Source: Pseudomonadota bacterium (GTDB taxonomy: Bacteria > Pseudomonadota > Gammaproteobacteria > Magnimaribacterales > D2472). Taken from it: DNA of 64,000 nt. The notes beneath the pieces were generated by a model. It had not been told where the DNA came from and made no database searches. It saw nothing but the letters and a program-made list of their open reading frames with translations. Made by a program: the position numbers and the translations under genes. The DNA lies in contig JAOMBK010000006.1 in NCBI GenBank assembly GCA_028344535.1, forward strand, positions 1,211 through 65,210, given 5' to 3'. Shown here piece after piece: positions 1 to 64,000 of this stretch (positions within the stretch are counted from its first letter, which is position 1; each line of letters starts with the position of its first letter).

Positions 1-1788
1 GTCAGCTTTGATGTAAGTAATGTTTTGTTCCGCTAAATATTCTTTTACCTTGTCTCTGGCAAATGCAGTTTTTTCATTGGTTTGGCAGGTAATGCACCAA
101 GCCGCAGTGAAGTTAATTAAATAAGCTTGATCTTGAGCTTGTAAGTCAGATTCTATATCTAAGCTCCATTGTTCAGCAGAGGAATCTGCAACCATTCCAA
201 TGGTGTTTTCAGGTAGGTTGTTAAAAACCTGCACAGCCGCCAGCAGAGTTGCGAGCATACCAATCCATTTCCATCGACCTTTGAATGTAGCAATCATCCA
301 AATCGCAATTCCAAGTATTAACCCAAGCAGCAGCAATAAAATTAGAGCATCGCCTGAGGTTTGTACCATGAAGACCCACATGAGCCAAAGAGCTGTGGCT
401 ATCATGGGAAAAGCAAAGAATTGTTTGAGTGTTTCCATCCAAGCTCCCGGCTGAGGAAGGGCACTAATCCATTCAGGTTTTAAAGCTAACAATAAATATG
501 GTCCTGCAAAACCTAAACCGAGTGCAAGAAAGATTGGCAGTGTTGCGAAGGAGGGCTGTAAGAGGGCATAGCCAATTGCAGCACCCATAAATGGAGCGGT
601 ACAAGGAGATGCAACCACCACTGCCAAAACGCCAGTGAAAAAAGAACCCGAATAGTCATTTCTTGATTGCACAGAGGATCCTAAAGTGGTTAAGCCTGCA
701 GCAAAATTAATATTCGTTAACAGGATGAGACCAATACCCAGCATGATGAGCGTTAAGATTCCAACCACAACAGGAGATTGCAGTTGATAGCCCCATCCAA
801 TCATAGATCCAGTAGACCTGATAATGATTAAGGCTGTAGCAATCGATAAAAATGTGGACATGACTCCACCAACAAATGACAGAGCATGATTTCTTATTTT
901 GCTGTTGTCATCGCCTCCCATGGAGACAAAACTTAAAACTTTAAGAGAAATAACAGGAAATACACAGGGCATTAAATTTAAAATCAAGCCGCCAATTAAA
1001 GCAAATAATATGGCTTGCCACAAAGACATACCAGAAGCAGATTCTAGCTCTTCTTCAATTTGAAATCCTTCGCCATTGATGCTCAAAATACCAGAAATGA
1101 AAGCTGCCTCATCGTTTAAAACAGGAAGAGTTATTTCATAGGAATTATTGCCCAAGTTCACCAATTCCTGAGTGGGTGTATAAGTAAATAAATTATCTTG
1201 TCTTGGGAAAAGATATGCACTGCTTATTGGTTGAGAGGATTTAAATGTTGTTTTTAAATTACCATCTTCAACAATGCTTTGAGTCTGAATAAACTCTGTT
1301 GGCAGATTTTGAATCGCTTCATCCAGCAGAATATTTGGTGTTGCGGATGATAAATCAAGAGTTAAAGAAGCTGTTTCAGGGATGCAAATATCTGCACAAA
1401 TCAAAAAATCAAAATCAACACTAATCGAAGAAAGATCAGCATCAATGGCACGAAACACTTTGAATGGGAAAACAACATCTCCCTCATAGCCGAATGTCAT
1501 TAGGGGTGGGTAGGGAATGGTTACTGGGGTTGGCCATTCAACATTCTCAACAATAACACCTTGAGCAACATTCCATTTTGCTTCAAACGGGCTTCCAGAA
1601 TCACCTGGATTTTCCCAGTAAGTATGCCAACCTTCTTGCATCTCCAGTCGAACACCAACATAAAAAGATTCTTGTTGGGAATCTTGTATATTTGTGATTA
1701 AGCTCGCTTTAGCATGCCCAGTTTCCACAGGGTTAGAGGAACCCAGAATGGAAAGAAAGAGGCTACAAGCCAAGAAGATTTGTTTCAT
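1..1788 (-). CDS. dsbD: Thiol:disulfide interchange protein, DsbD family (3' end runs off window)
   Basis: Manual translation from ATG 1788: MKQIFLACSLFL...GWHTYWENPGDSG; TM-domain LNLMPCVFPV and ASPCTAPFM; thioredoxin NFTAAWCITC near window start. Not in ORF track because truncated. Confidence 0.9.
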   Translation of the reverse strand, partial: MKQIFLACSLFLSILGSSNPVETGHAKASLITNIQDSQQESFYVGVRLEMQEGWHTYWENPGDSGSPFEAKWNVAQGVIVENVEWPTPVTIPYPPLMTFGYEGDVVFPFKVFRAIDADLSSISVDFDFLICADICIPETASLTLDLSSATPNILLDEAIQNLPTEFIQTQSIVEDGNLKTTFKSSQPISSAYLFPRQDNLFTYTPTQELVNLGNNSYEITLPVLNDEAAFISGILSINGEGFQIEEELESASGMSLWQAILFALIGGLILNLMPCVFPVISLKVLSFVSMGGDDNSKIRNHALSFVGGVMSTFLSIATALIIIRSTGSMIGWGYQLQSPVVVGILTLIMLGIGLILLTNINFAAGLTTLGSSVQSRNDYSGSFFTGVLAVVVASPCTAPFMGAAIGYALLQPSFATLPIFLALGLGFAGPYLLLALKPEWISALPQPGAWMETLKQFFAFPMIATALWLMWVFMVQTSGDALILLLLLGLILGIAIWMIATFKGRWKWIGMLATLLAAVQVFNNLPENTIGMVADSSAEQWSLDIESDLQAQDQAYLINFTAAWCITCQTNEKTAFARDKVKEYLAEQNITYIKAD

Positions 1789-1813
1789 GCCTTTTATGTT
1801 AAACCATTGTAAT

Positions 1814-1840
1814 AAAAAAGGGGGGAGCATAAGCTCCCCC
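1814..1840 (-). terminator. Intrinsic terminator after hsp20
   Basis: GGGGGAGC-ttat-GCTCCCCC hairpin followed by T-run on the minus strand. Confidence 0.85.
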
Positions 1841-1857
1841 GATCCAATTTGATTGAC

Positions 1858-2310
1858 TTACTTACTGCCTAGAATTTTAGGAGTTTTGATATCAATCGAA
1901 CGAGGCTTTTGAGCATCCGGAATTATTTTTTCCAAAGCCAGAGTTAACATTCCATTAACTAAATCAGCACCATGAACCTCAACATTTTCAGCTAAAGTAA
2001 ACTGCTGTTTAAAGGCTCTTTGAGCTATGCCTTGATAGACAACCTCATTCGAGTCATTCAAGAGCTCTGCTTTAGGCCCTTTATGCTCTATCGTTAATAC
2101 ACCTTCTGCCAATTCAATGTTGAGGTCTTCTCGCGATAGACCAGCAACAGCAACATCAATAAAGATTCTGTTTTCATCTCTTCGAATGTTGTATGGCGGA
2201 TAGCTTGAAGATCTTTCTGTGGTTTCAGAGAATCTCTGCAATCTATCAAACAGGTTTTCAAAACCTAACACACGAGTGGTTAGGAACGGATCGGTAAAAT
2301 TAAGTACCAT
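1858..2310 (-). CDS. ibpA: Small heat shock protein, Hsp20/IbpA family
   Basis: SSYPPYNI, AVAG, YQGIAQRAFKQQFTLA, NGMLTL alpha-crystallin motifs. Confidence 0.93.
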   Translation of the reverse strand: MVLNFTDPFLTTRVLGFENLFDRLQRFSETTERSSSYPPYNIRRDENRIFIDVAVAGLSREDLNIELAEGVLTIEHKGPKAELLNDSNEVVYQGIAQRAFKQQFTLAENVEVHGADLVNGMLTLALEKIIPDAQKPRSIDIKTPKILGSK

Positions 2311-2394
2311 AATATAGTCCTCCTTAGTAGCGACTAAAAGTGCATACCCAAATGGCGTATGCGGTTAATAAACGTAGACCCAAATGGCATCTAC
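2311..2394 (-). promoter_or_regulatory. ROSE-like RNA thermometer, three hairpins, in the hsp20 5' UTR
   Basis: UAGUCGCU...AAGGAGGACUA pairs a UCGCU motif with the SD; two upstream hairpins share the sequence GCCAUUUGGGU. Confidence 0.75.
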
Positions 2395-2402
2395 AATACT
2401 TA

Positions 2403-2429
2403 CTTAAGTGCTTTTATAAAAAATTCAAG
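2403..2429 (-). promoter_or_regulatory. Putative sigma-32 promoter of hsp20
   Basis: CTTGAA-N13-CACTTAAG just upstream of the leader; -10 is degenerate. Confidence 0.5.
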
Positions 2430-2444
2430 GAAAAGAAGAAAAAA

Positions 2445-3005
2445 TTATTCCTTCCAGTGGGTCACAAATTTATTTACATCAAGTTGAGGTATCTTTTTGT
2501 TGGTTCCTGTGGGAGTGCCAACATATAAATAACCAATTACTTCATGATCAGAAGTTAAATTTAAGTATTCAGCGATTTTCTTGTTGAAGGCAAATTTACC
2601 CGTCCGCCAAATTCCAGCATAGTTTTTTGCATGCAGTGCCAGCAAGATATTTTCTGCTGCTGTCGCTGTCGATAGCATTTGCTCTACTTTAGGAACTTTA
2701 GGATGTTCGCTGATTTGAGTGGCCAAGATGATAATCATGGGTGCTCTAAATGGCGCAGCTTGATACTTTTCCATTTGCAAGGGTGTAACATCCTTCAATT
2801 CATTTACAGCAAACTCTGTAAAAATTTTAGATAATTTATCTAAACCTGCACCCGTCACCTCAATAAAACGCGAGGGTCTCAACCAAGCATGATCAGGAGC
2901 TCGCAGCGCTGCTTGATAAATTTCATGCATCTCATCTTCTGAGGGAATGGGGGTGGTTAATTCACGAGGTGAATTTCGTGTTAAAAGATTGGTTATTGCA
3001 TCCAT
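2445..3005 (-). CDS. Nitroreductase, YdjA-like
   Basis: RNS near N-terminus, RAPDHAWLRP, RAPMII, GIWRTG, IGYLYVG. Confidence 0.88.
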   Translation of the reverse strand: MDAITNLLTRNSPRELTTPIPSEDEMHEIYQAALRAPDHAWLRPSRFIEVTGAGLDKLSKIFTEFAVNELKDVTPLQMEKYQAAPFRAPMIIILATQISEHPKVPKVEQMLSTATAAENILLALHAKNYAGIWRTGKFAFNKKIAEYLNLTSDHEVIGYLYVGTPTGTNKKIPQLDVNKFVTHWKE

Positions 3006-3114
3006 TCTTCTATTCTAATAGATGCAAAATTTTTTTATAAGAAATACTCCAATCTTTTCTGCTATCAGATTACACTTAACCTAGTAAACAATATTTATCT
3101 AAACTAATTTATTT

Positions 3115-3498
3115 ATGGAAATAACACTTTTATACACTTCATTGATTACAATTCTTGCTATTTTTCTTGCTTTTAGAGTTGGGGTCACAAGAGGTAAAAC
3201 TAATACGTTACTTGGAGAGGGTGATTCCTCTGAATTGCTTCAATCTATTAGATCGCACGGCAATTTAATCGAACATGCTCCTTTGGCATTAATGCTTTTA
3301 TTGTTGCTTGAAATGCAAGGTATTGCAGACTGGAAACTGCACTTGCTTGGATCTTCTTTTTTTCTTTTTAGAATTTTACATGCCTACGGACTTTCAATTT
3401 CCAGAGAAAGCACCCCTTATCGTGTTGTCGGAGCATTGGGCTCATGGGTGTTAATGCTAGGAATGAGTGCATATGGCTTATACGTTTATCTTGCCTAA
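3115..3498 (+). CDS. MAPEG family membrane protein (YecN-like)
   Basis: LGEG...IRSHGNLIEHAP...RILHAYG; hydrophobic helices. Confidence 0.88.
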   Translation: MEITLLYTSLITILAIFLAFRVGVTRGKTNTLLGEGDSSELLQSIRSHGNLIEHAPLALMLLLLLEMQGIADWKLHLLGSSFFLFRILHAYGLSISRESTPYRVVGALGSWVLMLGMSAYGLYVYLA

Positions 3499-3538
3499 AG
3501 CTCATGAACTTTTTACATAAATTAAAGTCAAAATTAAT

Positions 3539-3964
3539 ATGATAGATTTTAAAAAATATTTACTCGTCTTTAGCTTAATTATTGCTACGCCTAATCTTTT
3601 AGCAGAAACAGCTGATGATCCTGCGGCTGATCTCATGGGTACAGTTTGGCAACTGGTTAAAAATGGTTCTCAAAGCTCCTCCTTTGGCAGTGGGCAAGTT
3701 GTATATTTTTTATCCAGCGATGCATATCACACCCATAGAAGTAGAAAATTTCAAACCTGGGATACTTTTTCCATGGTAGACGGAAGAAACCTAGTGCGTT
3801 TGAAAAAAAATGAGAGCATTGAGATTGTTGCATCAAAATTCAATGATTCGATATATGAGGTCAAACTTCTTGATGGTTTCTATAAGGGTAAAACTTATTA
3901 TTTGATTGCAGATGAGCTTGAGAAAAATTTTAAACAGGAGATTAAAGATAATGACAGCATCTAA
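3539..3964 (+). CDS. Hypothetical exported protein
   Basis: 141-aa ORF with signal-peptide-like N-terminus (..NLLA/ET); no family recognised. Confidence 0.65.
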   Translation: MIDFKKYLLVFSLIIATPNLLAETADDPAADLMGTVWQLVKNGSQSSSFGSGQVVYFLSSDAYHTHRSRKFQTWDTFSMVDGRNLVRLKKNESIEIVASKFNDSIYEVKLLDGFYKGKTYYLIADELEKNFKQEIKDNDSI

Positions 3965-4415
3965 AAATATTATTAGCATTCTTTTTGCCATGTTTATGGT
4001 GAGTTGTTCCTACAGTTCATTGCGACCTGAGGTGGTTGATCGTTCTGATGCGCAAAGAATGCAGACGGTTATTTTTGCAACGGTTGTTTCAATCGATCGA
4101 GTGATATTATCAGGTGATGGCGATACTGGTGCTGTGGCAGGAGCAATCATTGGTGGCGTTGCAGGCGCTTCAGTAACTGATTCTGAGACTGAATCTGATA
4201 TAGCTGGAGTCTTGGGTGCCTTGGTTGGCTCTGCGGTCGGTTCAAAAATGGGAGATGCGGCAACCAGGAAGCCTGCCATCGAGTTATTATTGGATTTGGA
4301 TTCAGGCAAAACAGTTTCCATTATCCAAGAAGAAGGAGATTATAGTTTTGCTGTTGGTCAACGAGTGAAGATTATAAAAAACAAAGGCAAGTCTAGAGTC
4401 ATGCCTTTGCAATGA
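3951..4415 (+). CDS. slyB: Outer-membrane lipoprotein SlyB / glycine-zipper 2TM
   Basis: Lipobox-like VSC, GAVAGAIIGGVAG zipper, LDSGKTVSIIQ, FAVGQRV; AGGAG before ATG 3951. Confidence 0.8.
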   Translation: MTASKNIISILFAMFMVSCSYSSLRPEVVDRSDAQRMQTVIFATVVSIDRVILSGDGDTGAVAGAIIGGVAGASVTDSETESDIAGVLGALVGSAVGSKMGDAATRKPAIELLLDLDSGKTVSIIQEEGDYSFAVGQRVKIIKNKGKSRVMPLQ

Positions 4416-4852
4416 CTTCGGAAGCTTTCACACTTATATACAACAAAGCCCTGGATTTAGTTTCTAGGCGAGAGCATTCTCGTCACGAGCTTATGCAAAA
4501 GCTCAACAAACGTTTCCCCGAAACACTGCCCATTATCGAAGAAGCGCTGGATAAACTTGTACTAAATAACATTCTTAATGATGAGCGTTTTGCTGAAATA
4601 TATCTTAATTCGAGGGCCAGAAAAGGTTTTGGGCCAAAAAAAATAGAGATGGAATTGTATTCTAAAAAAGTTGACTCAATTTTCATTGGCAATGCCATTG
4701 AGGCTTATGAAAGTTGGATAGAAAATGCTAAAAATGAGCTACAAAAGAAATTTAAAGGCATCCAACCAACTGACTACAAATCGAAGATGAAGCAAAAACA
4801 ATTTCTATTTAACCGGGGATTTAGCGCCCAAATTATTGAGCGGATTTTATAA
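4412..4852 (+). CDS. recX: Regulatory protein RecX
   Basis: ALDLVSRREHSRHEL, LNDERFAE, GFGPKKI, FLFNRGF. Confidence 0.92.
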   Translation: MTSEAFTLIYNKALDLVSRREHSRHELMQKLNKRFPETLPIIEEALDKLVLNNILNDERFAEIYLNSRARKGFGPKKIEMELYSKKVDSIFIGNAIEAYESWIENAKNELQKKFKGIQPTDYKSKMKQKQFLFNRGFSAQIIERIL

Positions 4853-4876
4853 AATCACATGGTATGATTTACTCCT

Positions 4877-6514
4877 ATGTCCTACCAGGTTTTAGCTAGA
4901 AAATATCGACCCTCAACCTTCTCTGAAGTTGTTGGACAAGAGCATATTTTAAAAGCCTTAGAAAACAGTATTAAGCACAATAAACTCCATCAAGCCTATA
5001 TTTTTAGCGGTACCCGAGGGGTAGGCAAAACAACAATTGCCAGAGTTTTTGCCAAATGTCTTAATTGCCAAAAAGGTGACATGCCGCAAGCCGAGCCATG
5101 CAATGAATGTGCGGCTTGTTTGGAAATAAAAGCCGGTCGACATATAGAATTTTTAGAAGTTGATGCTGCATCAAGAACTGGTGTGGATGATATGCGAGAG
5201 CTACTTGAGTCTGTTCAATATAAACCGGCAAATGCTCGTTACAAAATCTATCTCATTGATGAAGTACACATGCTATCTAAAAGCAGTTTTAATGCTTTGT
5301 TAAAAACCTTGGAAGAGCCTCCACCCCATGTAATGTTTTTGATGGCCACTACGGAGGTCGAGAAAGTTCCCAAAACTGTTTTATCTCGTTGTCTGCAATT
5401 GAATCTTAAGATCATTCCAGAAAATCAAATTCGAGATCATGCTCAGTCTTTACTTGATCTGGAGGGAATTAAATATGATGATGAGTCTTTGGCTTTAATC
5501 GCAAGTTCTGCCCAGGGATCTATCCGTGATGGACTAACGCTTTTAGATCAAGCCATTGCTCACGGTAATGGAGTGCTTGAGTCAGATCAAGTGAAAGCAT
5601 TATTAGGAACCATCGATCAATCTTATATTATTGAACTCGTGAATCATGTGGCTGCTTCAGATGGAGATGGAGCCTATTTAGCTTTGAATAAAATCACCGA
5701 GCTGAATGTTGAGTATGAGCAAGTCTTAAAAATTATTATTTCAGTTTTTCATAAAATCTCATTGCACCAACAGCTTCAAGATAGTGAAGATTCGGGCATT
5801 CAACAATTAGCCGATAGCATTGATCCTCAGATTGTTCAATTGCATTATGAGATTGCTTTAAATGCTTTAAGCAAATTCCATGTGCACCCGCATCCAAAGC
5901 AGGCTCTTGAATTATGTATTTTGCGTATGCTTGCCTTTCAGCCTATTTCAGAGGGGGTAGCTCCAAAAATAGAAAAAAAAAATTCTAAATTAGTAGCAGA
6001 AGAGCCCTTAACTCCAAAAAAAAATGTAGTTGAAGTTGAGATTCCAAAACCTGAGTCCAAACCAAAACAAGTCTCAGTTGATGAGGGGTCTGCAGAGGAA
6101 TCAATGACTGTGGAGCCAAGCATTCCATCGGCGCTTGATATGCAAAGTTGGAACTCAATATTCAATTCATTAAATCTATCCATGTTTGTGAGTCAGGTTT
6201 TTTCAGAGTTTGAGTTTGTGAGTTTTACTGATCATGTTTTAACTTTAAAAAAATCGGATGAGCTCATTAATCCAACTGAAGGATTGAAAACAGAATTCTT
6301 AGAAGCTATTTCAGCCCAATTAGGGCATAAAATCTCGCTAATCATAGAAAGTGGAGAGGTCATGGCATCTCCTGCAGCCGTTGAAGTTGAGAGGGTGCAA
6401 AACCAGCTCAATCAAGACAAAGATGCTTTGCTAGAGAATGCAGCTGTAAAAGACATTCTTGATTCATTCGGTGGAAAAATTATTGATGAATCAATCAAGA
6501 AGGTGAGCCCATGA
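4877..6514 (+). CDS. dnaX: DNA polymerase III subunits gamma/tau
   Basis: YQVLARKYRP, Walker A GTRGVGKT, Cys4 Zn module, DEVHML, SRC motif. Confidence 0.97.
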   Translation: MSYQVLARKYRPSTFSEVVGQEHILKALENSIKHNKLHQAYIFSGTRGVGKTTIARVFAKCLNCQKGDMPQAEPCNECAACLEIKAGRHIEFLEVDAASRTGVDDMRELLESVQYKPANARYKIYLIDEVHMLSKSSFNALLKTLEEPPPHVMFLMATTEVEKVPKTVLSRCLQLNLKIIPENQIRDHAQSLLDLEGIKYDDESLALIASSAQGSIRDGLTLLDQAIAHGNGVLESDQVKALLGTIDQSYIIELVNHVAASDGDGAYLALNKITELNVEYEQVLKIIISVFHKISLHQQLQDSEDSGIQQLADSIDPQIVQLHYEIALNALSKFHVHPHPKQALELCILRMLAFQPISEGVAPKIEKKNSKLVAEEPLTPKKNVVEVEIPKPESKPKQVSVDEGSAEESMTVEPSIPSALDMQSWNSIFNSLNLSMFVSQVFSEFEFVSFTDHVLTLKKSDELINPTEGLKTEFLEAISAQLGHKISLIIESGEVMASPAAVEVERVQNQLNQDKDALLENAAVKDILDSFGGKIIDESIKKVSP

Positions 6515-7098
6515 GCAGAGATTTGCTATATGAGCTAATAGAAGCCTTAACTATTTTGCCTGGGGTTGGTAAGAAGTCTGCTCAACGCATGGCATTATTC
6601 TTACTCGATAAAAATAAAGATGGAGCTTTGCATTTAGCTCAAACTCTAGAGGAGTGCTTGGATTCTATTCAACGCTGCGAGGTATGCAGACAATTGACAT
6701 CAGAACCTGTCTGTAGAATTTGCAGTGATGAATCGCGAGATGCATACAGCCTTTGTGTTGTGGAGAGTCCTTCGGATGTCTTGGCTATAGAGTCAACAGG
6801 CGGCTTCAAGGGTAGATACTTTGTTTTAATGGGACGCCTCTCACCAATTGACGGAGTTTCACCTGATGATCTTGGCATCCCGGATTTATTGCGTCATATT
6901 CAAGGCGCAAAGATCGAGGAAGTGATTCTTGCAACAAGTTCAACCGTTGAGGGTGATGCAACAGCATCCTTTATTAATGATCATCTTGAGAGCGTTAAAG
7001 TTTCAAGAATTTCCTATGGTATTCCTATTGGAGGAGAGTTAGAGTATGTCGACGGCAACACTATTGCGCGAGCTATCCAAGGGAGGATTGTAATTTAA
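6511..7098 (+). CDS. recR: Recombination mediator RecR
   Basis: [12 protein letters not shown]4 zinc finger, Toprim [16 protein letters not shown]. Confidence 0.96.
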
Positions 7099-7667
7099 TG
7101 TCTATCAAACCAGATGTGTGGATAAAACGAATGGCTGAATCTGAAGGGATGATTGAGCCTTTTTCTGAAAATCAGGTGCGAGTTGATGATAAGGGTGAAA
7201 AACTTATCTCATATGGAGTCTCTAGCTTTGGCTATGATGTTCGCTGCGCAAACGAGTTTAAAGTTTTCACCAACATCCACTCAGCAACCGTTGATCCAAA
7301 AGTTTTTGATGATAATAGTTTTGTTGATATAAGTGCAGATGTCTGCATCATTCCACCCAATTCTTTTGCTCTTGCCAGAACAGTTGAGTATTTTCGTATT
7401 CCTAGAAACGTATTAACTATCTGCTTGGGCAAATCAACATATGCGAGATGTGGAATCATCGTTAATGTAACGCCCCTCGAGCCTGAGTGGGAGGGGCACG
7501 TAACTCTAGAATTTTCAAATACCACCAATTTACCAGCAAAAATATATGCAGGTGAGGGTGTTGCTCAAATGATTTTTTTTGAATCAGATGAAGATTGTGA
7601 AGTTAGTTATAAGGACAGGGGTGGAAAATATCAGGGACAAACAGGGGTCACGCTTCCAAAAACCTAA
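7098..7667 (+). CDS. dcd: dCTP deaminase
   Basis: [35 protein letters not shown]. Confidence 0.96.
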
Positions 7668-8344
7668 TACAGTTTTTTAAGTTCAAGCATTGTATCCCCA
7701 TCTTGATCCTCATCCTCAACTTTTATAATTAAGTAATCAAGATCTGGGGCTAGAAAGTAGCGCGTGGTTCTATCATCCTGCAGCCTAATTCTTTCTACAA
7801 TGATGCAAGGATAGATAGTGCCATCCACCTCAAAACTTCCATTGTCGACAACCTTGTAGTTGTTTGCTTCAATTGCTCCTGTTTTCAAATCTGGTAGCAG
7901 CAATGAAAATTCTTGAAGATCTGCAATAACATTTTTTCTAATTTGTATTTGGACATTCAATGGATCAAATACGTTTTCGTTTTCTGGTAATGCTTGGCTC
8001 CAATCAAACTTCCCTTTGGAACTTAAAGTTCCTGAAGCCTGATCAAAATTTAAAGTTCTTTTGTCTGAAATCAGAGTCCACTTAACGTCCACATAATATT
8101 TAGTGGAGGTCATGAGATTATTACTTTCAGTGAAATCTGAAATAATTTTTATCCTGCCAAGTGGAAATTTTGCATTAAATTGAATGGTTCTCTTGCCTGC
8201 TTCTTGATGAGTAATAAGCTCTCTTATTCCCTCCATTGAAACTCGTGAATTAGTGAAAACATATTCTCCTTTATAGTCAGGAATTTCTTGTGCTGTTAGG
8301 TCGGCTGAAATTAAAAAAAATAATATTCCAAAATATTTATACAT
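7664..8344 (-). CDS. DUF3108-like exported protein
   Basis: Signal peptide MYKYFG..LTA; DPL motif and [13 protein letters not shown]-terminus; downstream of purN as in Pseudomonadales; start moved to ATG 8344. Confidence 0.7.
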
Positions 8345-8984
8345 TAAAAAACTCCATATGATTTGGCCCGAAATTACTTTCAGCTGCAAATTTCACTTGA
8401 TCACCTTGCAGAGAGATGTATCCTTTCGCTATATCTGCAATGACCTTTGGGTAGATGGCGTGTTCAATTTTATGAATTCGATTAATTAACTTTGCCACAG
8501 ATTGAGCAGGGTCTATCTTTAAAGCACCTTGCGTAATAATAGGCCCACTGTCAAGCTCGTTGCTAACATAATGCACTGATATGCCGTGCATTAAATCTCC
8601 ATTTTCAATTGCCTGTTGATGAGTATTTAGCCCAGGATAATCAGGCAATAAGGAAGGATGAATGTTGATTAATTTTCCACTCAGAGCCTTGGTAAAATCA
8701 TTTGTTAGAATTCTCATAAACCCAGCCAGCACAACCAAATCAGGTTCAATGGGAAGAATCTGCTCTAATAAAGCTAGATCAAATTCTTCTCTCGAGTTGA
8801 AATCTTGATGTTCAATCACTTTACTCATCAAATGAAATTTTTGAGCTCGCTCTAATCCTTTCACGTTAGGCTGATTAGAAATGACCAACTCTATCGAAGC
8901 AGGTATATTTCCAATTTGACAGGCTTTGGCGATGGCTTCTAAATTTGAGCCACCTCCTGAAATCAGAACAACTATTTTTTTCAT
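8337..8984 (-). CDS. purN: Phosphoribosylglycinamide formyltransferase
   Basis: LISGGGSNL, LAGFMRIL, INIHPSLLP, LDSGPII. Confidence 0.97.
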   Translation of the reverse strand: MKKIVVLISGGGSNLEAIAKACQIGNIPASIELVISNQPNVKGLERAQKFHLMSKVIEHQDFNSREEFDLALLEQILPIEPDLVVLAGFMRILTNDFTKALSGKLINIHPSLLPDYPGLNTHQQAIENGDLMHGISVHYVSNELDSGPIITQGALKIDPAQSVAKLINRIHKIEHAIYPKVIADIAKGYISLQGDQVKFAAESNFGPNHMEFFNV

Positions 8985-8986
8985 GA

Positions 8987-10006
8987 TTAATAGTATTGAA
9001 TTTGCTCTTTAAGATCACCTTTGATTATGGAACCAATTTCAAAGGTGCGTAGTTTATGGCTCGACAAGATTTTTTTTGCTTTGGATATTTCTGCTTTGTC
9101 TAAAATACAAACCATCCCAATTCCGCAATTAAATATTCTAAGCATATCTGCTTCTGATATTTTTCCTTTTTCCTGGAGCCACTGAAAAGCTTTAGGAAAT
9201 TTCCACGAAGATAAATTTACATTTGCAATTAATCCGCTTTTAAGAATTCGAGGAATATTTTCTGTCAAACCGCCTCCAGTTATATGTGCCATACCTTTGA
9301 CATGAGTTTTTTTAATTAGTTCTAAGACCGGAGCAGGATACAAATGTGTTGGTTTGAGCAAGGTTTGCATGATTGAATTTGGAGCTTTATTTTTTTTTAG
9401 AATAGAGCGTATTAAAGAGTAACCATTGGAGTGAGGACCGCTTGACTCCACTCCCAACAATATGTGCCCAGGTCTTATCCCTTTACCATCAATCAGATCA
9501 GCTTTTTCCACGACGCCAACAGAAAATCCAGCTAAATCAAAATTATTTTTTGCATAATGGCCAGGCATTTCAGCTGTTTCGCCACCAAGCAGAGCACAGT
9601 TACTTTTCTTACATGCATTCGCTATGCCTTTAACAATTTTTGCGGTGGATTTTGGTTCAAGTGTTGAGGCAGCAAAGTAATCTAGAAAAAACAATGGCTC
9701 AGCGCCGCACGTAACCATATCATTTACACACATAGCAACTAAGTCCTGTCCAGTTAGATGGGTTTTATTGTGAGCCTGGCTAAGTGCAACTTTCGTTCCA
9801 ACTCCATCGGTGCAGCCAACCAACACAGGATTTTTGTATTTAGACCCAAGCTGAAAAAGACCAGCAAAACCTCCAATCCCACCTAAAACTCTTCGATCAT
9901 GAGTTGCATTGACACTTGCTTTAATTGAGTCAACCAGCTCATTACCTTTTTCAATATTTACTCCCGCCTTGGCATAAGGATCTGTAGGTTTTGTTTTACT
10001 AGTCAT
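8987..10006 (-). CDS. purM: AIR synthetase
   Basis: YAKAGV, TDGVGTK, GGETAEMPG, HSNGYSL, AHITGGG. Confidence 0.97.
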   Translation of the reverse strand: MTSKTKPTDPYAKAGVNIEKGNELVDSIKASVNATHDRRVLGGIGGFAGLFQLGSKYKNPVLVGCTDGVGTKVALSQAHNKTHLTGQDLVAMCVNDMVTCGAEPLFFLDYFAASTLEPKSTAKIVKGIANACKKSNCALLGGETAEMPGHYAKNNFDLAGFSVGVVEKADLIDGKGIRPGHILLGVESSGPHSNGYSLIRSILKKNKAPNSIMQTLLKPTHLYPAPVLELIKKTHVKGMAHITGGGLTENIPRILKSGLIANVNLSSWKFPKAFQWLQEKGKISEADMLRIFNCGIGMVCILDKAEISKAKKILSSHKLRTFEIGSIIKGDLKEQIQYY

Positions 10007-10020
10007 TTACAATAAAAAAT

Positions 10021-11040
10021 ATGATTCAAAAAATTAAAATCTTAATTCTGCTGAATGTTCTTATGGCTAACATTGCTTTTACCAAAGAGTTACCAGCATT
10101 GTTTGAAGTTAAGATTCCTGAGGATCAGTATACCAATACTAACGACGGATTAAATAAAGCATTTAACCGATTGATACAAAAACTATCAGGCTCTAGAAGT
10201 AAAAAATTTCTTTGGAGAATTGGTGATGCTCAACTTAATAAAATTGAATTTGTTTCCTCCTATTCAACTGAGCTCATTGGAGAGCAGGAATTTTTATCTG
10301 TTAGATTTAATGGCGAATCACTAATCCCTGAGCTGCGCAAAATTGGCACACCTTTAATAGGTTTTAATCGTCCAGTGATCTTAATCTTGTTTAAAATCGA
10401 TACTGGTGAGTCAGCGCCTGTTTATTTGAGTAGTAGCTCATCAAGTGATCAGTTAGCTGCAGAAATAAAGCAAACATTTAAAAATATTGCTCACGAGAGA
10501 GGAGTCTATCTAGAGTTACCTGAATTTGATTTGGAAGATCAAAATTTACTTAATCAAGCTAATATACTTTTTTCGCCATCAAATTATATTGAGGAGAAAT
10601 TTTATAATGATGCTTTTTTAGCTATTGAGCTTGTAAGAATTGGTATCAATCAATGGTCTGTTAATGGAGACCTCAAATCCATCTCTCCTTTGCAAGAGAA
10701 GCAAGTAATAGAATTTTTTAAAAATGCTGTCCATGAGTTCTTGGATGATTTGCTTGAGGTTAAACCGCTTGAGCCTGGTGCATCAGGAGAAAGGGTGATG
10801 GTCTCAATTCAGGGTTTAAAAAATTTTCAAGATTTTCAATCAGTTGAATCTGAGTTGGATAAAATTTTTGCAATTAAATCTAGATCTTTTCATGCTTTTG
10901 AACGAACAAAAATTGACTATATGACTCAATTATTCCAAACAACAGACTCCTTGATGAAGGAGCTTAGAGGAAGCACTAAATTTTTAATTAAAGAATATAA
11001 TGCAGATATCAATCAATTAAAACTAGAGTATTTAAACTAA
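10021..11040 (+). CDS. DUF2066-like exported protein
   Basis: Signal peptide, LFEV.. and NRPVIL motifs; divergent from purM upstream of hda. Confidence 0.65.
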   Translation: MIQKIKILILLNVLMANIAFTKELPALFEVKIPEDQYTNTNDGLNKAFNRLIQKLSGSRSKKFLWRIGDAQLNKIEFVSSYSTELIGEQEFLSVRFNGESLIPELRKIGTPLIGFNRPVILILFKIDTGESAPVYLSSSSSSDQLAAEIKQTFKNIAHERGVYLELPEFDLEDQNLLNQANILFSPSNYIEEKFYNDAFLAIELVRIGINQWSVNGDLKSISPLQEKQVIEFFKNAVHEFLDDLLEVKPLEPGASGERVMVSIQGLKNFQDFQSVESELDKIFAIKSRSFHAFERTKIDYMTQLFQTTDSLMKELRGSTKFLIKEYNADINQLKLEYLN

Positions 11041-11042
11041 CA

Positions 11043-11594
11043 ATGAGTAAATATTTTATTTTCATACCAAATTTGCTATCGATTATCAGAATTTATTTGA
11101 TGTACCCCTTGCTTACATTTATCGCTGAAGAAAATTATCTCTTTGCTTTATATATATTTGCTATTGCTGCAGCAACAGATGGCCTTGACGGTTATTTGGC
11201 CAGAGTCATGAACTGGCAAACAGATCTTGGCAAGATCCTTGATCCGATAGCCGACAAAGTATTACTGATTGGAACGATTTTAATTTTGTGGATGAATTCA
11301 TATATTCCTATTTTTGTGCTTATAGTTTTTGTAATGAGAGATTTTATTATTATTATGGGAGCTGCATTCCACATGACGGTATATGAAACCGCTGCACCAA
11401 ACCCAAATATATTTGGAAAAATTACAACCTTTGTACATATTGGTTATCTGGCTGCTGTTTTTATTGATATTATCTTTGATCTTAATCTGACTAACTTCCT
11501 GATAGATTTTTTGGTTGCCTTAGTAACTTTAATAAGTTTGTTTCTATATGGTTTGAATTGGTTTAAATTAACAGCCAAGTTGCATCGTGAATAA
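11043..11594 (+). CDS. CDP-alcohol phosphatidyltransferase
   Basis: IPNLLSIIR, TDGLDGYLAR...GKILDPIADK signature. Confidence 0.92.
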   Translation: MSKYFIFIPNLLSIIRIYLMYPLLTFIAEENYLFALYIFAIAAATDGLDGYLARVMNWQTDLGKILDPIADKVLLIGTILILWMNSYIPIFVLIVFVMRDFIIIMGAAFHMTVYETAAPNPNIFGKITTFVHIGYLAAVFIDIIFDLNLTNFLIDFLVALVTLISLFLYGLNWFKLTAKLHRE

Positions 11595-12291
11595 ACCAAC
11601 TCAGCTTATTTTCCCATTTCATATCGATCAAAAAGCATCTTTTGAAAGCTTTTTTTGCTCGTCAGATAATTTAAATCTCCTGACAAGGCTTGCTGATATA
11701 GCGCTCAGTAAAAATGCCCATGAATTAATTATTCATGGCGAGGAGGGATCTGGAAAATCATTTTTAATGCAAGCTATTTGCAATGAGCTCAGTTCTTCAG
11801 GAAAGCAGTTTGCTTTTATACCTATGAATAAAGCTCTCAATATGGGAGTAGAAATATTTCAAAATTTAGCTTCTTTGGATGCAGTATGCATTGATGACTT
11901 GCAACTTATACTTGCAAATGAGAATTGGGAAACAGCTTTATTTAATTTGATCAATGAGTGCCAACAATCTAACTGCAGTCTGATACTTTCTTTCGGCGGC
12001 ACTCAACCTTTAGAAGAAAATACTCAACTTCCCGACTTATTATCAAGAATTAAGCGCATGGAATTCATCACTCTTCATGCTGTCCAAGATGAATCCTTCA
12101 ATCAAGCAATTAATTTTGTAGCTGAGCAATTAGATATCAGCATAGATACAGCCGAGCTAGAGTTTCTCTTAAAACATCAAACTCGAAGGTTTTCACTCCT
12201 TGTTGAAAACATTATTACTCTTGATAAGCAAGCAGCCTCGCTAAAAAGAAAGATCACCATTCCCCTAATCAAAGAAACGTTGAATATTTAA
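11587..12291 (+). CDS. hda: DnaA regulatory inactivator Hda
   Basis: N-terminal clamp-binding QLIF, GEEGSGKSFL, CIDDLQ, LPDLLSR, KRKITIP. Confidence 0.9.
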   Translation: MNKPTQLIFPFHIDQKASFESFFCSSDNLNLLTRLADIALSKNAHELIIHGEEGSGKSFLMQAICNELSSSGKQFAFIPMNKALNMGVEIFQNLASLDAVCIDDLQLILANENWETALFNLINECQQSNCSLILSFGGTQPLEENTQLPDLLSRIKRMEFITLHAVQDESFNQAINFVAEQLDISIDTAELEFLLKHQTRRFSLLVENIITLDKQAASLKRKITIPLIKETLNI

Positions 12292-12304
12292 TTTATTTTA
12301 AATA

Positions 12305-13402
12305 TTAAAGAGAGGTTGGCACTATCAGCACCTTTCCATTTCTTCCACCCTCCCAAGAACGAGTAACAGCTTGTTTGATTTGATCAACTGAAAAGCGCGA
12401 ATCAATATTGGCTTTTAACGTACCGTTAGCAATAAGAGGAATAACTTGCCCAAAGGCAGCTTGCTTCTCTTCCATCGTTGCTATTTGATACCATTTATAA
12501 AGCCAAAAGCCACGTACTCGCGTGTCATTAAAAATAACCTTTCCAGTATTCAAAGCTCCAGGCTTACCTGATAGACCTCCGTAAGTAACAAGCGTGCCTC
12601 CATAGCCTAAGCTATCTGCTAAACGACCAAAGGTATCTCCGCCTACTGGATCTAGCGCCAACATAATTGGTGCATTATCTGTGGCTTCAGCGATTTTCGC
12701 AGCAAGATCTGGTCCATCAATTAAAACGACGTCTGCTCCCTTAGACATTAAATCATCAGCTAAGCCATCCCGGCGAACGACATTTACTGTCTTGATGCCT
12801 CTTTGTTTTGCAAGCTGAATCACATAACCGCCAACAGCTGAGTTAGCTGCGCTTTGTACAATCCACTGACCTTCTTGAATATCTCCATAGGAGGTAAGCA
12901 TGAGCAATGCTGTTAATGGATTTACAGCTGACATTGAAAGTTGTTCAATTATCTCAGCACTAATAGGCCCAAGGTTAGGCAATGGTAAAAATCCTGCAGC
13001 TGGAGCTACTATTTCTTCCGCCCAAGTGCTGCCACTGGCAAGAAGAACTAACTGGTCGACCGATAAGTTTTTTACTTCCGGAGATACTTCGGTAACTCGC
13101 CCCACACCTTCGCTGCCTGGTCTGGCAGGCAAAACAGGATCAACGCCGTAATTGCCACTAATCTGGTATAGATCAGATGGATTGATTGGTGCAGCCAATA
13201 CTTTGACTCGAACTTCACCACTGCTTAAAACATGGGTAGTTTCTGTTTTTACTTCGAGCACATCGGCAGGATTACCAATTTGGCTATAGCTGATATATTT
13301 TGTTTGTGAGCTATGCTTAGAGCTAGCATCAAGATCTGCCACAGTAAAAAAACTATAGGCTAGAAAAAGTGCCAACATTTTAATATTAGAGATTTTTGTC
13401 AT
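12305..13402 (-). CDS. MDR-family trans-2-enoyl-CoA reductase-like (MECR/Etr1) oxidoreductase with N-terminal signal-like extension
   Basis: AAPINPSD, GSEGVG, VNPLTA, QSAANSAVG, VTYGGLSG, RGFWL. Confidence 0.85.
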   Translation of the reverse strand: MTKISNIKMLALFLAYSFFTVADLDASSKHSSQTKYISYSQIGNPADVLEVKTETTHVLSSGEVRVKVLAAPINPSDLYQISGNYGVDPVLPARPGSEGVGRVTEVSPEVKNLSVDQLVLLASGSTWAEEIVAPAAGFLPLPNLGPISAEIIEQLSMSAVNPLTALLMLTSYGDIQEGQWIVQSAANSAVGGYVIQLAKQRGIKTVNVVRRDGLADDLMSKGADVVLIDGPDLAAKIAEATDNAPIMLALDPVGGDTFGRLADSLGYGGTLVTYGGLSGKPGALNTGKVIFNDTRVRGFWLYKWYQIATMEEKQAAFGQVIPLIANGTLKANIDSRFSVDQIKQAVTRSWEGGRNGKVLIVPTSL

Positions 13403-13499
13403 GATTGTAATCCTTTGCTTATGGTTAGATTGAAAAACGTAATGAAGCTAAGCGAACAAGCATTACGATCGCTTGAATAAATTTTGGACATTCGAATTA

Positions 13500-14816
13500 T
13501 TATTGAACATTATTTTCAAATATTATGGAATCGTTCTCAGAGTTATCGCGCTCGAACCAGCGCCCAAGATAGATGCCTACTAGTGACCACAAGGCAGCTA
13601 TTCCAGCGCCAACGCCAGCTACTGCCGCTAAACCTAAACCTAAACCCTGCGTAAGCCCCGTGAAGAACCAAGCCATAAGCATATCGCTTCCTCGATAAGC
13701 AACAATGTCAATCACCGGTTTTGCTTTGAAGCGAGTTTCTCGATCAACAAGTGTAAAAAGCATCTCTCGAGCAGGTCGAGTCATCCCATAGTTACCTGCA
13801 CGACGGATAATTTGTAGAATCATTACGACGCCCAAAAGAGGGGAGAAGGCTAGTATTAACAAACCAATACATACCATTACTGGAACCATTGCAATGGTTA
13901 CCGGCATACCAAATTTACCGACAATTCGACCTGTAGCAAATAGCCCAATGGAAATTGATAAAATATTGACCGCAAGATCCATTTGCGCCCAAATCGCAGA
14001 GCGCTCAGGGCGACTTAAATCACTAAGTAGATTTTTTAGCTCAAAATAAATAAAGGAACTAATACCCGTGTATAGAAAAATAAACAAAGCAATTGATATT
14101 AAATATGGATTTGAAAAAAGCATCTTGAAACCCGCAATTGGATTACCACCAATCGGATGACTGGTAGGAGTTAGATCTAATTTTTCATTATTTAGGTCTG
14201 TGGCTTTTGATTGTAGATAAAAGATAATTGGTATTGGGATCAATAGCATCATGCTAGCGATTAACATTAAGTTGTCGGTGCCAATGGATACTGAAAAAAA
14301 TGCTGTTATAGAGGGACCAATAAGACCGCCGACACTAGCGCCAACTGCAATGATGCCAAATAATCTGCCTGATTGTTCCTTGCTGAAGAGCTCTGACATG
14401 AAGCTCCAAAAAACAGAAATATTAAAAAGACTAAATACACTTACCCAAACATAAAATGCTTTATCAATTAAGATTCGATCGTCAGATATGGATCCTAAGA
14501 GATAAAACATAACGAATGACCCGGCAAAGATACTGTACATGGTTGGTACCAGCAATCGAAAACGAAACTTCGAAACTGCCATGCCATACAGGGCTACAAT
14601 TCCAGTGCTGATAAAAAAGTTAAGCGTCCATAACCAGCTTACTTCAGCGTCAGTCCAGTCACTGGCCATAGCATCGCGAACTGGCCGCAAAATATAGTAG
14701 GCAGTCATCAATACAACCACAAATAAAAATGAAAAAATTACAGCCTTGACCTCTCTTTCTTTAATCATTGAGAGCATATTTAAAAAATTTGCTATTGGAT
14801 TATTGTTCGCAGTCAT
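13500..14816 (-). CDS. NTP/NDP exchange (NTT/TLC-like) MFS transporter
   Basis: YYILRPVRDAM, FYVWVSVF, FWSFMSE, RPAREMLFT, KAKPVID. Confidence 0.85.
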   Translation of the reverse strand: MTANNNPIANFLNMLSMIKEREVKAVIFSFLFVVVLMTAYYILRPVRDAMASDWTDAEVSWLWTLNFFISTGIVALYGMAVSKFRFRLLVPTMYSIFAGSFVMFYLLGSISDDRILIDKAFYVWVSVFSLFNISVFWSFMSELFSKEQSGRLFGIIAVGASVGGLIGPSITAFFSVSIGTDNLMLIASMMLLIPIPIIFYLQSKATDLNNEKLDLTPTSHPIGGNPIAGFKMLFSNPYLISIALFIFLYTGISSFIYFELKNLLSDLSRPERSAIWAQMDLAVNILSISIGLFATGRIVGKFGMPVTIAMVPVMVCIGLLILAFSPLLGVVMILQIIRRAGNYGMTRPAREMLFTLVDRETRFKAKPVIDIVAYRGSDMLMAWFFTGLTQGLGLGLAAVAGVGAGIAALWSLVGIYLGRWFERDNSENDSIIFENNVQ

Positions 14817-14842
14817 CTCACTTATTTGTTATGAAGGTAAAG

Positions 14843-14873
14843 ACTATACAACTTAGAGCTTAATGTAAGTCAA
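14843..14873 (-). promoter_or_regulatory. Sigma-70 promoter with 19-bp spacer and MerR-type dyad
   Basis: TTGACT-N19-TATAGT; dyad ACTTA...TAAGT at 14851-14870. Confidence 0.6.
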
Positions 14874-14913
14874 GCAAAAAATATTTTTTTAAGAGGTTTT
14901 GAGGGCCTAGTTA

Positions 14914-15051
14914 TTATTTTGAAATAGTTATAATAATCTTGCCTTTTGCACGACCTGATTCAGAATAGCTTATTGCATCTTGAATTTCATCAAGCGAATA
15001 TCGACGATCTATCACAGAATTTAGCTGACCCTGACGCATCAACTCAGTCAA
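14914..15051 (-). pseudogene. C-terminal remnant of an NAD(P)-dependent MDR alcohol dehydrogenase
   Basis: Manual translation LTELMRQGQLNSVIDRRYSLDEIQDAISYSESGRAKGKIIITISK*; stops immediately upstream; 5' end overlaps the sppA stop. Confidence 0.8.
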
Positions 15052-16873
15052 GGTCTATTAGGCAGTTCTTACATGTTAATAATGCTTTTGGTTCTTGAAT
15101 GTCTGTTAATGTCTCATAAAAATCCACCAGACCATTCAGAGCTGATAAAACTTTTGGTTCTCCAAGAGACACATCAAAATTTTCAAGCAATTCTTTTAGA
15201 ATGAGTTCTTCAGGAGAAAGCTCTTGCCCATAATACTCAACTTGATAATCCTCTAATTCTGCCATGTTGGCAGCGAATGTAATTGCATCATCAATGCCAC
15301 CAATCTCATCTATCAAGCCTATCTCTTTAGCGCTTGTTGCAATCCAGACTCTGCCGCCTGCAATCGCTTTAATATCTTCGTAAGATTTGGATCTTGATTC
15401 AGCAACAAAACTAACGAATCGATCGTATGCATCTGCACCCCAGCCTGCAAATATTTTATCAAGGCCATCATCGATTGCTTGTGTTGGGTCCCAGCCACCA
15501 TGCTTGGAAGTAACCACACCATCAAAATTAACCCCAATATAATCCATGGCATTTTCTAATGTTGGTAGGGCAATTGCCACGCCTATAGAGCCTGTAATCG
15601 TTGTCGGTTCAGCAAATATATAATCAGCTGGCGTAGAAATATATACCCCACCTGATGCAGCGTAGTCACCCATAGATACGATCACATCGATGCCTTTTTC
15701 TTTGGCAGCATAGAGCTCATCTCGCATCATTTCACTGGCAATGATAGATCCACCCGGACTGTTGACCCTGAATACAATGGCTTTAGTATCCTCATCTTCA
15801 TGCGCAGATCTGATTTGTTTTACAACTCCATTGGCGCCTGCAACACCCTGAGTTATTTCTCCCTCCATGATTACACCTTCTGCAGTAATAACTGCAATAT
15901 GATTGTCGCTTTCTGACAACTCATCATCTATTTGTTTTGCATACTCGTTATAGGAAATAGTTTTATAGGTTTCAGTTTCAGCTTCCTCATCTAGACCAAA
16001 TTCTCCAATCATATATTGACGGAACTCTGGAAATGATTTGGTCCCATCAATAATATTGTTTGCTTCAGCATAGGCAATATTCCCAATGGCAGCCTCACCA
16101 AAAAATCCAACGTAGCCATCTGCAAAAGATTGGATATCAGCTGATTCAATCCCACGTCCTTCTGCCATAAGAGATTTCATTTCATCCCAAATAGGATAGA
16201 GCAGGGCCTCTCTCTGCATCCTATCATTATCAGACATGCTCGATCTCCAACTTGTTTCAGTTGCTGATTTGAAATCTCCCTGGGAATAATTATGAATAGT
16301 AATTTTAAGATTATCGAAAAGATCTTTATTATAGTTTCGCATTCCACCAAGACCTCTGACGCTGATGCTTCCAACTGGATGCACCCATACTTCAGACGCC
16401 TGAGAAGCCATGAGATAAGAGGTTGTAGAAAGACGATCATTCATGGCAATCACTCTTTTACCAGACTCACGAAGTGCTTTTAATTCTTTGGCGATATTTA
16501 TTGCGGTAGTAGGGCCTGCAAAGCCTGTTGCTGAGAAATCAATAAACACAGCAGGAATTTCTTCATCTTCAGCTGCAGCTCTAATTAACTGAATAAGATC
16601 TCTTGTTTGAATTTGATCCATTGAAGAGTCAGCGCCAAGTTGAGACAGAAAATCTGAGTTAAACACCTCTTGATCAACCACTGTTCCAACAGGATCAATA
16701 AAGAGCACTCTGCCACTTGGATCTTTTACTTTAGGCCCAGAAGAGGTTAGCGCTCCAATAATGATGATTGTAAAAAAAATCAAAACGAAGGCTGTACCAA
16801 GGTTCAGCATGACCGTTCTTGCTTTTTCTAAAAATCGACCAAGCCAAGAAAAAATAGATTTAAGTGCATTCAT
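15044..16873 (-). CDS. sppA: Signal peptide peptidase SppA (protease IV, 67K type)
   Basis: N-terminal TM, GDFKSA (Lys), RVNSPGGS, SMGDYAASGG (Ser), TGSIGV. Confidence 0.95.
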   Translation of the reverse strand: MNALKSIFSWLGRFLEKARTVMLNLGTAFVLIFFTIIIIGALTSSGPKVKDPSGRVLFIDPVGTVVDQEVFNSDFLSQLGADSSMDQIQTRDLIQLIRAAAEDEEIPAVFIDFSATGFAGPTTAINIAKELKALRESGKRVIAMNDRLSTTSYLMASQASEVWVHPVGSISVRGLGGMRNYNKDLFDNLKITIHNYSQGDFKSATETSWRSSMSDNDRMQREALLYPIWDEMKSLMAEGRGIESADIQSFADGYVGFFGEAAIGNIAYAEANNIIDGTKSFPEFRQYMIGEFGLDEEAETETYKTISYNEYAKQIDDELSESDNHIAVITAEGVIMEGEITQGVAGANGVVKQIRSAHEDEDTKAIVFRVNSPGGSIIASEMMRDELYAAKEKGIDVIVSMGDYAASGGVYISTPADYIFAEPTTITGSIGVAIALPTLENAMDYIGVNFDGVVTSKHGGWDPTQAIDDGLDKIFAGWGADAYDRFVSFVAESRSKSYEDIKAIAGGRVWIATSAKEIGLIDEIGGIDDAITFAANMAELEDYQVEYYGQELSPEELILKELLENFDVSLGEPKVLSALNGLVDFYETLTDIQEPKALLTCKNCLIDLD

Positions 16874-16899
16874 AGGTACTCTCCAGAGTGATTAAAAAA

Positions 16900-17115
16900 T
16901 TAAAAGATTAAAAAACTAAAAAGGGTTGAAACAATAGCTCCAATCAATGCAGTCAAAAGCATGATTAAAACAAAAGCAAAAGTTAATAACACTACTGCCA
17001 TTGAAAAAATAAAAGCCATGAGGGTAAAAAACAATGCAAAAATTTTAGCAATGATTGCAGTTCCGCAAATTGCTATGGTTACACCAGCAATAATTAATAA
17101 GACTAGGGTGATCAT
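16900..17115 (-). CDS. Small hydrophobic membrane protein
   Basis: 71 aa, almost entirely hydrophobic; start overlaps XRE stop (ATGA). Confidence 0.7.
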   Translation of the reverse strand: MITLVLLIIAGVTIAICGTAIIAKIFALFFTLMAFIFSMAVVLLTFAFVLIMLLTALIGAIVSTLFSFLIF

Positions 17116-17312
17116 TTCTCTTCCTCGTAAATAAATATTTGTTCCAATGGAACGTTAAAGTGCTTGGTCATTTTCATCACTAATTTTAATGATGGATCAA
17201 ATTTTCCTGTTTCAATTGAGTTAATCGTTTGTCTGCTAACTTTTAGAATTGAAGCCAGATCATCTTGACTGATGTTCTCTTTTTGGCGTAATTCTTTTAG
17301 GTTATTTTTCAT
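17112..17312 (-). CDS. XRE/Cro-CI family HTH regulator
   Basis: MKNNLKELR...SQDDLA...VSRQTINSIETGKFDPSL. Confidence 0.93.
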   Translation of the reverse strand: MKNNLKELRQKENISQDDLASILKVSRQTINSIETGKFDPSLKLVMKMTKHFNVPLEQIFIYEEEK

Positions 17313-17316
17313 TCAA

Positions 17317-17775
17317 TTATTCAGCAATATATTTTTTATAAAAGTAATAACCCCCAAAGCCTGTGCCAGCTGCAAAGGCAAGAAAGAATTCGTAAAAAGT
17401 TGGGTGATAATTAAAATAGGGCGCCATTACGGTCAATATTGACCCAAACACCAAAAAACCATAGGCCCCACCAGCAAAGGTGAAGTTGTGATAACTTTTG
17501 TAAAAATCATCTTGAGCGCTATAGAATTTTTTATAAAAGAAAGCACCTATCAAAAAAAACACAATCATTAAAATTCTAATAAAAAGAAGTCCAGTCTCTG
17601 AGATCCATGTGTCAGTGGTTGGCTCATTTCCAAGAAAACCAATATGTGATAAATGCATTCCCCACAAAATAGAGGCGATGAAACCAAATGCCAAGGAAGT
17701 TAAAAAGTTTTTCTTATCTTCAGCATTTAAGGATTTGATATCAATCCACATGCCTTTGTGTATGATTTTTGCCAT
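17317..17775 (-). CDS. Four-TM membrane protein associated with the XRE regulator
   Basis: Four hydrophobic segments, QDDF loop; directly upstream of the HTH gene. Confidence 0.75.
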   Translation of the reverse strand: MAKIIHKGMWIDIKSLNAEDKKNFLTSLAFGFIASILWGMHLSHIGFLGNEPTTDTWISETGLLFIRILMIVFFLIGAFFYKKFYSAQDDFYKSYHNFTFAGGAYGFLVFGSILTVMAPYFNYHPTFYEFFLAFAAGTGFGGYYFYKKYIAE

Positions 17776-17891
17776 GTTTGCTTCTCTGTAATATTTCTAA
17801 ATAAATATAACGCTTGCATTTTAACCATGGAGGAGTTGATCTAATAACTTCTAGGGAGTTTTTTGATCACAGATGCAAACGTTATAGATTA

Positions 17892-17933
17892 ATAATATGT
17901 AAAGTTTACTTGACTGTCAAGTTTACTTTACAT
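17892..17933 (-). promoter_or_regulatory. Sigma-70 promoter overlapped by a double operator
   Basis: TTGACA(17915-20)-N17-TATTAT(17892-97); boxes GTAAAGTTTACTTGAC and GTCAAGTTTACTTTAC forming a 37-bp dyad. Confidence 0.8.
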
Positions 17934-18249
17934 TTAATTGTTCGCGTGCCGCATAGACTGCCACCAAGAAAAGGGCAACTATTTCAATCAACTCTAACCA
18001 ACTTAGTAAGCTGGCATCTGGCAGCCCAAAAACAATCAGGCATGCACTCATAAAGTAGATCAAAATAATAAATCCAAAGATTTGATAGAGCTTTGCTGAA
18101 GGGCTTTTATAAGCTTTATATCCAAAGATTATTAGAGGTAGCGACCAAATAAATATACCTATCAAAGGAGTCCCTACTAATAGTCCTTGTGATAAATGCG
18201 TTATTAGCAATGCACACATCAATATTAGGAAGCTTTTTCTAAGATTCAT
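17923..18249 (-). CDS. DUF2069-like membrane protein
   Basis: SLPL, YQIFGFIILIYF; coupled to wrbA as in other gammaproteobacteria. Confidence 0.7.
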   Translation of the reverse strand: MNLRKSFLILMCALLITHLSQGLLVGTPLIGIFIWSLPLIIFGYKAYKSPSAKLYQIFGFIILIYFMSACLIVFGLPDASLLSWLELIEIVALFLVAVYAAREQLNVK

Positions 18250-18836
18250 TTTAATTTTAGTATTAGTTCAGCCATCCTAGCTCCAGTTGCAACAGCTATT
18301 TCCTTCTCATGTGAAGTTAAGTCTCCCTGTTTTGTATTGGCTACATGGGATGGCCCATAAGGAGTTCCGCCACTTTTAGTTTTATTTAGCCCAGGGATGG
18401 AGTAGGGCGAGCCAACAAACACCATACCTTGATGGAGCATATAAGTCATAAGATTAAATAATGTAATCTCTTGACCACCATGTTGAGATCCTGTTGAGGT
18501 GAAAACACAACCAGGTTTATTTTCTAATTCATGGTTTGACCAAATATCTCCAGTTGAATCTAGGAAATATTTCAGCGGTGCTGCCATGGAACCAAATCTA
18601 GTTGGTGAACCAAGCGCCAAGCCAGAGCAATGAATAAGATCCTCTTTGGTGCAATAAATCTCACCTTCACTAGGCATGCTCGGCTCAACGGCTTCAGCTA
18701 CAGTTGAAACTTTTGGCACAGTTCTAATCTTGACTTCAAGACCCTTTTTCTCTGCGCCATCAGCCAGCGCATGCGCCAGGTTCCTCACAGCCCCTGTCGC
18801 CGAATAAAACAAGATTAGAAGATATTTTTGATGCAT
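18246..18836 (-). CDS. wrbA: NAD(P)H:quinone oxidoreductase WrbA
   Basis: YSATG, GSPTRFG, FTSTGSQHGGQE, GGTPYG; start moved to ATG 18836. Confidence 0.93.
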   Translation of the reverse strand: MHQKYLLILFYSATGAVRNLAHALADGAEKKGLEVKIRTVPKVSTVAEAVEPSMPSEGEIYCTKEDLIHCSGLALGSPTRFGSMAAPLKYFLDSTGDIWSNHELENKPGCVFTSTGSQHGGQEITLFNLMTYMLHQGMVFVGSPYSIPGLNKTKSGGTPYGPSHVANTKQGDLTSHEKEIAVATGARMAELILKLK

Positions 18837-18865
18837 AATAGTTTCCTTTTGCAATACTATAAAAC

Positions 18866-19318
18866 ATGAAATTTAAATTACCATTAACTTTGTTTTGTCT
18901 TTTTCTAGTTTCTTGTGAAAAGGGCGATGTAGAAATTTTTGATTCAAGACCAATTTTTTCATCCAGCCTCAGTGGTAAGTGGGTCTTGGTAAATTATTGG
19001 GCAGATTGGTGCCCTCCATGCATCAAAGAAATTCCTGAAATAGTTTCTTTTTCAAAAAAATATCCTGAGGTTGAGGTTTTTGCATTTAATTTTGATCGAC
19101 TCGAAGCTGAAGATCTAAGACCTCAAATCAAAAAATTTGGCATTAAATACCCATCAATCATTACTCATCCAAAAACTTTGTGGGGCATTCAAACACCAAA
19201 AACACTTCCAGCGACATATTTTATTTCTCCAGAGGGAGAGATTGTTTTTACCAGCTTAAAACCCCAAGATGAGGCGAGTTTGTCTTTAATATATGAAGAC
19301 TTACAAAATGGAGCTTAA
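18866..19318 (+). CDS. TlpA-family thioredoxin-like lipoprotein
   Basis: Lipobox LVSC, VNYWADWCPPCIKEIP, LPATY. Confidence 0.9.
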   Translation: MKFKLPLTLFCLFLVSCEKGDVEIFDSRPIFSSSLSGKWVLVNYWADWCPPCIKEIPEIVSFSKKYPEVEVFAFNFDRLEAEDLRPQIKKFGIKYPSIITHPKTLWGIQTPKTLPATYFISPEGEIVFTSLKPQDEASLSLIYEDLQNGA

Positions 19319-20098
19319 ATAACCGTCTTGAATCAAAGACTCTGGGTTCACTTTATTTCCATCAAAATAAACTGTCCAATGCAGATGCGGTCCTGTAACT
19401 CGACCGGTGGCTCCTACCAAACCTATCTCGTTGGATTGTTCAACCAAATCACCGAGCTTTACTTTTATTCCACTCATATGTGCATAGGAAGAAAATAAAC
19501 CATGACCGTGGTCAAGAATTAAAGTTAATCCAGTGTAAAAATAATCACCTATTAAAACCACCTTGCCTTTTAGAGGGGCAACAATAGGCGTTCCGATGCT
19601 GCCACGAAGATCTAGAGCTAAATGAGCTGATCTAGGCATTCCATTCACAAACCTTTGCTTGCCAAAAGGTGATGTCACAATTCCTGGAACCGGAGCGACA
19701 AAATCAAAAGAAGGAGTAATCTCTGTTGAAGAATTGCTTAAGGCGGATTTAATTTCTATGGCCTCTTTGTTTGCTCTAGCTTGATCTTCTTTGCTTAAGG
19801 TAACCTTGCTTTCATCAGCAATAGTAATTCTTGATTCTCCAAAGTTCACCCAATTTACTTTCACCTTTACATGATGTCTGGTAATCACAAGATCTTGTTT
19901 TACAAAAGGGAGGCTTACCAATTGTTTTGTTCCTGCAGAGGTTTTAAAGGTTAAGACATCAGATTTTTCTTGAGCTGCTGCTGGAATTGATATGATTTCT
20001 CCGCTTTGACCTTGAAATAAATCATTTGCAAAAGTTTGAGTGCCCATCAAAGCCAACAGAGCTAGAAGCTTGGACGTCTTAATCTTTTTTTGAAACAT
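19301..20098 (-). CDS. M23 family metallopeptidase
   Basis: HLALD (HxxxD), YAHM, TGPHLH; start approximate. Confidence 0.9.
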   Translation of the reverse strand: MFQKKIKTSKLLALLALMGTQTFANDLFQGQSGEIISIPAAAQEKSDVLTFKTSAGTKQLVSLPFVKQDLVITRHHVKVKVNWVNFGESRITIADESKVTLSKEDQARANKEAIEIKSALSNSSTEITPSFDFVAPVPGIVTSPFGKQRFVNGMPRSAHLALDLRGSIGTPIVAPLKGKVVLIGDYFYTGLTLILDHGHGLFSSYAHMSGIKVKLGDLVEQSNEIGLVGATGRVTGPHLHWTVYFDGNKVNPESLIQDGYLSSIL

Positions 20099-21440
20099 TT
20101 GAAATAAAACCTCCATCTGCAAGACGGGTAGTTACATTATCACCCACCTTAAGATCTTTTGAGGATTTTAAGGCTTGCCCATTCTCATTCATTACTATTG
20201 CATAACCCCTGTCAAGAACAGCCAAAGGGCTGATTGCTTTCAAATTAGCATTAAGGCTCGCCAGCATTAATTTTTTCTTATCAATTAAATTCTTTATTTG
20301 AGAATTCAATGAGTTGAGATTATTTTTTAGGCGATCTTCATGTTTGCTAAACCTTTGCAATGCGCTTGATTGATAAATTTGAGTAGCAGCCAATTGGAAA
20401 TTTTGTTTGGCACCACTCACGATGTTTTGCATGACATTTGCAAGACGAATCTCTACGTTATCTAGAGATTGAGATTGCTCTTTGAGCATGGTGAGCGGAT
20501 TTTTTAAATTTTGTGAGGCAAGAAGGATTGTCTGAGATTTCTCTGTTAACCTTGCTTGTACTAAATAACCAAGGGTTGTTTTCCATTCTTCAAGCCTGTC
20601 TTCGAGTTGAAAATAATACTCTGTAACCATTTCAGCAGCTGCTGTTGGAGTTGGGGCCCTGAGATCAGCAACAAAATCTGTGATCGTGAAATCAATCTCG
20701 TGGCCAACACCAGAAATGATGGGCAGAGGAAAATCAAATATTTCTCTAGCTAAGCTTTCATTATTAAAAGCCCATAAGTCTTCAATTGATCCACCGCCTC
20801 GGCATATCAAAATTACATCCAAAGCATTTTCAGGATTTAGGTTGTTGTAGTTTAAAGTTTTTTGCAAAGCCTCAATCACTGACTTTGGAGCAGTATCGCC
20901 CTGAACTGTAGCAGGAATTAGAGACACTTGACTGATAGGAGCACGTCTTTGAATGGTCGTCAGGATATCTTGAAATGCTGCGGTAGATTCAGAAGTGATG
21001 ACTCCAATGTGTTTGGGTTGAAAAGGAATTTGTTTTTTAGTTTCTTGAGTAAAAAGACCTTCTTCATCTAATTTTTTCTTGAGCTCTTCAAATTGATGCA
21101 TTAGATTACCAGCGCCTGCAGGCTCCATTGAGCTAACAATTAATTGATAATCTCCGCGCGGGGCATAGAGACTGACCTGACCTTTTAAAATACATTGATC
21201 ACCATTTTGTGGATCAAAGTTCAACCTTAAATTTTGATTTCTAAACATGGCACATCGGATAGCGCCATCTTCATCTTTTAAAGTAAAGTAGATGTGCCCA
21301 GAAGAGGGACGCGCTATGTTTGAAATTTCTCCCAGAACAGACACGCCTCTAAATTGATTTTCTAAAAGTTTTTTTGCCTGTTGGTTCAGTTGCCCAACAG
21401 AGATAATTTCATCTCCTTGTTCTACAATGTCAGCACACAT
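20079..21440 (-). CDS. xseA: Exodeoxyribonuclease VII large subunit
   Basis: GEISN, SGHIYFTLKD, RGGGSIEDLW, GVGHEID, PTPTAAAE; start approximate. Confidence 0.96.
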   Translation of the reverse strand: MCADIVEQGDEIISVGQLNQQAKKLLENQFRGVSVLGEISNIARPSSGHIYFTLKDEDGAIRCAMFRNQNLRLNFDPQNGDQCILKGQVSLYAPRGDYQLIVSSMEPAGAGNLMHQFEELKKKLDEEGLFTQETKKQIPFQPKHIGVITSESTAAFQDILTTIQRRAPISQVSLIPATVQGDTAPKSVIEALQKTLNYNNLNPENALDVILICRGGGSIEDLWAFNNESLAREIFDFPLPIISGVGHEIDFTITDFVADLRAPTPTAAAEMVTEYYFQLEDRLEEWKTTLGYLVQARLTEKSQTILLASQNLKNPLTMLKEQSQSLDNVEIRLANVMQNIVSGAKQNFQLAATQIYQSSALQRFSKHEDRLKNNLNSLNSQIKNLIDKKKLMLASLNANLKAISPLAVLDRGYAIVMNENGQALKSSKDLKVGDNVTTRLADGGFISNVSKKD

Positions 21441-21457
21441 AAACGAAGTATATATTG

Positions 21458-22366
21458 ATGTCATCACAATTAAAGTCAGCGCAGAATTTTTTTATCCTGT
21501 GTCTTGGAGGCAGCCTCATAGGATTGGCTCCCTTGTTTGTAAGGTGGAGCGAGCTATCTCCCTCTTGGAACTTATGCTATCGAATGTTCTTAGCTCTGCC
21601 ATTTCTAGCGCTTATAAATTTTTATTACAACGGCTCTCAAGCATTTAAGTTAAAAAGTCGAAGGCATTTATTGCTGGTGCTTATTGCCTCACTCGCATTT
21701 GCAGGCGATATGAGTTCTTGGCATTGGAGCTTACAGTTCACCTCAGTGGCCAATGCAACTATTTTTGTAAACACTGCATCGATTTACATGGTGATCTTTG
21801 CTGTCTTAGTATTTAAAGAATCCATTTCTAGACAATTTATTTTGTCTTTTGTTCTAACTTTTATTGGAGTGATTGGGCTCATATATTTCTCAAATATTAA
21901 AACTGAGGGAGCTCTAATGGGAGATGGCATTGCATTGATGGCAGCATTTTTATATGCCACTTATTTATTGATTATTTCTCGGTTAGGTGAAGAGAGCTCC
22001 ATTAATATAATTTTCTACACAACACTGTTCACTGGAATGTTTGGTTTTGTGTTTGCTTTGTTTGAATCAAGAGATTTTTTGCCTAGCTCCTCAGCTCAAT
22101 TTTATAATTTATTAGCTATGGCTATTTTGTGCCAAGTCGGAGGCCAGTTTTTTATTACATACAGTTTGCCAAAGATTAAAGCTTCCTTAGGATCTATTGG
22201 CTTGCTAATGCAACCAATCATTGCAACTATTTTTGGAGCTATAGTATTTTATGAATACCTCAATTTCATCCAATTAAGTTTTGTCATCCTAGCCTTGCTT
22301 GGTATATATTTTGCTAGATTAGAGATTAAACCCACAACGGAGTTAAAACATGAAACCCAAAACTAA
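21458..22366 (+). CDS. DMT/EamA family transporter
   Basis: About 10 TM helices, TSVANAT, two EamA repeats. Confidence 0.88.
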   Translation: MSSQLKSAQNFFILCLGGSLIGLAPLFVRWSELSPSWNLCYRMFLALPFLALINFYYNGSQAFKLKSRRHLLLVLIASLAFAGDMSSWHWSLQFTSVANATIFVNTASIYMVIFAVLVFKESISRQFILSFVLTFIGVIGLIYFSNIKTEGALMGDGIALMAAFLYATYLLIISRLGEESSINIIFYTTLFTGMFGFVFALFESRDFLPSSSAQFYNLLAMAILCQVGGQFFITYSLPKIKASLGSIGLLMQPIIATIFGAIVFYEYLNFIQLSFVILALLGIYFARLEIKPTTELKHETQN

Positions 22367-22760
22367 AGCACAAGAGCTCGGCTTTCTTTCAAGAGATTAT
22401 GCTGTCGCAAAAGATAAAAAAAATTGGTTAGCTCTCTTCGACGAAAATGCCATAGTGCAGGATCCAATTGGTAAAAGCCCGTTGGACCCAGAGGGTAATG
22501 GTCACCAAGGGATTACCGCAATTGAAAAGTTTTATGACACAGTCATCGCCAATGGCAACATAGAATTTAATATCTTAGAGTCGATTCCATGCGCAGATGA
22601 GTGCGCTAATTATGCAGAGATAGTGAACGTTGTTGGAGATGTCAAAATAGAAACTAAAATGATTGTAATTTATCGTGTAAATTCAAGTGATAAAATAGTA
22701 TCATTACGGGCCTTTTGGGATTACCAAAATATGGAAGATCAACTTAAGGCTTTATTTTAA
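22350..22760 (+). CDS. NTF2/SnoaL-like (ketosteroid isomerase-like) protein
   Basis: WLALFDENAIVQDPIG...GKIVSLRAFW-type pattern. Confidence 0.85.
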   Translation: MKPKTKAQELGFLSRDYAVAKDKKNWLALFDENAIVQDPIGKSPLDPEGNGHQGITAIEKFYDTVIANGNIEFNILESIPCADECANYAEIVNVVGDVKIETKMIVIYRVNSSDKIVSLRAFWDYQNMEDQLKALF

Positions 22761-22765
22761 ATATT

Positions 22766-22841
22766 GGGTGATTAGCTCAGTTGGGAGAGCATCTCGTTTA
22801 CACCGAGAGGGTCGGCAGTTCGAGCCTGTCATCACCCACCA
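22766..22841 (+). tRNA. tRNA-Val(TAC)
   Basis: GGGTGATTAGCTCAG; anticodon arm TCTCG-TTTACAC-CGAGA; GTTCGA; CCA. Confidence 0.97.
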
Positions 22842-22848
22842 ATCAGAC

Positions 22849-22881
22849 AAAAAAAAGCCCAGAAAAAATCTGGGCTTTTTT
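22849..22881. terminator. Bidirectional intrinsic terminator (tRNA-Val / proteorhodopsin)
   Basis: A-run-GCCCAGA-loop-TCTGGGC-T-run. Confidence 0.9.
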
Positions 22882-22896
22882 ATTTAAGCTATTAAC

Positions 22897-23631
22897 TTAG
22901 TCGTTATCACTAACGGCAGCAACATAAATTGCTAAACCGAATGCGATTTTGTTTAAGAAGTCAGCTAAGTTATAGATAAGGTTAGCATTTGCCATATCAG
23001 GATTTGCTCCCATACCTAAGTAATAACCAATTGGATATATAGCCCAACCGACAGTCACAATCAAACGAATTGTGCTAAATGCCTGTTGTGCAGCTACGTT
23101 ACCGCTTGATGCATTTAACTTACCTGCTTCTCCAGAGAAGACCTCATAAATTATATACAACCAAGCCGCCATTCCAATTACAAAACAAATCATTGCATTA
23201 GAACCTGTTTCACCCATAAATCCAGCTATTAGCATAACAAGTGATGCTCCTAATAGTCTCCAGAAAACGCCTGAACCAACATTAGTACAGACCTTTAGGA
23301 TCAAATAGAACTCAATAATTTGAAGTGGAACGGTAATTAGCCAATCTATGTACCTATATACGGTTGGAGATGTACCAGTATCAACCCATACGCCTCTCAT
23401 ATATAAATAGTGCCAAAACGCCACACCAGTAACTAATCCAGCTACTGACAATGATGTTTTCCATTTACCTTGAACAACATCTCTTTCTGCAAAAAAGAAT
23501 ACTGTAGCTGCAAGCATTGCTGCAGTTACAAGCCAGAAAGAAATTCCTGTGAGATCACTGGTTGCAAGATCAGTAGTTGCAGCAAAAGTCGGCATACTGG
23601 TCAAACCAATGAGAGCAAAGAAATATTTCAT
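22897..23631 (-). CDS. Proteorhodopsin, blue-absorbing type
   Basis: RYIDWLITVPLQIIEF: DTE pump motif with Gln at spectral position 105; WHY His75; DFLNK retinal lysine. Confidence 0.97.
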   Translation of the reverse strand: MKYFFALIGLTSMPTFAATTDLATSDLTGISFWLVTAAMLAATVFFFAERDVVQGKWKTSLSVAGLVTGVAFWHYLYMRGVWVDTGTSPTVYRYIDWLITVPLQIIEFYLILKVCTNVGSGVFWRLLGASLVMLIAGFMGETGSNAMICFVIGMAAWLYIIYEVFSGEAGKLNASSGNVAAQQAFSTIRLIVTVGWAIYPIGYYLGMGANPDMANANLIYNLADFLNKIAFGLAIYVAAVSDND

Positions 23632-23820
23632 AATAACTCCATTTTTTATTATTTTTAACTCTCCCCCATGGACAGTTCAATTAGCATAACAAAATTTCAA
23701 CTTTTGAGTAAAATTATTGCTAAAATTTTTATTCATTAAATTTGACAAAATAATTGCTTAAAGGTACACAAAAAAAAGTTGCAGAAAAATTCAAAAAAGC
23801 TATCATTCACAAGCGTTCGC

Positions 23821-23898
23821 GGTCCGGTAGTTCAATCTGGTTAGAACGCCGCCCTGTCACGGCGGAGGTTGCGAGTTCGAGTCTCGTCCGGATCGCCA
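23821..23898 (+). tRNA. tRNA-Asp(GTC)
   Basis: Anticodon arm CCGCC-CTGTCAC-GGCGG; GTTCGAG; CCA. Confidence 0.97.
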
Positions 23899-23910
23899 TT
23901 TGAATAAAAT

Positions 23911-24309
23911 ATGAGCAGCCAAATAGCACTTATACTTCTCAATCTTTTGATTGCTGGGGTCATCTTTAGCCATCTTGCTTTAACTACACCTGTAATTTTT
24001 AAAACTCTTGATGAGGATGCAGCTTCAAGGTTCCTCCGTACAATTTTTCCAAGGTACTATCTCCTGCTATTTTTATTATCATTGCCTGCGATTTTAATTC
24101 TTTATTTCCAAGACTCATCACTAAGCTGGTGGTTGGGTATTAATATAACTGCTCATGCTTTCATTGGTTTGGTTGGCATTCCAATTACCAATGCAGCGAA
24201 AGACAGAGGCTGGGATAAAATATTTTCTTTTTCACATGGTGTGAGCGTCTATTGCACCATCGTAATTTTTGCACTTAGCATCATTCAGTTTTTTTTATTA
24301 ATCGATTAA
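23911..24309 (+). CDS. DUF4149-like membrane protein
   Basis: PVIFKTL..ASRFLRTIFPRYY, PITNAAKD, FSFSHGVSV. Confidence 0.75.
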   Translation: MSSQIALILLNLLIAGVIFSHLALTTPVIFKTLDEDAASRFLRTIFPRYYLLLFLLSLPAILILYFQDSSLSWWLGINITAHAFIGLVGIPITNAAKDRGWDKIFSFSHGVSVYCTIVIFALSIIQFFLLID

Positions 24310-24317
24310 ATTTTCTT

Positions 24318-24458
24318 TTGCACAAAAAATTAAATCTTGAAACCAAGCTATGCGAGCAGTGCAATCGATCATTTGCTTGGAGAAAAAAATGGAAGCGATC
24401 TTGGGATGAGATTAAATTTTGTAGTAAAAAATGCAAAGCTGACTCAAAAAAAAATTAA
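24318..24458 (+). CDS. DUF2256-like small Cys4 protein (46 aa)
   Basis: Manual translation from TTG: MHKKLNLETKLCEQCNRSFAWRKKWKRSWDEIKFCSKKCKADSKKN*; below ORF-track cutoff. Confidence 0.88.
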   Translation: MHKKLNLETKLCEQCNRSFAWRKKWKRSWDEIKFCSKKCKADSKKN

Positions 24459-24465
24459 ACAAATA

Positions 24466-24493
24466 CTTGAACTTAATGGTTTCAACACCATAT
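24466..24493 (+). promoter_or_regulatory. Sigma-32 promoter of htpG
   Basis: CTTGAA-N14-CACCATAT versus consensus CTTGAA-N13/14-CCCCATnT. Confidence 0.7.
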
Positions 24494-24517
24494 TGATTTC
24501 AAAGGGGATAAACAACT

Positions 24518-26344
24518 ATGGCTAGACCAAAAACAAAATCTTTTCAAACGGAAACCAAGCAGCTTTTGCAGTTGATGATTCATTCATTGTATTCAAACAA
24601 AGAAATTTTTCTTAGAGAGCTTGTGTCTAACTCCTCTGATGCACTTGATAAGCTTAGATTTAATGCCATAGAAAACTCAAAGTTACTTGAGGGAGACGCT
24701 GACCTAAAAATTAATATCAGTTTGAATTCACAAAATAATACGGTGACCATCTCAGACAATGGGATCGGTATGGTGGAAGAAGAAATTATTGAAAATATTG
24801 GAACCATTGCCAAATCTGGTACCGCTCAATTTTTATCAGAAATGACTGGTGACAAAAAAAAGGATTCTAATCTTATAGGTCAATTTGGAGTAGGGTTTTA
24901 CTCTGTATTCATGGTGGCTGAAAAAGTATCAGTTCACTCCAGGTCAGCAAATGCAACCTCCGATGAGGCAGTCATGTGGGAAAGCACTGGAGAGGACACC
25001 TACCAGCTATCAAAGATTCCAAAAGAAGATCGAGGAACCAAGATCACTATCTATCTCAATGAAGAAAATAAAGAGTTTTCCGAATTGATGCGAGTCAAGT
25101 TTTTGCTCCAAAAATATTCTCAATATATTAACTTCCCTTTAATTTTAAACCCTGAAGAGGGCGAGCCAGAAACCATTAATGATTCAGAGGCCATTTGGCT
25201 AAAATCAAAGAGATCTGTAAAAGCAGATGAGTATAAAGAGTTTTATAAGTTCATTTCTTATGATTCAAATGATCCCTTAACTTGGATGCATAATAAGGTT
25301 GAGGGCAAGCAAGAATATTCTAGTTTACTTTTTATTCCTGAAAAATCTCCATACGATCTTTGGAACAGAGATACTCCAAGAGGAATTAAGTTGTTTATTC
25401 AGAGAGTATTCATTATGGATGATGCTGCTCACTTCCTTCCTTTATACCTTCGTTTTGTTAAAGGAGTGGTTGACTCCAGCGATTTACCTCTAAATGTTTC
25501 TAGAGAGTTACTTCAAGACCATCCTTTGGTTGACTCAATTAAAAAAGGTTTAAGCAAAAGAGTGCTCGATACCCTGAAAAAAATGCAGAAAGATCAACCG
25601 GAAGATTATCAGAAATTTTGGAAGGAGTTTGGTCTGGTTATTAAAGAAGGGCCCGCTGAAGATTATGAAAACTCTGAATCTATAGCTGAGCTTTTTTTGT
25701 TTGCCAGCACCGCATCTGATGAAAATAAAATTGACACCACCCTTGACCAATACATTGAGCGCATGGATGGTGATGACGAAAAGATTTATTACTCTATTGC
25801 AGATACTTATGAGGCCGCGGTTAACTCTCCCCATATTGAGCATTTAAAAGCTAATGGAACGGAGGTTTTGCTTTTAACTGACAGAATCGATGAGTGGCTT
25901 ATGTCTACTCTTATGCAATTTAAAGGTAAAACCTTAATCAATGTTGCTAAAGAAGAATTAGAGGAAGGAGCAAAAAAACCTAGGGTTACAAAAGAAAAGC
26001 AGGAAATTATTGATAAGATGAAAAAATCTTTAGATGCCAGAGTGTCCGATGTTATTGCAAGCTCTCGTCTAGTTGATTCCGCAGCTTGCTTGGTACTTTC
26101 CAAAGATGAGCCAGGCGCTCAACTAAAAAGAATATTGGAAGCGTCAGGGCAAACTTTTGATGAGTCAAAGCCCGTATTTGAAGTTAATTTAAAACATAAA
26201 CTTATTAAAAAACTAGGTAACTTATCTGGAAAAGAGTTCTCTAACTTTGCTGAATTTTTATTTGATTATGCGATTATTGCAGAGGGTGGATCGCCAAAAG
26301 ATCCTGCTAAATATCTTAGACAGTTAGATAAATACTTAGGGTAA
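24518..26344 (+). CDS. htpG: Chaperone HtpG (Hsp90)
   Basis: YSNKEIFLRELVSN, DNGIGM, IGQFGVGFYS, LPLNVSRE. Confidence 0.98.
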   Translation: MARPKTKSFQTETKQLLQLMIHSLYSNKEIFLRELVSNSSDALDKLRFNAIENSKLLEGDADLKINISLNSQNNTVTISDNGIGMVEEEIIENIGTIAKSGTAQFLSEMTGDKKKDSNLIGQFGVGFYSVFMVAEKVSVHSRSANATSDEAVMWESTGEDTYQLSKIPKEDRGTKITIYLNEENKEFSELMRVKFLLQKYSQYINFPLILNPEEGEPETINDSEAIWLKSKRSVKADEYKEFYKFISYDSNDPLTWMHNKVEGKQEYSSLLFIPEKSPYDLWNRDTPRGIKLFIQRVFIMDDAAHFLPLYLRFVKGVVDSSDLPLNVSRELLQDHPLVDSIKKGLSKRVLDTLKKMQKDQPEDYQKFWKEFGLVIKEGPAEDYENSESIAELFLFASTASDENKIDTTLDQYIERMDGDDEKIYYSIADTYEAAVNSPHIEHLKANGTEVLLLTDRIDEWLMSTLMQFKGKTLINVAKEELEEGAKKPRVTKEKQEIIDKMKKSLDARVSDVIASSRLVDSAACLVLSKDEPGAQLKRILEASGQTFDESKPVFEVNLKHKLIKKLGNLSGKEFSNFAEFLFDYAIIAEGGSPKDPAKYLRQLDKYLG

Positions 26345-27382
26345 ATGACAATTAAAAAACAAGTTGCGGTTCTCGGGGGTGGGAGCTTCGGCACAGTTTT
26401 GGCAAATATTGCTGCATCAAATGGATATGAGGTTCGTTTGTGGGTTAGAGATGCTGATCAGGCTTTGAGGATTAATTCTGAGGGAGCCAATGCTACCTAT
26501 CATCCTGAATTAAAACTATCAGATAATATTACTGCTGATGACAATCTAGCATCGGTGGTTGCAGAATCACAATATATTTTAGTCGCGACCCCAAGCATTA
26601 TATTTGAGGAAGTGATATCTCGCTTAGAGCCATTGATTAGCCCCTCTGTGACAGTGATTTCCTGCACCAAGGGAATTAAGCCCGAGCCCTTTAGAACCAT
26701 GACAGACATTATTAATCAGCACCTAGGACATATCATAGGGAACAGAATTGGAGCCCTCAGCGGACCAAATCTTGCTAAAGAAATAGCAGAAGAAAAGGTT
26801 GCAGGAACTGTCATTGCCTCAGAGAATGAGAGTATCAACATGGAGATCAAATCAATGCTGTCCTCAAAAACATTTAAGGTTTTTTCTAGCCAAGATACTC
26901 AAGGCGTTGAATTGGCTGGAGCCCTAAAAAATATATATGCCATTTGCTGTGGAATTGCTCATGCAAAATTAGTTGGAGAAAATGCATTAGGATTTATTGT
27001 TACCAGAAGCATGGCAGAGATGAGTAGATTTGCCGTTGCCAAGGGAGCAAATCCGATTACATTTTTAGGTTTAGCAGGCATGGGTGATTTGATGGCAACC
27101 TGCACATCAAAGTTATCAAGAAATTTTCAGCTTGGTGAGCTCATTGCAGAAGATCTTTCTTTAATAGCTGCTAAAGAGAAAGTTGGGCAAGTTGCTGAAG
27201 GTGCAAGGACACTTGAAGTTGTTTACCATGAAGCAAATAAAATGAATGTGAGCATGCCGCTCGTAAATTCGTTATACAAAATTTTATATTCTGACTCATC
27301 ATCTGATCAATTAATTCAGGATTTGCTCGATCACCCCAATGAAGTTGATGTAGAATTTACTTACAAGGAAAAAAAATTATGA
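26345..27382 (+). CDS. gpsA: NAD(P)H-dependent glycerol-3-phosphate dehydrogenase
   Basis: GGGSFGT, SGPNLAKE, GALKN, GMGDL..TC, SRN. Confidence 0.95.
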   Translation: MTIKKQVAVLGGGSFGTVLANIAASNGYEVRLWVRDADQALRINSEGANATYHPELKLSDNITADDNLASVVAESQYILVATPSIIFEEVISRLEPLISPSVTVISCTKGIKPEPFRTMTDIINQHLGHIIGNRIGALSGPNLAKEIAEEKVAGTVIASENESINMEIKSMLSSKTFKVFSSQDTQGVELAGALKNIYAICCGIAHAKLVGENALGFIVTRSMAEMSRFAVAKGANPITFLGLAGMGDLMATCTSKLSRNFQLGELIAEDLSLIAAKEKVGQVAEGARTLEVVYHEANKMNVSMPLVNSLYKILYSDSSSDQLIQDLLDHPNEVDVEFTYKEKKL

Positions 27383-27753
27383 ATGAAATAAATAAAGACG
27401 AATTATTAGATTTAACAAAATGGCAGCGCTTCTTTTTTATGGTCATATATTCATTTGCAATTAATGGTGTTGTTGGTATTTTAATAATCATTGCCGCAGT
27501 TCAATTTTTTTTCTATTTGTTTACTTCTAAAATTAATAATCAGCTTCAGACTGCTAACAATTGGCTGCATGGTTTTTTTAGCGACTCTTTAAACTTTCTT
27601 AGCTTTAACACTGATACTAAACCATGGCCTTTCAATGGTTCACAAGATGAAAAAACTGAGAGCTCAGAATCGGATGAAGAAGTTGACGTTGTTGAGGGCG
27701 AGTCTGAGGAAGTTAGCTCAGACGACGATGACCCAGAGCAAACTAAACCTTAA
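27379..27753 (+). CDS. DUF4389-like membrane protein with acidic tail
   Basis: WQRFFFM, VQFFFYLFT, FNTDTKPWPF. Confidence 0.75.
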   Translation: MNEINKDELLDLTKWQRFFFMVIYSFAINGVVGILIIIAAVQFFFYLFTSKINNQLQTANNWLHGFFSDSLNFLSFNTDTKPWPFNGSQDEKTESSESDEEVDVVEGESEEVSSDDDDPEQTKP

Positions 27754-28414
27754 GCAAAGATAAAAATTCTGCTCTGACTTCAGGGTGTGCTTTGAAACTG
27801 CCACCTAGCCTGCTTGTAATGGTTGAGCTACCAGTATCCTCAACACCTCTTGACTTAACACAATAATGTTGAGCATCAACCATGACCGCCACATTTTCTG
27901 TGTCTAAGATATAGGAAAGGGCATGATATATTTGTTCAGTTAACCGTTCTTGAATCTGAGGTCGTTTAGAAAAGTACTCAACGATTCGGTTAATTTTTGA
28001 TAACCCTAATACATTTTTCTTAGGAACGTATGCAACTGTTGCTAAGCCATCAATAACAACAAAATGATGTTCGCAATTTGATTGCACAGAAATGTTTCTT
28101 TCAACAATCATTTCATTGTAGTTCATCTTATTCTCAACGACAGTGGCTTTCGGAAAGGCATCATAATCTAGCCCCCAAAAGATTTCATTGACATACATTT
28201 TAGCAACGCGTTTTGGAGTATCCATCAAGCTATCATCTTTTAAATCAAGCCCCAAGGTTGCAACAATTTCATCAAAGTGACCTTCGATCTTCTCAATCTT
28301 TTCTCTTCGCGACAAGCCATTATCGATTACTGGAGTTTCAACCCCCACTGAAACTAAATGTTCATGTACCTTGTGCCCTAAAACAGGGTCAGTTTTTGTT
28401 TTATCATAAGACAT
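27743..28414 (-). CDS. folE: GTP cyclohydrolase I
   Basis: TPKRVAKMY, SNCEHH, GLSKINR, QIQERLT, HYCVKSRG. Confidence 0.97.
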   Translation of the reverse strand: MSYDKTKTDPVLGHKVHEHLVSVGVETPVIDNGLSRREKIEKIEGHFDEIVATLGLDLKDDSLMDTPKRVAKMYVNEIFWGLDYDAFPKATVVENKMNYNEMIVERNISVQSNCEHHFVVIDGLATVAYVPKKNVLGLSKINRIVEYFSKRPQIQERLTEQIYHALSYILDTENVAVMVDAQHYCVKSRGVEDTGSSTITSRLGGSFKAHPEVRAEFLSLLKV

Positions 28415-28527
28415 GTACCTTTTCTCCTTCCTAACGCGGATATATTTATTATTTTAAGGCATGTTTAAAAGCTTTGTCTCGTATTTTAAGTAATTATATG
28501 TACCATTTTTTGGGTACATGTATGTAC

Positions 28528-30216
28528 TTATGTTGTAAAAAATTCTTGGTAGGGTAGTGTGGACTGCAAATCAAACTTCTCATCATTTAATTTATTTGTG
28601 ATTTGGTGAGATTCAACCTGGAAATTATTTATTCCATCTATTACATTTTCACCAAAAATATACCTTGATTGGATGTCACCTTTGAGAACTCTATTTTTGT
28701 TTTCTAGCAATTGCTCATCAACACTTTCTTTTTGAGAATGATATTTTTTAATTTGGTCTTTGGAATATTTTGATTGGAGCAGTTGCAGGGTTTTAGAAGG
28801 AGAGGCAAGCAAAGCAGTGCCGTTATTGCCGCCAAAACCTTTTGCATTTAAAACAGCAAAATCAAAATCATTGTTTTCAAATTCTAAATTCTCCAATAAA
28901 AAATTTACATTTTCTGTATAGACATTATCGGCAAGCTTTGGGGTAGAGGCTATGCCTGGAATCAAATTATTTCTCCAGCTCCCCAACGAACTGATCATTT
29001 GATCTCCGCCAGCTGCTGCAAGAGAGTGGCCGAGATAAGATTTGATAGCTGTCACAGGTAAAGATTTAATGCCAAAGGCTTTAGATATGCTGGAGATAAT
29101 ATGAGATTCACTTTCTCTGTTTTGAGGAGTGCTTGTTCCATGCGCATGAAAAAAGGTCTTATGCATAGCATCTTTACCAAAATGTTTTTTAATTTCGCTA
29201 AAAACTTTTCCAACCGTTAGATAATTTCCAGCTCCAGGGCCTGAAATTGATTTTTTATAACCATCAGCATGAATATGACTGGATAATGCTGCGCCGTGAA
29301 TATTTAAACCAAGCTCAAGAGCAAGACTATCTGCCATCAGGATTACAAACTGAGCAGATTCTCCTAAACTCATGCCAATATTCTCACCAAAGGGCCTGCA
29401 GATTTTACGATGATTGGGTTCAGAAAAGTCTTCACCAAGTTTTTCTTGTAACTTCATAAGATTTACATCTTCTGCTAAACCCTTGGTGGCAGAAAATGCT
29501 TCATATATCTCAGGCACAATCCCGGACTCAGCCGCGCCAACGATGCTAATCAAGGATTCTCCTGATTGAATCATTGAAATTCCTAGCTTCAGGTTGTATT
29601 GGAAAGTTGCGCATGCACCTGTGTAGTTACCTGTAGAACCCATGCTTCCTAACACATAGGCGTGACCAAAGTCTGCACTACCTTCTCCTAGTGACATGGC
29701 CATATGCTTGCTTGTGATTCTCGAGCCTGCCAAGGGTGCTTGAAACATTCCTCCCATCCCATATTTATCTGCTTGCGCAACAGCGCAACCCGAGACGCAT
29801 GAAATTTTTTGTCGAGGTACCTTTAAGAGGATTTCTTCCCATGGCAAACCAAGACTCATGACAGCATCTGATAAACCAAAAATAGTCATTGCAAGGCTGC
29901 GTGGATGTTGTCTGGAATTGTAGGTTTTAGCAGGATTAAATCCTGAAGGGAGTTGCCCTCCTGCTAAGGTAGGTAATTCTGGAGATCTAAAGTTATGCTC
30001 ATCAAAAAAATCATCATCAATGGTTCTTAGCAGGGTGCTATTTAAGATTTGTTCTTTTTTATTGGTTCCCATGAGGTGGCCAAGACTTTGCAATACCTCA
30101 TTTTGTTTTTCTGCATTAATACTATCGAATAACATTCTTTGGTGAGAGAAATCAAAGATGGATCTTCCAGCTGCATTAATTCCACCGTAACCAACAATCA
30201 GGGGAAGGTTAGACAT
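28528..30216 (-). CDS. fabY: Beta-ketoacyl-ACP synthase, FabY-like
   Basis: LPLIVGYGGINAAGRS N-terminus; GACAT, HAHGTST, YLGHSL (Cys-His-His); KGFGGNN. Confidence 0.8.
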   Translation of the reverse strand: MSNLPLIVGYGGINAAGRSIFDFSHQRMLFDSINAEKQNEVLQSLGHLMGTNKKEQILNSTLLRTIDDDFFDEHNFRSPELPTLAGGQLPSGFNPAKTYNSRQHPRSLAMTIFGLSDAVMSLGLPWEEILLKVPRQKISCVSGCAVAQADKYGMGGMFQAPLAGSRITSKHMAMSLGEGSADFGHAYVLGSMGSTGNYTGACATFQYNLKLGISMIQSGESLISIVGAAESGIVPEIYEAFSATKGLAEDVNLMKLQEKLGEDFSEPNHRKICRPFGENIGMSLGESAQFVILMADSLALELGLNIHGAALSSHIHADGYKKSISGPGAGNYLTVGKVFSEIKKHFGKDAMHKTFFHAHGTSTPQNRESESHIISSISKAFGIKSLPVTAIKSYLGHSLAAAGGDQMISSLGSWRNNLIPGIASTPKLADNVYTENVNFLLENLEFENNDFDFAVLNAKGFGGNNGTALLASPSKTLQLLQSKYSKDQIKKYHSQKESVDEQLLENKNRVLKGDIQSRYIFGENVIDGINNFQVESHQITNKLNDEKFDLQSTLPYQEFFTT

Positions 30217-30217
30217 G

Positions 30218-31057
30218 CTAAATTAATTTTTGAGCAGCCAACAACGTATTAAGAATTAAGGTATTAATCGTCATGGGACCAACTCCTCCAGGAACAGGAG
30301 TGTGGGCAGAGGCAATGGAGTCAATATCTTCCAGTTCTATGTCTCCACATTTTTCTGCAGGATGATAGCCAGCATCAATGACCACAGCTCCATTTTTAAT
30401 CCAGTCTTTTTGAATTAGGCGAGGGACTCCAACCGCTCCCACTAAGATATCGGCATTTTTAATATGCTCTTGTAGATTGGTTGTCCTAGAGTGACAGATT
30501 GTAACGGTCGCATTTTTATTCAACAACATCATGGCCATAGGTTTTCCGAGAATAGGACTTCTACCAACAACAACTGCATTTTTACCAGAAATTTCAATTT
30601 TATAATGCTCAAGGATGCGCATAATGCCAGCTGGAGTGCATGAACCAAATGCCTCTTCCCCCATGGTCATTTGGCCAAATCCAATACAGGTCACACCATC
30701 AACATCTTTTTCAACATTAATCGCATCAAAACAATCTCGCTCATTGATTTGTGATGGCACAGGATGTTGCAATAAGATGCCATGAACATTGCTATCTTGG
30801 TTCAGTTTTTCTATGGCTTCTAACAACTCTTCGGTAGTAGTCTCTTTACTTAACTCAACTGCTATTGAATCCATGCCAAGTCTGGCACAAGCATTTTGTT
30901 TCATTTTTACATAGGTGGCTGATGCAGGATCTACGCCAACCAAAATCGTAGCTAAGGTTGGGGTGATGCCGTTTTCTTTTAATTTAGAGACGCTAGCTTT
31001 TATGTCCTCTTCAGCTAATTTCGCAAGCGCTTTTCCGTCTAAAATTTTTGATGGCAT
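30218..31057 (-). CDS. folD: Methylene-THF dehydrogenase/cyclohydrolase
   Basis: [35 protein letters not shown]. Confidence 0.97.
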
Positions 31058-31135
31058 ACCTCCATTTTCCCATCATTAAATTTTTATGCAATGGAGATTG
31101 ATTATTTAACCTTAAAACTTTAAGATCACTCGTCT

Positions 31136-31212
31136 CGGGGTATAGCGCAGTCTGGTAGCGCACTCGCTTTGGGAGCGAGTGGTCGTAAGTTCGAATCTTA
31201 CTACCCCGACCA
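31136..31212 (+). tRNA. tRNA-Pro(TGG)
   Basis: CGGGGTATAGCGCAG; CTCGC-TTTGGGA-GCGAG; CCA. Confidence 0.97.
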
Positions 31213-31214
31213 GT

Positions 31215-31291
31215 GCGCCTGTAGCTCAGTTGGATAGAGCAACGGTTTTCTAAACCGTGGGTCAGGAGTTCGAATCTCTTCAGGCGCGCCA
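31215..31291 (+). tRNA. tRNA-Arg(TCT)
   Basis: GCGCCTGTAGCTCAG; ACGGT-TTTCTAA-ACCGT; CCA. Confidence 0.97.
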
Positions 31292-31335
31292 TTGTTATGG
31301 CTCTTTACTCACCCTCTAGCAGTTATTTCTGAAAG

Positions 31336-31419
31336 CTAAATATAGCGACCAAACATATAGTAAAATATGAACAAAGTTATGATGAATGTGTAAATTCTAT
31401 TTTTAGTTTTCTTTTTCAT
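31336..31419 (-). CDS. Candidate 27-aa single-helix membrane microprotein
   Basis: MKKKTKNRIYTFIITLFIFYYMFGRYI*; basic N-terminus plus hydrophobic helix; fills an otherwise empty gap. Confidence 0.45.
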   Translation of the reverse strand: MKKKTKNRIYTFIITLFIFYYMFGRYI

Positions 31420-31467
31420 AAATTAATGAAGAAAATTATTAAAGTAAATATATATTGAATTAGGTAG

Positions 31468-32409
31468 ATGAATAAAAATTTTTTTACAGTTGCGGCTTTT
31501 TATGCTTTTGCAGATTTATTAAATGTAAAAGAACTACAAAGAATATTTACTCACTTCTTAAAAAAAGAGGATATCAAGGGCACGGTTCTCCTGGCTCATG
31601 AAGGAATCAACGGTACCGTCTCTGGAACCAAGGCTGCCATTGATCAATTTAAAAATTTTCTTAAATCACATAACCTCCACGAATCGCAAAACTTTAAAAC
31701 CTCCAAGAGCACAGTAGATCCATTTCCTCGTCTAAAGGTTAAATTAAAAGATGAAATAGTTAGCATTGGCAATGAATTAGCTGATCCGACAAAAATTGTT
31801 GGCGAATATGTTCAGCCAGAAGATTGGAATAGTTTGATTTCTCAGGAAGATGTTTTAGTTTTAGATACAAGAAATACTTATGAATTTTCAATTGGTACTT
31901 TTGAAAAATCTATACAACCAGAGACCAAAAATTTTAGAGAATTTCCAGATTGGCTTGAAAGCCTTGAATCATCAGGTATTGATAAAGATAATAAAGTGGC
32001 CATGTTTTGCACAGGTGGTATTCGTTGCGAGAAAGCATCTTCTTTGATGAAGGCAAAAGGGTTTAAAAATATCTATCATCTGCAAGGCGGCATTTTAAAT
32101 TATATTGAAAAAGTAGATGAAGAAGAATCATTGTGGCAAGGAGAATGTTTTGTCTTTGACGATCGAGTAGCGCTAAATCACAATTTAGAAGTTGGCTCTT
32201 ATGATATGTGTCATGGTTGTAGGATGCCTATTACAGAGGCAGACAAGCTTGAGGATGAGTATGTAAGGGGGGTGAGTTGTCCAAATTGTTATAATACAAA
32301 AACGCCTGATCAAAAAAAACGTTATGCAGATAGGCAAAAACAGGTTGATTTAGCAAAGCTTAGGAATGAAAAACATATCGGAGCTACTTTCCAATCAAAT
32401 AAAAAATGA
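31468..32409 (+). CDS. trhO: Rhodanese-domain tRNA U34 hydroxylase TrhO (YceA/UPF0176)
   Basis: EGINGT, DTRNTYE, MFCTGGIRCEK, LQGGILNY, GECFVFD. Confidence 0.92.
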   Translation: MNKNFFTVAAFYAFADLLNVKELQRIFTHFLKKEDIKGTVLLAHEGINGTVSGTKAAIDQFKNFLKSHNLHESQNFKTSKSTVDPFPRLKVKLKDEIVSIGNELADPTKIVGEYVQPEDWNSLISQEDVLVLDTRNTYEFSIGTFEKSIQPETKNFREFPDWLESLESSGIDKDNKVAMFCTGGIRCEKASSLMKAKGFKNIYHLQGGILNYIEKVDEEESLWQGECFVFDDRVALNHNLEVGSYDMCHGCRMPITEADKLEDEYVRGVSCPNCYNTKTPDQKKRYADRQKQVDLAKLRNEKHIGATFQSNKK

Positions 32410-33041
32410 CTCCAATACTCTACAGTTTTAGAAGATGCCCATATGCTATGCGAGCACGAATGGCATTAATTTTGGCTTCAAAAGAATGTGAATTAAGAGA
32501 AATTTTACTTAAAGACAAACCTGATGAAATGCTAAAAGTTTCTTCCAAGGGTACTGTTCCTGTTTTGCAATTTACCAATAAAGTTTTAGACGAAAGTCTA
32601 GACATCATTTCTTGGGCCATGGAATCTCCAGCTCCCAATGTCCATATTTACAGCGAAGCAGAAGAATCATTAGCTTTAGAGCTTGTTCAGTTATTTGATT
32701 CAAAATTTAAATATCATCTTGATCGTTACAAGTACTCATCTCGATATGGCGTCGATCCAAGGGATCACCAACAAGAGTGCAGAGTTATTCTAGAAAATCT
32801 AGAGGCCAAGATTAAACCTAATCCATGGATTTTTGGCAATGCAGTCAGTCTTTTGGATATTTCTATTCTTCCTTTCATCCGACAATGCAAAATAGCTAAT
32901 CCTGATTGGTTTTTTGCTCAAGACTTCGTGAAGGTAATTGACCTCTTAAATTATTTTGAAAACGGGAATTTATTTGCTCAAGCTATGCAAAAGTATGACC
33001 TATGGGATCCTACAAAAAATAATGGAAATATTTTTCCGTAA
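32406..33041 (+). CDS. Glutathione S-transferase family protein
   Basis: LYSFRRCPYAMRAR, KGTVPVL, DESLDI, FKYHLDRYKY. Confidence 0.92.
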   Translation: MTPILYSFRRCPYAMRARMALILASKECELREILLKDKPDEMLKVSSKGTVPVLQFTNKVLDESLDIISWAMESPAPNVHIYSEAEESLALELVQLFDSKFKYHLDRYKYSSRYGVDPRDHQQECRVILENLEAKIKPNPWIFGNAVSLLDISILPFIRQCKIANPDWFFAQDFVKVIDLLNYFENGNLFAQAMQKYDLWDPTKNNGNIFP

Positions 33042-33045
33042 ATTT

Positions 33046-34449
33046 TTACAAGCCAATTGAATCATAACTTGTAGCAATTCTATCTAATGCCACTTTGTAT
33101 GCGGCGGTGCGAAGATTGGGAATATCATTTTCAATCATGCTTTGCCTTACTTTTTGATAAGCTTCCCTCATCATGTCGTCAAGGCCAGATCTAACCAAAT
33201 CTATTTCATTGGCACCCTCAATGAACTGTTCCTTAAATTGATCTGGCATCTCTTTTCCTGTCATGGTTTCAATCGCTGAAATAAGGGTATCAAACTGAAA
33301 AGCATTCCTTCTTTTTTCAAGTCTGCCAAAACGAATATGCCTTAAATTTCTTATCCACTCAAAATAGCTGACCGCAACTCCACCAGCATTAGCCATAATA
33401 TCTGGAATAATAGTTACATTGCGCTCATTTAAAAGCCCATCTGCTTCAAAGGTAATAGGGCCGTTGGCTGCCTCTACAATCAGTTTGGCTTTTATGTCTT
33501 GAGCGATAGTCTTATCTATAACATTTTCTTTTGCCGCTGGAATAAGAATGTCACATTCCATGGTTAAGAACTCTGATGTGTTGGCTTCAAACTTGCCTTC
33601 ACTGCAGTCCTCAAAACTTCCATGCTCAGATTGATGTGATTTTATTTTTTCTATATTTAGGCCATCCGGGTTAAGAATTGCTCCATTGTGTTCCATGACA
33701 CAAACTATTCTGCACTCATCTTCTTCTTGTAAAAACTTTGCAGCATGGTACCCAACATTTCCAAGCCCTTGAAGAACAACTTTTTTATCTTTTAAGCCAC
33801 CTTTAAATCCCGCTTTTAAATAATCTTCTTCATGTCGAAAGAATTCTCTTATTATGTATTGAACACCTCTTCCAGTTGCCTCTGATCGACCAACTAGGCC
33901 TCCTTTCTGCGTTGGCTTTCCAGTTACACATGCTAAGGCATTAATATCGGTAGGGTGAATGCGTCTGTACTCATCCGCTATCCAAGCCATCTCTTCTGCG
34001 CCCGTTCCTACATCAGGCGCTGGAACATTTTGGGCAGGATGAATCAAGTCGCGTTTAATAAGTTCTTGAGCAAATCGTCGAGTAATTTTTTCAATCTCAG
34101 ATTTAGTCCACTCTTTTGGGTTGATTTTTAGAGCGCCTTTAGAGCCACCATATGGAACTTCAATAATTGCACATTTATAGGTCATAAGAGCTGCAAGAGC
34201 CTCTACTTCTTCTTGAGAAGCATTGATGTCATATCGAATGCCGCCCTTGGCTGGTTCAAAATGTTCTGAATGGACCGAACGCCACCCAGTAAATGTATGT
34301 ATTTCTTTTCTTAACTTTACGCCAAAATTGATTGTATAAGTTGAATTGGAGACCCTGATTCTTGTGGCTAAATCAGGTGAAATTTCTGTATAGCTTAAAG
34401 CTTGATCAAACAGTTTATTGGTGCTATTTAAAAAATCTTGGTTAACCAA
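33046..34449 (-). CDS. Glutamate dehydrogenase (Glu/Leu/Phe/Val family)
   Basis: KGGIRY, MTYKCA, GGSKG, PAPDVGT, QGLGNVG, EAANGP, NAGGV. Confidence 0.93.
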   Translation of the reverse strand: MVNQDFLNSTNKLFDQALSYTEISPDLATRIRVSNSTYTINFGVKLRKEIHTFTGWRSVHSEHFEPAKGGIRYDINASQEEVEALAALMTYKCAIIEVPYGGSKGALKINPKEWTKSEIEKITRRFAQELIKRDLIHPAQNVPAPDVGTGAEEMAWIADEYRRIHPTDINALACVTGKPTQKGGLVGRSEATGRGVQYIIREFFRHEEDYLKAGFKGGLKDKKVVLQGLGNVGYHAAKFLQEEDECRIVCVMEHNGAILNPDGLNIEKIKSHQSEHGSFEDCSEGKFEANTSEFLTMECDILIPAAKENVIDKTIAQDIKAKLIVEAANGPITFEADGLLNERNVTIIPDIMANAGGVAVSYFEWIRNLRHIRFGRLEKRRNAFQFDTLISAIETMTGKEMPDQFKEQFIEGANEIDLVRSGLDDMMREAYQKVRQSMIENDIPNLRTAAYKVALDRIATSYDSIGL

Positions 34450-34509
34450 AATATCCCCCTTAAAAAAATATTATTATATGCTTTTTACATCTATAATGTT
34501 TCGTTTCTT

Positions 34510-34587
34510 GGCGGGCGTAGCTCAGTTGGTTAGAGCGCTGGATTGTGGCTCCGGAGGCCGTGGGTTCGAACCCCATCGCTCGCCCCA
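34510..34587 (+). tRNA. tRNA-His(GTG)
   Basis: G-1 then GCGGGCGTAGCTCAG; CTGGA-TTGTGGC-TCCGG; C73-CCA. Confidence 0.96.
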
Positions 34588-34606
34588 TTAAAATTAGATA
34601 AATAAA

Positions 34607-35908
34607 ATGAGTAGCAAAATAAAAAAACTAAAAGATTTAGAACGTAAGTTGACTGTTTCAGTTCCTGTTGAGGATTACGAAAAAAAATATGCTGGTAAGC
34701 TTTCAAAGATCAAATCTACAGCAAAACTTGATGGATTTAGAAAAGGCAATGTTCCTGATGACGTTCTTAAGCAACGTTACGGAGATTCCATTCACTACGA
34801 AGTTTTAAATGAGCTTATCCAAGAGAGCTACCCAAAAGAGCTTCAAGAACAGAACATTAAACCTGCATCCTCTCCTGCAATTAGTATTGAGAATGAAGAT
34901 GCTGCGAAGCCTATTTCGTATTCAGCAGTGTTTGAAGTTTTTCCGGAAATTAAGCCAAAGCTTTCTCGATGGAAAAGTTTTGAAAAATCTGAAATCACTT
35001 TGGATGACTCAGATATTGATCTGGCGATTGATGATATTTTGGAAAGGTATTGCGAGTGGCAAAAAGTTGAAAGAGCAGCTGAAGAGAAGGATCAAGTGGT
35101 CATTGATTTTGAGGGAAAAATTGATGGTGAGGGTTTTGAGGGAAATGAATCTAAAGATTTTAAATTGGTTATCGGTTCAAAATCTATGATTCCAGGATTT
35201 GAAGATAACTTGGTTGGCAAGAATTCAGGAGAAAGCTTTTCATTCAAAACAAACTTCCCAGAAGATTATTTTAAGAAGGATTTAGCAGGCAAAGAGACTG
35301 AATTTTTTATTACAGTTCATGAGGTGCAAGAGATGCACAAGGCTAAAATTGACAAAGAGCTTTTTGAAAAACTTGCGATGGAAGATGTTTCTGATGAAAA
35401 AAGCTTCCGTGCAGAAATTTCAAAACGAATGGAAGGCGAGATAGCGCAACAAGAAAAATCTCTTACCAAGGAATCCATTTATGAAACGCTTCTTCAGAGT
35501 AATGATTTCAAAGTTCCGAATGCTACGGTTGCAGAACAGGCAGAGCTCATGAGGAAGGATTCATTAATGCGTATGGGTCAAACTGCTGAAAATGCTCCTG
35601 AAGATCTTTTTCCGGTCGATGAGTTTAAAGAAAATGCTGAAAAAAGAGTGAGGTTGGATCTCTTGTTTTCAGCTTTGATACAAAAATACGAGCTTGAAGT
35701 CAAAGAAGAGGATTTAAATGCGTTTATCGAAGAGGAGGCTGAAAAGTACAAGGATGGCGAACAATTTAGGGCATGGATTCAAAGCCAGCCTCAGCAGCTT
35801 GATCAGTACAGAATGGTAATATTAGAAAATTTGCTCATTGAAAAATTAGATTCTGCCCTTAAATCTAAAGTAAAGGTGATAAAATTTTCAGAACTAGCTA
35901 ATAAATAA
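34607..35908 (+). CDS. tig: Trigger factor
   Basis: GFRKG ribosome-binding motif; FKBP IDFEG, MIPGFE, FPEDY. Confidence 0.96.
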   Translation: MSSKIKKLKDLERKLTVSVPVEDYEKKYAGKLSKIKSTAKLDGFRKGNVPDDVLKQRYGDSIHYEVLNELIQESYPKELQEQNIKPASSPAISIENEDAAKPISYSAVFEVFPEIKPKLSRWKSFEKSEITLDDSDIDLAIDDILERYCEWQKVERAAEEKDQVVIDFEGKIDGEGFEGNESKDFKLVIGSKSMIPGFEDNLVGKNSGESFSFKTNFPEDYFKKDLAGKETEFFITVHEVQEMHKAKIDKELFEKLAMEDVSDEKSFRAEISKRMEGEIAQQEKSLTKESIYETLLQSNDFKVPNATVAEQAELMRKDSLMRMGQTAENAPEDLFPVDEFKENAEKRVRLDLLFSALIQKYELEVKEEDLNAFIEEEAEKYKDGEQFRAWIQSQPQQLDQYRMVILENLLIEKLDSALKSKVKVIKFSELANK

Positions 35909-35911
35909 AAT

Positions 35912-36526
35912 ATGGAAAAAATAAATTCTGGTTTGGTGCCAATGGTTGTAGAGCAGACTCCTCGTGGGGAGCGTGCTTTTGATATATATTCACGACTTTT
36001 AAAAGAAAGAATTATTTTTTTATCCGGCCCTATAGACGATTATATTTCTAACTTAGTAGTTGCTCAGCTTCTATTTTTAGAGTCAGAAAATCCCGAAAAA
36101 GATATTAGTATTTATATTAATTCTCCTGGGGGTGTTATTTCTTCGGGCTTAGCCATATATGACACTATGCAATTTATTGCTCCTGAGGTTTCTACATTGT
36201 GTATTGGTCAGGCAGCAAGCATGGGGTCGCTTTTGCTTGCTGGTGGAGAAAAAGGTAAAAGATTTGCATTAACTAATTCTCGAATCATGATTCATCAACC
36301 CCTTGGTGGCTTCCAAGGTCAAGCTTCTGACTTTGAGATCCACGCAAAAGAAATGCTTTTGGTTAAACAAAAGGTTAATGAGATACTTGCTAAGCATACC
36401 GGTAAGACTTTAAAGAAAGTTGAGCAAGACACTGATAGAGATAATTTTTTGAATGCTAAGGAAGCTAAAGCCTATGGCATAATCGATGAAATATTAGAGA
36501 GCAGACCAACCACCAATGGAAAATAA
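35912..36526 (+). CDS. clpP: Clp protease proteolytic subunit
   Basis: DIYSRLL, YINSPGG, QAASMG, MIHQP. Confidence 0.98.
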
Positions 36527-37763
36527 AGACAACAATAAACTATCCTGCACTTTTTGCGGCAAAGGCCAAGAAGAGGTTCGCAAGCTTATTGCTGGACCGA
36601 GTGTTTACATCTGTGACGAGTGCGTTGACCTTTGCAATGACATTATAGAAGAGGAAGTCAAAGCTGAGGACGAAGAGGTGCTTGATGTTTTGCCATCTCC
36701 TTTAGAGATATTTAAGCAGCTTGATGATTACGTAATAGGCCAAGAGAAAGCTAAAAAAACCCTATCGGTTGCTGTTTATAATCACTATAAGCGATTGCGA
36801 TCTAATGCAAAGAAAGATGAGATTGAGCTTCAAAAAAGTAATGTTTTATTGCTTGGACCAACTGGCAGCGGTAAAACGCTTTTGGCACAAACTCTGGCAA
36901 GAGTTCTTAATGTTCCATTTACTATTGCGGATGCAACGACCTTAACTGAAGCTGGATATGTTGGCGAGGATGTTGAGAATATTATTCAGAAGCTTCTGCA
37001 AAAATGTGATTATGACCCTGATAAAGCCGCCCTTGGAATTGTGTATATTGATGAAATTGATAAGATTGCGCGCAAATCAGATAATCCCTCCATTACTAGA
37101 GATGTATCTGGTGAGGGCGTTCAGCAGGCCTTACTCAAGTTAATAGAGGGTACAGTTGCCTCAATTCCGCCTCAAGGTGGAAGAAAACATCCGCAACAAG
37201 AATTCATTCAGATTGATACCTCTAATATATTATTTATTTGCGGTGGAGCTTTTTCTGGGATTGATGAAGTTATCAAACATAGAACAGATAAATCTGGTAT
37301 TGGCTTCGGTGCGGCTGTTAAAGATACTCAGGCATCTGTTGCTTCCATTGTAGAAACTTTAGAACCAGAAGATCTGGTTAAATTTGGCTTAATTCCAGAA
37401 TTTGTTGGTAGATTGCCAGTGATCTCCACTTTGCATGAGTTAGATGAGGAAGCCTTGGTCAGAATTCTACAAGAACCCAAAAATGCATTAGTTAATCAGT
37501 ACAAATACCTATTTGATATTGATGAGGTTGAATTAGATTTTCGAACCGAAGCTTTGCTTGAGATAGCAAAAAAGGCCCTGCAGAGAAAAACAGGCGCAAG
37601 AGGATTAAGATCAATTATGGAAGAGCTACTAATGGATACAATGTTTGAGCTTCCTAATATTGATTTAGAAAAAGTAATCGTGGATGAGAATTCTGTCTTG
37701 CATTCAACAGATCCAATCAAGGTCTATAAATCTCCTAAGAAAAAAACCTCTTCTGCTGGTTGA
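36516..37763 (+). CDS. clpX: Clp protease ATP-binding subunit ClpX
   Basis: CTFCGK zinc domain, [21 protein letters not shown] loop. Confidence 0.98.
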
Positions 37764-37793
37764 ATTTAATTAATTCTCCCTCATTATATTTAT

Positions 37794-40205
37794 ATGGCTA
37801 CTATTAAATATGATCTTCCGCTTATTCCTCTCAGAGACGTCGTAGTATTTCCTGGCGTGGTCTCAACTCTATTTGTTGGCAGGAATAAATCCATCAATGC
37901 GCTGAATGCCGCCATGGCTGGGGAGAAGAAGATTATTTTAGCTGCACAAAAAGATGGGTCTTTGGATGCACCTTTGTTTGATGATTTGTATAAGGTTGCA
38001 ACTATTGCGAATATCCTGCAATTAATCAAACTGCCGGATGGAACTGTAAAAGTTTTGGTTGAGGGCTCCCACAGAGCTCAAATGAACTCTTTGGAGTCAG
38101 ATTCAAAATTCTCTAAAGTAAGAGTAAGTCTTATTACCGAGCCAGCTATCGATGCCAAAGATGGAGAAAATTTAGCAAGGTTCATCAAAGCAAAGTTTCA
38201 TGATTTTATCAAAATTACGAAAAAAATCGCTCCAGAGGTTTTGGCATCAATTGATGCTTTGGATGATTTATCTAGAATTATTGATTCAATAGCTGGCCAT
38301 TTGCCGATGGAAATTAAGCAAAAGCAAGAAATCCTTGAAACAGCTGACTTCCAGTTGAGGGCTGAAATTCTAATAGCTTTTATAGAGTCTCAATTGGATG
38401 TGATGGATGTCGATAAAAGAATCCGAAATAGAGTAAAAGGACAGATGGAAAAATCTCAACGAGAGTATTATTTAAATGAGCAGATCAAAGCTGCTCAAAA
38501 AGAGCTGGGTGATATCAGTGAAGAGGGCGATGAAATCTCGCAGCTAGAAGAAGATATTTCCAAGGCAGGTATGTCCAAAGAGGCATTGAAAAAAGCAAAC
38601 AATGAATTTACTAAGTTTAAGCAAATGTCTCCTATGTCAGCAGAGGCATCAGTTGTGCGCTCTTACTTAGATTGGTTAACTGGCATTCCTTGGAAGAAAA
38701 GAAGCAAAGTTAAGTCAAATTTAAATTCAGCAACAGAAATTCTCAACGAAGATCACTTTGGCTTAGACGAAGTGAAAGAGAGAATTCTAGAATATTTAGC
38801 AGTTCAACAAAGAGTTAAAAAATTAAAAGCCCCGGTCTTATGTTTGGTAGGTCCCCCTGGGGTTGGAAAAACTTCTCTTGGAAAATCTATCGCAAGGGCT
38901 ACGAATAGAAAATTTGCCAGAATGTCATTGGGCGGAGTTAGGGACGAGGCTGAAATTAGAGGGCATCGAAGAACCTACATTGGATCTATGCCAGGAAAAA
39001 TTATTCAAAAGCTTTCAAAAGTTGAAGTAAAAAATCCATTATTTCTTTTAGATGAGATTGATAAAATGGGCATGGATCACCGAGGTGATCCTGCTTCAGC
39101 TCTACTAGAGGTTTTAGATCCAGAGCAAAATAATACATTTTCAGATCATTATTTAGAGGTGGATTTTGATCTCTCCGAGGTAATGTTTGTTTGTACTGCC
39201 AACAGTTTAAACATTCCTGGCCCATTGCTCGATCGCATGGAGATTATTAGGCTTCCTGGCTACATAGAGGATGAAAAATTAAATATAGCAAAACAATATT
39301 TAATCCCTAAGCAGCTTGAAAGAAATGGGCTAGATGATAAAGAAGTTAAGCTTAGTGATAAATCTATATTGGACATAGTGCGCCACTATACGAGAGAGGC
39401 GGGTGTGAGAGGTCTCGAAAGACAGATTGCAAAGATTTTTAGAAAGTCAGTTAAAGAAAGAGTGTTAGCAGATCCTAAAAAAATTAAATCTTCAATAAAT
39501 ATTACTCCAAAAAATTTAGAAAAATATTGCGGTGTTCCTAAATTTAAATTTGGAGAGGCCGATGTTGAGGACATTGTGGGTAAAGTTGCTGGGTTGGCAT
39601 GGACTGAAGTTGGCGGTGAGTTGTTAACTATTGAATCGTCATATGTACCTGGAAAAGGGCAGGTAATTAAAACTGGTTCTTTGGGTGACGTGATGCAGGA
39701 ATCCATTCAAGCCGCTCTAACAGTCGTAAGGTCTAGATCAGAAAAATTAGGCATTCCTGTTAATTTTTATGAAAAATTTGATGTTCATATTCATGTTCCT
39801 GATGGAGCCACTCCCAAAGATGGGCCCAGCGCTGGAGTTGGAATGTGTACAGCAATGATTTCTGTTTTCACAGGAATACCTGTGAGATCGGATACTGCCA
39901 TGACAGGCGAAATTACATTACATGGCCAAGTCACAAAAATCGGTGGCCTGAAAGAAAAGTTATTAGCTGCTAAACGCGGAGGTATAAAGAGAGTTATTAT
40001 CCCGGAAGATAATGCTGCCGATTTGAGAGAAATACCATCCCAAATTACACACGCATTAGAGATTCTTCCCGTGAGATGGGTCGATGAAGCTATCACTCAA
40101 GCTCTTACTTCCGAACCAAAACCAATCAAAAAAAGAAGAAATTCTAAAATTCTTAGCAAACCAAAATCATCTAGCGCTAGAACAACTTCCAGAAAACCCC
40201 ATTAG
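37794..40205 (+). CDS. lon: Lon protease
   Basis: PLRDVVVFP, GPPGVGKT, PKDGPSAG, IGGLKEK. Confidence 0.98.
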   Translation: MATIKYDLPLIPLRDVVVFPGVVSTLFVGRNKSINALNAAMAGEKKIILAAQKDGSLDAPLFDDLYKVATIANILQLIKLPDGTVKVLVEGSHRAQMNSLESDSKFSKVRVSLITEPAIDAKDGENLARFIKAKFHDFIKITKKIAPEVLASIDALDDLSRIIDSIAGHLPMEIKQKQEILETADFQLRAEILIAFIESQLDVMDVDKRIRNRVKGQMEKSQREYYLNEQIKAAQKELGDISEEGDEISQLEEDISKAGMSKEALKKANNEFTKFKQMSPMSAEASVVRSYLDWLTGIPWKKRSKVKSNLNSATEILNEDHFGLDEVKERILEYLAVQQRVKKLKAPVLCLVGPPGVGKTSLGKSIARATNRKFARMSLGGVRDEAEIRGHRRTYIGSMPGKIIQKLSKVEVKNPLFLLDEIDKMGMDHRGDPASALLEVLDPEQNNTFSDHYLEVDFDLSEVMFVCTANSLNIPGPLLDRMEIIRLPGYIEDEKLNIAKQYLIPKQLERNGLDDKEVKLSDKSILDIVRHYTREAGVRGLERQIAKIFRKSVKERVLADPKKIKSSINITPKNLEKYCGVPKFKFGEADVEDIVGKVAGLAWTEVGGELLTIESSYVPGKGQVIKTGSLGDVMQESIQAALTVVRSRSEKLGIPVNFYEKFDVHIHVPDGATPKDGPSAGVGMCTAMISVFTGIPVRSDTAMTGEITLHGQVTKIGGLKEKLLAAKRGGIKRVIIPEDNAADLREIPSQITHALEILPVRWVDEAITQALTSEPKPIKKRRNSKILSKPKSSSARTTSRKPH

Positions 40206-40285
40206 AATAGGTTTTAAAGCTTGACATTTCTTCTGTGATAGCTTTTCATAGGCTTAGGTACATTAATTAACCAGAGGAGAATTCA

Positions 40286-40564
40286 ATGAATAAATCAGAC
40301 TTAGTAGATGCAGTTGCTTCATCAGCAGACGTTACCAAAGCTTCAGCTGGAAGAGCTGTTGATGCGGTTTTAGATTCAATCGGTGATGCGTTAGGTAACG
40401 GCGATACAGTTTCGCTTGTAGGTTTTGGAACTTTTTCAGTTAGACATAGAGCTGCTAGAGAAGGAAGAAACCCACAAACAGGTGCTTCAATGCATATTGC
40501 AGCATCAAAAGTTCCAGGCTTTAAAGCTGGTAAAGGATTAAAAGATAAAGTTAAAAACTCTTAA
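40286..40564 (+). CDS. hupB: DNA-binding protein HU
   Basis: MNKSDLV, GFGTF, GRNPQTG; lon-hupB-ppiD order. Confidence 0.95.
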
Positions 40565-40588
40565 TTAACTTTAGATATAAAGGTCTTT

Positions 40589-40618
40589 AAAAAAAGGGTG
40601 CATAAGCACCCTTTTTTT
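40589..40618 (+). terminator. Intrinsic terminator after hupB
   Basis: A7-GGGTGC-ataa-GCACCC-T7. Confidence 0.9.
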
Positions 40619-40656
40619 ATGTATGATTGTTAGCTTTTAAAGAGGATGAAGTTCAA

Positions 40657-42519
40657 ATGTTAGAGTCACTAAGAAACTTTCTGTCAGGTAAACGAGTTAT
40701 AGTTATTACAGCTCTTCTTGCAATACCATTTGTATTTCTGGGCTCACAGTCCTTTGGCACAATCACTGCAACTTTTGGAACTGTGAATGGCGAGCCTGTA
40801 TCTCAAATGGATGTGAATCTTGCTACCAATCAAGTCTCTCAAAGGCTCAAGTCTGTTTATGGAGAAGATTTCTCTCTAGATGATTTGGATGAGGAAGTTT
40901 CTCTTGGGTTAATTAAAAATGAAATTATTAATCAAAAAACTCTTCTTTCTCAAACCAGAAAACTTGGTTTGATCGCTTCTGAGAAAACAGCAAAACAAGA
41001 AGTTATAAACATTGATACTTTTCAAGGCGAAAATGGTTTTGATCAAATGCTTTTTGAATCTACTATCAGAGCTAACGGTTGGACTCCCGAAGAGTACATT
41101 GAGCTTGTAAGGGAGACCCTATCATTAGATAAACTGGTCTCAGCTATGGGGGTCACTGCTTTTCCAATTAATTCTGAAATAGAAGGCTTAGCCTCGATGC
41201 TTGAAACCTCAAGAGACATAAACTTTATCAAAGTAGATAAAAATATACTGGTCAGCCAACAAGAAGCTAGTCTTGAAGAGGGACAGCAATTTTATGACAG
41301 CAATCCTTTTTTATTTCTTTCTAAAGAACAAAGAGACTTCTCATATCTTGTTCTAACTTATGATGCATACAAAGAGCAAGTTCAAGTTCCTGAAGATTAT
41401 ATTGACGAGGCTTATGCAGATTACTTAAGCAACGTTGAAGGGCAAATACAAAATCGAATTTCTCATCTAATGATCGAAAAATCTAATTATGGAAGTTCAT
41501 CCCTAGCTTATGAAGAAATTAATTCTATATATAAAAACATTCAATCAAAAGAAGTTTCATTCGAAGATGCAGTATCTAAATCTAGCGAGGATCTAGCCTC
41601 AAAAGATACTGGCGGTGATTTAGGCCTATCATCCGGCGATGCTTTTCCTGAAGAGTTTGAAAGTGCAATACTATCAATGCAGCTCAACTCCATAAGTTCA
41701 ATTATTGAGCTTGAGGACTCATTGCATATATTAAAATTAACCGAAGTCATTAAACCCCAAATTAAAACTAAAGCAGAAATGTCTCGGGAGCTTTTAAATG
41801 AACTTGTTGATGCTGAAGCATTGGCTTTGATGCAAGATGATTTTCTTGCATTAGAATCATTAGTGCTTGAAGGAGTTACTTTAAATACTTTAGCAGATTC
41901 AACTGATGCTGAAGTTCAAGTTACTGGTTTGCAGGATATCGAAAGCGTTGAATTAAATGGGTTTGCCAATATTACCTCGTCACAATTATTCGATTCTTCT
42001 GTGTTGCCAAACAAAATTGAAATTTTTGAGGGCGATGAAAGCTATGCTTTTGTGATGATGACCCAGGCACTTCAGCCAGCTGTTCAACCTTTTGCCAATG
42101 TTGCTGACTTAGCCATTCAAGAAGTTCGCAATGAGAAAGCAAACATGATTATCAATGATTTTGTAAAAGATGCAGAAGGTGTGATTGATGGTGAGAACGC
42201 ATTACCCAATTTAAATGCCTTTTCACAAGAAAGCTATAAGGCTGTTAAAAGATTTTCTTCATTACTTCCATCGGAGATTATTAATTCAACATTTGAATCA
42301 CCTTTAGGCACTTTGGTTGAGAACGAAGCATTTAATGGGGATCGATATTGGGCAAAGTCCTCAAATGAGTCTGTACCATCAATGGAAGAGCTTTCAGAGT
42401 CAGTTGAGCAATATCAGAGTTTTTATAATGAAAGCTTAACTCAGCAGTTTTCAGGATTTATTGACCGAGCTTTCAAAGAAGGGCAAAGAATTCGTTTGGA
42501 AAATCTTACCTCTAATTAA
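40657..42519 (+). CDS. ppiD: Periplasmic chaperone/PPIase PpiD
   Basis: MLESLR N-terminal anchor, VNGEPVS, parvulin SHLMI...[14 protein letters not shown]. Confidence 0.9.
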
Positions 42520-43301
42520 TCAGCATACTCTTCTATGGACATGGCGGCTGTATTAAAGCCTCCATCCACATACGTTATTTCACCCGTGATTCCACTAGCA
42601 AGATCTGAGCATAAAAAAGCTGCAACATTGCCTACCTCAAGAGTTGTAACAGCTCTTCTTAAAGGAGCTCTGTTTGCATAATTGGTTAACATTTTTCTGA
42701 AGTTTTTTACTCCCATTGCTGCCAGGGTTTTAATGGGTCCGGCTGATATTGCATTGACTCTTACACCATCTGGTCCCATAGCAGCGGCAAGAAATCTTGT
42801 ATTTGCTTCCAAGCTTGCCTTAGCAAGGCCCATAACATTGTAATTTGGCAGCGATTGCATGGATCCCAGATAGGTCAGAGTTAAAAGAGCTGCATTCTCA
42901 TTTAGCATTGGTTTTGCGCCTTTAGCCATAGCAGTAAAACTATACGAACTAATATCATGAGCAATTTGAAAACCCTCTCTTGTAGCAGCATCAACAAAAT
43001 TCCCCTCCAATTCATTTGCTGGGGCAAAGCCAATAGAATGAACAAAGCCATCGAATGACTTCCATTTTTTTGAGAGCTCCTGGTACATATTTGCTATGCT
43101 CTCATCTGAGGCAACATCACACTCAAATAATAAATCAGAGCCAAGTTCTGCGGCAATCTTTTCTACGTTGCCTTTTAATCTCTCACTTTGATAGGTGAAA
43201 GCTAGTTCCGCTCCTTGTGCATGCATTGCTTGAGCAATACCAGCTGCTATGGAGTGTTTATTTGCAAGTCCTGCTATTAAAATCTTTTTATTTTGTAACA
43301 T
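42516..43301 (-). CDS. fabI: Enoyl-ACP reductase FabI
   Basis: [37 protein letters not shown]. Confidence 0.97.
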
Positions 43302-43406
43302 TATATTATTTTAACCTTATAGCTAATTGGCTAAGCATTATATATGAGTTCCTTCATCATTAATAAAGTGAATTATTAACATAGGATATATTAATCATTT
43401 TTTAAC

Positions 43407-43442
43407 ATATGCTTGTTTCTTTCCCCGAAACAGGCATATAAT
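43407..43442 (+). promoter_or_regulatory. Promoter of first TonB receptor within a 33-bp inverted repeat
   Basis: ATATGCTTGTTTC-N7-GAAACAGGCATAT; TTGTTT-N18-TATAAT. Confidence 0.55.
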
Positions 43443-43501
43443 CGATCATTGCACGATATGCGCAAGTATTAGTGTGTTATTAAAACTTAGGAGTATTTTA
43501 A

Positions 43502-46492
43502 ATGATTGATTTAAATAAATATTTATTCAGTGCTTTTGCAATAATCTCTTTATCGGTGCCTTTAGCAATTGCTCAAGATTCTGATGATGATGTTGAAGAA
43601 GTCATTGTAACTGGATCAAGGATTATTGATCCTAACATTATTAGCTCTTCCCAAATCGCAGTCGTCGATGGGCAAGATATAATAAATGCTGGTGTAACTA
43701 GGGTTGAGGATTATCTTAATGATATGCCTCAAATTTCTCCTGGCCAATCCATCACTAATTCTAATGGTTCTAATGGTACTGCTACTGTTAACCTGAGAAA
43801 CCTTGGCTGTTCAAGAACATTGGTTCTAATGAATGGAAGAAGAATGGTTCCAGGAACAACTGGTGGTGGAAACTGTGCTGACCTTAACACCATTCCAACA
43901 TTACTTTTAGACAAAGTTGAAGTTTTAACTGGTGGTGCATCTTCTGTATACGGTTCTGATGCGGTTGCCGGTGTTGTTAACTTTGTTTTAGATGATGAGT
44001 TTGTTGGCTTCAAAGCTGCTTATTCACACGGGTTCTATAATCATGAAAATGATAATAGCTCTCTTAGAGAATTGGTTAAAAGCTATGGCTATGCCCAAGC
44101 ACCAAGTGATGTGCAAACAGGAGACACTGGTAAGTTCTCTATTGCATTTGGTGGCGAGATTGATGGCGGCAGAGGTCACGTTACAGCATTTATGGAGCAC
44201 ACTGATACACAACCTATACTCCAAGGTGACTTTGATATTAGTGCTTGTGCCTTAAGTGGTGGTACAACTCGATGTGGTGGTTCATCAACAATTCCTCCAG
44301 GAAGATGGGCTGACTTTGGTGGCTATGGCTCTGCTGGGTTTGTTAACATAGATCCATTAGTTACTCGTTTAGACCTTAAAGTTTCTGGAAACGATTTCGT
44401 ACCAAGAGATGGTCAAACATACAACTACAACCCAACTAACTTCTTCCAAAGACCTGATGACAGATTAAATGTAGGTTTCTTTGGTAAATATGAGATTACT
44501 GATAACGCAGAGGTTTATTTAGATTTTACTGCTATGAAATCTGAGTCTAATGCTCAGATAGCATACTCAGGAACATTTGGTAACATAACTCATTTGCCAT
44601 GTTATAACGGCTTGTTGTCCGCACAGCAGTATAAAGTGGCGTGTAGTGATTGGACAGGAATGGGTGGTTCTCATGCACCTAATTTTGCAACCGGAGCTGA
44701 AGCTTTATCTTATATAAATAGTTTAGATGCTTCTGTAGCCGCTGGAACAATTATTGATTATAGAGCTCCATTGTATTCATTGAAGAGAAATGTTGAGGGT
44801 AATCCAAGACAAGGAATTCAAATGTACAAAAGCTACAATACAACCATTGGTTTGAGAGGTGATATCAATGATGATTGGTCATACGATGTCTACTATCAAA
44901 ACTCAGCAGTTAACTATGCTAACGAATACAGAAATGACCTTTCTGTAACTGCGATTAACCGAGCTGTGAATGTTATTAATGTTGCAGGAGTTCCGACTTG
45001 TGTTGCTAAGCTTCAAGGAATCGATGCAAACTGTGTTCCATACAACCTCTTTCAAGGTGGATTACCTGGTGATCAGGGTATCCAAGGTGTAATCGATGGC
45101 GGACAAACTGCGCAAGATTATTTAGCTAAATCAACATTTATCAATGGTGATGGAAAGCAAAAAATTCTTTCAGGTTATATTACTGGTGATACAGGATTTA
45201 CTATTCCGGGTGCTCCTGGTTCAGTATCTTTGGTAGCTGGTTTTGAAACTAAAGAGCTAGATACTGACTTTAGACCTGACACTCCTACACTTCAGGGTGA
45301 TAGATCTGGTTCAGGTGGAGCTACATTACCTATTGGTGGTATGTATGACGTAGACGAGTTCTTTTTTGAGTTAGGTATTCCAGTAACGGCTGACCTAAGT
45401 GTTGATGCAGGATTTAGAACTGCTGAGTACTCTACAGGTGCTGAAACTGACTCTAGCAAAATTGGAGCATATTGGACTGTTAACGACAGCGTGTCATTAA
45501 GAGCCTCATTCCAGACTGCGCAGAGACATGCGAATATTTCTGAACTGTATTCAGCTGTTAGCGATGGCCTTGTGGACTTAGACAATGATCCTTGTTCAAT
45601 TCAGCAGAATGGTACTCCAGCTACAGCAACTCAAGCTCAGTGTGCTGCAACAGGATTGCCAGCAAATCTTTACAACACTGATCTTAATTCACCAGCTGAC
45701 CAGTACAACGTTAAAGGCGGCGGTAATCCTAAAGTTGCGCCGGAAGAATCAGAGTCATTAACTGTTGGTGCAGTTATTACTCCTGAATCAGTTCCTGGCT
45801 TAACTTTAACAGTTGATTACTTCGATATCACAGTGGAAGATGGAATTGGTACTGTAAGTGCTAAAACTGCTCTTGATAAATGTGTATCAACTGGAAGTGC
45901 GCAGTATTGTGGGCTCATTAATAGAATGCCTGGAACAGGTTCATTGTGGTTGTCAGGTGGATATATTTCACAGCAGCTTACAAACATTGGTGAGGAAACA
46001 ACCAGTGGTGTTGATGTGATTTTTGATTACTCATTTGAAACTTCATACGGACCAGTTGAGGTTCAAGGTGTTACTACATTCTTAGATACTTATGACATTA
46101 CAGAGCTTCCAGGTGCATCACCAATTGCATGTTCTGGAAACTGGGGTGGTTCATGTGGCAAGAATCCTTTACCTGAAACTTCTGGTAAATATAAGGCAAC
46201 ACTATCCACTGAATGGGATACTGATGTATCACTTGGTTTAAGATACCTTGGCGAAACAACAGACCTTAATTCAAACAAAATTGATTTTGATGCTACAACA
46301 TACATAGATGTAACTCTTCAGCATATGCCTTCAGAGAATCTAGTTGTAACATTTGGAATTAATAATCTATTTGATGAAGAGCCTGGTTACACATCTGACG
46401 CTGGTACAGCGCCAGGTAATGGTAATACTTTCCCAGGTTACTTTGATGCCTTTGGCCAATATATTTTCTTAAATTTGACACTTCAATACTAA
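43502..46492 (+). CDS. TonB-dependent receptor
   Basis: TonB box EEVIVTGS, plug NLRNLG..RTLVLMNGRR, YGSDAVAGVVN, aromatic C-terminus. Confidence 0.96.
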   Translation: MIDLNKYLFSAFAIISLSVPLAIAQDSDDDVEEVIVTGSRIIDPNIISSSQIAVVDGQDIINAGVTRVEDYLNDMPQISPGQSITNSNGSNGTATVNLRNLGCSRTLVLMNGRRMVPGTTGGGNCADLNTIPTLLLDKVEVLTGGASSVYGSDAVAGVVNFVLDDEFVGFKAAYSHGFYNHENDNSSLRELVKSYGYAQAPSDVQTGDTGKFSIAFGGEIDGGRGHVTAFMEHTDTQPILQGDFDISACALSGGTTRCGGSSTIPPGRWADFGGYGSAGFVNIDPLVTRLDLKVSGNDFVPRDGQTYNYNPTNFFQRPDDRLNVGFFGKYEITDNAEVYLDFTAMKSESNAQIAYSGTFGNITHLPCYNGLLSAQQYKVACSDWTGMGGSHAPNFATGAEALSYINSLDASVAAGTIIDYRAPLYSLKRNVEGNPRQGIQMYKSYNTTIGLRGDINDDWSYDVYYQNSAVNYANEYRNDLSVTAINRAVNVINVAGVPTCVAKLQGIDANCVPYNLFQGGLPGDQGIQGVIDGGQTAQDYLAKSTFINGDGKQKILSGYITGDTGFTIPGAPGSVSLVAGFETKELDTDFRPDTPTLQGDRSGSGGATLPIGGMYDVDEFFFELGIPVTADLSVDAGFRTAEYSTGAETDSSKIGAYWTVNDSVSLRASFQTAQRHANISELYSAVSDGLVDLDNDPCSIQQNGTPATATQAQCAATGLPANLYNTDLNSPADQYNVKGGGNPKVAPEESESLTVGAVITPESVPGLTLTVDYFDITVEDGIGTVSAKTALDKCVSTGSAQYCGLINRMPGTGSLWLSGGYISQQLTNIGEETTSGVDVIFDYSFETSYGPVEVQGVTTFLDTYDITELPGASPIACSGNWGGSCGKNPLPETSGKYKATLSTEWDTDVSLGLRYLGETTDLNSNKIDFDATTYIDVTLQHMPSENLVVTFGINNLFDEEPGYTSDAGTAPGNGNTFPGYFDAFGQYIFLNLTLQY

Positions 46493-46508
46493 GAAAAGGA
46501 AAAAAATT

Positions 46509-46538
46509 AAAAAAGGGTGCTTTAGCACCCTTTTTTTT
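46509..46538 (+). terminator. Intrinsic terminator
   Basis: A6-GGGTGC-ttta-GCACCC-T8. Confidence 0.9.
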
Positions 46539-46632
46539 ACAAATTATTCCAATTCAAAATACTCTAAAAAGTTGACATCTTGTGTCAAAATGGCAACAAT
46601 TACGGGAACTAACAAACTTTTAGGGAGTTTAT

Positions 46633-49593
46633 ATGTCTAAATTAATCAAATTTTCTTTGGTTGCAGTCCTTTCTTTAGGCCTAATGCCAAATACTTCATT
46701 CGCTCAAGAGAGCGAAGATGATGTTGAAGAGGTTATCGTTACTGGTTCTAAGATTAAGAAATCAGTCTTTGATAGTTCAAAGCCTTTAGAAATTATCTCT
46801 GATGCTGCCATTGAGAGAACAGGCCTTAACAACATTGGTGATATCTTACAAAGCATTTCATCTAATGATGGTAACGGAATTCGACCAGTTACTACTGCTA
46901 CAAACGGCGGTGATGGTTCTAACGAAATATCATTAAGAAATCTTGGAGCTGGAAGAACCCTAGTTCTTGTTGATGGAAGAAGGTGGGTAACAGATGCATT
47001 TGGTTCTGTTGATATGAACACAATTCCTGCCTCTATCATTCAAAGAGTTGAAATCCTAAAGGATGGAGCTTCTTCAATTTATGGTTCGGACGCAGTTGCA
47101 GGGGTAATTAACATTATTACCAAGAAAGACTATGACGGTTTTGAAATGAGAGCTTTTACAGGTGAATATGATGCTGGTTACGGAAAACAAGATTCCATCA
47201 GCATGCAATTTGGAAGCACATCAGAAAAGTCTTCTAGCATTCTTTCTCTATCATTTGCTGCTCAAGAAGAAATTATGGCAGGTCAAATTCCAAGAGCAAA
47301 TCAACCTTACTATGGTTGTTCTAATGTGCCAAATAGTGGTACCGGCCCTCAAAACTCCCCAACTAACTTAGGACCTAGCCCTGAACAAAACTCAGGATAT
47401 GGTAACTTTGCTCCAGCAAGCGATAGTTTTGTTTGCGGATCATCATTCCCTGCCTATGGTAGATACTTTACTTTAAATAAATATTTAGAACCTGGTAAAT
47501 CAGGTGCTTTACCTGAGCATTTCATTCCATGGTCAAATGCTGGACGTTATAACTATGCTCCAGTTAACCATGTACAAAATCCAATCGATCAATATTCTGT
47601 ATATGCATATTCTGATTATGATATCTCAGATGACATGACTGCATATGTTCAAATCAACTACACAAAATCAAGACGTGATAATCAGTTAGCGCAGGTTCCA
47701 ATGACTGCATATGGTGGAGCTGGACCTCAGTGGCAGCTAAATAATGGTAGATTTGCTACTGCTGGTGGTTATTTCAATGTCTTGAATCAAGACACATCTT
47801 TTGGTTTTAGATCTATTGCTATTGGTCCTAGGATTTATAGTTATGACTATGACATTTTCGGAATAAGACTCGGATTGGATGGTAATTTTGAGCTTGGTGG
47901 AAACACATATAACTGGAGTGTTGGTACTCAAATTAATGATGCTCAATACGATAGTAAGTTGTACAACTTTGTTGACCTTGTTCACTTAGGAAAAGCAGTT
48001 GGAGACTCATTTAGAGATCCAATTAGCGGTGCATTAACTTGCGGAACTCCAGACGCTCCTGTTTCTCAATGTGTTCCATTTAATATATTTGGTGGACCAG
48101 ATCTTGGTCTTTCTGCTGGAAGAATTTCACAAGCTGAATACGACGCAATGGTAGATTATGTTGGATATGATGGAGTGCAAAATGCAGCCTTTGATAGCGA
48201 CAACTACTGGGCTGAAATCTCTGGTCCTTTATTTGAGATGCCTTATGGAACAGCCTTCTTTGCTGCTGGTTATGAAAAAAGAGCATCAGGTTATGTTGAT
48301 ACTCCAGATGCACTCATTACTTCCGGGGGTTCTTCTACCAACTATAGAGAGCCTACATCAGGTAAAACTTCTGTTGAAGAATTTTTCGTAGAAATTAATA
48401 TACCTCTTCTTGAAGGTGTAACTGGTGCTCAAGAGTTAGAAGTAACACTTTCTGCAAGAACATCAGATTACTCTGCTGGTGGTATGGTTGGATTTACTCC
48501 AAATAGTAATAATCCAGGAAAACCATCAACCAGTGAGATTGGTATCAGATGGAGACCAATTGATGACGTTCTAGTTAGAGCAACTATGGGTGAAACTTTT
48601 AGAGCTCCTACTGTAGGAAACTTGTATCGAGGTGGTGGTGAGTCATTCCCACAAGCTACAGACCCTTGTAATACAGATCAATTCCCATCACAAACTGCTG
48701 GAACTCAGGCTAACTGTTTAGCTGCTGGGGTACCTGCAGGTGGTGCTGAGCAACCAACTACTCAAATTAGAGCATTTGTTGGCGGTAACCCATTCTTAGC
48801 CCCTGAAGAAGGTGAAAATGCTACCGTTGGTATCGTATACACTCCTAGCCAAATTGATGGCTTAAGCATGAGTGTTGATTTCTGGGAAATTGAATTAGAA
48901 AATATCTTTAACTCAATTGGTGTTGGAACAGTTCTAAACAGATGTTATGTTGACTCTACTCAACAAGACGATAACTTCTGTTCATTTGTTACAAGAACAG
49001 GTAACGGTGGTCTTCAGACTGTTAGAACAGCCCAAGTTAACTCCGCTCTTCAAAATGTTTCAGGTGTTGACTTTGTAATTAACTACTCATTTGATGTTGA
49101 AAATTATGGTTCATTCACTACAGGTTTTGACATGGTTTATTACACTAAAGATGAATTTGCTCAAGCAACCACTTCAACTCCATCCGAGTCATTCGGTTGG
49201 TATGATGGTGGTGCTGACTTTAGATGGAGAGCTAACGCATCTGTATTGTGGGAGTACAATGATTTCACTACATCTCTCAACTTTAGATTCTTAGATGACA
49301 ACAAAGATGATTGTTGGTTATCTACATATTATGGTTTGAACGATGACTGTTCTAACCCTGATGATGCCAATAATTTTGGAGACTATGGATACAATCAAAT
49401 GGAAGTTGAGTATTACACAGACTTGCAAGTTGATTATCAATACAGTGATTCAATCAATGTGTTTATTGGAGCTAGAAACCTATTCGGTGAAGAGCCTCCA
49501 ATTGCATACGATGCATTTGCTCAAAACTTTGACTTTGCTTGGGATTTACCAGGCGGAGCCTTTGTTTATGGTGGATTTAAAATCTCACTATAA
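46633..49593 (+). CDS. TonB-dependent receptor
   Basis: EEVIVTGS, SLRNLGAGRTLVLVDGRR, YGSDAVAGVIN, RNLFGEEPP. Confidence 0.96.
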   Translation: MSKLIKFSLVAVLSLGLMPNTSFAQESEDDVEEVIVTGSKIKKSVFDSSKPLEIISDAAIERTGLNNIGDILQSISSNDGNGIRPVTTATNGGDGSNEISLRNLGAGRTLVLVDGRRWVTDAFGSVDMNTIPASIIQRVEILKDGASSIYGSDAVAGVINIITKKDYDGFEMRAFTGEYDAGYGKQDSISMQFGSTSEKSSSILSLSFAAQEEIMAGQIPRANQPYYGCSNVPNSGTGPQNSPTNLGPSPEQNSGYGNFAPASDSFVCGSSFPAYGRYFTLNKYLEPGKSGALPEHFIPWSNAGRYNYAPVNHVQNPIDQYSVYAYSDYDISDDMTAYVQINYTKSRRDNQLAQVPMTAYGGAGPQWQLNNGRFATAGGYFNVLNQDTSFGFRSIAIGPRIYSYDYDIFGIRLGLDGNFELGGNTYNWSVGTQINDAQYDSKLYNFVDLVHLGKAVGDSFRDPISGALTCGTPDAPVSQCVPFNIFGGPDLGLSAGRISQAEYDAMVDYVGYDGVQNAAFDSDNYWAEISGPLFEMPYGTAFFAAGYEKRASGYVDTPDALITSGGSSTNYREPTSGKTSVEEFFVEINIPLLEGVTGAQELEVTLSARTSDYSAGGMVGFTPNSNNPGKPSTSEIGIRWRPIDDVLVRATMGETFRAPTVGNLYRGGGESFPQATDPCNTDQFPSQTAGTQANCLAAGVPAGGAEQPTTQIRAFVGGNPFLAPEEGENATVGIVYTPSQIDGLSMSVDFWEIELENIFNSIGVGTVLNRCYVDSTQQDDNFCSFVTRTGNGGLQTVRTAQVNSALQNVSGVDFVINYSFDVENYGSFTTGFDMVYYTKDEFAQATTSTPSESFGWYDGGADFRWRANASVLWEYNDFTTSLNFRFLDDNKDDCWLSTYYGLNDDCSNPDDANNFGDYGYNQMEVEYYTDLQVDYQYSDSINVFIGARNLFGEEPPIAYDAFAQNFDFAWDLPGGAFVYGGFKISL

Positions 49594-49610
49594 AAGAGCT
49601 TAAACTAATT

Positions 49611-49638
49611 AAAAGGCCGGTTTACCGGCCTTTTTTTT
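49611..49638 (+). terminator. Intrinsic terminator
   Basis: AAAAGGCCGG-ttta-CCGGCC-T8. Confidence 0.9.
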
Positions 49639-49653
49639 ATATATAATACCTGC

Positions 49654-51261
49654 ATGAAAACTAAACACTTTTTTATCTTATTAGCATTTGTCATAGCTGG
49701 TTGTAGCAAATCTGTTTCACCAGTTGATTCCTCAATTGAAACAGGAGTATTCCATTTTGGAAATGGATCAGAGCCCCAAGGAATTGATCCTCATATTGTT
49801 ACAGGAGTGCCTGAGCATCATATTTTAATTTCTCTATGTGAAGGTTTAACAATCCCTAATCTAAATAGTGGCGGTAATCTTCCCGGAGCTGCTGAATCAT
49901 GGACAGTAAGCGATGACGGTAAAGAATATATATTTAAATTAAATAAAAATGGAAAATGGTCTAATGGAGACCCAGTAACTGCTGATGACTTTGTGTGGTC
50001 TTGGATGAGAATATTAACTGCGAGTCTGGGCTCTCAATATCCTGATATGCTTTATTACCTGGAAGGCGCGGAAGAATATCATACTGGTATAATCAGTAAT
50101 TTTGATGAGGTTGGCGTAAAAGCAGTTGATAAATATACTTTAAAAGTTAATTTAAAGAATCCAACCCCTTTTTTTATTGGCATGTTAAGTCATTACAGTA
50201 CTTGGCCTGTTCACAAAGACACGGTCTTAAAACATGGTGCAATAGATGATAGAAACGGCCAATGGACAAGACCTGGTAATTTTGTTTGTAATGGACCATT
50301 TCAATTAAAATCTTGGGAGTTAAATAATAAAATTGTTGTAGAAAAGAATCCTAATTATTGGGATTCTGAAAAAGTAAGTTTAAATGAAATGCATTTTTAT
50401 CCAGTTTCTAATGTAATGACCGAAGATAGAATGTTTAGAGCTGGACAGTTGCATGTAACCTCTACATTGCCATCACAAAAATGCCCAATTTATATTGAAG
50501 AAAATAATCCTGATTTAAGAATTGATCCATACATGGGTCAATATTTCTATCGATTGAATACTAACAACCCATCTTTAAAGGATGTAAGAGTAAGAAAGGC
50601 TTTAGCATTTTCAATTGATAGAAAACTTTTAGTAGAAAAAGTTACCAAATGCGGTCAAATTCCAGCATATTCTTTTACTCCTCCAGGCTCAAATGGATAC
50701 CAGCCAGATACTAAAATTCCGTTCGATCCAGAATTAGCAAAAGAACTTTTGACTGATGCTGGTTACTCTGAAAGCAATCCTTTTCCTAAACTTGAAATCT
50801 TGTTTAATACTAATGAAGATCATAGAAAATTGGCTCTAGCGATACAGCAAATGTGGCAACAAAATCTAGGAATCGAGGTTGAGCTTGTAAATCAAGATTG
50901 GAAAGTATACTTGAGTAGAGAAATGGTGGGAGATTTTCAGGTTTCGCGAGCAGGATGGATAGGAGATTATGAAGATCCAAATACCTTCCTTGATCTTATG
51001 AGACCTAATAGAGGAAATAATAAGACAGGCTGGGAAGATGCTAATTATGACTCAATGGTTGAAAGAGCAAATTCAATGAATGATCAAACTCAAAGATATG
51101 AACTATTTAAAGAAGCTGAAAGAATTCTTATCGATAATATGCCAATCATCCCTCTTTATACATATGTTCGATCTTATCAATTATCACCTGATGTTAAAGG
51201 TTACAATCCACACATCTTAGATCACCATCACCCAAAGTTTATTTATCTAGAAAGAGATTGA
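49654..51261 (+). CDS. oppA: Oligopeptide ABC transporter substrate-binding lipoprotein
   Basis: Lipobox IAGC, EPQGIDP, WSNGDPVTADDF, RAGWIGDY. Confidence 0.92.
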   Translation: MKTKHFFILLAFVIAGCSKSVSPVDSSIETGVFHFGNGSEPQGIDPHIVTGVPEHHILISLCEGLTIPNLNSGGNLPGAAESWTVSDDGKEYIFKLNKNGKWSNGDPVTADDFVWSWMRILTASLGSQYPDMLYYLEGAEEYHTGIISNFDEVGVKAVDKYTLKVNLKNPTPFFIGMLSHYSTWPVHKDTVLKHGAIDDRNGQWTRPGNFVCNGPFQLKSWELNNKIVVEKNPNYWDSEKVSLNEMHFYPVSNVMTEDRMFRAGQLHVTSTLPSQKCPIYIEENNPDLRIDPYMGQYFYRLNTNNPSLKDVRVRKALAFSIDRKLLVEKVTKCGQIPAYSFTPPGSNGYQPDTKIPFDPELAKELLTDAGYSESNPFPKLEILFNTNEDHRKLALAIQQMWQQNLGIEVELVNQDWKVYLSREMVGDFQVSRAGWIGDYEDPNTFLDLMRPNRGNNKTGWEDANYDSMVERANSMNDQTQRYELFKEAERILIDNMPIIPLYTYVRSYQLSPDVKGYNPHILDHHHPKFIYLERD

Positions 51262-51267
51262 TATTTA

Positions 51268-52191
51268 ATGATAGCAATTTTTTTTAAAAGAATTTTACTT
51301 GCTATACCGGTATTATTTGCAGTTGCTAGTATCACTTTCTTTTTAATAAAAATTGCACCAGGAGGACCCTTTGATGCTGATAAGGCTGTATCTCCTCAGG
51401 TATTGAAGAACTTAAATGAAGCTTATAACTTAGATGCATCTAATTGGGAGCAATATGTCGATTACATGACTGGGTTGATTCAAGGTGATTTAGGTCCTTC
51501 ATTTAGATTTCCAGGCAGATCTGTTTCAGAAATGATTGCTACTGGATTACCAGTTACTTTTGAATTAGCTTTTTATGCAATTTTAATTGCTTTAGTTATG
51601 GGCGTATTTTTAGGGGTACTCGCAGCATTAAAAAGAAATACATTTTTAGACTTTATCCCTATGGCAATTGCAATGATTGGTATATGCGTTCCATCATTTC
51701 TTATGGGGCCTTTATTGGTTTTAATTTTTGGGCTTAATCTTGAATTACTCCCTGTATCTGGCTGGGATCAATTACCTGGAGATAAAATCTTACCATCTCT
51801 AACATTAGGATTTGCATATGCTGCTTATATCGCTAGATTGAGTAGAGGTGGAATGTTAGAAGTTTTAAATCAGGACTTTATCAGAACAGCTAGAGCCAAG
51901 GGCCTTGCTGAAAGAATAATTGTAGTCAAGCATGCTATGCAAGGTGGGTTAATTCCAGTTGTATCATTTTTAGGACCAGCTATTGCTGGTTTACTTGCAG
52001 GATCTTTTGTTGTTGAAACTATCTTTCAAATTCCAGGGCTGGGAAGATTTTATGTTGAAGCAGCATTTAACCGGGACTATACAATGATCCTAGGAACCAC
52101 AATATTTTTCTCTGCAATGATAGTTTTCTTTAATTTGTTATCTGATCTAGCTGCTTTGTGGATGAACCCAAGATCAAGAGATGTGCAATGA
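51268..52191 (+). CDS. oppB: Oligopeptide ABC transporter permease
   Basis: APGGPF, GDLGPSF, DFIRTARAKGL, NRDY. Confidence 0.93.
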   Translation: MIAIFFKRILLAIPVLFAVASITFFLIKIAPGGPFDADKAVSPQVLKNLNEAYNLDASNWEQYVDYMTGLIQGDLGPSFRFPGRSVSEMIATGLPVTFELAFYAILIALVMGVFLGVLAALKRNTFLDFIPMAIAMIGICVPSFLMGPLLVLIFGLNLELLPVSGWDQLPGDKILPSLTLGFAYAAYIARLSRGGMLEVLNQDFIRTARAKGLAERIIVVKHAMQGGLIPVVSFLGPAIAGLLAGSFVVETIFQIPGLGRFYVEAAFNRDYTMILGTTIFFSAMIVFFNLLSDLAALWMNPRSRDVQ

Positions 52192-53039
52192 AAAATAATT
52201 CTTTGTGGTCAGATGCTATATATAGATTAACCAGGAATAGAGCTGCTATGTTGGGTGGTTTTATATTAGTAATGCTTGTAATTTGCGCCATACTGGCTCC
52301 ATGGATCGCTCCATACTCTTATTCATTTCAAGATTTAAATTTGGGTGCAAGCCCTCCATCTTCAGAGCATCTTTTAGGAACAGATATTTTGGGAAGAGAT
52401 TTATTAAGTAGAATTTTATACGGTGCACGTATTTCATTATTAGTTGGATTTGTTGCAACTGGTGTTGCTCTTGTTATTGGAGTTTCCTGGGGGATAGTTG
52501 CTGGATATATTGGAGGAAGAGTTGACTCGATTATGATGAGAATAGTTGATGTTCTATATGGACTCCCGTTTATTATTTTTATTATTCTTTTGATGGTAAT
52601 TTTTGGTAGGAACCTTTGGCTTTTATTCGGGGCAATTGGAGCCGTTGAATGGCTCACCATGGCAAGAATAGTAAGAGGTCAAGTAATTGGTTTAAAAAAT
52701 CAAGAATTTGTTTTAGCAGCTCAAGCTATGGGGGTTTCAAACTTATCAATGTTTAGGAGACATCTATTGCCTAATATTCTAGGACCAATTGCTGTATACG
52801 CAACTTTAACGATCCCCCAAGTAATGCTTTTAGAGGGATTTCTAAGCTTTCTTGGGTTAGGCATTCAACCTCCAATGAGTAGCTGGGGAACTCTTATTAA
52901 AGATGGCGTTGAATCAATGGAGGAATATAGCTGGTTACTAATCTATCCAGGTATAACATTCACAATTACCTTGTTTGCATTAAACTTTTTTGGAGACGGT
53001 CTTAGAGATGCCCTAGACCCAAAAACTTCTGATAATTAA
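52188..53039 (+). CDS. oppC: Oligopeptide ABC transporter permease
   Basis: HLLGTDILGRD, GARISL, RHLLPN, GDGLRDALDP; start moved to ATG 52188. Confidence 0.93.
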   Translation: MKNNSLWSDAIYRLTRNRAAMLGGFILVMLVICAILAPWIAPYSYSFQDLNLGASPPSSEHLLGTDILGRDLLSRILYGARISLLVGFVATGVALVIGVSWGIVAGYIGGRVDSIMMRIVDVLYGLPFIIFIILLMVIFGRNLWLLFGAIGAVEWLTMARIVRGQVIGLKNQEFVLAAQAMGVSNLSMFRRHLLPNILGPIAVYATLTIPQVMLLEGFLSFLGLGIQPPMSSWGTLIKDGVESMEEYSWLLIYPGITFTITLFALNFFGDGLRDALDPKTSDN

Positions 53040-54487
53040 AAAGCTTTAATAATAATTTTTAATACCTGCCCAGGTTTAATTTCATTATTGGATAATTCAT
53101 TAATACTTCTAATATCTGAGATCTCAATATTAAATATATCCGCTATTCGGTAAAGACTATCTCCTTGTTTGACGCTATACAAAATAGTTCTTTTTTTTGA
53201 ATTAATTGTTCGATAAATATTTTTATTTCCAATATTTAATTCTTTCCCAATTGTTAAAGGTGAATTCATCCTGAAACCATTGTTCTTTGCTATTTCTGCA
53301 GGAGAAATTTTATATTGAATTCCAAGATTCCATAAAGTATCACCTTCGCTAATGATATGGGCCTGATAGGGAATAAATGTTTGATTTTGATCGTTGCTCA
53401 AAGGAATTAATAACTCTTGATTTAAACTTAAGACATTAGAAGCTAGATAATTAACTTTTTTCAGGACATTTACCTCTGTTTCAAATTCTTCAGCTATCTT
53501 CCATAGGCTATCTCCTTGCGAAACCTTATGTGTGACCCAATTGATTTGATTTGTTTGAATAAACTGATCTTTTTTAAGATTTAATATTTCTTCTAATTCA
53601 ACGGGGATATTAAATATAGTTTTATTTCCTGGAGGAGAAGCCCATTTTGTATATCCTGCATTCAATTTATAAACAAATTCAGGTTTCAAGCCAGCAAACT
53701 CACTGAAAGCCAATATTTCAACTTGACCATCAAGCTCTATGCTACCCAAAACTTTTTTATTTGGAAAATTTGGTAGATTAATTCCGTACTTGTCAGCATT
53801 AACAACTAATTCAAGTATTGCTTTAAATTTCGGTACATACTCCTTCGTTTGTTTTGGAAGTTTAAGATTTTCATAATTAGTGGGTTTTCCAGCTCTTTTA
53901 TTGAGTTTGATTTGTTTTTCAAGTCGAGTTGGACCGCCATTATAGGCGGCAAGGGTATAGGTAATTTCCCTATTAAATCTATTATGAAGGTAGGCCAAAT
54001 ACCTTACAGCAGCTTTTGATGATACTAAGGGGTCATGTCTTTGCTCATACCACCATGTATCTTCAAGGTTATATATTCTTGCTGTTGCAGGCATAAACTG
54101 CCATATTCCCATTGCACCTGATGCGGAGATTGAGAATGGATCATAGTTACTTTCAATGTAGGGAAGCAATGCTAATTCTGCTGGCAGTCTGTATTTATCT
54201 AACTCTTCAAGAACAAAAAATATAAAGTACCTTCCTTTTTCAAGAAGTTTATCGAGTTGAGCTGGGTTAGAAAGGTACGTATTAATGTATCCGAGTGTTT
54301 TTTCATCAAGATTGGCTTGTTCGCTTGAGCTGGCATCTTTTATTCGATCCCAAACATTCTCATAAACGAGAATATCTTCGGATGCTTCTAATGGAATAGG
54401 CTCTATATATTGATCAGCTTGAATAATAGAAGGTAATTCACAGCCTGAGGCTAAAAGCAATACAAGAATTAACAAGAATCTGTTCAT
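53036..54487 (-). CDS. mltD: Membrane-bound lytic transglycosylase D
   Basis: Lipobox ASGC, LPYIES, GIWQFMP, AAYNGG, three LysM repeats. Confidence 0.93.
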   Translation of the reverse strand: MNRFLLILVLLLASGCELPSIIQADQYIEPIPLEASEDILVYENVWDRIKDASSSEQANLDEKTLGYINTYLSNPAQLDKLLEKGRYFIFFVLEELDKYRLPAELALLPYIESNYDPFSISASGAMGIWQFMPATARIYNLEDTWWYEQRHDPLVSSKAAVRYLAYLHNRFNREITYTLAAYNGGPTRLEKQIKLNKRAGKPTNYENLKLPKQTKEYVPKFKAILELVVNADKYGINLPNFPNKKVLGSIELDGQVEILAFSEFAGLKPEFVYKLNAGYTKWASPPGNKTIFNIPVELEEILNLKKDQFIQTNQINWVTHKVSQGDSLWKIAEEFETEVNVLKKVNYLASNVLSLNQELLIPLSNDQNQTFIPYQAHIISEGDTLWNLGIQYKISPAEIAKNNGFRMNSPLTIGKELNIGNKNIYRTINSKKRTILYSVKQGDSLYRIADIFNIEISDIRSINELSNNEIKPGQVLKIIIKAF

Positions 54488-54637
54488 GACTTTAAATTTT
54501 ATTATCTTTGGATAAGTTGTGATTCTCTATATGTAAGCAAAAGATTATCTTCATTAGTTACAATTAACCAAATATAATTATCAGTATAAGCTTTTATAGA
54601 TTGATTAGTCATAAGTATTAATGTCATATTTTAACTC

Positions 54638-55072
54638 ATGAAACAGGTAATTATTTATACAGACGGAGCCTGCAGAGGTAACCCAGGCCCAGGAGGGTGG
54701 GGAGCCTTAATTAAATTTGATAGCGTAGAAAAAGAAATTTATGGAGGTCAAGCTAATACAACAAATAATCAAATGGAGCTTGCAGCTGCAATTGAGGGCT
54801 TAGCTGCGTTAAAAGAATCTTGCAGTGTAGAGCTGTTTACTGATTCAAAATATGTAATGGACGGTATCACTCAATGGATCCAAAACTGGAAAAAAAATAA
54901 TTGGAGAACTGCCGCAAAAAAAGATGTAAAAAACAAAGAATTGTGGCAAAAATTAGATCAGCTAATTTCTCAGCATCAAGTACAATGGCATTGGGTTAAG
55001 GGCCACTCTGGCGATGTTGGCAATGAAGCAGCAGACTTATTGGCGAATAAAGGAATAGATTCTATCTTATGA
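54638..55072 (+). CDS. rnhA: Ribonuclease HI
   Basis: [33 protein letters not shown]. Confidence 0.98.
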
Positions 55073-55767
55073 CAAAGAAACTCATCGTTCTCGATACTGA
55101 GACAACTGGATTGGAGGTTGAGCAAGGCCACAGGATTGTTGAGGTAGGTGCCGTTGCTCTTGCAGATAGAAAAAGAACGGATTTACATTTTCATTCTTAT
55201 CTAAACCCTCAAAGATCTATTGATGAGGAGGCGGAGAAAGTTCATGGCCTTTCAATGGAGCGACTTTCAAATGAACCAGAGTTCTCAGAGATTGCAGAGA
55301 GTTTTTTAGAGTTTGTAGAAGGAAGCATATTGGTTATTCATAATGCTGCTTTTGATTTAGGCTTCCTTAATGCTGAGTTAAAGAGAGTCTCCTCTAAGTA
55401 TCCAGCTCTTGAGGAAATATGCGATGTTGAAGACACCTTGTTGATGGCAAGAAGTAAATTCCCTGGTCAGCGTAACTCATTAGACGCCCTTGCAAATAGA
55501 TTTGAGATAAGTGGTTACGACAGAAGCTTTCATGGTGCTTTATTAGATGCAAATATTCTTGCAGATGTATATATTCATTTAACTGGCGGTCAAAGTAAGT
55601 TTGAATTTATGACATCAAATATAAATACTAACCCTGAAAGTGATATGAGCTCACTTAATATTGATTTAAAGAAATTTCCCATTCCTAAAATTATCGTCTC
55701 CAAAGAAGATATGTTGGCCAACGACAAAAGAATGAGTGCAATTAATTCAAAAAGGGATTCATCATGA
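55069..55767 (+). CDS. dnaQ: DNA polymerase III epsilon subunit
   Basis: LDTETTG, HNAAFD, HGALLDA, TGGQ. Confidence 0.97.
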
Positions 55768-57161
55768 CCAAAGTTACCAGATTTGCACCCAGTCCAACGG
55801 GAGCCTTGCACATAGGTGGAGTACGAACTGCATTATTTAACTATGTGTATGCCAAGCAAAATAAAGGTAAGTTCTTAATCAGAGTTGAGGACACAGATGC
55901 TGAAAGATCAACAAAGGAGTATGAAGACAATATTCTCAAAGGATTATCTGATATTGGCATTGATCCAGATGAGCCTCCTGTCAGGCAATCTGAAAGATCT
56001 GAGCTGTATAGGTTGGCTGCAGAAAAAATAATAGAATCCGGCAATGCCTATTGGTGTGATTGTTCAAAAGAAGCTCTAGAAGAAATGCGCAAAGAGCAGG
56101 AGTCAGCTGGTAAAAAACCTATGTATGATGGAAGAAGTAGAAATCTTGGACTGAAGCGTTCTGAAAATACAGTCCTAAGATTAAAAACACCAAAAGATGG
56201 CAACTTAGTTTTTCATGATTTGGTAAGAGGTGAAGTAGTTTTCCAGAACTCTGAATTAGATGATTTGATTCTTCTTAGAAGCGATGGCTCTCCAACATAT
56301 CATCTATGTAATGTCGTCGATGATTTTAATCAAGGAATTACAACTGTAGTAAGGGGTGAAGATCATTTAAGTAATACACCTAGACAAATACACATTCAGC
56401 AAGCTTTAGGTTATCCACCTCTTGAGTACGCACACTTACCAATGGTTCTAGGCCAAGATAAAAAAAGATTATCTAAAAGAAATGCTGTAACAAGCTTGCA
56501 AGATTATTTTGATCAAGGATATCTTGAATCATCTATGATCAATATGCTTGCAAGATTGGGTTGGTCTAAAGGTGACAAAGAAATTTTTTATTTAGATGAC
56601 TTAATTGTAGACTTTAGAATTCAGGAAGTTCAGAAAGCTGGCGCTGTCTTTGACCCAGTAAAGCTAGACTGGATTAATAATCATCACTTAGCTGCGCTCT
56701 CTTTTGATGATTTTAAGGAAAGATTGACCCCATTTCTTAACAGCGTTGAAATTGATTTAACTCAAAAGCAAAACAGCAATAAGATTATTGAAGCCATGAG
56801 GAGCTCTAAACCAACACTCCTTGGAGTAGCCAAAGATCTTGTACCCTATTTTTTTCAAATAGATTCATATGATGAAAAAGCAGCAAATAAATTTTTAAGC
56901 GGATCAGAGCCTGTTTTGGAATATGTGCAAAGAAAATTAAATAAATTAGAAGCTTGGAATGAGGAATCTATAGATCATGCATTGCAAGAGGCTCAAACTG
57001 CATTAAGCTTGCCAACTCCAAAGCTTAATCAACCAATAAGAATCGCAATGACGGGATCTACTCAATCTCCTTCTTTGGGCTTAACGCTTTCATTGTTTGA
57101 TTTGGTTGAGGTGAACAACAGAATTGATGCAGCGCTAAAATATTTAGCTCATTCTACCTAG
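55764..57161 (+). CDS. gltX: Glutamate--tRNA ligase
   Basis: RFAPSPTG, HIGG, RGEDH, RLSKR. Confidence 0.97.
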   Translation: MTKVTRFAPSPTGALHIGGVRTALFNYVYAKQNKGKFLIRVEDTDAERSTKEYEDNILKGLSDIGIDPDEPPVRQSERSELYRLAAEKIIESGNAYWCDCSKEALEEMRKEQESAGKKPMYDGRSRNLGLKRSENTVLRLKTPKDGNLVFHDLVRGEVVFQNSELDDLILLRSDGSPTYHLCNVVDDFNQGITTVVRGEDHLSNTPRQIHIQQALGYPPLEYAHLPMVLGQDKKRLSKRNAVTSLQDYFDQGYLESSMINMLARLGWSKGDKEIFYLDDLIVDFRIQEVQKAGAVFDPVKLDWINNHHLAALSFDDFKERLTPFLNSVEIDLTQKQNSNKIIEAMRSSKPTLLGVAKDLVPYFFQIDSYDEKAANKFLSGSEPVLEYVQRKLNKLEAWNEESIDHALQEAQTALSLPTPKLNQPIRIAMTGSTQSPSLGLTLSLFDLVEVNNRIDAALKYLAHST

Positions 57162-57711
57162 AAACACATGAGGCAATTATTGCCTGAGGATGCTCTTGAG
57201 TTAAATGTTCCAAAGTATCTAAAGATGTTTCTTTAGCGATCCCATACTCAGCAATGCCAAAGATTTGATTAGGCTCAATAACTAGATTGTCTGAAATTTT
57301 TTTTATGCCGTCATAACAATCCAATAGATTTAAATTTTCCATATTATTGGCAGAATAAAAAATCTTTTTTTTAAATTCCACTTCAGTTAATTGATCTGAT
57401 TGAGTTAAAACAAAATAGTTTTTTGGAACATTCATAAATTTAATTTCATCTTTTCGCAATATATCGCCAGCATCAGAGGACATTTGTTTTCCAATAACAT
57501 CTAACGATTCCATTGATTGGTATTTGAAAATACTTATTGATCCTAGCGATTTATAAAGTGGATTCAGCCCTGGGTTAACATAATTCCGCTCATAACCCTC
57601 AAAAGACAGAAGTGAGGAGGCAAGTGGGGCATGTTGATTTTCATAGTAATCCCTAAAATCATCATCAGATAACCCTTCCATCTTATGAATAAATGCTAAA
57701 GCTTTAATCAA
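57154..57711 (-). CDS. EthD-domain protein
   Basis: GLSDDDFRDYYENQHAPL...YERNYV, DEIKF. Confidence 0.8.
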   Translation of the reverse strand: MIKALAFIHKMEGLSDDDFRDYYENQHAPLASSLLSFEGYERNYVNPGLNPLYKSLGSISIFKYQSMESLDVIGKQMSSDAGDILRKDEIKFMNVPKNYFVLTQSDQLTEVEFKKKIFYSANNMENLNLLDCYDGIKKISDNLVIEPNQIFGIAEYGIAKETSLDTLEHLTQEHPQAIIASCVSR

Positions 57712-59416
57712 TTTGAATTGCTACCCCTGCATTGGGCCTTCTTAAGTCAGCAAAACCCTCTTTGCCTTTTGAAGAGATTAAAATGCTTTGTGTTGAACCC
57801 ATAGTTTTTGATTCTTCGAGCTCATGACCATATGATTCAAGTATTTGTAACGTATCTCTACTAAACCCTTTTTCTAAACGTAAATTTTTATAAGGCCAAT
57901 CTTTATGAAGTCTTGGGAGCATGGTGGCTTCCCCAAGATTTAAATCAAAGTCTATGACCCCAGTCACAACTCTCAACACAGCAGCTGGTATTAAAGCACC
58001 CCCAGGAGATCCTGTGATGAGCTTTAACTCATTTTTTTCATTGAAGATAATAATTGGAGTCATAGTGCTCATAGGTCTTTTGCCTGGCTCAAATCTATTG
58101 CCTATGCTTGCTGAGCGATCTATTACTTCAGGGTTTCCATACTGATAAGCAAAGTTATTCATTTGATTATTAAGAAGAATTCCAGTACCTGGAATAGTTA
58201 CCCCAGAGCCAAATGAGTAACCTAATGTATATGTGTTAGAAACAACATTGCCATGTTTATCAATGATTGAGTAATGAGTTGTATTTTCACCCTCTTGAAA
58301 TAATGAATCAGGATTCAAGGCTTCCGGTGGGGTGGCTTCTTGAAAATTGATTGACTTGGCTAATGATTTTGCTCTTTCCTTTGAAATTATTTTTTTTATC
58401 GGGACACCATAAAACTGAGGATCTCCCATGTATCTTGATCTATCCATATGTCCACGTTGTAATGCTTCTGCGAATAGATGAAGAAAGCTTGCTGAGTTTG
58501 GTCCGACTTTAGCAGTATCAAAGTTTTCTAGAATATTTAATCCTTCAAGCAACACTGCAGCACCCCCGGCTGGAGGAGGGTGGGCAAGGACTTTGTGATT
58601 CCTGTAAGTTGTTTGAATGGGTTCTGCAAACCTAGGCTTATATTCTTTAAGGTCTTTAGCAGAAATGTACCCACCATTTTGTTTCATAGCTTGAACTATT
58701 TTCTTGGCAATAGATCCAGTATAAAAAGCCTCCTCACCATTTCTAGCTATTTCTCGAAAAGTCCAAGCTAAATCAGGCCGCTTCATTACTAAATGTTCTT
58801 TTACCGGATCACCATTTTGATAATAGATATTTTCAGATTCTGAATCGAGATTTATTTGATCAGCACTACCAATAGCTTTATTGAGATCATAGCTAACTTG
58901 TATTCCTTTTTGCGCTTGTTTTATGACGGGCTGCAATATTTTCTTTAATGGTAATTTCCCATAGCGATCATGTGTCTGTAATAACCCAGCCACAGTTCCA
59001 GGAACCCCAGATGCTTTATAACCATATCTCCTTTGGTCATAATTATTCTTTAAAAATAAAAAGTCATTATTTGAAATATTTTTGGGTGCAGCACTTCTAA
59101 AATCTACTGCTATTGTTTTATTTTCATCCTTTAAATAAACCAACATGAAGCCTCCACCCCCTAAATTACCTGCTCTAGGAAGTGTTGTTGCCAAAGAAAA
59201 CCCAACTGCAACTGCTGCATCAATTGCATTACCACCCATATTTAAAATTTCTATTCCAATATCTGAAGAAGCTTGATTCTGTGAAACGACCATTCCAGAA
59301 GTTCCAATGGTGGGATGAAAGGGAGAGGGATAGTCAATATATCTAACTTGCCCCCAAGCATTAAAGGAAACAACTAGAAGATAAAATAAAATATTTCTAA
59401 GAGTCATGAATTTCAA
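57704..59416 (-). CDS. ggt: GGT-family Ntn hydrolase with altered acyl pocket
   Basis: GGNAIDAAVA, GNLGGGGF, TTHYS nucleophile, PGKRP, GSPGG; signal peptide. Confidence 0.93.
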   Translation of the reverse strand: MKFMTLRNILFYLLVVSFNAWGQVRYIDYPSPFHPTIGTSGMVVSQNQASSDIGIEILNMGGNAIDAAVAVGFSLATTLPRAGNLGGGGFMLVYLKDENKTIAVDFRSAAPKNISNNDFLFLKNNYDQRRYGYKASGVPGTVAGLLQTHDRYGKLPLKKILQPVIKQAQKGIQVSYDLNKAIGSADQINLDSESENIYYQNGDPVKEHLVMKRPDLAWTFREIARNGEEAFYTGSIAKKIVQAMKQNGGYISAKDLKEYKPRFAEPIQTTYRNHKVLAHPPPAGGAAVLLEGLNILENFDTAKVGPNSASFLHLFAEALQRGHMDRSRYMGDPQFYGVPIKKIISKERAKSLAKSINFQEATPPEALNPDSLFQEGENTTHYSIIDKHGNVVSNTYTLGYSFGSGVTIPGTGILLNNQMNNFAYQYGNPEVIDRSASIGNRFEPGKRPMSTMTPIIIFNEKNELKLITGSPGGALIPAAVLRVVTGVIDFDLNLGEATMLPRLHKDWPYKNLRLEKGFSRDTLQILESYGHELEESKTMGSTQSILISSKGKEGFADLRRPNAGVAIQID

Positions 59417-60849
59417 AATATCATTGGAGCTAAATAGAAGGCAAATATGGTGACTAAAAAGACCCCAATAATATTTAATGCAAATCCTGCTCTCATCATA
59501 TCTGGTATGGTTAATTTTCCTGAACCAAAAACAATTGCATTAGGTGGAGTCGCTACAGGTAACATAAATGCACAACTTGCAGCTAATACAACAGGGATTG
59601 TCAGGGCTACTGGAGCTATACCAAGAGCAACTGCAACTGCTCCAACTACTGGTAAAAATGTTGAGGTGGTTGCAACGTTAGATGTGATTTCTGTTAAGAA
59701 TATAATTAAAGTTGCAACTGCTAGTATCAGGACAATGGGTGGGACATTTCCTAAAATGGTTAAGCCTTGGCCAATCCAGCCCCCAAGACCTGATGAACCA
59801 ATAGATGCAGCTAAAGATAATCCACCTCCAAACAAGACAAGTAATCCCCAAGGCAGTTTATTAGCTTGTTCCCAAGTTAGTAAATCTGTTTTTGCATTCT
59901 CAGAGGGAATAAAGAAAAAACTCAATGCTGCAAATATAGCAATTCCTGCATCTGTAAGGCCAGATAAAGGAACAAAGTTATCAAGCAATGTTCTGAACAT
60001 CCAAGCACTCGCTGCCATAGAAAAAATGATTAAAACTTTTTTTTCATCTCTGCCTAGAGGACCTAAATCAGTCAGCATGTTTTGAAGCTGTAATTTTGTT
60101 TCTATACTAGCTATAAAATGAACGGGATACACTATTTTTGTAATTGCATACCAGGATGCGCCTAGCATAAGAATGGCTAAAGGTACCCCTAATTTCATCC
60201 AATCCACAAAAGAAATTTCAATACCATAGGTTTCTTGTATAAAACCTACAAATATTATATTTGGAGCTGTACCTACCAAAGTTGACATTCCTCCAATTGA
60301 AGCAGCATATGCAATGCCAAGCAAAAGCGATGTTTCAAAGTTTTTTCTTTCTTTTGCTGAGAAATTTGGAATAGTTTCAGCAACACTTGAGCATACCGCC
60401 AAACCAATTGGTAAAAGCATTAAAGTCGTTGATGTATTCATCACCCACATGCTTATAGAGGCAGAAACAAGCATAAAGCCACCAACTAATTTTGCTCCAC
60501 TATTTCCAATAGCTATTAACATTTTTAATGCCAATCGTTTATGCAATCCGGATGATTCAATACCTAGAGCTAAAATAAAGCCACCCATGAATAAATAAAT
60601 ATTTGGATTCGCATAGGGTAGAGCAGCTGTCTTAAAATCAGTTACATGAAGTATTGGGAACAAAGCTAACGGCAATAACGCAGTAACGGCCACTGGAACT
60701 GCCTCAGTTGCCCACCAAATCGCCATCAACAGAGTAACAGCAGCCACAGCCCAACCTATTGGCGAGAGAGAATCTGGATTAGGCGTTAGAAGAATAAAAA
60801 AGAAGGCTGCTAAACCTAGCCAAAAACCCCTTTTTTTATAAGCCTGCAT
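59413..60849 (-). CDS. DASS/SLC13 sodium-coupled anion (dicarboxylate) symporter
   Basis: WWATEAVP, SMWVMNTST, GTAPN, TEITSNVAT, AFMLPVATPPNA. Confidence 0.93.
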   Translation of the reverse strand: MQAYKKRGFWLGLAAFFFILLTPNPDSLSPIGWAVAAVTLLMAIWWATEAVPVAVTALLPLALFPILHVTDFKTAALPYANPNIYLFMGGFILALGIESSGLHKRLALKMLIAIGNSGAKLVGGFMLVSASISMWVMNTSTTLMLLPIGLAVCSSVAETIPNFSAKERKNFETSLLLGIAYAASIGGMSTLVGTAPNIIFVGFIQETYGIEISFVDWMKLGVPLAILMLGASWYAITKIVYPVHFIASIETKLQLQNMLTDLGPLGRDEKKVLIIFSMAASAWMFRTLLDNFVPLSGLTDAGIAIFAALSFFFIPSENAKTDLLTWEQANKLPWGLLVLFGGGLSLAASIGSSGLGGWIGQGLTILGNVPPIVLILAVATLIIFLTEITSNVATTSTFLPVVGAVAVALGIAPVALTIPVVLAASCAFMLPVATPPNAIVFGSGKLTIPDMMRAGFALNIIGVFLVTIFAFYLAPMIF

Positions 60850-61712
60850 TATTTCAACCTCGCATAAAACATTTCAGCAGCATAGGGAACCATTTGCTCT
60901 GTATTGCTGTGGCCTTTAGTGGTTGGAACTTCAACCATTCCCCATTTAAAAAATTGATTAACTTCTTTTGATTTAGCTACTGCAGATTTAAAGAAGTTTC
61001 TTCCTCTAGCAAGACGATGCTCTCCCTGCAAGTTAATAATGTCCCAATGATCTGCTACATAAGGTGTATTTGGTTTAGTTGAGGTATCTGCTCTTCCAAG
61101 CATTAGTAGAAAATACTTACTAAAAGCTTGTCTTAGCTTTGCATCATCTATATTTGAATTAGTTAGACCAAAAGGCCACTCTTGATCTGACATTGACAGA
61201 TACCACCCTAAATTCGCTGCAATTGCCAAGGTGAAAGACGCTTGTGGATGATGAAGCACAAACCGATGAACAAAATGTGCTCCAGCACCATGACCATATA
61301 TACCCCAATTCTCTGATTTAATTTTAAATTTCTTCAATGCATTGTTGGCAAGAGGTTCAATAGCCATAAACGCATGCAAATCTTGCTCAATAGGATCTAG
61401 ACTTTTAGTTTTGATATTTCCATAATTAAAACCCCACACTTCTGGAAAACTCTCTTCACTAAATTCAGGAACAATCACCAAAAGATTTAACTCCTGAGAT
61501 GCTTTCACCCATTGATCTCTATACTCTTCAGCGTTTCTTTTCCTTCCATGCATAACAACCACAAGCCTTGTCTCTGCATTTATTTTATTAGGCTTGGCTA
61601 CGAAGGTAGGCAAAGAAGCGCCTGCCCAGTCCTCGAACTCGTAATCGGTCAACTCAGCGTTCGCATTCCATGCAATAGAAGCAAACAAAAAAGTAAAAAT
61701 AAATTTATACAT
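60849..61712 (-). CDS. Exported alpha/beta-hydrolase-fold protein lacking the nucleophile Ser
   Basis: Signal peptide, VMHGRKRNA, YGHGAGAHFVHR, AANLGWY, QGEHRLARG. Confidence 0.75.
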   Translation of the reverse strand: MYKFIFTFLFASIAWNANAELTDYEFEDWAGASLPTFVAKPNKINAETRLVVVMHGRKRNAEEYRDQWVKASQELNLLVIVPEFSEESFPEVWGFNYGNIKTKSLDPIEQDLHAFMAIEPLANNALKKFKIKSENWGIYGHGAGAHFVHRFVLHHPQASFTLAIAANLGWYLSMSDQEWPFGLTNSNIDDAKLRQAFSKYFLLMLGRADTSTKPNTPYVADHWDIINLQGEHRLARGRNFFKSAVAKSKEVNQFFKWGMVEVPTTKGHSNTEQMVPYAAEMFYARLK

Positions 61713-61722
61713 CAATCTTTAT

Positions 61723-61748
61723 AAAAAAAAGGGAGCCAAAGCTCCCTT
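61723..61748 (-). terminator. Intrinsic terminator after TonB receptor
   Basis: GGGAGC-tttg-GCTCCC-T8 on the minus strand. Confidence 0.85.
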
Positions 61749-61765
61749 CAATTTTAGCTTAAATA

Positions 61766-64000
61766 TTAGAATGTAACTCTTAAATCTAAGTAATAATTTC
61801 GACCCCAGTCCGAATGAGCATCTGCATAGTATCCATAGTATCTATCAGCAGTTGGAGCTCTTTCATCCTCTAAGTTTTTCACAGCAAATCTAAGTCTTGC
61901 TTTGTGATCACCAAGATCAAAGTTATATGAAACGGTTGCATCCATAGTCGTCATTTCTGGAACTAGATATGGAACTCCATTTTTTAATCCAAGTGAGGTT
62001 TGAACAAAGGAACCTTTTTTTAGTCCAGTTAAACTAGCGCCCCACGGACCTTTATCCCAAGAAACTCTTATAGTGTGCTTGTTATCATAAATTCCATCTT
62101 TTTCTAGCAAGTCACCAAACCCCTTTAAAGGAATTGATTCAGGGATTTCACCACTATCTTTCTTAGCTTGCAATGCAGCAAATTCACCACTTGCTTTTTG
62201 CTCAAATTTATCAAGGAAAGTTCCGATATATCTCAAATCAAAATCACCAAAATCAGTTTGAATATCGTAATAGATGCCTACATCCATTCCCTCAATGGTT
62301 CTAAGAGCCATGTTGGTATAGTTATTTGTTACATACTTAATGTCTCCAAATGGGCAGACACCTGCAGCAGCGAAGCCAGCAGCATCTCCAGCATCAGGAG
62401 CTTCTCTTACTACGAGCGGGTCGCCTGCAAAGGTATCACAATTATTTAAGCCATTCGCAAATCGCAATAACATGTCATTAACAGTTTGATTCTCTCTGCC
62501 AAATAAACCAATAGTTTTATCTTTTTCAATTGTCCAAGCATCGACAGTTACAATCAAACCATTCATTGGAGTTAAAACGACACCAAATGATGTATTGTCT
62601 GACTCTTCAGCTTCAAGCCCCTTAGCACCTGTTGCGACTCTTTGAATTGTGTATCTTGAGTCAGAGTCAATAACATTCTCAACACTTTGAACCTCATTTA
62701 CTCTAAAAGCAGCACGGTCATATCTTGTTCCAGATCTTGCTACAATTTTTTCATTGATTTGAATGATATTTGGTGCTCTGAATGCAGTAGAGAATGATCC
62801 TCTTAATGTCATCCATGGAGCAACTTCCCACCCAACAGCTAGTTTTCCGACAGTGGTATCTCCAAAGTCTGAAAAGTCTTCATTTCTCACAGCTAGCTGA
62901 GCGTTAATAGATTCAGTAACTGGAATTTGAAATTCAGCAAATAATGATGTCACATCTCTTGAGCCAGATACATCTGGAGTAGGGGAGGAATTGACCACAT
63001 CAGAGACTAATGGGTAGGTATCTCCCTCATAATCAGTATAGGTAATTGTTCCATCTAATCTAGGATCTCTATCATCTATAACCTCTTCCTCTCGATACTC
63101 AAAACCAACCAAAAGACCAACATCTCCAGCAGGAAGAGTCATGAATGATGCATTTGACATTTTGAAGTCAAACATATCAAGAGTGCTTTCATTTTTTCTG
63201 TAAACGCTAATTAAAGCTCTCTCAATATTTGAATTAACTCCTGCACTAAAGGGATTGTATGCGGCAGGCGTAGAGTCATATAATGCTGCTTTAAGCAGGT
63301 TATTTGACATTCTATTTCTAGTCACGTCTCTATGTCTTGCAATTGAGCTGACATAAGCTGTTTCCCAGTCCCAATCTCCTGCAGAACCTCTAAAGCCTTG
63401 AAGAAATCTGTATGTTTCTTTTTTAACATTAACGAGTCTTTGTTTTTCTTCGTATCGATAATTATCAATATAAAGATTTTTACCTGCAAAGATTGCGGTT
63501 GGCACCCCATCAACATTAACTTTAAGTTGGTTTAAATAATAGTTATCTGGCCCAACTCTGTGTTTGGAAGAGCTAAAAGCATATGAGGCATGAGCAGTCC
63601 TATCACTGTCTGAGCTATAAGCTCCAATTTCAGTAAAAGATTCCATGCCATTATCCATTTCATGGTTGATAAATATCACAACATTATTTCTAATAAGCTC
63701 AGATCTAACATCTGTCGGTCCCCAAAAATTACTTCTAAGTGCTCCGTTACCGTCTTGTGCGATACAAGTACCAAAACCAGTATCAAAAAGAGGGTGGCCT
63801 CTATTAGTACATTTTGAATCCCCTAAAGGAAATAACTCAAACTCACCATTAGAGTCAGTCCAGACATGGTTATAACTTTCTCCTGCATGTTCACGAGAGC
63901 TAACCATATCAAACTGTCCATAAAGTGAATTCGAGCTTAAATTTCTAAAAGAAGTGCTAGTTTTCCATGGAGAGTCATCTGCAACGAAGGGTCTGTGATC
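61766..64000 (-). CDS. TonB-dependent receptor (5' end beyond window)
   Basis: Frame open to position 64000; FSTAFRAPN, LEAEESD, KNLEDERAP, C-terminal LRVTF. Confidence 0.93.
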   Translation of the reverse strand, partial: DHRPFVADDSPWKTSTSFRNLSSNSLYGQFDMVSSREHAGESYNHVWTDSNGEFELFPLGDSKCTNRGHPLFDTGFGTCIAQDGNGALRSNFWGPTDVRSELIRNNVVIFINHEMDNGMESFTEIGAYSSDSDRTAHASYAFSSSKHRVGPDNYYLNQLKVNVDGVPTAIFAGKNLYIDNYRYEEKQRLVNVKKETYRFLQGFRGSAGDWDWETAYVSSIARHRDVTRNRMSNNLLKAALYDSTPAAYNPFSAGVNSNIERALISVYRKNESTLDMFDFKMSNASFMTLPAGDVGLLVGFEYREEEVIDDRDPRLDGTITYTDYEGDTYPLVSDVVNSSPTPDVSGSRDVTSLFAEFQIPVTESINAQLAVRNEDFSDFGDTTVGKLAVGWEVAPWMTLRGSFSTAFRAPNIIQINEKIVARSGTRYDRAAFRVNEVQSVENVIDSDSRYTIQRVATGAKGLEAEESDNTSFGVVLTPMNGLIVTVDAWTIEKDKTIGLFGRENQTVNDMLLRFANGLNNCDTFAGDPLVVREAPDAGDAAGFAAAGVCPFGDIKYVTNNYTNMALRTIEGMDVGIYYDIQTDFGDFDLRYIGTFLDKFEQKASGEFAALQAKKDSGEIPESIPLKGFGDLLEKDGIYDNKHTIRVSWDKGPWGASLTGLKKGSFVQTSLGLKNGVPYLVPEMTTMDATVSYNFDLGDHKARLRFAVKNLEDERAPTADRYYGYYADAHSDWGRNYYLDLRVTF

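Follow-up and report, generated by a model that had tools for sequence, protein, structure and literature searches.

The closest described relatives of the hydrolase considered here are the periplasmic gamma-glutamyltranspeptidases (GGTs) of the E. coli and H. pylori type (MEROPS T03, EC 2.3.2.2 / 3.4.19.13). They share with it the family, the length, a signal peptide, the autoprocessing threonine (TTHYS), the oxyanion Gly-Gly pair, and residues Arg114, Ser462 and Ser/Thr463. Our variant differs from them in the alpha-ammonium ligands Asn411 and Asp433, which are replaced by Gly and Asn, in the neutralisation of Glu115, Glu430 and Asp432, in the loss of the lid residue Tyr444, and in forming a separate clade linked in genomes with TonB-receptor and anion-carrier genes. 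Asn433 and the loss of Tyr444 are also found in class IV glutaryl-7-ACA acylases and engineered E. coli GGT D433N (/Y444A/G484A); according to a review, the D433N/Tyr444 changes confer on E. coli GGT activity toward the des-amino (glutaryl) acyl group, and class IV acylases favour GGT substrates. Those enzymes are laboratory or industrial cases without a known natural glutaryl substrate, whereas the variant adds N411G, E115S and D432N, retains G484 and belongs to the context of an uptake system. CapD of B. anthracis and the B. subtilis GGT, members of the same family, target the gamma-glutamyl bonds in an anionic isopeptide polymer. CapD (3g9k) matches our GGT in sequence (7.4e-40 for the large chain) but is a distant, Gram-positive surface transpeptidase with no receptor or carrier context.

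As a gene arrangement, the locus resembles TonB-receptor-led (CUT/PUL-like) loci, where the outer-membrane receptor precedes periplasmic hydrolases and a carrier of the inner membrane, all controlled by a local regulator (here LysR in SAR86; in other lineages ECF/FecR or a sigma-54 regulator). What sets it apart is the use of a GGT-family Ntn hydrolase together with a DASS carrier. A marine TonB-dependent transporter next to a D-aminoacylase was reported in gammaproteobacterium NOR5-3 (Tang et al. 2012), and our literature searches found no description of a receptor combined with a GGT-family hydrolase and a DASS carrier.

The chemistry we propose would be like that of peptidoglycan-peptide and D-Glu catabolism (MpaA-type enzymes, DgcN-DgcA), namely gamma-D-glutamyl cleavage at an N-acylated glutamate, deacylation and use of D-Glu. 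MpaA-type enzymes are gamma-D-Glu-DAP amidases; the gamma-D-Glu-DAP peptidases described so far fall into the M14 or NlpC/P60 families and work in the cytoplasm or at the cell wall, and no enzyme of the GGT family is known to act in this role. DgcN-DgcA has been described as a D-glutamate catabolism pathway; in related high-GC cassettes DgcN and a D-aminoacylase adjoin the other genes, whereas DgcN was found in none of 61 SAR86-order genomes.

Gene content of the cassette

SAR86 is an abundant ocean bacterium. The window (the whole 64,000-nt stretch of DNA that was analysed) ends in five co-oriented ORFs on the minus strand; the preliminary description had reported this arrangement, and the ORF list and family assignments bear it out. 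The features are as follows.

61766..64000, minus strand: TonB-dependent receptor, C-terminal 744 codons, open at the window end (61766..>64000 in the ORF list); PF00593, 1.6e-26
61728..61749, minus strand: terminator-like hairpin and T-run, directly after the receptor stop codon
60849..61715, minus strand: PahZ1-like alpha/beta-hydrolase-fold protein, predicted periplasmic, Gly at the nucleophile position; homology to 6ve6
59413..60849, minus strand: DASS/SLC13 sodium-coupled anion symporter; TIGR00785, 291.7 bits
57704..59416, minus strand: GGT-family Ntn hydrolase, periplasmic, with an altered donor pocket; PF01019, 3.6e-154
57154..57711, minus strand: EthD-domain protein without a signal peptide; PF07110, 31.3 bits

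The last four genes had been described as overlapping; as listed they do, by 1, 4 and 8 nt, but two of these overlaps require TTG starts. Close GGT homologues are 567 aa long, matching an ATG at 59407, 6 nt past the DASS stop, which is probably the GGT start. The genes are tightly packed under either choice.

The first gene does belong to the TonB receptor family, but it is incomplete in the assembly: the contig ends 542 nt beyond the window, and the receptor N-terminus is unassembled. On the contig (L001) its ORF extends to 896–924 codons and begins inside the plug, while the sister-genome orthologue (L032:3716-6688) is a 990-aa protein that has a signal peptide, Plug and barrel but lacks an STN domain. 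Receptors adjoining variant GGTs in other lineages are 31–58% identical to it, compared with 22–24% for full-length paralogues in its own genome.

The hairpin downstream of the receptor has a stem of 9 pairs, including 5 G-C pairs, and a T-run behind it. Terminator-like sites over the whole region are not above chance (6 versus 5.4 expected); a hairpin with a T-run is present at the same position in 17/19 SAR86 loci, its stem varying between GGGAGC/GCTCCC, GGGAGT/ACTCCC and GGGGGC/GCCCCC. It is likely an attenuator between the receptor and the downstream genes. RNA-library contigs from four studies cover all five genes and bridge three junctions, but such contigs cannot prove one transcript and RNA libraries can hold DNA; as a conserved terminator follows the receptor, joint transcription of the five genes can be called no more than possible.

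The carrier exceeds the TIGR00785 cut-off of 198.6 bits and matches PF00939 at 1.7e-77. Its nearest solved relatives are NaDC1 (1.5e-76), NaCT (3.5e-76) and NaDC3 (6.7e-72), followed by the sulfate carrier NaS1 (2.8e-63). It is the single DASS match in its assembly (tblastn), and a deviating hairpin-1 motif, M/F-N-T, is found in 31/31 cassette orthologues.

The hydrolase-fold protein (288 aa) has no Pfam match and only weak matches to PHB-depolymerase esterases (3.2e-6). In phmmer searches it matched poly(aspartic acid) hydrolase-1 (6ve6, 5.2e-44), 9o7u (1e-31) and LpqC (3d0k, 3.1e-27), and its AF2 model (pLDDT 86.2) superposes on 6ve6 in Foldseek with TM 0.83/0.89 at 34% identity. It retains three residues of PahZ1 from Sphingomonas sp. 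KT-1 and Pedobacter sp. KP-2, namely the Asp, the His and the Arg that positions the substrate (equivalent to R246), and its oxyanion loop carries additional basic residues. The catalytic serine (S157 in KT-1), in contrast, is glycine in all 13 aligned SAR86 orthologues (GHSAG to GHGAG), and an S157A mutant of the KT-1 enzyme is inactive. We therefore rejected the name PahZ1 enzyme for a protein that is probably non-catalytic; its PahZ1 homology ties it to polyanionic isopeptides. Lacking the serine and found at 7/20 SAR86 loci, it is an accessory part of the cassette. The EthD gene (6/20 loci) is likewise accessory; its product passes the PF07110 cut-off (22 bits), stays under that of TIGR02118 (27.3 versus 30.5 bits), has EthD clusters as Atlas neighbours and has no sequence match in the PDB.

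The donor pocket of the GGT variant

The GGT also matches TIGR00066 (495.5 bits, cut-off 357.85) and, in phmmer, E. coli GGT (2e0w, 6.7e-130). Signal peptides had been claimed for the GGT and the hydrolase-fold protein; we identified both by eye (MTLRNILFYLLVVSFNAWG/Q and MYKFIFTFLFASIAWNANA/E, respectively), and both are retained in orthologues. Aligned to 2e0w, the GGT keeps T391, R114, Q430, S462 and G483-G484 and carries the substitutions N411G, D432N, D433N, Y444I and S463T. The pocket changes noted earlier are thus real, and they are conserved among orthologues: G411 and N433 are found in 20/20, N432 in 17/20. Comparison of 25 variants with 68 canonical GGTs added E115S and E430Q, bringing to four the acidic pocket residues lost, all of them almost invariant in canonical enzymes. 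In the tree the variants group as a single clade (support 0.999), marked by N411G and D433N and in most cases also by E115S, E430Q and D432N. Since the alpha-carboxylate triad R114, S462 and S/T463 is kept, the acyl group would be C5 and glutamyl-like, not succinyl. The only genome without the DASS gene (G006, locus L047) has R114K, S462T and S463N in these alpha-carboxylate ligands, a single case.

Conservation within SAR86 and recurrence elsewhere

Thirty SAR86 loci were chosen from 143 matching genomes by high score and long contig: 20 from families f1 (16) and f4 (4), which are the 20 loci counted throughout, and 10 from f2. Receptor, DASS and GGT occur together in 19/20 of the former and 10/10 of the latter, and constitute the core of the cassette; of the five genes originally described, the hydrolase-fold and EthD genes are accessory. 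The neighbourhood is thus conserved within SAR86, and it recurs in unrelated lineages. The cassette is found in either orientation between a gltX block and an M20D block, and so has moved as a unit. Within-order counts overstate independence because SAR86 genomes are kin; for the same reason the periplasmic M20D aminoacylase adjoining the cassette in 15/20 f1 and f4 loci is flanking synteny, not independent evidence. In f2, a beta-lactamase/PBP-fold hydrolase and a canonical GGT stand in tandem with the variant.

Among 80 GGT loci drawn arbitrarily from genome contigs, all six that have a non-canonical pocket of the variant clade adjoin a receptor homologue, compared with 0/74 of the other GGT loci; the receptor-GGT pair occurs also in Alphaproteobacteria. 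Metagenomes yielded 30 high-GC loci with the variant, and the 19 with enough upstream DNA all have one or both of two neighbours, a receptor homologue (in 14) and an SDF carrier (in 11). This SDF/DAACS protein (PF00375, 1.9e-108; DctA, 3e-62; GltP, 5e-57) takes the DASS slot, and the replacement of DASS by an unrelated glutamate/dicarboxylate carrier argues for a periplasmic Ntn hydrolase that would release a dicarboxylate for a symporter. The receptor-hydrolase-carrier order of events outlined in the preliminary description holds; the succinyl-hydroxamate siderophores and N-succinyl amino acids it named are not supported as substrates (see below).

A periplasmic D-aminoacylase homologue (1rjp, 1.5e-69; N-acyl-D-glutamate deacylase 3gip, 2.8e-61) was found at eight loci, adjoining the SDF carrier in seven, and DgcN scored above its cut-off in L141, being adjacent in only 1/30 metagenome loci. 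Cassettes outside SAR86 that carry SDF often include, besides this D-aminoacylase, a second GGT. A Sphingomonas genome has an M20D aminoacylase (52% identity) next to a related receptor-GGT pair. These partner enzymes point to N-acyl or D-amino-acid substrates and, together with the PBP-fold hydrolase and the second GGT, suggest N-blocked gamma-(D)-glutamyl peptides. The link to D-Glu comes from the other lineages: DgcN was missing from the 61 SAR86-order genomes, and the SAR86 loci yielded no D-aminoacylase.

Candidate substrates

We tentatively propose, at somewhat short of an even chance, a TonB-dependent cassette that would scavenge an acidic isopeptide or amide of gamma-glutamyl type in which the glutamyl unit has no free alpha-amino group; we infer the substrate class, the direction of flow and the cargo of the DASS carrier from sequence. 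The receptor would bring the compound into the periplasm, where the variant GGT, its nucleophile, oxyanion hole and alpha-carboxylate site kept and its alpha-ammonium site lost, would form and hydrolyse a gamma-acyl enzyme. The product, an N-substituted (or des-amino) glutamate, would be a pure dicarboxylate, which DASS would import with sodium. The serine-less PahZ1-like protein may bind the polyanionic substrate without cutting it. Against this proposal stand the Caulobacter-type loci, with their ECF sigma factor, FecR and STN-bearing receptor, a layout typical of siderophore systems; the deviating hairpin-1 motif of DASS also counts against it.

The strongest alternative, which we nevertheless consider unlikely, is thiol scavenging: glutathione, GSSG, gamma-Glu-Cys or phytochelatins would serve as a sulfur source for a hydrolysis-only GGT, with glutamate imported by DASS or SDF. 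The internal gamma-Glu units of phytochelatins are N-blocked and would suit the variant; the tandem canonical GGT in f2 and the adjoining M20D peptidase also fit. Published SAR86 work describes these bacteria as lacking sulfate assimilation and reads ggt as a route from glutathione to cysteine, the annotation that the preliminary description had anticipated. In addition, a review reports that E. coli GGT D433N retains about 82% of gamma-glutamyl hydrolysis while losing transpeptidation, and regards class IV cephalosporin acylases as mainly GGTs, so the variant could still use glutathione. However, the window's own genome already has a canonical signal-peptide GGT (G000:C23:12274-13965, with no receptor or carrier adjoining), among the cassette genes none for cysteine or Cys-Gly was seen, and the variant has lost four near-invariant acidic residues. 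Furthermore, in soil and freshwater high-GC lineages the same clade is paired with D-aminoacylase and once with DgcN, both of which glutathione leaves unexplained.

Less probable still is the model first put forward, in which the receptor imports a des-amino N-glutaryl, N-succinyl or 2-oxoglutaryl amide (desferrioxamines included), the acylase-type GGT frees the dicarboxylate and DASS imports it. The missing alpha-amino ligands and lid Tyr444, as in engineered GL-7-ACA acylase, the di-/tricarboxylate carriers nearest to DASS and the Caulobacter-type layout speak for it. Yet the retained triad calls for a carboxylate at glutamyl distance, for which succinyl is too short, and the succinyl group of desferrioxamines, the linear G form excepted, has no free carboxylate. 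The partners are amino-acid and peptide enzymes (aminoacylases, the PBP-fold hydrolase, a second or canonical GGT and DgcN) and the SAR86 loci showed no iron-related gene; both observations, with the triad, weigh against succinyl-hydroxamate siderophores and N-succinyl amino acids. The DctA/GltP-type SDF carrier fits this model no better than the scavenging of blocked gamma-glutamyl compounds.

That the genes are neighbours by descent only, kept in synteny in a streamlined genome without a common substrate, is very improbable: every SAR86 locus is kin, gltX-dnaQ-rnhA always adjoins the cassette, a conserved terminator separates the receptor from the other genes and the hydrolase-fold and EthD genes vary, but the receptor-GGT pair recurs in Alphaproteobacteria and many high-GC metagenome contigs, where the carrier slot is filled by a non-homologous protein for acidic substrates, the cassette is inverted as a whole, and the DASS-less genome is also the one with altered alpha-carboxylate ligands.

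The GGT is thus probably not the ordinary glutathione enzyme of its annotation. Our best guess at the substrate of the proposed scavenging cassette is N-acyl-gamma-(D)-glutamyl peptides: the leading candidate would be peptidoglycan stem peptides (L-Ala-gamma-D-Glu-mDAP etc.), and oligo- or poly-gamma-glutamate may be the second.

Gene order, receptor and presence of the cassette in RNA libraries

Minus-strand ORFs combined with family profile searches bore out the presence of five genes running in the same direction at 57154-64000, listed here from the receptor downstream.

Open at the window end, 64000, minus strand: barrel of a TonB-dependent receptor (PF00593, 1.6e-26)
60849-61715, minus strand: 288-aa PahZ1-like hydrolase-fold protein, without a Pfam match
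59413-60849, minus strand: DASS/SLC13 symporter (TIGR00785, 291.7 bits, cut-off 198.6; PF00939, 1.7e-77)
57704 to probably 59407 (ATG start), minus strand: GGT-family protein (PF01019, 3.6e-154, residues 56-561; TIGR00066, 495.5 bits, cut-off 357.85)
57154-57711, minus strand: EthD-domain protein (PF07110, 31.3 bits, cut-off 22)

The overlaps between genes that had been proposed earlier measure 1, 4 and 8 nt as called, but two of them hinge on TTG starts; the ATG at 59407 is the probable GGT start since GGT homologues are 567 aa long. The cassette genes converge on housekeeping gltX, dnaQ and rnhA. Just past the gltX block lie a Dpp/Opp-type ABC importer (49654-53039, plus strand; an SBP_bac_5 binding protein and two permeases) and a LysM-SLT lytic transglycosylase (53036-54487, minus strand). 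These could provide a link to peptides or peptidoglycan, yet they are housekeeping in appearance.

The receptor ORF reaches the contig end and begins inside the plug, with the barrel lying within the window. Its orthologue in a sister SAR86 genome (locus L032, 96.7% identical) is 990 aa long and has a signal peptide, a Plug domain (1.4e-12) and a barrel; it carries no STN domain, and a divergent LysR regulator is located upstream of it. NCBIfam siderophore-receptor models gave weak matches to the window receptor, far under their cut-offs. Full-length receptor paralogues in the same genome are 22-24% identical to the cassette receptor. More TonB-receptor-like matches (22-32% identity to it) are found at about 43500-47450 of the window (G000:C30:44742-48658 in contig coordinates).

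Directly 3' of the receptor stop there is a terminator-like hairpin followed by a T-run (61728-61749, minus strand). Of 19 SAR86 loci, 17 have a hairpin with a T-run at the equivalent site, and the base changes in its stem are compensatory. Expression of the four genes behind it is therefore probably separated in part from that of the receptor, and the hairpin probably keeps receptor transcripts well in excess of enzyme transcripts.

Parts of the stretch were found in thirteen runs recorded as RNA, which were read only over the covered parts. Contigs from four metatranscriptome runs, belonging to four studies, cover all five genes, and these contigs span three junctions, EthD/GGT, GGT/DASS and DASS/hydrolase-fold. 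Since contigs cannot establish a single transcript and RNA libraries may contain DNA, the result goes no further than placing the sequence in such libraries. Contig word depth over the receptor was about 10 times that over the downstream genes in two runs (X1 and X6); contig depth cannot rank genes, and we take the excess as a hint that fits the terminator.

The donor pocket of the GGT and the proteins encoded beside it

The window GGT was aligned with E. coli GGT (2e0w), with numbering counted from the T391A position (Ala in 2e0w); Asn411, Gln430, Asp433 and Tyr444, as named in a review, landed at the expected positions. The enzyme retains the nucleophile and autoprocessing residue Thr391 (TTHYS) and the oxyanion Gly483-Gly484 (SPGG), both of which are invariant in 20 orthologues. 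Among the alpha-carboxylate ligands, Arg114 and Ser462 are retained and Ser463 is replaced by Thr. Four further positions differ, namely 411 (Asn to Gly), 432 and 433 (both Asp to Asn) and the lid residue 444 (Tyr to Ile); Gln430 is retained. The pocket changes claimed in the preliminary description are thus real, and they are conserved: all 20 orthologues (49-91% identity) have G411 and N433, and 17 have N432. The alpha-amino ligand positions 411/430/433 therefore read Gly/Gln/Asn in the window protein and in each orthologue, which does not match the Asn/(Gln/Glu)/Asp set of canonical GGTs. The lid loop is present; position 444, described in the review's account of the loop as an aromatic Tyr hydrogen-bonded to Asn411, is I, R, E, N, S, V or L in orthologues and F in the canonical paralogue. 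The sole genome of the 20 without DASS (G006) also has R114K, S462T and S463N.

We further compared 25 variant GGTs (G411 and N433) with 68 canonical ones (N411 and D433). The groups were set by positions 411 and 433, so these two are circular; other group-specific differences include E115S, E430Q, D432N, S463T and a few more, with Glu430 present in 99% of the canonical proteins. Variants have lost four acidic residues around the donor alpha-ammonium site. The canonical paralogue of the same genome (G000:C23:12274-13965) has a signal peptide and keeps N411, E430, D432 and D433, with F444, and neither a receptor nor a carrier was found among its neighbours. A third, remoter GGT-family paralogue (G000:C20:3174-4223, 32% identity, R114 changed to Ser) is cut by a contig end.

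A FastTree phylogeny of 134 GGTs placed all 47 G411/N433 sequences, together with two of the Y-type found in alphaproteobacteria, in one clade with support of 0.999. G411 and N433 occur in 11 of the best 150 representatives at 50% identity, drawn from 1.84 billion proteins. The best-scoring representative, P0246, is 1129 aa long with two matched stretches, and may be a fused double GGT.

The functional meaning of such substitutions is partly covered by the same review. There, the D433N exchange in E. coli GGT is stated to abolish transpeptidation, to keep about 82% of hydrolysis and to confer glutaryl-7-ACA acylase activity, which Y444A boosts further. Natural class IV cephalosporin acylases share with the window GGT the Asn replacing Asp433, yet in the review's passage on them they are thought to be mainly GGTs. 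Judged from the residues, the pocket changes point to a donor whose alpha-amino group is not free or is absent, though they are not proof of it.

The DASS symporter is the only one found in the assembly (1.03 Mb, 58% complete). Its best solved relatives are human NaDC1, NaCT and NaDC3 (1.5e-76 to 6.7e-72), with the sulfate carrier NaS1 (2.8e-63) and VcINDY ranking below them. Hairpin 2 reads SNV, as in NaDC1 and NaCT, whereas hairpin 1 reads MNT in place of the SNT of NaDC1, NaCT and NaDC3; this tip is M/F-N-T in all 31 cassette orthologues, compared to the usual S-N-T. Sulfate uptake was set aside as less probable than dicarboxylate uptake, as carboxylate carriers score better than NaS1 and SAR86 is described, in the relevant passages of published work, as having no sulfate assimilation.

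PahZ1, or poly(aspartic acid) hydrolase-1, is a homologue of the 288-aa protein (6ve6, 5.2e-44, 34% identity); a structural model of the window protein (pLDDT 86) gave a Foldseek match to it at 5.7e-26 with TM-scores of 0.83/0.89. PahZ1 hydrolyses a polyanion at its beta-aspartyl isopeptide bonds, by means of a Ser-Asp-His triad (S157, D225 and H280 in KT-1) and a positioning Arg, and its S157A mutant is inactive. Of these residues, Asp, His and the Arg are conserved in the window protein, but its triad is not complete: the Ser is replaced by Gly (GHGAG), as in 13 of 13 aligned SAR86 sequences. The model places this Gly at the nucleophile elbow, where strand 136-141 gives way to helix 143-154, and the protein has gained an R-K-R stretch in the oxyanion loop. 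We read it as a putative non-catalytic binder of acidic isopeptides with an accessory role, and as a candidate for a conserved pseudo-enzyme. An active PHB depolymerase or esterase was rejected, as the protein has no nucleophile.

The EthD match (PF07110) covers only residues 12-46, and TIGR02118 scored 27.3 bits, below its cut-off of 30.5. The protein has no signal peptide, its Atlas neighbours are EthD clusters only, and a search against PDB sequences gave no match.

Conservation in SAR86 and recurrence in other lineages

When 151 genomes of the order were searched at the protein level, 143 gave matches, mostly two or three per genome. From these, 20 loci with high scores and long contigs were picked, 16 from family f1 and four from family f4. 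Receptor, DASS and GGT stand together in 19 of them, the hydrolase-fold gene in seven and the EthD gene in six. The site always runs from the gltX block to a block with a periplasmic M20D aminoacylase, orientation going either way; the cassette has been inverted as a unit. The aminoacylase gene itself (TIGR01891) flanks the cassette in 15 of the 20 loci (for example, L032:1227-2663, plus strand, in the sister genome), and the window contig ends before it. In a Sphingomonas genome, a homologue with 52% identity to it comes after a receptor-GGT pair of a related type (L107:10670-12106).

In ten loci of a further SAR86 family, f2, the receptor and DASS genes converge on a run of a beta-lactamase/PBP-fold hydrolase, a canonical GGT and a variant GGT; all five genes are present in seven loci, and the remaining three are cut by contig ends. 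In the f2 loci L053 and L168-L177, the hydrolase has a signal peptide and precedes the tandem of canonical and variant GGTs. Genomes of family f3 gave a single match each, with a score in the range of the canonical paralogue.

To look beyond SAR86, a genome collection was scanned with generic GGT patterns, and the 80 GGT loci among the matches listed serve as an arbitrary background sample, not a census. Six of them have a variant-type pocket: G-Q-N/R-N in two SAR86 genomes, a Caulobacter MAG and a Sphingomonadaceae genome, and Y-..-S-G-N in a Phenylobacterium MAG and a Sphingomonas genome. A homologue of the cassette receptor (31-80% identity) adjoins all six, versus none of the other 74 listed loci. 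Exactly between receptor and GGT, the Sphingomonadaceae locus carries an SDF/DAACS sodium:dicarboxylate symporter (PF00375, 1.9e-108), which scores equally as DctA and GltP and belongs to a family unrelated to DASS; a sigma-54 response regulator is located upstream. The Caulobacter locus has an ECF sigma factor, FecR and a receptor with an STN domain. A Caulobacter GGT, CC_0984, is listed in a paper on the iron response as down-regulated in iron limitation; it was assigned to neither the variant nor the canonical group and is not used as evidence here.

Scanning metagenomes for GC-rich codons of NNQMNN[FY] yielded 34 loci, 30 with variant GGTs and four chance matches. Receptor homologues accompany 14 of the 30 variants and SDF carriers 11, with one or both present in 19; in the remaining 11 loci the sequence extends no farther than 0.8 kb past the GGT on its upstream side. 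A second GGT with a different pocket, R-E-..-E-Q-T-D, is encoded immediately 3' of the variant in 11 loci (L141, L143, L144, L146, L148, L156, L159-L162 and L165). It is often followed in the high-GC metagenome loci by a DHDPS-family gene and an HTH-cupin regulator. In eight of the 30 loci there is a gene of the D-aminoacylase family whose product begins with a signal-like extension (1rjp, 1.5e-69; the N-acyl-D-glutamate deacylase 3gip, 2.8e-61), and in seven of the eight it adjoins the SDF carrier. One locus (L141) also encodes DgcN (516 bits, cut-off 480), described in the literature as the first enzyme of the DgcN-DgcA D-glutamate pathway. DgcN was found neither in the window's own genome (58% complete) nor in any of 61 SAR86-order genomes: the D-glutamate pathway beside one high-GC cassette is not present in SAR86.

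An exact DNA pattern for NNQMNNF matched none of the four alphaproteobacterial genomes, because their motif ends in Y. When the pattern was widened, it matched one of 401 sampled Alphaproteobacteria genomes, the starting genome itself, and so gave no new loci; among these genomes the variant is thus rare. We conclude that the variant subfamily is real and diversified, and sparse outside SAR86.

Candidate substrates and implications

We read these loci as a TonB-receptor-led utilisation locus centred on a distinct GGT subfamily. The architecture put forward in the preliminary description, in which a receptor feeds a periplasmic Ntn hydrolase whose acidic product is taken up by a carrier, is well supported, most strongly because the receptor-GGT pair turns up independently beside an acidic-substrate carrier that is not homologous to DASS. 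The substrates proposed there are not supported. N-succinyl compounds, including siderophores, are disfavoured since the alpha-carboxylate ligands that remain point to an acyl group of glutamyl type (C5), since the acidic residues lost and the small residue at 411 suit a blocked or missing alpha-amino group, and since the recurring partners are enzymes of N-acyl or D-amino-acid substrates.

The residues of the pocket suggest what this acyl group may look like. The retained alpha-carboxylate site implies a C5 glutamyl-like group, while the loss of acidic residues and the small residue at 411 would fit an alpha-amino group that is acylated or absent. By homology, the recurring partners (D-aminoacylase, M20D, PBP-fold hydrolase, second or canonical GGT, DgcN and the PahZ1 homologue) are predicted to act on N-acyl or D-amino-acid substrates. 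Taking the kept carboxylate site, the lost acidic residues and the partner enzymes together, we favour N-acyl-gamma-(D)-glutamyl peptides as the candidate substrate, with peptidoglycan stem peptides in the first place and gamma-glutamyl oligomers in the second. The variant GGT would free N-acyl-glutamate, and DASS would import it; where a lineage has a periplasmic deacylase, the SDF carrier would take up free (D-)glutamate instead.

Several observations speak against N-acyl-gamma-D-glutamyl substrates. DgcN is missing in the 61 SAR86 genomes, and the evidence for D-glutamate comes from other lineages; the regulatory layout of Caulobacter-type loci is siderophore-like; and, by the review's account of the mutant, D433N GGT still hydrolyses gamma-glutamyl compounds. 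A live rival is that the cassette scavenges glutathione or phytochelatin, which would agree with the sulfur needs of SAR86 as far as these are set out in published work. In the passages of two SAR86 genome papers that deal with ggt, the gene is treated as a route from glutathione to cysteine, and the paralogues, the receptor and DASS go unmentioned there. If the enzyme is a plain glutathione hydrolase, the finding reduces to a tidy operon annotation.

In its fullest form, the peptidoglycan proposal is that SAR86 and scattered soil and freshwater Proteobacteria harvest peptidoglycan-derived N-acyl-gamma-D-glutamyl peptides by a dedicated pathway. At its centre would stand a GGT subfamily not recognised before, fed by the TonB receptor and serving in the periplasm as a gamma-D-glutamyl isopeptidase that accepts N-blocked glutamate; a sodium-coupled dicarboxylate carrier would drain the product. 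The PahZ1 homologue, lacking the serine, would represent a novel type of pseudo-enzyme that binds polyanions in the periplasm. We regard this complete scenario as rather unlikely. Searches for the gene combination, and for PahZ1 or DgcN in such a context, turned up no description of the cassette in the literature covered; a passage of one paper reports a marine TBDT adjoining a D-aminoacylase.

A few per cent of the bacteria in the surface ocean belong to SAR86, which is among the most abundant heterotrophs there. Its TonB receptors are many and mostly without an assigned substrate, and peptidoglycan-derived peptides are a recognised pool of refractory marine organic nitrogen. If the proposal is true, one SAR86 receptor would get a testable substrate class, and the published glutathione-sulfur view of SAR86 ggt would hold for one paralogue only. 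There would be a natural GGT clade with the substitutions that engineers used for glutaryl acylase, which would bear on enzyme specificity and biocatalysis. Gamma-glutamyl- and D-glutamate-containing dissolved organic nitrogen would then have an extra route of turnover.

Follow-up and report, generated by a model that had tools for sequence, protein, structure and literature searches.

In surface ocean waters, few bacteria are as abundant as those of the SAR86 group. Their ggt genes are read, in two genome papers, as serving the cleavage of glutathione and the scavenging of sulfur (PMC3358033, PMC11582366). The 64,000-nucleotide stretch of SAR86 DNA analyzed here (hereafter, the window) contains a ggt-family gene whose product carries an altered donor-binding pocket, and the question raised by this locus is which amide bond such an enzyme would cleave. 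A first-pass annotation of the same DNA had proposed a natural glutaryl/succinyl acylase.

The gene is located at 57704..59407 (-) and encodes the 567-aa precursor of a GGT-family Ntn hydrolase. Translation was taken from the ATG at 59405-59407, the likely start, which gives a length matching that of homologs; the enclosing open reading frame (57704..59416 (-)) also contains an in-frame TTG upstream, at 59414-59416, from which the protein would be 570 aa long. The reading frame is intact. Sequence and fold both place the protein in PF01019 (E 3.6e-154) and among the MEROPS T03 Ntn hydrolases, and its score against TIGR00066 was 495.5 bits, compared with a cut-off of 357.85. The E. coli GGT precursor 2e0w_A was retrieved by phmmer against PDB sequences (E 6.7e-130) and was likewise the top fold match (TM 0.82/0.94) of an AF2 model with a pLDDT of 90.8. 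By eye, the first ~20 residues (59348..59407 (-)) read as a probable Sec signal peptide with a hydrophobic core followed by AWG-Q; in the model, residues 2-17 form a helix and residues 18-26 have a pLDDT below 50. The mature enzyme would be secreted to the periplasm, and it is predicted to undergo autoprocessing.

To describe the pocket, we fetched E. coli K-12 ggt (NP_417904.1, from NC_000913.3) as a reference and aligned the two proteins by MAFFT, which gave 232 identities over 562 aligned positions (41%). At positions 114, 391, 411, 430, 432, 433, 444, 462, 463, 483, and 484, the reference was checked to read R, T, N, Q, D, D, Y, S, S, G, and G, and the window protein reads R, T, G, Q, N, N, I, S, T, G, and G. 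The catalytic and autoprocessing nucleophile T391 (58280..58282 (-)) and the oxyanion hole G483-G484 (57998..58003 (-)) are therefore in place. The ligands of the donor alpha-carboxylate are also kept, with R114 encoded by AGA at 59096-59098 (-) and S462 followed by a conservative S463T change at 58064..58069 (-). By comparison, two of the three alpha-amino ligands (N411, Q/E430, and D433) are replaced, leaving G, Q, and N: Asn411 is a Gly (GGT, 58220..58222 (-)), and the E. coli Q-M-D-D stretch has become Q430-M-N432-N433 (58154..58165 (-)), with both aspartates changed to asparagine (D433 to AAC at 58154-58156, D432 at 58157-58159). E115 is a Ser (AGT, 59093-59095 (-)). The lid loop equivalent to E. 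coli P438-A451 (58100..58141 (-)) has the same length as in E. coli; its aromatic residue Tyr444, which is reported to hydrogen-bond N411 (PMC8062742), is replaced by Ile (58121-58123), and L446 by Arg (58115-58117). Together with L461M, these substitutions separate the variant from E. coli Ggt (2dbu, 2dbx, 2e0w), with which it otherwise shares fold, length, signal peptide, T391, T409, the glycine pair, R114, S462, and Q430. The first-pass annotation had reached part of this picture by an alignment made by eye. The peptide on which it relied is the exact translation of 58064-58282 (-), its ungapped T391-S463 alignment was reproduced by phmmer (2dbu_B, the small chain, residues 1-173 paired with query 379-552), and its N411G, D433N, and Y444I changes, as well as the residues it listed as retained, stand in the MAFFT alignment, where positions 411 and 433 hold Gly and Asn rather than Asn and Asp. 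E115S, D432N, and L446R did not appear in it.

These substitutions extend well beyond the window. Across 81 orthologs (51-99% identity), G411, N432, N433, R446, S449, M461, and T463 were invariant (81/81). Since these residues never vary, the pocket changes are, on the evidence of the alignment, conserved and selected rather than sporadic or due to chance. T391, T409, S462, and the Gly-Gly pair were equally invariant, R114 and Q430 were each found in 80 of the 81 sequences, and no ortholog had an aromatic residue at 444 (0/81). The N411/D433 combination was carried by 121 of 150 library representatives. When 17 rows of the N433 clade were set against 120 canonical rows, 12 positions discriminated between them (E115, N411, E/Q430, D432, D433, N442, L446, L461, S463, H516, Q517, and P520), nine of which lie in or beside the donor pocket or the lid. 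E115, present in 98% of canonical rows, was Ser or Gly in all 17 clade rows; position 430, a Glu in most GGTs, is Gln in the variant, and up to four acidic residues have been lost in the clade. FastTree recovered the 17-row clade with a support of 98 among 153 rows, and a quick IQ-TREE run on 72 hand-picked rows gave a 29-row clade (28 N433 rows and one I433; SH-aLRT 99) nested among the N411/D433, E. coli-type GGTs. Elsewhere in the same genome we found a canonical GGT paralog (N411/E430/D432/D433/F444/S462/S463), and in a related branch with Arg at 432, a canonical-type GGT stands in tandem with the variant at 11 of 52 loci; these tandem partners fall beside the N433 clade in the tree. We propose the combination of G/S411, Q430, a non-acidic residue at 432, N433, and T463 as an annotation rule that separates such proteins from true glutathione hydrolases.

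The variant gene is part of a conserved cluster that encodes a TonB-dependent receptor, a PahZ1-like protein, a DASS anion symporter, the GGT, and an EthD-like protein, with synteny kept across orders. The DASS-family Na+-coupled symporter (59413..60849 (-); PF00939 E 1.7e-77, TIGR00785 291.7 bits) ends 5 nt ahead of the GGT ATG. Its nearest solved relatives are SLC13A2, SLC13A5, SLC13A3, and VcINDY, ahead of a sulfate carrier, and it has a further match to the CitMHS family of citrate transporters (E 1.8e-51); its cargo would be the anionic product of the GGT. Only the C-terminal part of the receptor (61766..64000 (-)) is contained in the window, past which the gene extends; in the 99%-identical locus L004, the receptor is 990 aa long, with plug and beta-barrel Pfam domains at L004:670-3639. 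On the other side, the EthD-like protein (185 aa, 57154..57711 (-)) matches PF07110 (E 4.9e-07) over its N-terminal 35 residues only and begins at a TTG that overlaps the stop codon of the GGT gene. Among 80 related loci of the SAR86 group, a DASS homolog was present in 74 (on the GGT strand in 61 of these), a TonB-dependent receptor in 69, an EthD-like gene in 29, and a PahZ1-like gene in 26. The receptor is the most constant partner of N433-type GGTs: in a sample of 80 loci obtained with generic GGT patterns, 79 of them readable, a receptor homolog lay within 7 kb of 8/11 N433-type GGTs versus 1/68 D433-type GGTs (Fisher p = 5.5e-8). This linkage to a receptor, and that to an anion symporter, further distinguish the variant clade from E. 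coli Ggt, and a constant receptor partner suggests a larger, N-blocked isopeptide as the substrate. A literature search that covered few subscription journals returned no report linking the clade, or any GGT, with such a receptor cluster.

Between the receptor and the symporter lies a 287-aa protein of the alpha/beta-hydrolase fold (60849..61712 (-)) with a signal-peptide-like N-terminus and no Pfam match. Its AF2 model (pLDDT 86.8) and sequence both match poly(aspartic acid) hydrolase-1, PahZ1, of Sphingomonas sp. KT-1 (6ve6; 34% identity, phmmer E 5.2e-44, Foldseek E 1.7e-27, TM 0.82/0.89), which assigns it the PahZ1 scaffold; PahZ1 of Pedobacter sp. KP-2 (9o7u) is 28% identical (E 1e-31). 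PahZ1 is described as hydrolyzing a polyanion at its beta-aspartyl amide bonds (PMC13017698, PMC4456602), with a Ser-Asp-His catalytic triad and an essential Arg as defined in PMC13017698. The equivalents of Asp, His, and Arg align and are invariant in a 24-row alignment, whereas the catalytic Ser of PahZ1 is replaced by Gly142 (61287-61289) in the SAR86 protein. The surrounding GHGAG motif was present in 26 of 26 orthologs and in 119 of 120 database matches, and the Ser-less SAR86 protein may, judging from these residues, be no hydrolase at all. The association with the GGT is seen in another form in an 859-aa protein (P0131) in which an N433-type GGT is fused with a PahZ1-like domain that has kept the Ser; this domain is 32% identical to the window's PahZ1-like protein over 262 aa (E 3e-38). 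The fusion belongs to a cluster of 24 members, the named ones being Steroidobacteraceae, and the Ser was kept in 14 of 15 members.

A pocket without alpha-ammonium ligands has a known counterpart in Bacillus anthracis CapD (3g9k), a poly-gamma-D-glutamate transpeptidase/depolymerase, which reads S/Q/Q/N at 411/430/432/433, where the window protein reads G/Q/N/N. Both enzymes thus combine a small residue at 411 with Q430, an uncharged residue at 432, and N433, and both keep R114, T391, and the glycine pair. The CapD acyl-enzyme is reported to carry a polyglutamyl chain, so that the alpha-amino group of the donor is substituted (PMC3173206). The window GGT shares neither the CapD lineage, a separate one on a long branch of the 72-row IQ-TREE tree, nor the absence of the lid loop, as CapD has a 12-residue gap there and T/F at 462/463, in contrast with the full-length lids of the SAR86 and Woeseia proteins. 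CapD is, in addition, a Gram-positive surface enzyme outside any receptor/symporter cluster. Going by the tree and the lid, its pocket solution evolved independently of the N433 clade.

The Asn at the D433 position is also the natural feature of class IV cephalosporin acylases, which are described as sharing about 30% homology with GGTs (PMC8062742). Because this value is set against the 41% identity of the variant to E. coli GGT, and because the clade is nested among E. coli-type enzymes, the variant probably lies outside the class IV lineage, which was compared by its published description. The loss of Tyr444 recalls the engineered E. coli D433N/Y444A/G484A enzyme, and the Q and N at 430 and 433 recall B. 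subtilis E423Y/E442Q/D445N; in these descriptions, however, position 411 is Asn or Tyr, not the Gly or Ser of the clade, and the variant keeps G484. The phmmer match to 2nlz, a solved 'cephalosporin acylase', was distant (182.9 bits); its residues 114, 411, and 462 are reported as S, Y, and I (PMC4568574).

Together, these results make it quite probable that the donor specificity of the variant differs from that of canonical, glutathione-type GGTs. From its residues, the pocket is probably unable to hold a free amino group and would cleave an amino-blocked or amino-less acidic amide. Our main reading, to which we assign a probability of roughly 0.45, is that of a periplasmic hydrolase of N-blocked gamma-glutamyl-like isopeptides that carry no free alpha-ammonium. 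With the catalytic residues and those that clamp the alpha-carboxylate intact (T391, G483/G484, R114, S462, T463), the alpha-ammonium-gripping half of the pocket dismantled (N411G, D433N, D432N, E115S, and the loss of Tyr444), and an invariant Arg newly present in the lid, the enzyme would form an acyl-enzyme from a gamma-glutamyl-like acyl group that has an alpha-carboxylate and lacks a charged free alpha-amino group. By analogy with CapD, this group would most likely come from an oligo- or polyanionic peptide, as a gamma-glutamyl or beta-aspartyl residue that is N-acylated and held in isopeptide linkage. Candidate substrates include polymers or oligomers of gamma-glutamate, material of the iso-aspartyl or poly-aspartate-like kind, and X-gamma-D-Glu-Y peptides of the peptidoglycan type, which could be imported by the adjacent TonB-dependent receptor; the co-oriented DASS symporter would take up the anionic product.

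The reading closest to that of the first-pass annotation is a natural des-amino dicarboxylyl amidase, acting on glutaryl- or succinyl-amides whose acyl part has no alpha-nitrogen and releasing a dicarboxylate for the DASS symporter. The rebuilt alpha-amino pocket, the canonical paralog, and the symporter speak for it, and the transporter fits at least as well as under the isopeptide reading, given that its nearest solved relatives carry plain di- and tricarboxylates and that SDF (DctA/GltP-like) symporters stand in for DASS in other lineages. Engineering studies point the same way: the triple E. coli mutant, in which Tyr444 is lost as in the variant, is reported to have 50-fold higher GL-7-ACA acylase activity than D433N, the best B. 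subtilis glutaryl acylase variant, E423Y/E442Q/D445N, has the clade's Q and N (PMC8062742), and a Pseudomonas GGT variant with the equivalent change is reported to hydrolyze many glutaryl conjugates (PMC11421214). The first-pass annotation had taken D433N alone to convert E. coli GGT into a glutaryl-7-ACA acylase; such activity is indeed reported, but it is low, and the mutant loses transpeptidation while retaining ~82% of gamma-glutamyl hydrolysis (PMC8062742). Since gamma-glutamyl hydrolysis is left largely intact, the pairing of N433 with a small 411 residue does not identify a glutaryl/succinyl acylase, and CapD, which is no glutaryl acylase, has the same signature. Moreover, a Tyr fills the 411-equivalent site of the engineered acylase, a site that is emptied to Gly or Ser in the natural clade, and we identified no natural glutaryl- or succinyl-amide of a size to require a TonB-dependent receptor. 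The PahZ1-like neighbor and fusion, the tandem canonical GGTs, and the periplasmic amidohydrolases and D-amino-acid dehydrogenases of other loci point instead to amino-acid-derived isopeptides. We consider the first-pass proposal partly supported and the des-amino amidase a serious rival, though rather unlikely, and N-blocked isopeptides the more likely substrates compared with plain glutaryl amides.

The same 82% residual hydrolysis could also be accommodated by an ordinary hydrolase of glutathione or gamma-glutamyl peptides that has given up transpeptidation and scavenges sulfur or nitrogen. This would agree with the score, which exceeds the cut-off of the NCBIfam gamma-glutamyltransferase equivalog, the glutathione use assigned to all ggt genes in the SAR86 genome papers, the continued presence of Q430, R114, S462, and T463, and the reported preference of class IV acylases, with their natural Asn433, for GGT substrates (PMC8062742). 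It is quite unlikely, however, in view of the replacement of two of three alpha-amino ligands, E115, D432, and the lid Tyr across all 81 orthologs, the canonical paralog in the same genome, the tandem pairs, which argue for different jobs, and the specific tie of the N433 clade to TonB-dependent receptors. This tie, together with the CitMHS match of the symporter and a FecR-type anti-sigma gene ahead of the receptor in one Caulobacter locus, would in turn suit the processing of a metabolite that the receptor imports, whether an iron chelator or something else, in which a succinyl-, citryl-, or 2-oxoglutaryl-type amide yields a di- or tricarboxylate for DASS; siderophore esterases do occur among the distant fold matches of the PahZ1-like protein (ranks 8-41, E about 1e-10). 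Its specific relatives, though, are PahZ1 enzymes, the receptor scored 54-65 bits against siderophore-receptor models with cut-offs of 493-1200, the loci examined showed no genes for siderophore biosynthesis or iron transport, and a Caulobacter GGT, its paralog unspecified in the source, is reported to be down-regulated under iron limitation (PMC3751524), all of which makes iron acquisition very unlikely. That the unusual pocket and the Ser-less hydrolase next to it mark a dead or decaying copy is extremely improbable: the frame is intact, the model is confident, T391, T409, and the oxyanion glycines never vary and R114 stands at 80/81, the altered residues hold down to 51% identity, and synteny is kept across orders.

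Given the separate conserved clade, the rebuilt donor pocket, and a receptor and transporter cluster of its own, the glutathione annotation is probably wrong for this variant SAR86 gene. Under the isopeptide reading, the clade would fill an enzymatic gap in the turnover of peptides, of peptidoglycan type or polyanionic, in dissolved organic nitrogen; were a des-amino dicarboxylyl amide the substrate, it would offer a natural scaffold for glutaryl-acylase biocatalysis, so far reached by engineering only. Either way, the clade represents a natural experiment in GGT donor-specificity switching whose solution CapD reached on its own. A broader and doubtful extension of the isopeptide reading is that N433-type GGTs are the key isopeptidases of a pathway that is widespread and as yet undescribed. 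In it, a TonB-dependent receptor would supply enzymes of the periplasm, and Proteobacteria would thereby harvest isopeptides with a blocked amino group, of the gamma-D/L-glutamyl and perhaps also the beta-aspartyl type, derived from peptidoglycan (X-gamma-D-Glu-Y) or from poly-gamma-glutamate- or poly-aspartate-like polyanions. Carriers of the pathway would include SAR86, Woeseia, Pseudohongiella, Lysobacterales, Halieaceae, Sphingomonadaceae, and Caulobacteraceae, and the Ser-less PahZ1-like protein of SAR86 could act in it as a non-catalytic, polyanion-binding helper. If this were true, part of the 'glutathione use' of SAR86 would be turnover of D-glutamate-containing dissolved organic nitrogen.

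The surroundings of clade GGTs vary among lineages. SDF symporters were found near them in Woeseia, Sphingomonadaceae, and Erythrobacter loci. In the window's own genome, which is 58% complete, matches of the PRK09061 type did not exceed 57.5 bits and those of the D-amino-acid-dehydrogenase type did not exceed 29.5 bits, and amidohydrolase and D-amino-acid neighbors were seen in non-SAR86 lineages only. There, Amidohydro_3 proteins with a signal peptide or lipobox stand beside clade GGTs at 7 of 52 loci (NCBIfam PRK09061, 166-219 bits), and genes of the D-amino-acid-dehydrogenase family (E 1e-90 to 1e-101) are present at Sphingorhabdus, Erythrobacter, and Arenicella loci.

The gamma-glutamyltransferase (GGT) gene lies on the minus strand in an open frame of 570 codons that begins with a TTG (57704..59416). 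Because its close homologs are all 567 amino acids long and an ATG is found at 59405-59407, we took a 567-aa protein as the product. This protein matches Pfam PF01019 as a full-length family precursor (E 3.6e-154) and NCBIfam TIGR00066 (score 495.5 bits, cut-off 357.85), and it aligns with the E. coli GGT precursor 2e0w_A at E 6.7e-130. Its AlphaFold model (mean pLDDT 90.8) has 2e0w as the top solved match (TM 0.82/0.94), and the first ~20 residues, judged by eye, look like a Sec signal peptide. The first-pass annotation had claimed that this enzyme carries N411G and D433N changes in the pocket that binds the alpha-amino group. For residue numbering, we fetched E. coli K-12 ggt (NP_417904.1) and aligned it to the window GGT. 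The peptide quoted in that annotation is the exact translation of 58064-58282, and its gap-free alignment to T391-S463 holds, with HMMER pairing residues 1-173 of the E. coli small subunit with query residues 379-552. At positions 114, 391, 411, 430, 432, 433, 444, 462, 463, 483, and 484, E. coli GGT has R, T, N, Q, D, D, Y, S, S, G, and G, and the window GGT has R, T, G, Q, N, N, I, S, T, G, and G. N411G (codon GGT, 58220-58222) and D433N (codon AAC, 58154-58156) are therefore both confirmed. The other substitutions listed in that annotation are also right, but the list was incomplete, because D432 is replaced by N, E115, beside the carboxylate-binding Arg, by S, and L446 in the lid loop by R.

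These replacements are shared by the orthologs of the window GGT. We scanned species-representative genomes and obtained 80 loci, with identities of 51-99%, in assemblies of SAR86, Woeseia, and further marine Gammaproteobacteria. Across these loci and the window (n=81), G411, N432, N433, T463, S462, T391, and both glycines are invariant, as are R446, S449, and M461; R114 and Q430 are present in 80/81, and no ortholog has an aromatic residue at 444. An exhaustive search made without a profile supplied 150 representatives, in which the 411/433 pair is N/D in 121, E/D (the B. subtilis type) in 10, G/N in 11, and S/N in 3. A FastTree phylogeny of 153 rows, from which 5 representative rows with <480 aligned residues were excluded, recovered a 17-row clade with a support of 98. 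When these 17 rows were set against 120 canonical rows, 12 positions with a conservation of 80% or more among canonical GGTs were found to be replaced in the clade (E115, N411, E/Q430, D432, D433, N442, L446, L461, S463, H516, Q517, and P520). Nine of the 12 belong to the donor pocket and lid or their immediate surroundings, and the clade has given up as many as four acidic side chains.

A second phylogeny was computed with a quick IQ-TREE search, without a mixture model, on 72 hand-picked rows (16 clade rows, 39 representatives, 16 ORFs from the loci, and CapD, the polyglutamate enzyme of the GGT family from B. anthracis). It gave a 29-row clade (SH-aLRT 99) of 28 N433 proteins and one I433 protein, with members from Gamma- and Alphaproteobacteria, nested among E. 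coli-type N411/D433 GGTs. Both trees agree on one single clade, with support that comes from quick methods. As judged from the sequences, the N433 clade is a real, conserved GGT clade that has probably neofunctionalised. G/S411 together with N433 also occurs elsewhere in the tree, in the small group of P0233 and P0241 and in CapD, a long branch whose exact place is unsure. The combination thus arose more than once.

The window GGT sits in a minus-strand gene cluster in the order TonB-dependent receptor (61766 to beyond 64000), 287-aa secreted protein (60849-61712), DASS symporter (59413-60849), GGT, and EthD-like protein (57154-57711). The symporter gene stops 5 nt before the GGT start, and the start of the EthD-like gene overlaps the GGT stop. 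In a locus 99% identical to the window (L004), the receptor is a 990-aa protein with Plug and barrel domains. Among the 80 related loci, a DASS homolog was found in 74 (same strand as GGT in 61, opposite in 13), a TonB-dependent receptor in 69, the EthD-like protein in 29, and the 287-aa protein in 26. Among solved proteins, the DASS protein is closest to Na+/dicarboxylate and Na+/citrate carriers, with E 1e-72 to 1e-76 for SLC13A2, SLC13A5, and SLC13A3 and E 1.6e-60 for VcINDY; SLC13A1, a sulfate carrier, gave E 2.8e-63. A 212-codon open frame on the plus strand, antisense to the DASS gene (59447-60085), is best explained by chance in a gene of low GC content. In the 185-aa EthD-like protein, the EthD match is confined to the first ~35 residues, and the remainder has no family. 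A Woeseia locus (L029) has an extra SDF-family symporter just downstream of GGT; it is split into two overlapping frames of 124 and 312 aa (7716-9019), which may reflect a frameshift, a pseudogene, or an assembly error.

Although no Pfam family was found in the 287-aa neighbour, it matches poly(aspartic acid) hydrolase-1 (PahZ1) by sequence (Sphingomonas sp. KT-1, 6ve6, E 5.2e-44; Pedobacter, 9o7u, E 1e-31) and by fold (6ve6, TM 0.82/0.89; model pLDDT 86.8). PahZ1 is described as a serine hydrolase that cleaves a polyanion at its beta-aspartyl amide bonds (PMC13017698, PMC4456602), with the triad S157/D225/H280 and an essential R246 (PMC13017698). The equivalents of Asp, His, and Arg are kept in the window protein, but the Ser is replaced by Gly142 (codon 61287-61289), giving GHGAG where the nucleophile elbow is GHSAG. 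This Gly is found in 26/26 SAR86 orthologs and 119/120 database hits, and the neighbour could be either a conserved Ser-less "pseudo-hydrolase" or an enzyme with an unusual mechanism. The 859-aa representative P0131 has an N433-type GGT (~34-576) fused to a C-terminal PahZ1-like domain (~597-849) that is 32% identical to the window protein over 262 aa (E 3e-38). Its cluster has 24 members, the named ones from Steroidobacteraceae, and the catalytic Ser of the fused domain is intact in 14 of 15 members. Together, synteny and this fusion support that GGT and the PahZ1-like protein are functionally tied. A complex prediction for the mature GGT and its neighbour, run without controls, scored 0.00 and counts neither way on binding.

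The association with the receptor extends to the wider clade. As a control set we used 80 loci from a scan with generic GGT motifs derived from a broad-clade alignment, mostly canonical GGTs: 11 carried an N433-type and 68 a D433-type enzyme, and one was unreadable. A homolog of the SAR86/Woeseia receptor lay within 7 kb in 8 of the 11 N433-type loci and in 1 of the 68 D433-type loci (Fisher p = 5.5e-8). With a DNA pattern built on the R432 motif we retrieved 52 loci of 8 kb, whose sources include Lysobacterales, Pseudohongiella, Halieaceae, Arenicella, Glaciecola, and Erythrobacter; the G-Q-R-N signature was readable in 49. These loci encode a TonB-dependent receptor in 24 cases, a count to be read with many loci ending at GGT, as well as SDF (2/52) and DASS (1/52) symporters, a PahZ1-like protein (1/52), D-amino-acid-dehydrogenase-family genes (3/52), and Amidohydro_3 proteins (7/52). 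The last match NCBIfam PRK09061 at 166-219 bits, below its cut-off; this model is named "amidohydrolase family protein", and an older label, probably "D-glutamate deacylase", is given no weight here. All four of the N-termini examined in these proteins were signal-peptide-like, three with a lipobox-like Cys. A Sphingorhabdus locus has the order amidohydrolase, receptor, LysR regulator, D-amino-acid dehydrogenase family, GGT, and D-amino-acid-type PLP enzyme, and a Sphingomonadaceae locus the order receptor, SDF, and GGT. In the window's own genome (58% complete), we found no convincing PRK09061-type amidohydrolase or D-amino-acid dehydrogenase, so this D-amino-acid context is not simply transferable to SAR86.

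Canonical and variant enzymes can occur in one genome. The window's own assembly (1.03 Mb) has three GGT-family genes. The paralog on contig 23 is canonical (N411, E430, D432, D433, F444, S462, and S463), and the 1.5 kb on either side of it holds unrelated genes for a prepilin peptidase, a short-chain dehydrogenase, and an AMP-binding enzyme. The third (L003 1306-2490, contig C20) is of a different, more distant type and ends at a contig edge soon after the predicted nucleophile, leaving its pocket residues unreadable. In the R432 branch, a canonical-type GGT is in direct tandem with the variant in 11/52 loci (L180-L182, L190, L192, L197, L204, L210, L211, L217, and L177), and a tandem pair is also seen at L099 (4410-7876). 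The partners have an N411/E430/[A,T,D]432/D433 pocket, and the pair sits behind one TonB-dependent receptor. A second SAR86 lineage has the order beta-lactamase-family protein, canonical GGT, variant GGT, DASS, and receptor. Since the tandem partners also adjoin the N433 clade in the 72-row tree, these pairs fit an origin of the variant by tandem duplication with a subsequent division of labour.

Which donor would such a pocket accept? The retained R114, S462, T463, T391, and GG pair indicate an acyl group whose alpha-carboxylate is still in place, as far from the scissile carbonyl as in a glutamyl group. The loss of N411, D433, D432, E115, and Y444, with the gain of a lid Arg, indicates that it lacks a cationic amine, and it may bring extra negative charge or bulk to the lost-amine site; for the space near 411/444, this is based on residue identity and the published E. 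coli structure as outlined in sections of a review (PMC8062742). Two donor classes fit: des-amino acyl groups of the glutaryl type and isopeptide gamma-glutamyl or beta-aspartyl residues that bear an N-acyl group. CapD offers a parallel for the latter. It is described as cleaving the poly-gamma-D-glutamyl chain and carrying the chain as an acyl-enzyme (PMC3173206), so its acyl residue has a substituted alpha-amino group. Its pocket reads S411, Q430, Q432, and N433, compared with G, Q, N, and N in the window GGT. Because CapD falls in another part of the tree, the shared pocket points to convergence for a donor without a free alpha-ammonium.

We favour, with a probability of about 0.45, an N-acylated gamma-glutamyl or beta-aspartyl isopeptide residue as the donor of the window GGT. 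Five observations speak for this reading: CapD sets a precedent, a PahZ1-like protein is both neighbour and fusion partner, canonical GGTs lie in tandem with the variant, relatives have periplasmic amidohydrolases and D-amino-acid enzymes nearby, and a TonB-dependent receptor, suited to oligomers, is constant. The first-pass annotation had instead proposed a natural glutaryl/succinyl acylase. Such a des-amino donor is kept alive by the engineering literature and by the dicarboxylate-type symporter next door, and we consider it unlikely, if a serious contender. An ordinary glutathione hydrolase, which is how SAR86 genome papers treat ggt genes (PMC3358033, PMC11582366, in the parts consulted), would be more doubtful still; it is live because E. 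coli GGT with D433N alone reportedly keeps 82% of its hydrolytic activity and class IV acylases are reported to prefer GGT substrates (PMC8062742). A siderophore-type substrate for the receptor/GGT cluster has a low probability: against siderophore-receptor models, the receptor scores far under the cut-offs, and what we saw of a Caulobacter iron paper (PMC3751524) has a GGT, paralog unspecified, down-regulated under iron limitation. Our literature search found no report tying an N433-type GGT to a receptor/symporter cluster, and in the portions seen of a 47-sequence GGT subfamily survey (PMC4568574) we found no mention of such a clade.

Other representatives depart from the canonical GGT in different ways. 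The independent P0233/P0241 group combines G411/N433/T463 with the loss of R114 (M or A) and of most of the lid loop, and may bind its acyl group without an alpha-carboxylate. Four further representatives are fusions: a beta-lactamase-family domain with GGT (P0137, 960 aa), a dienelactone-hydrolase/S9-like domain with GGT (P0146, 918 aa), a double GGT (P0123, 1129 aa), and GGT with a DUF7402/F5-8 type C domain (P0172, 1248 aa).
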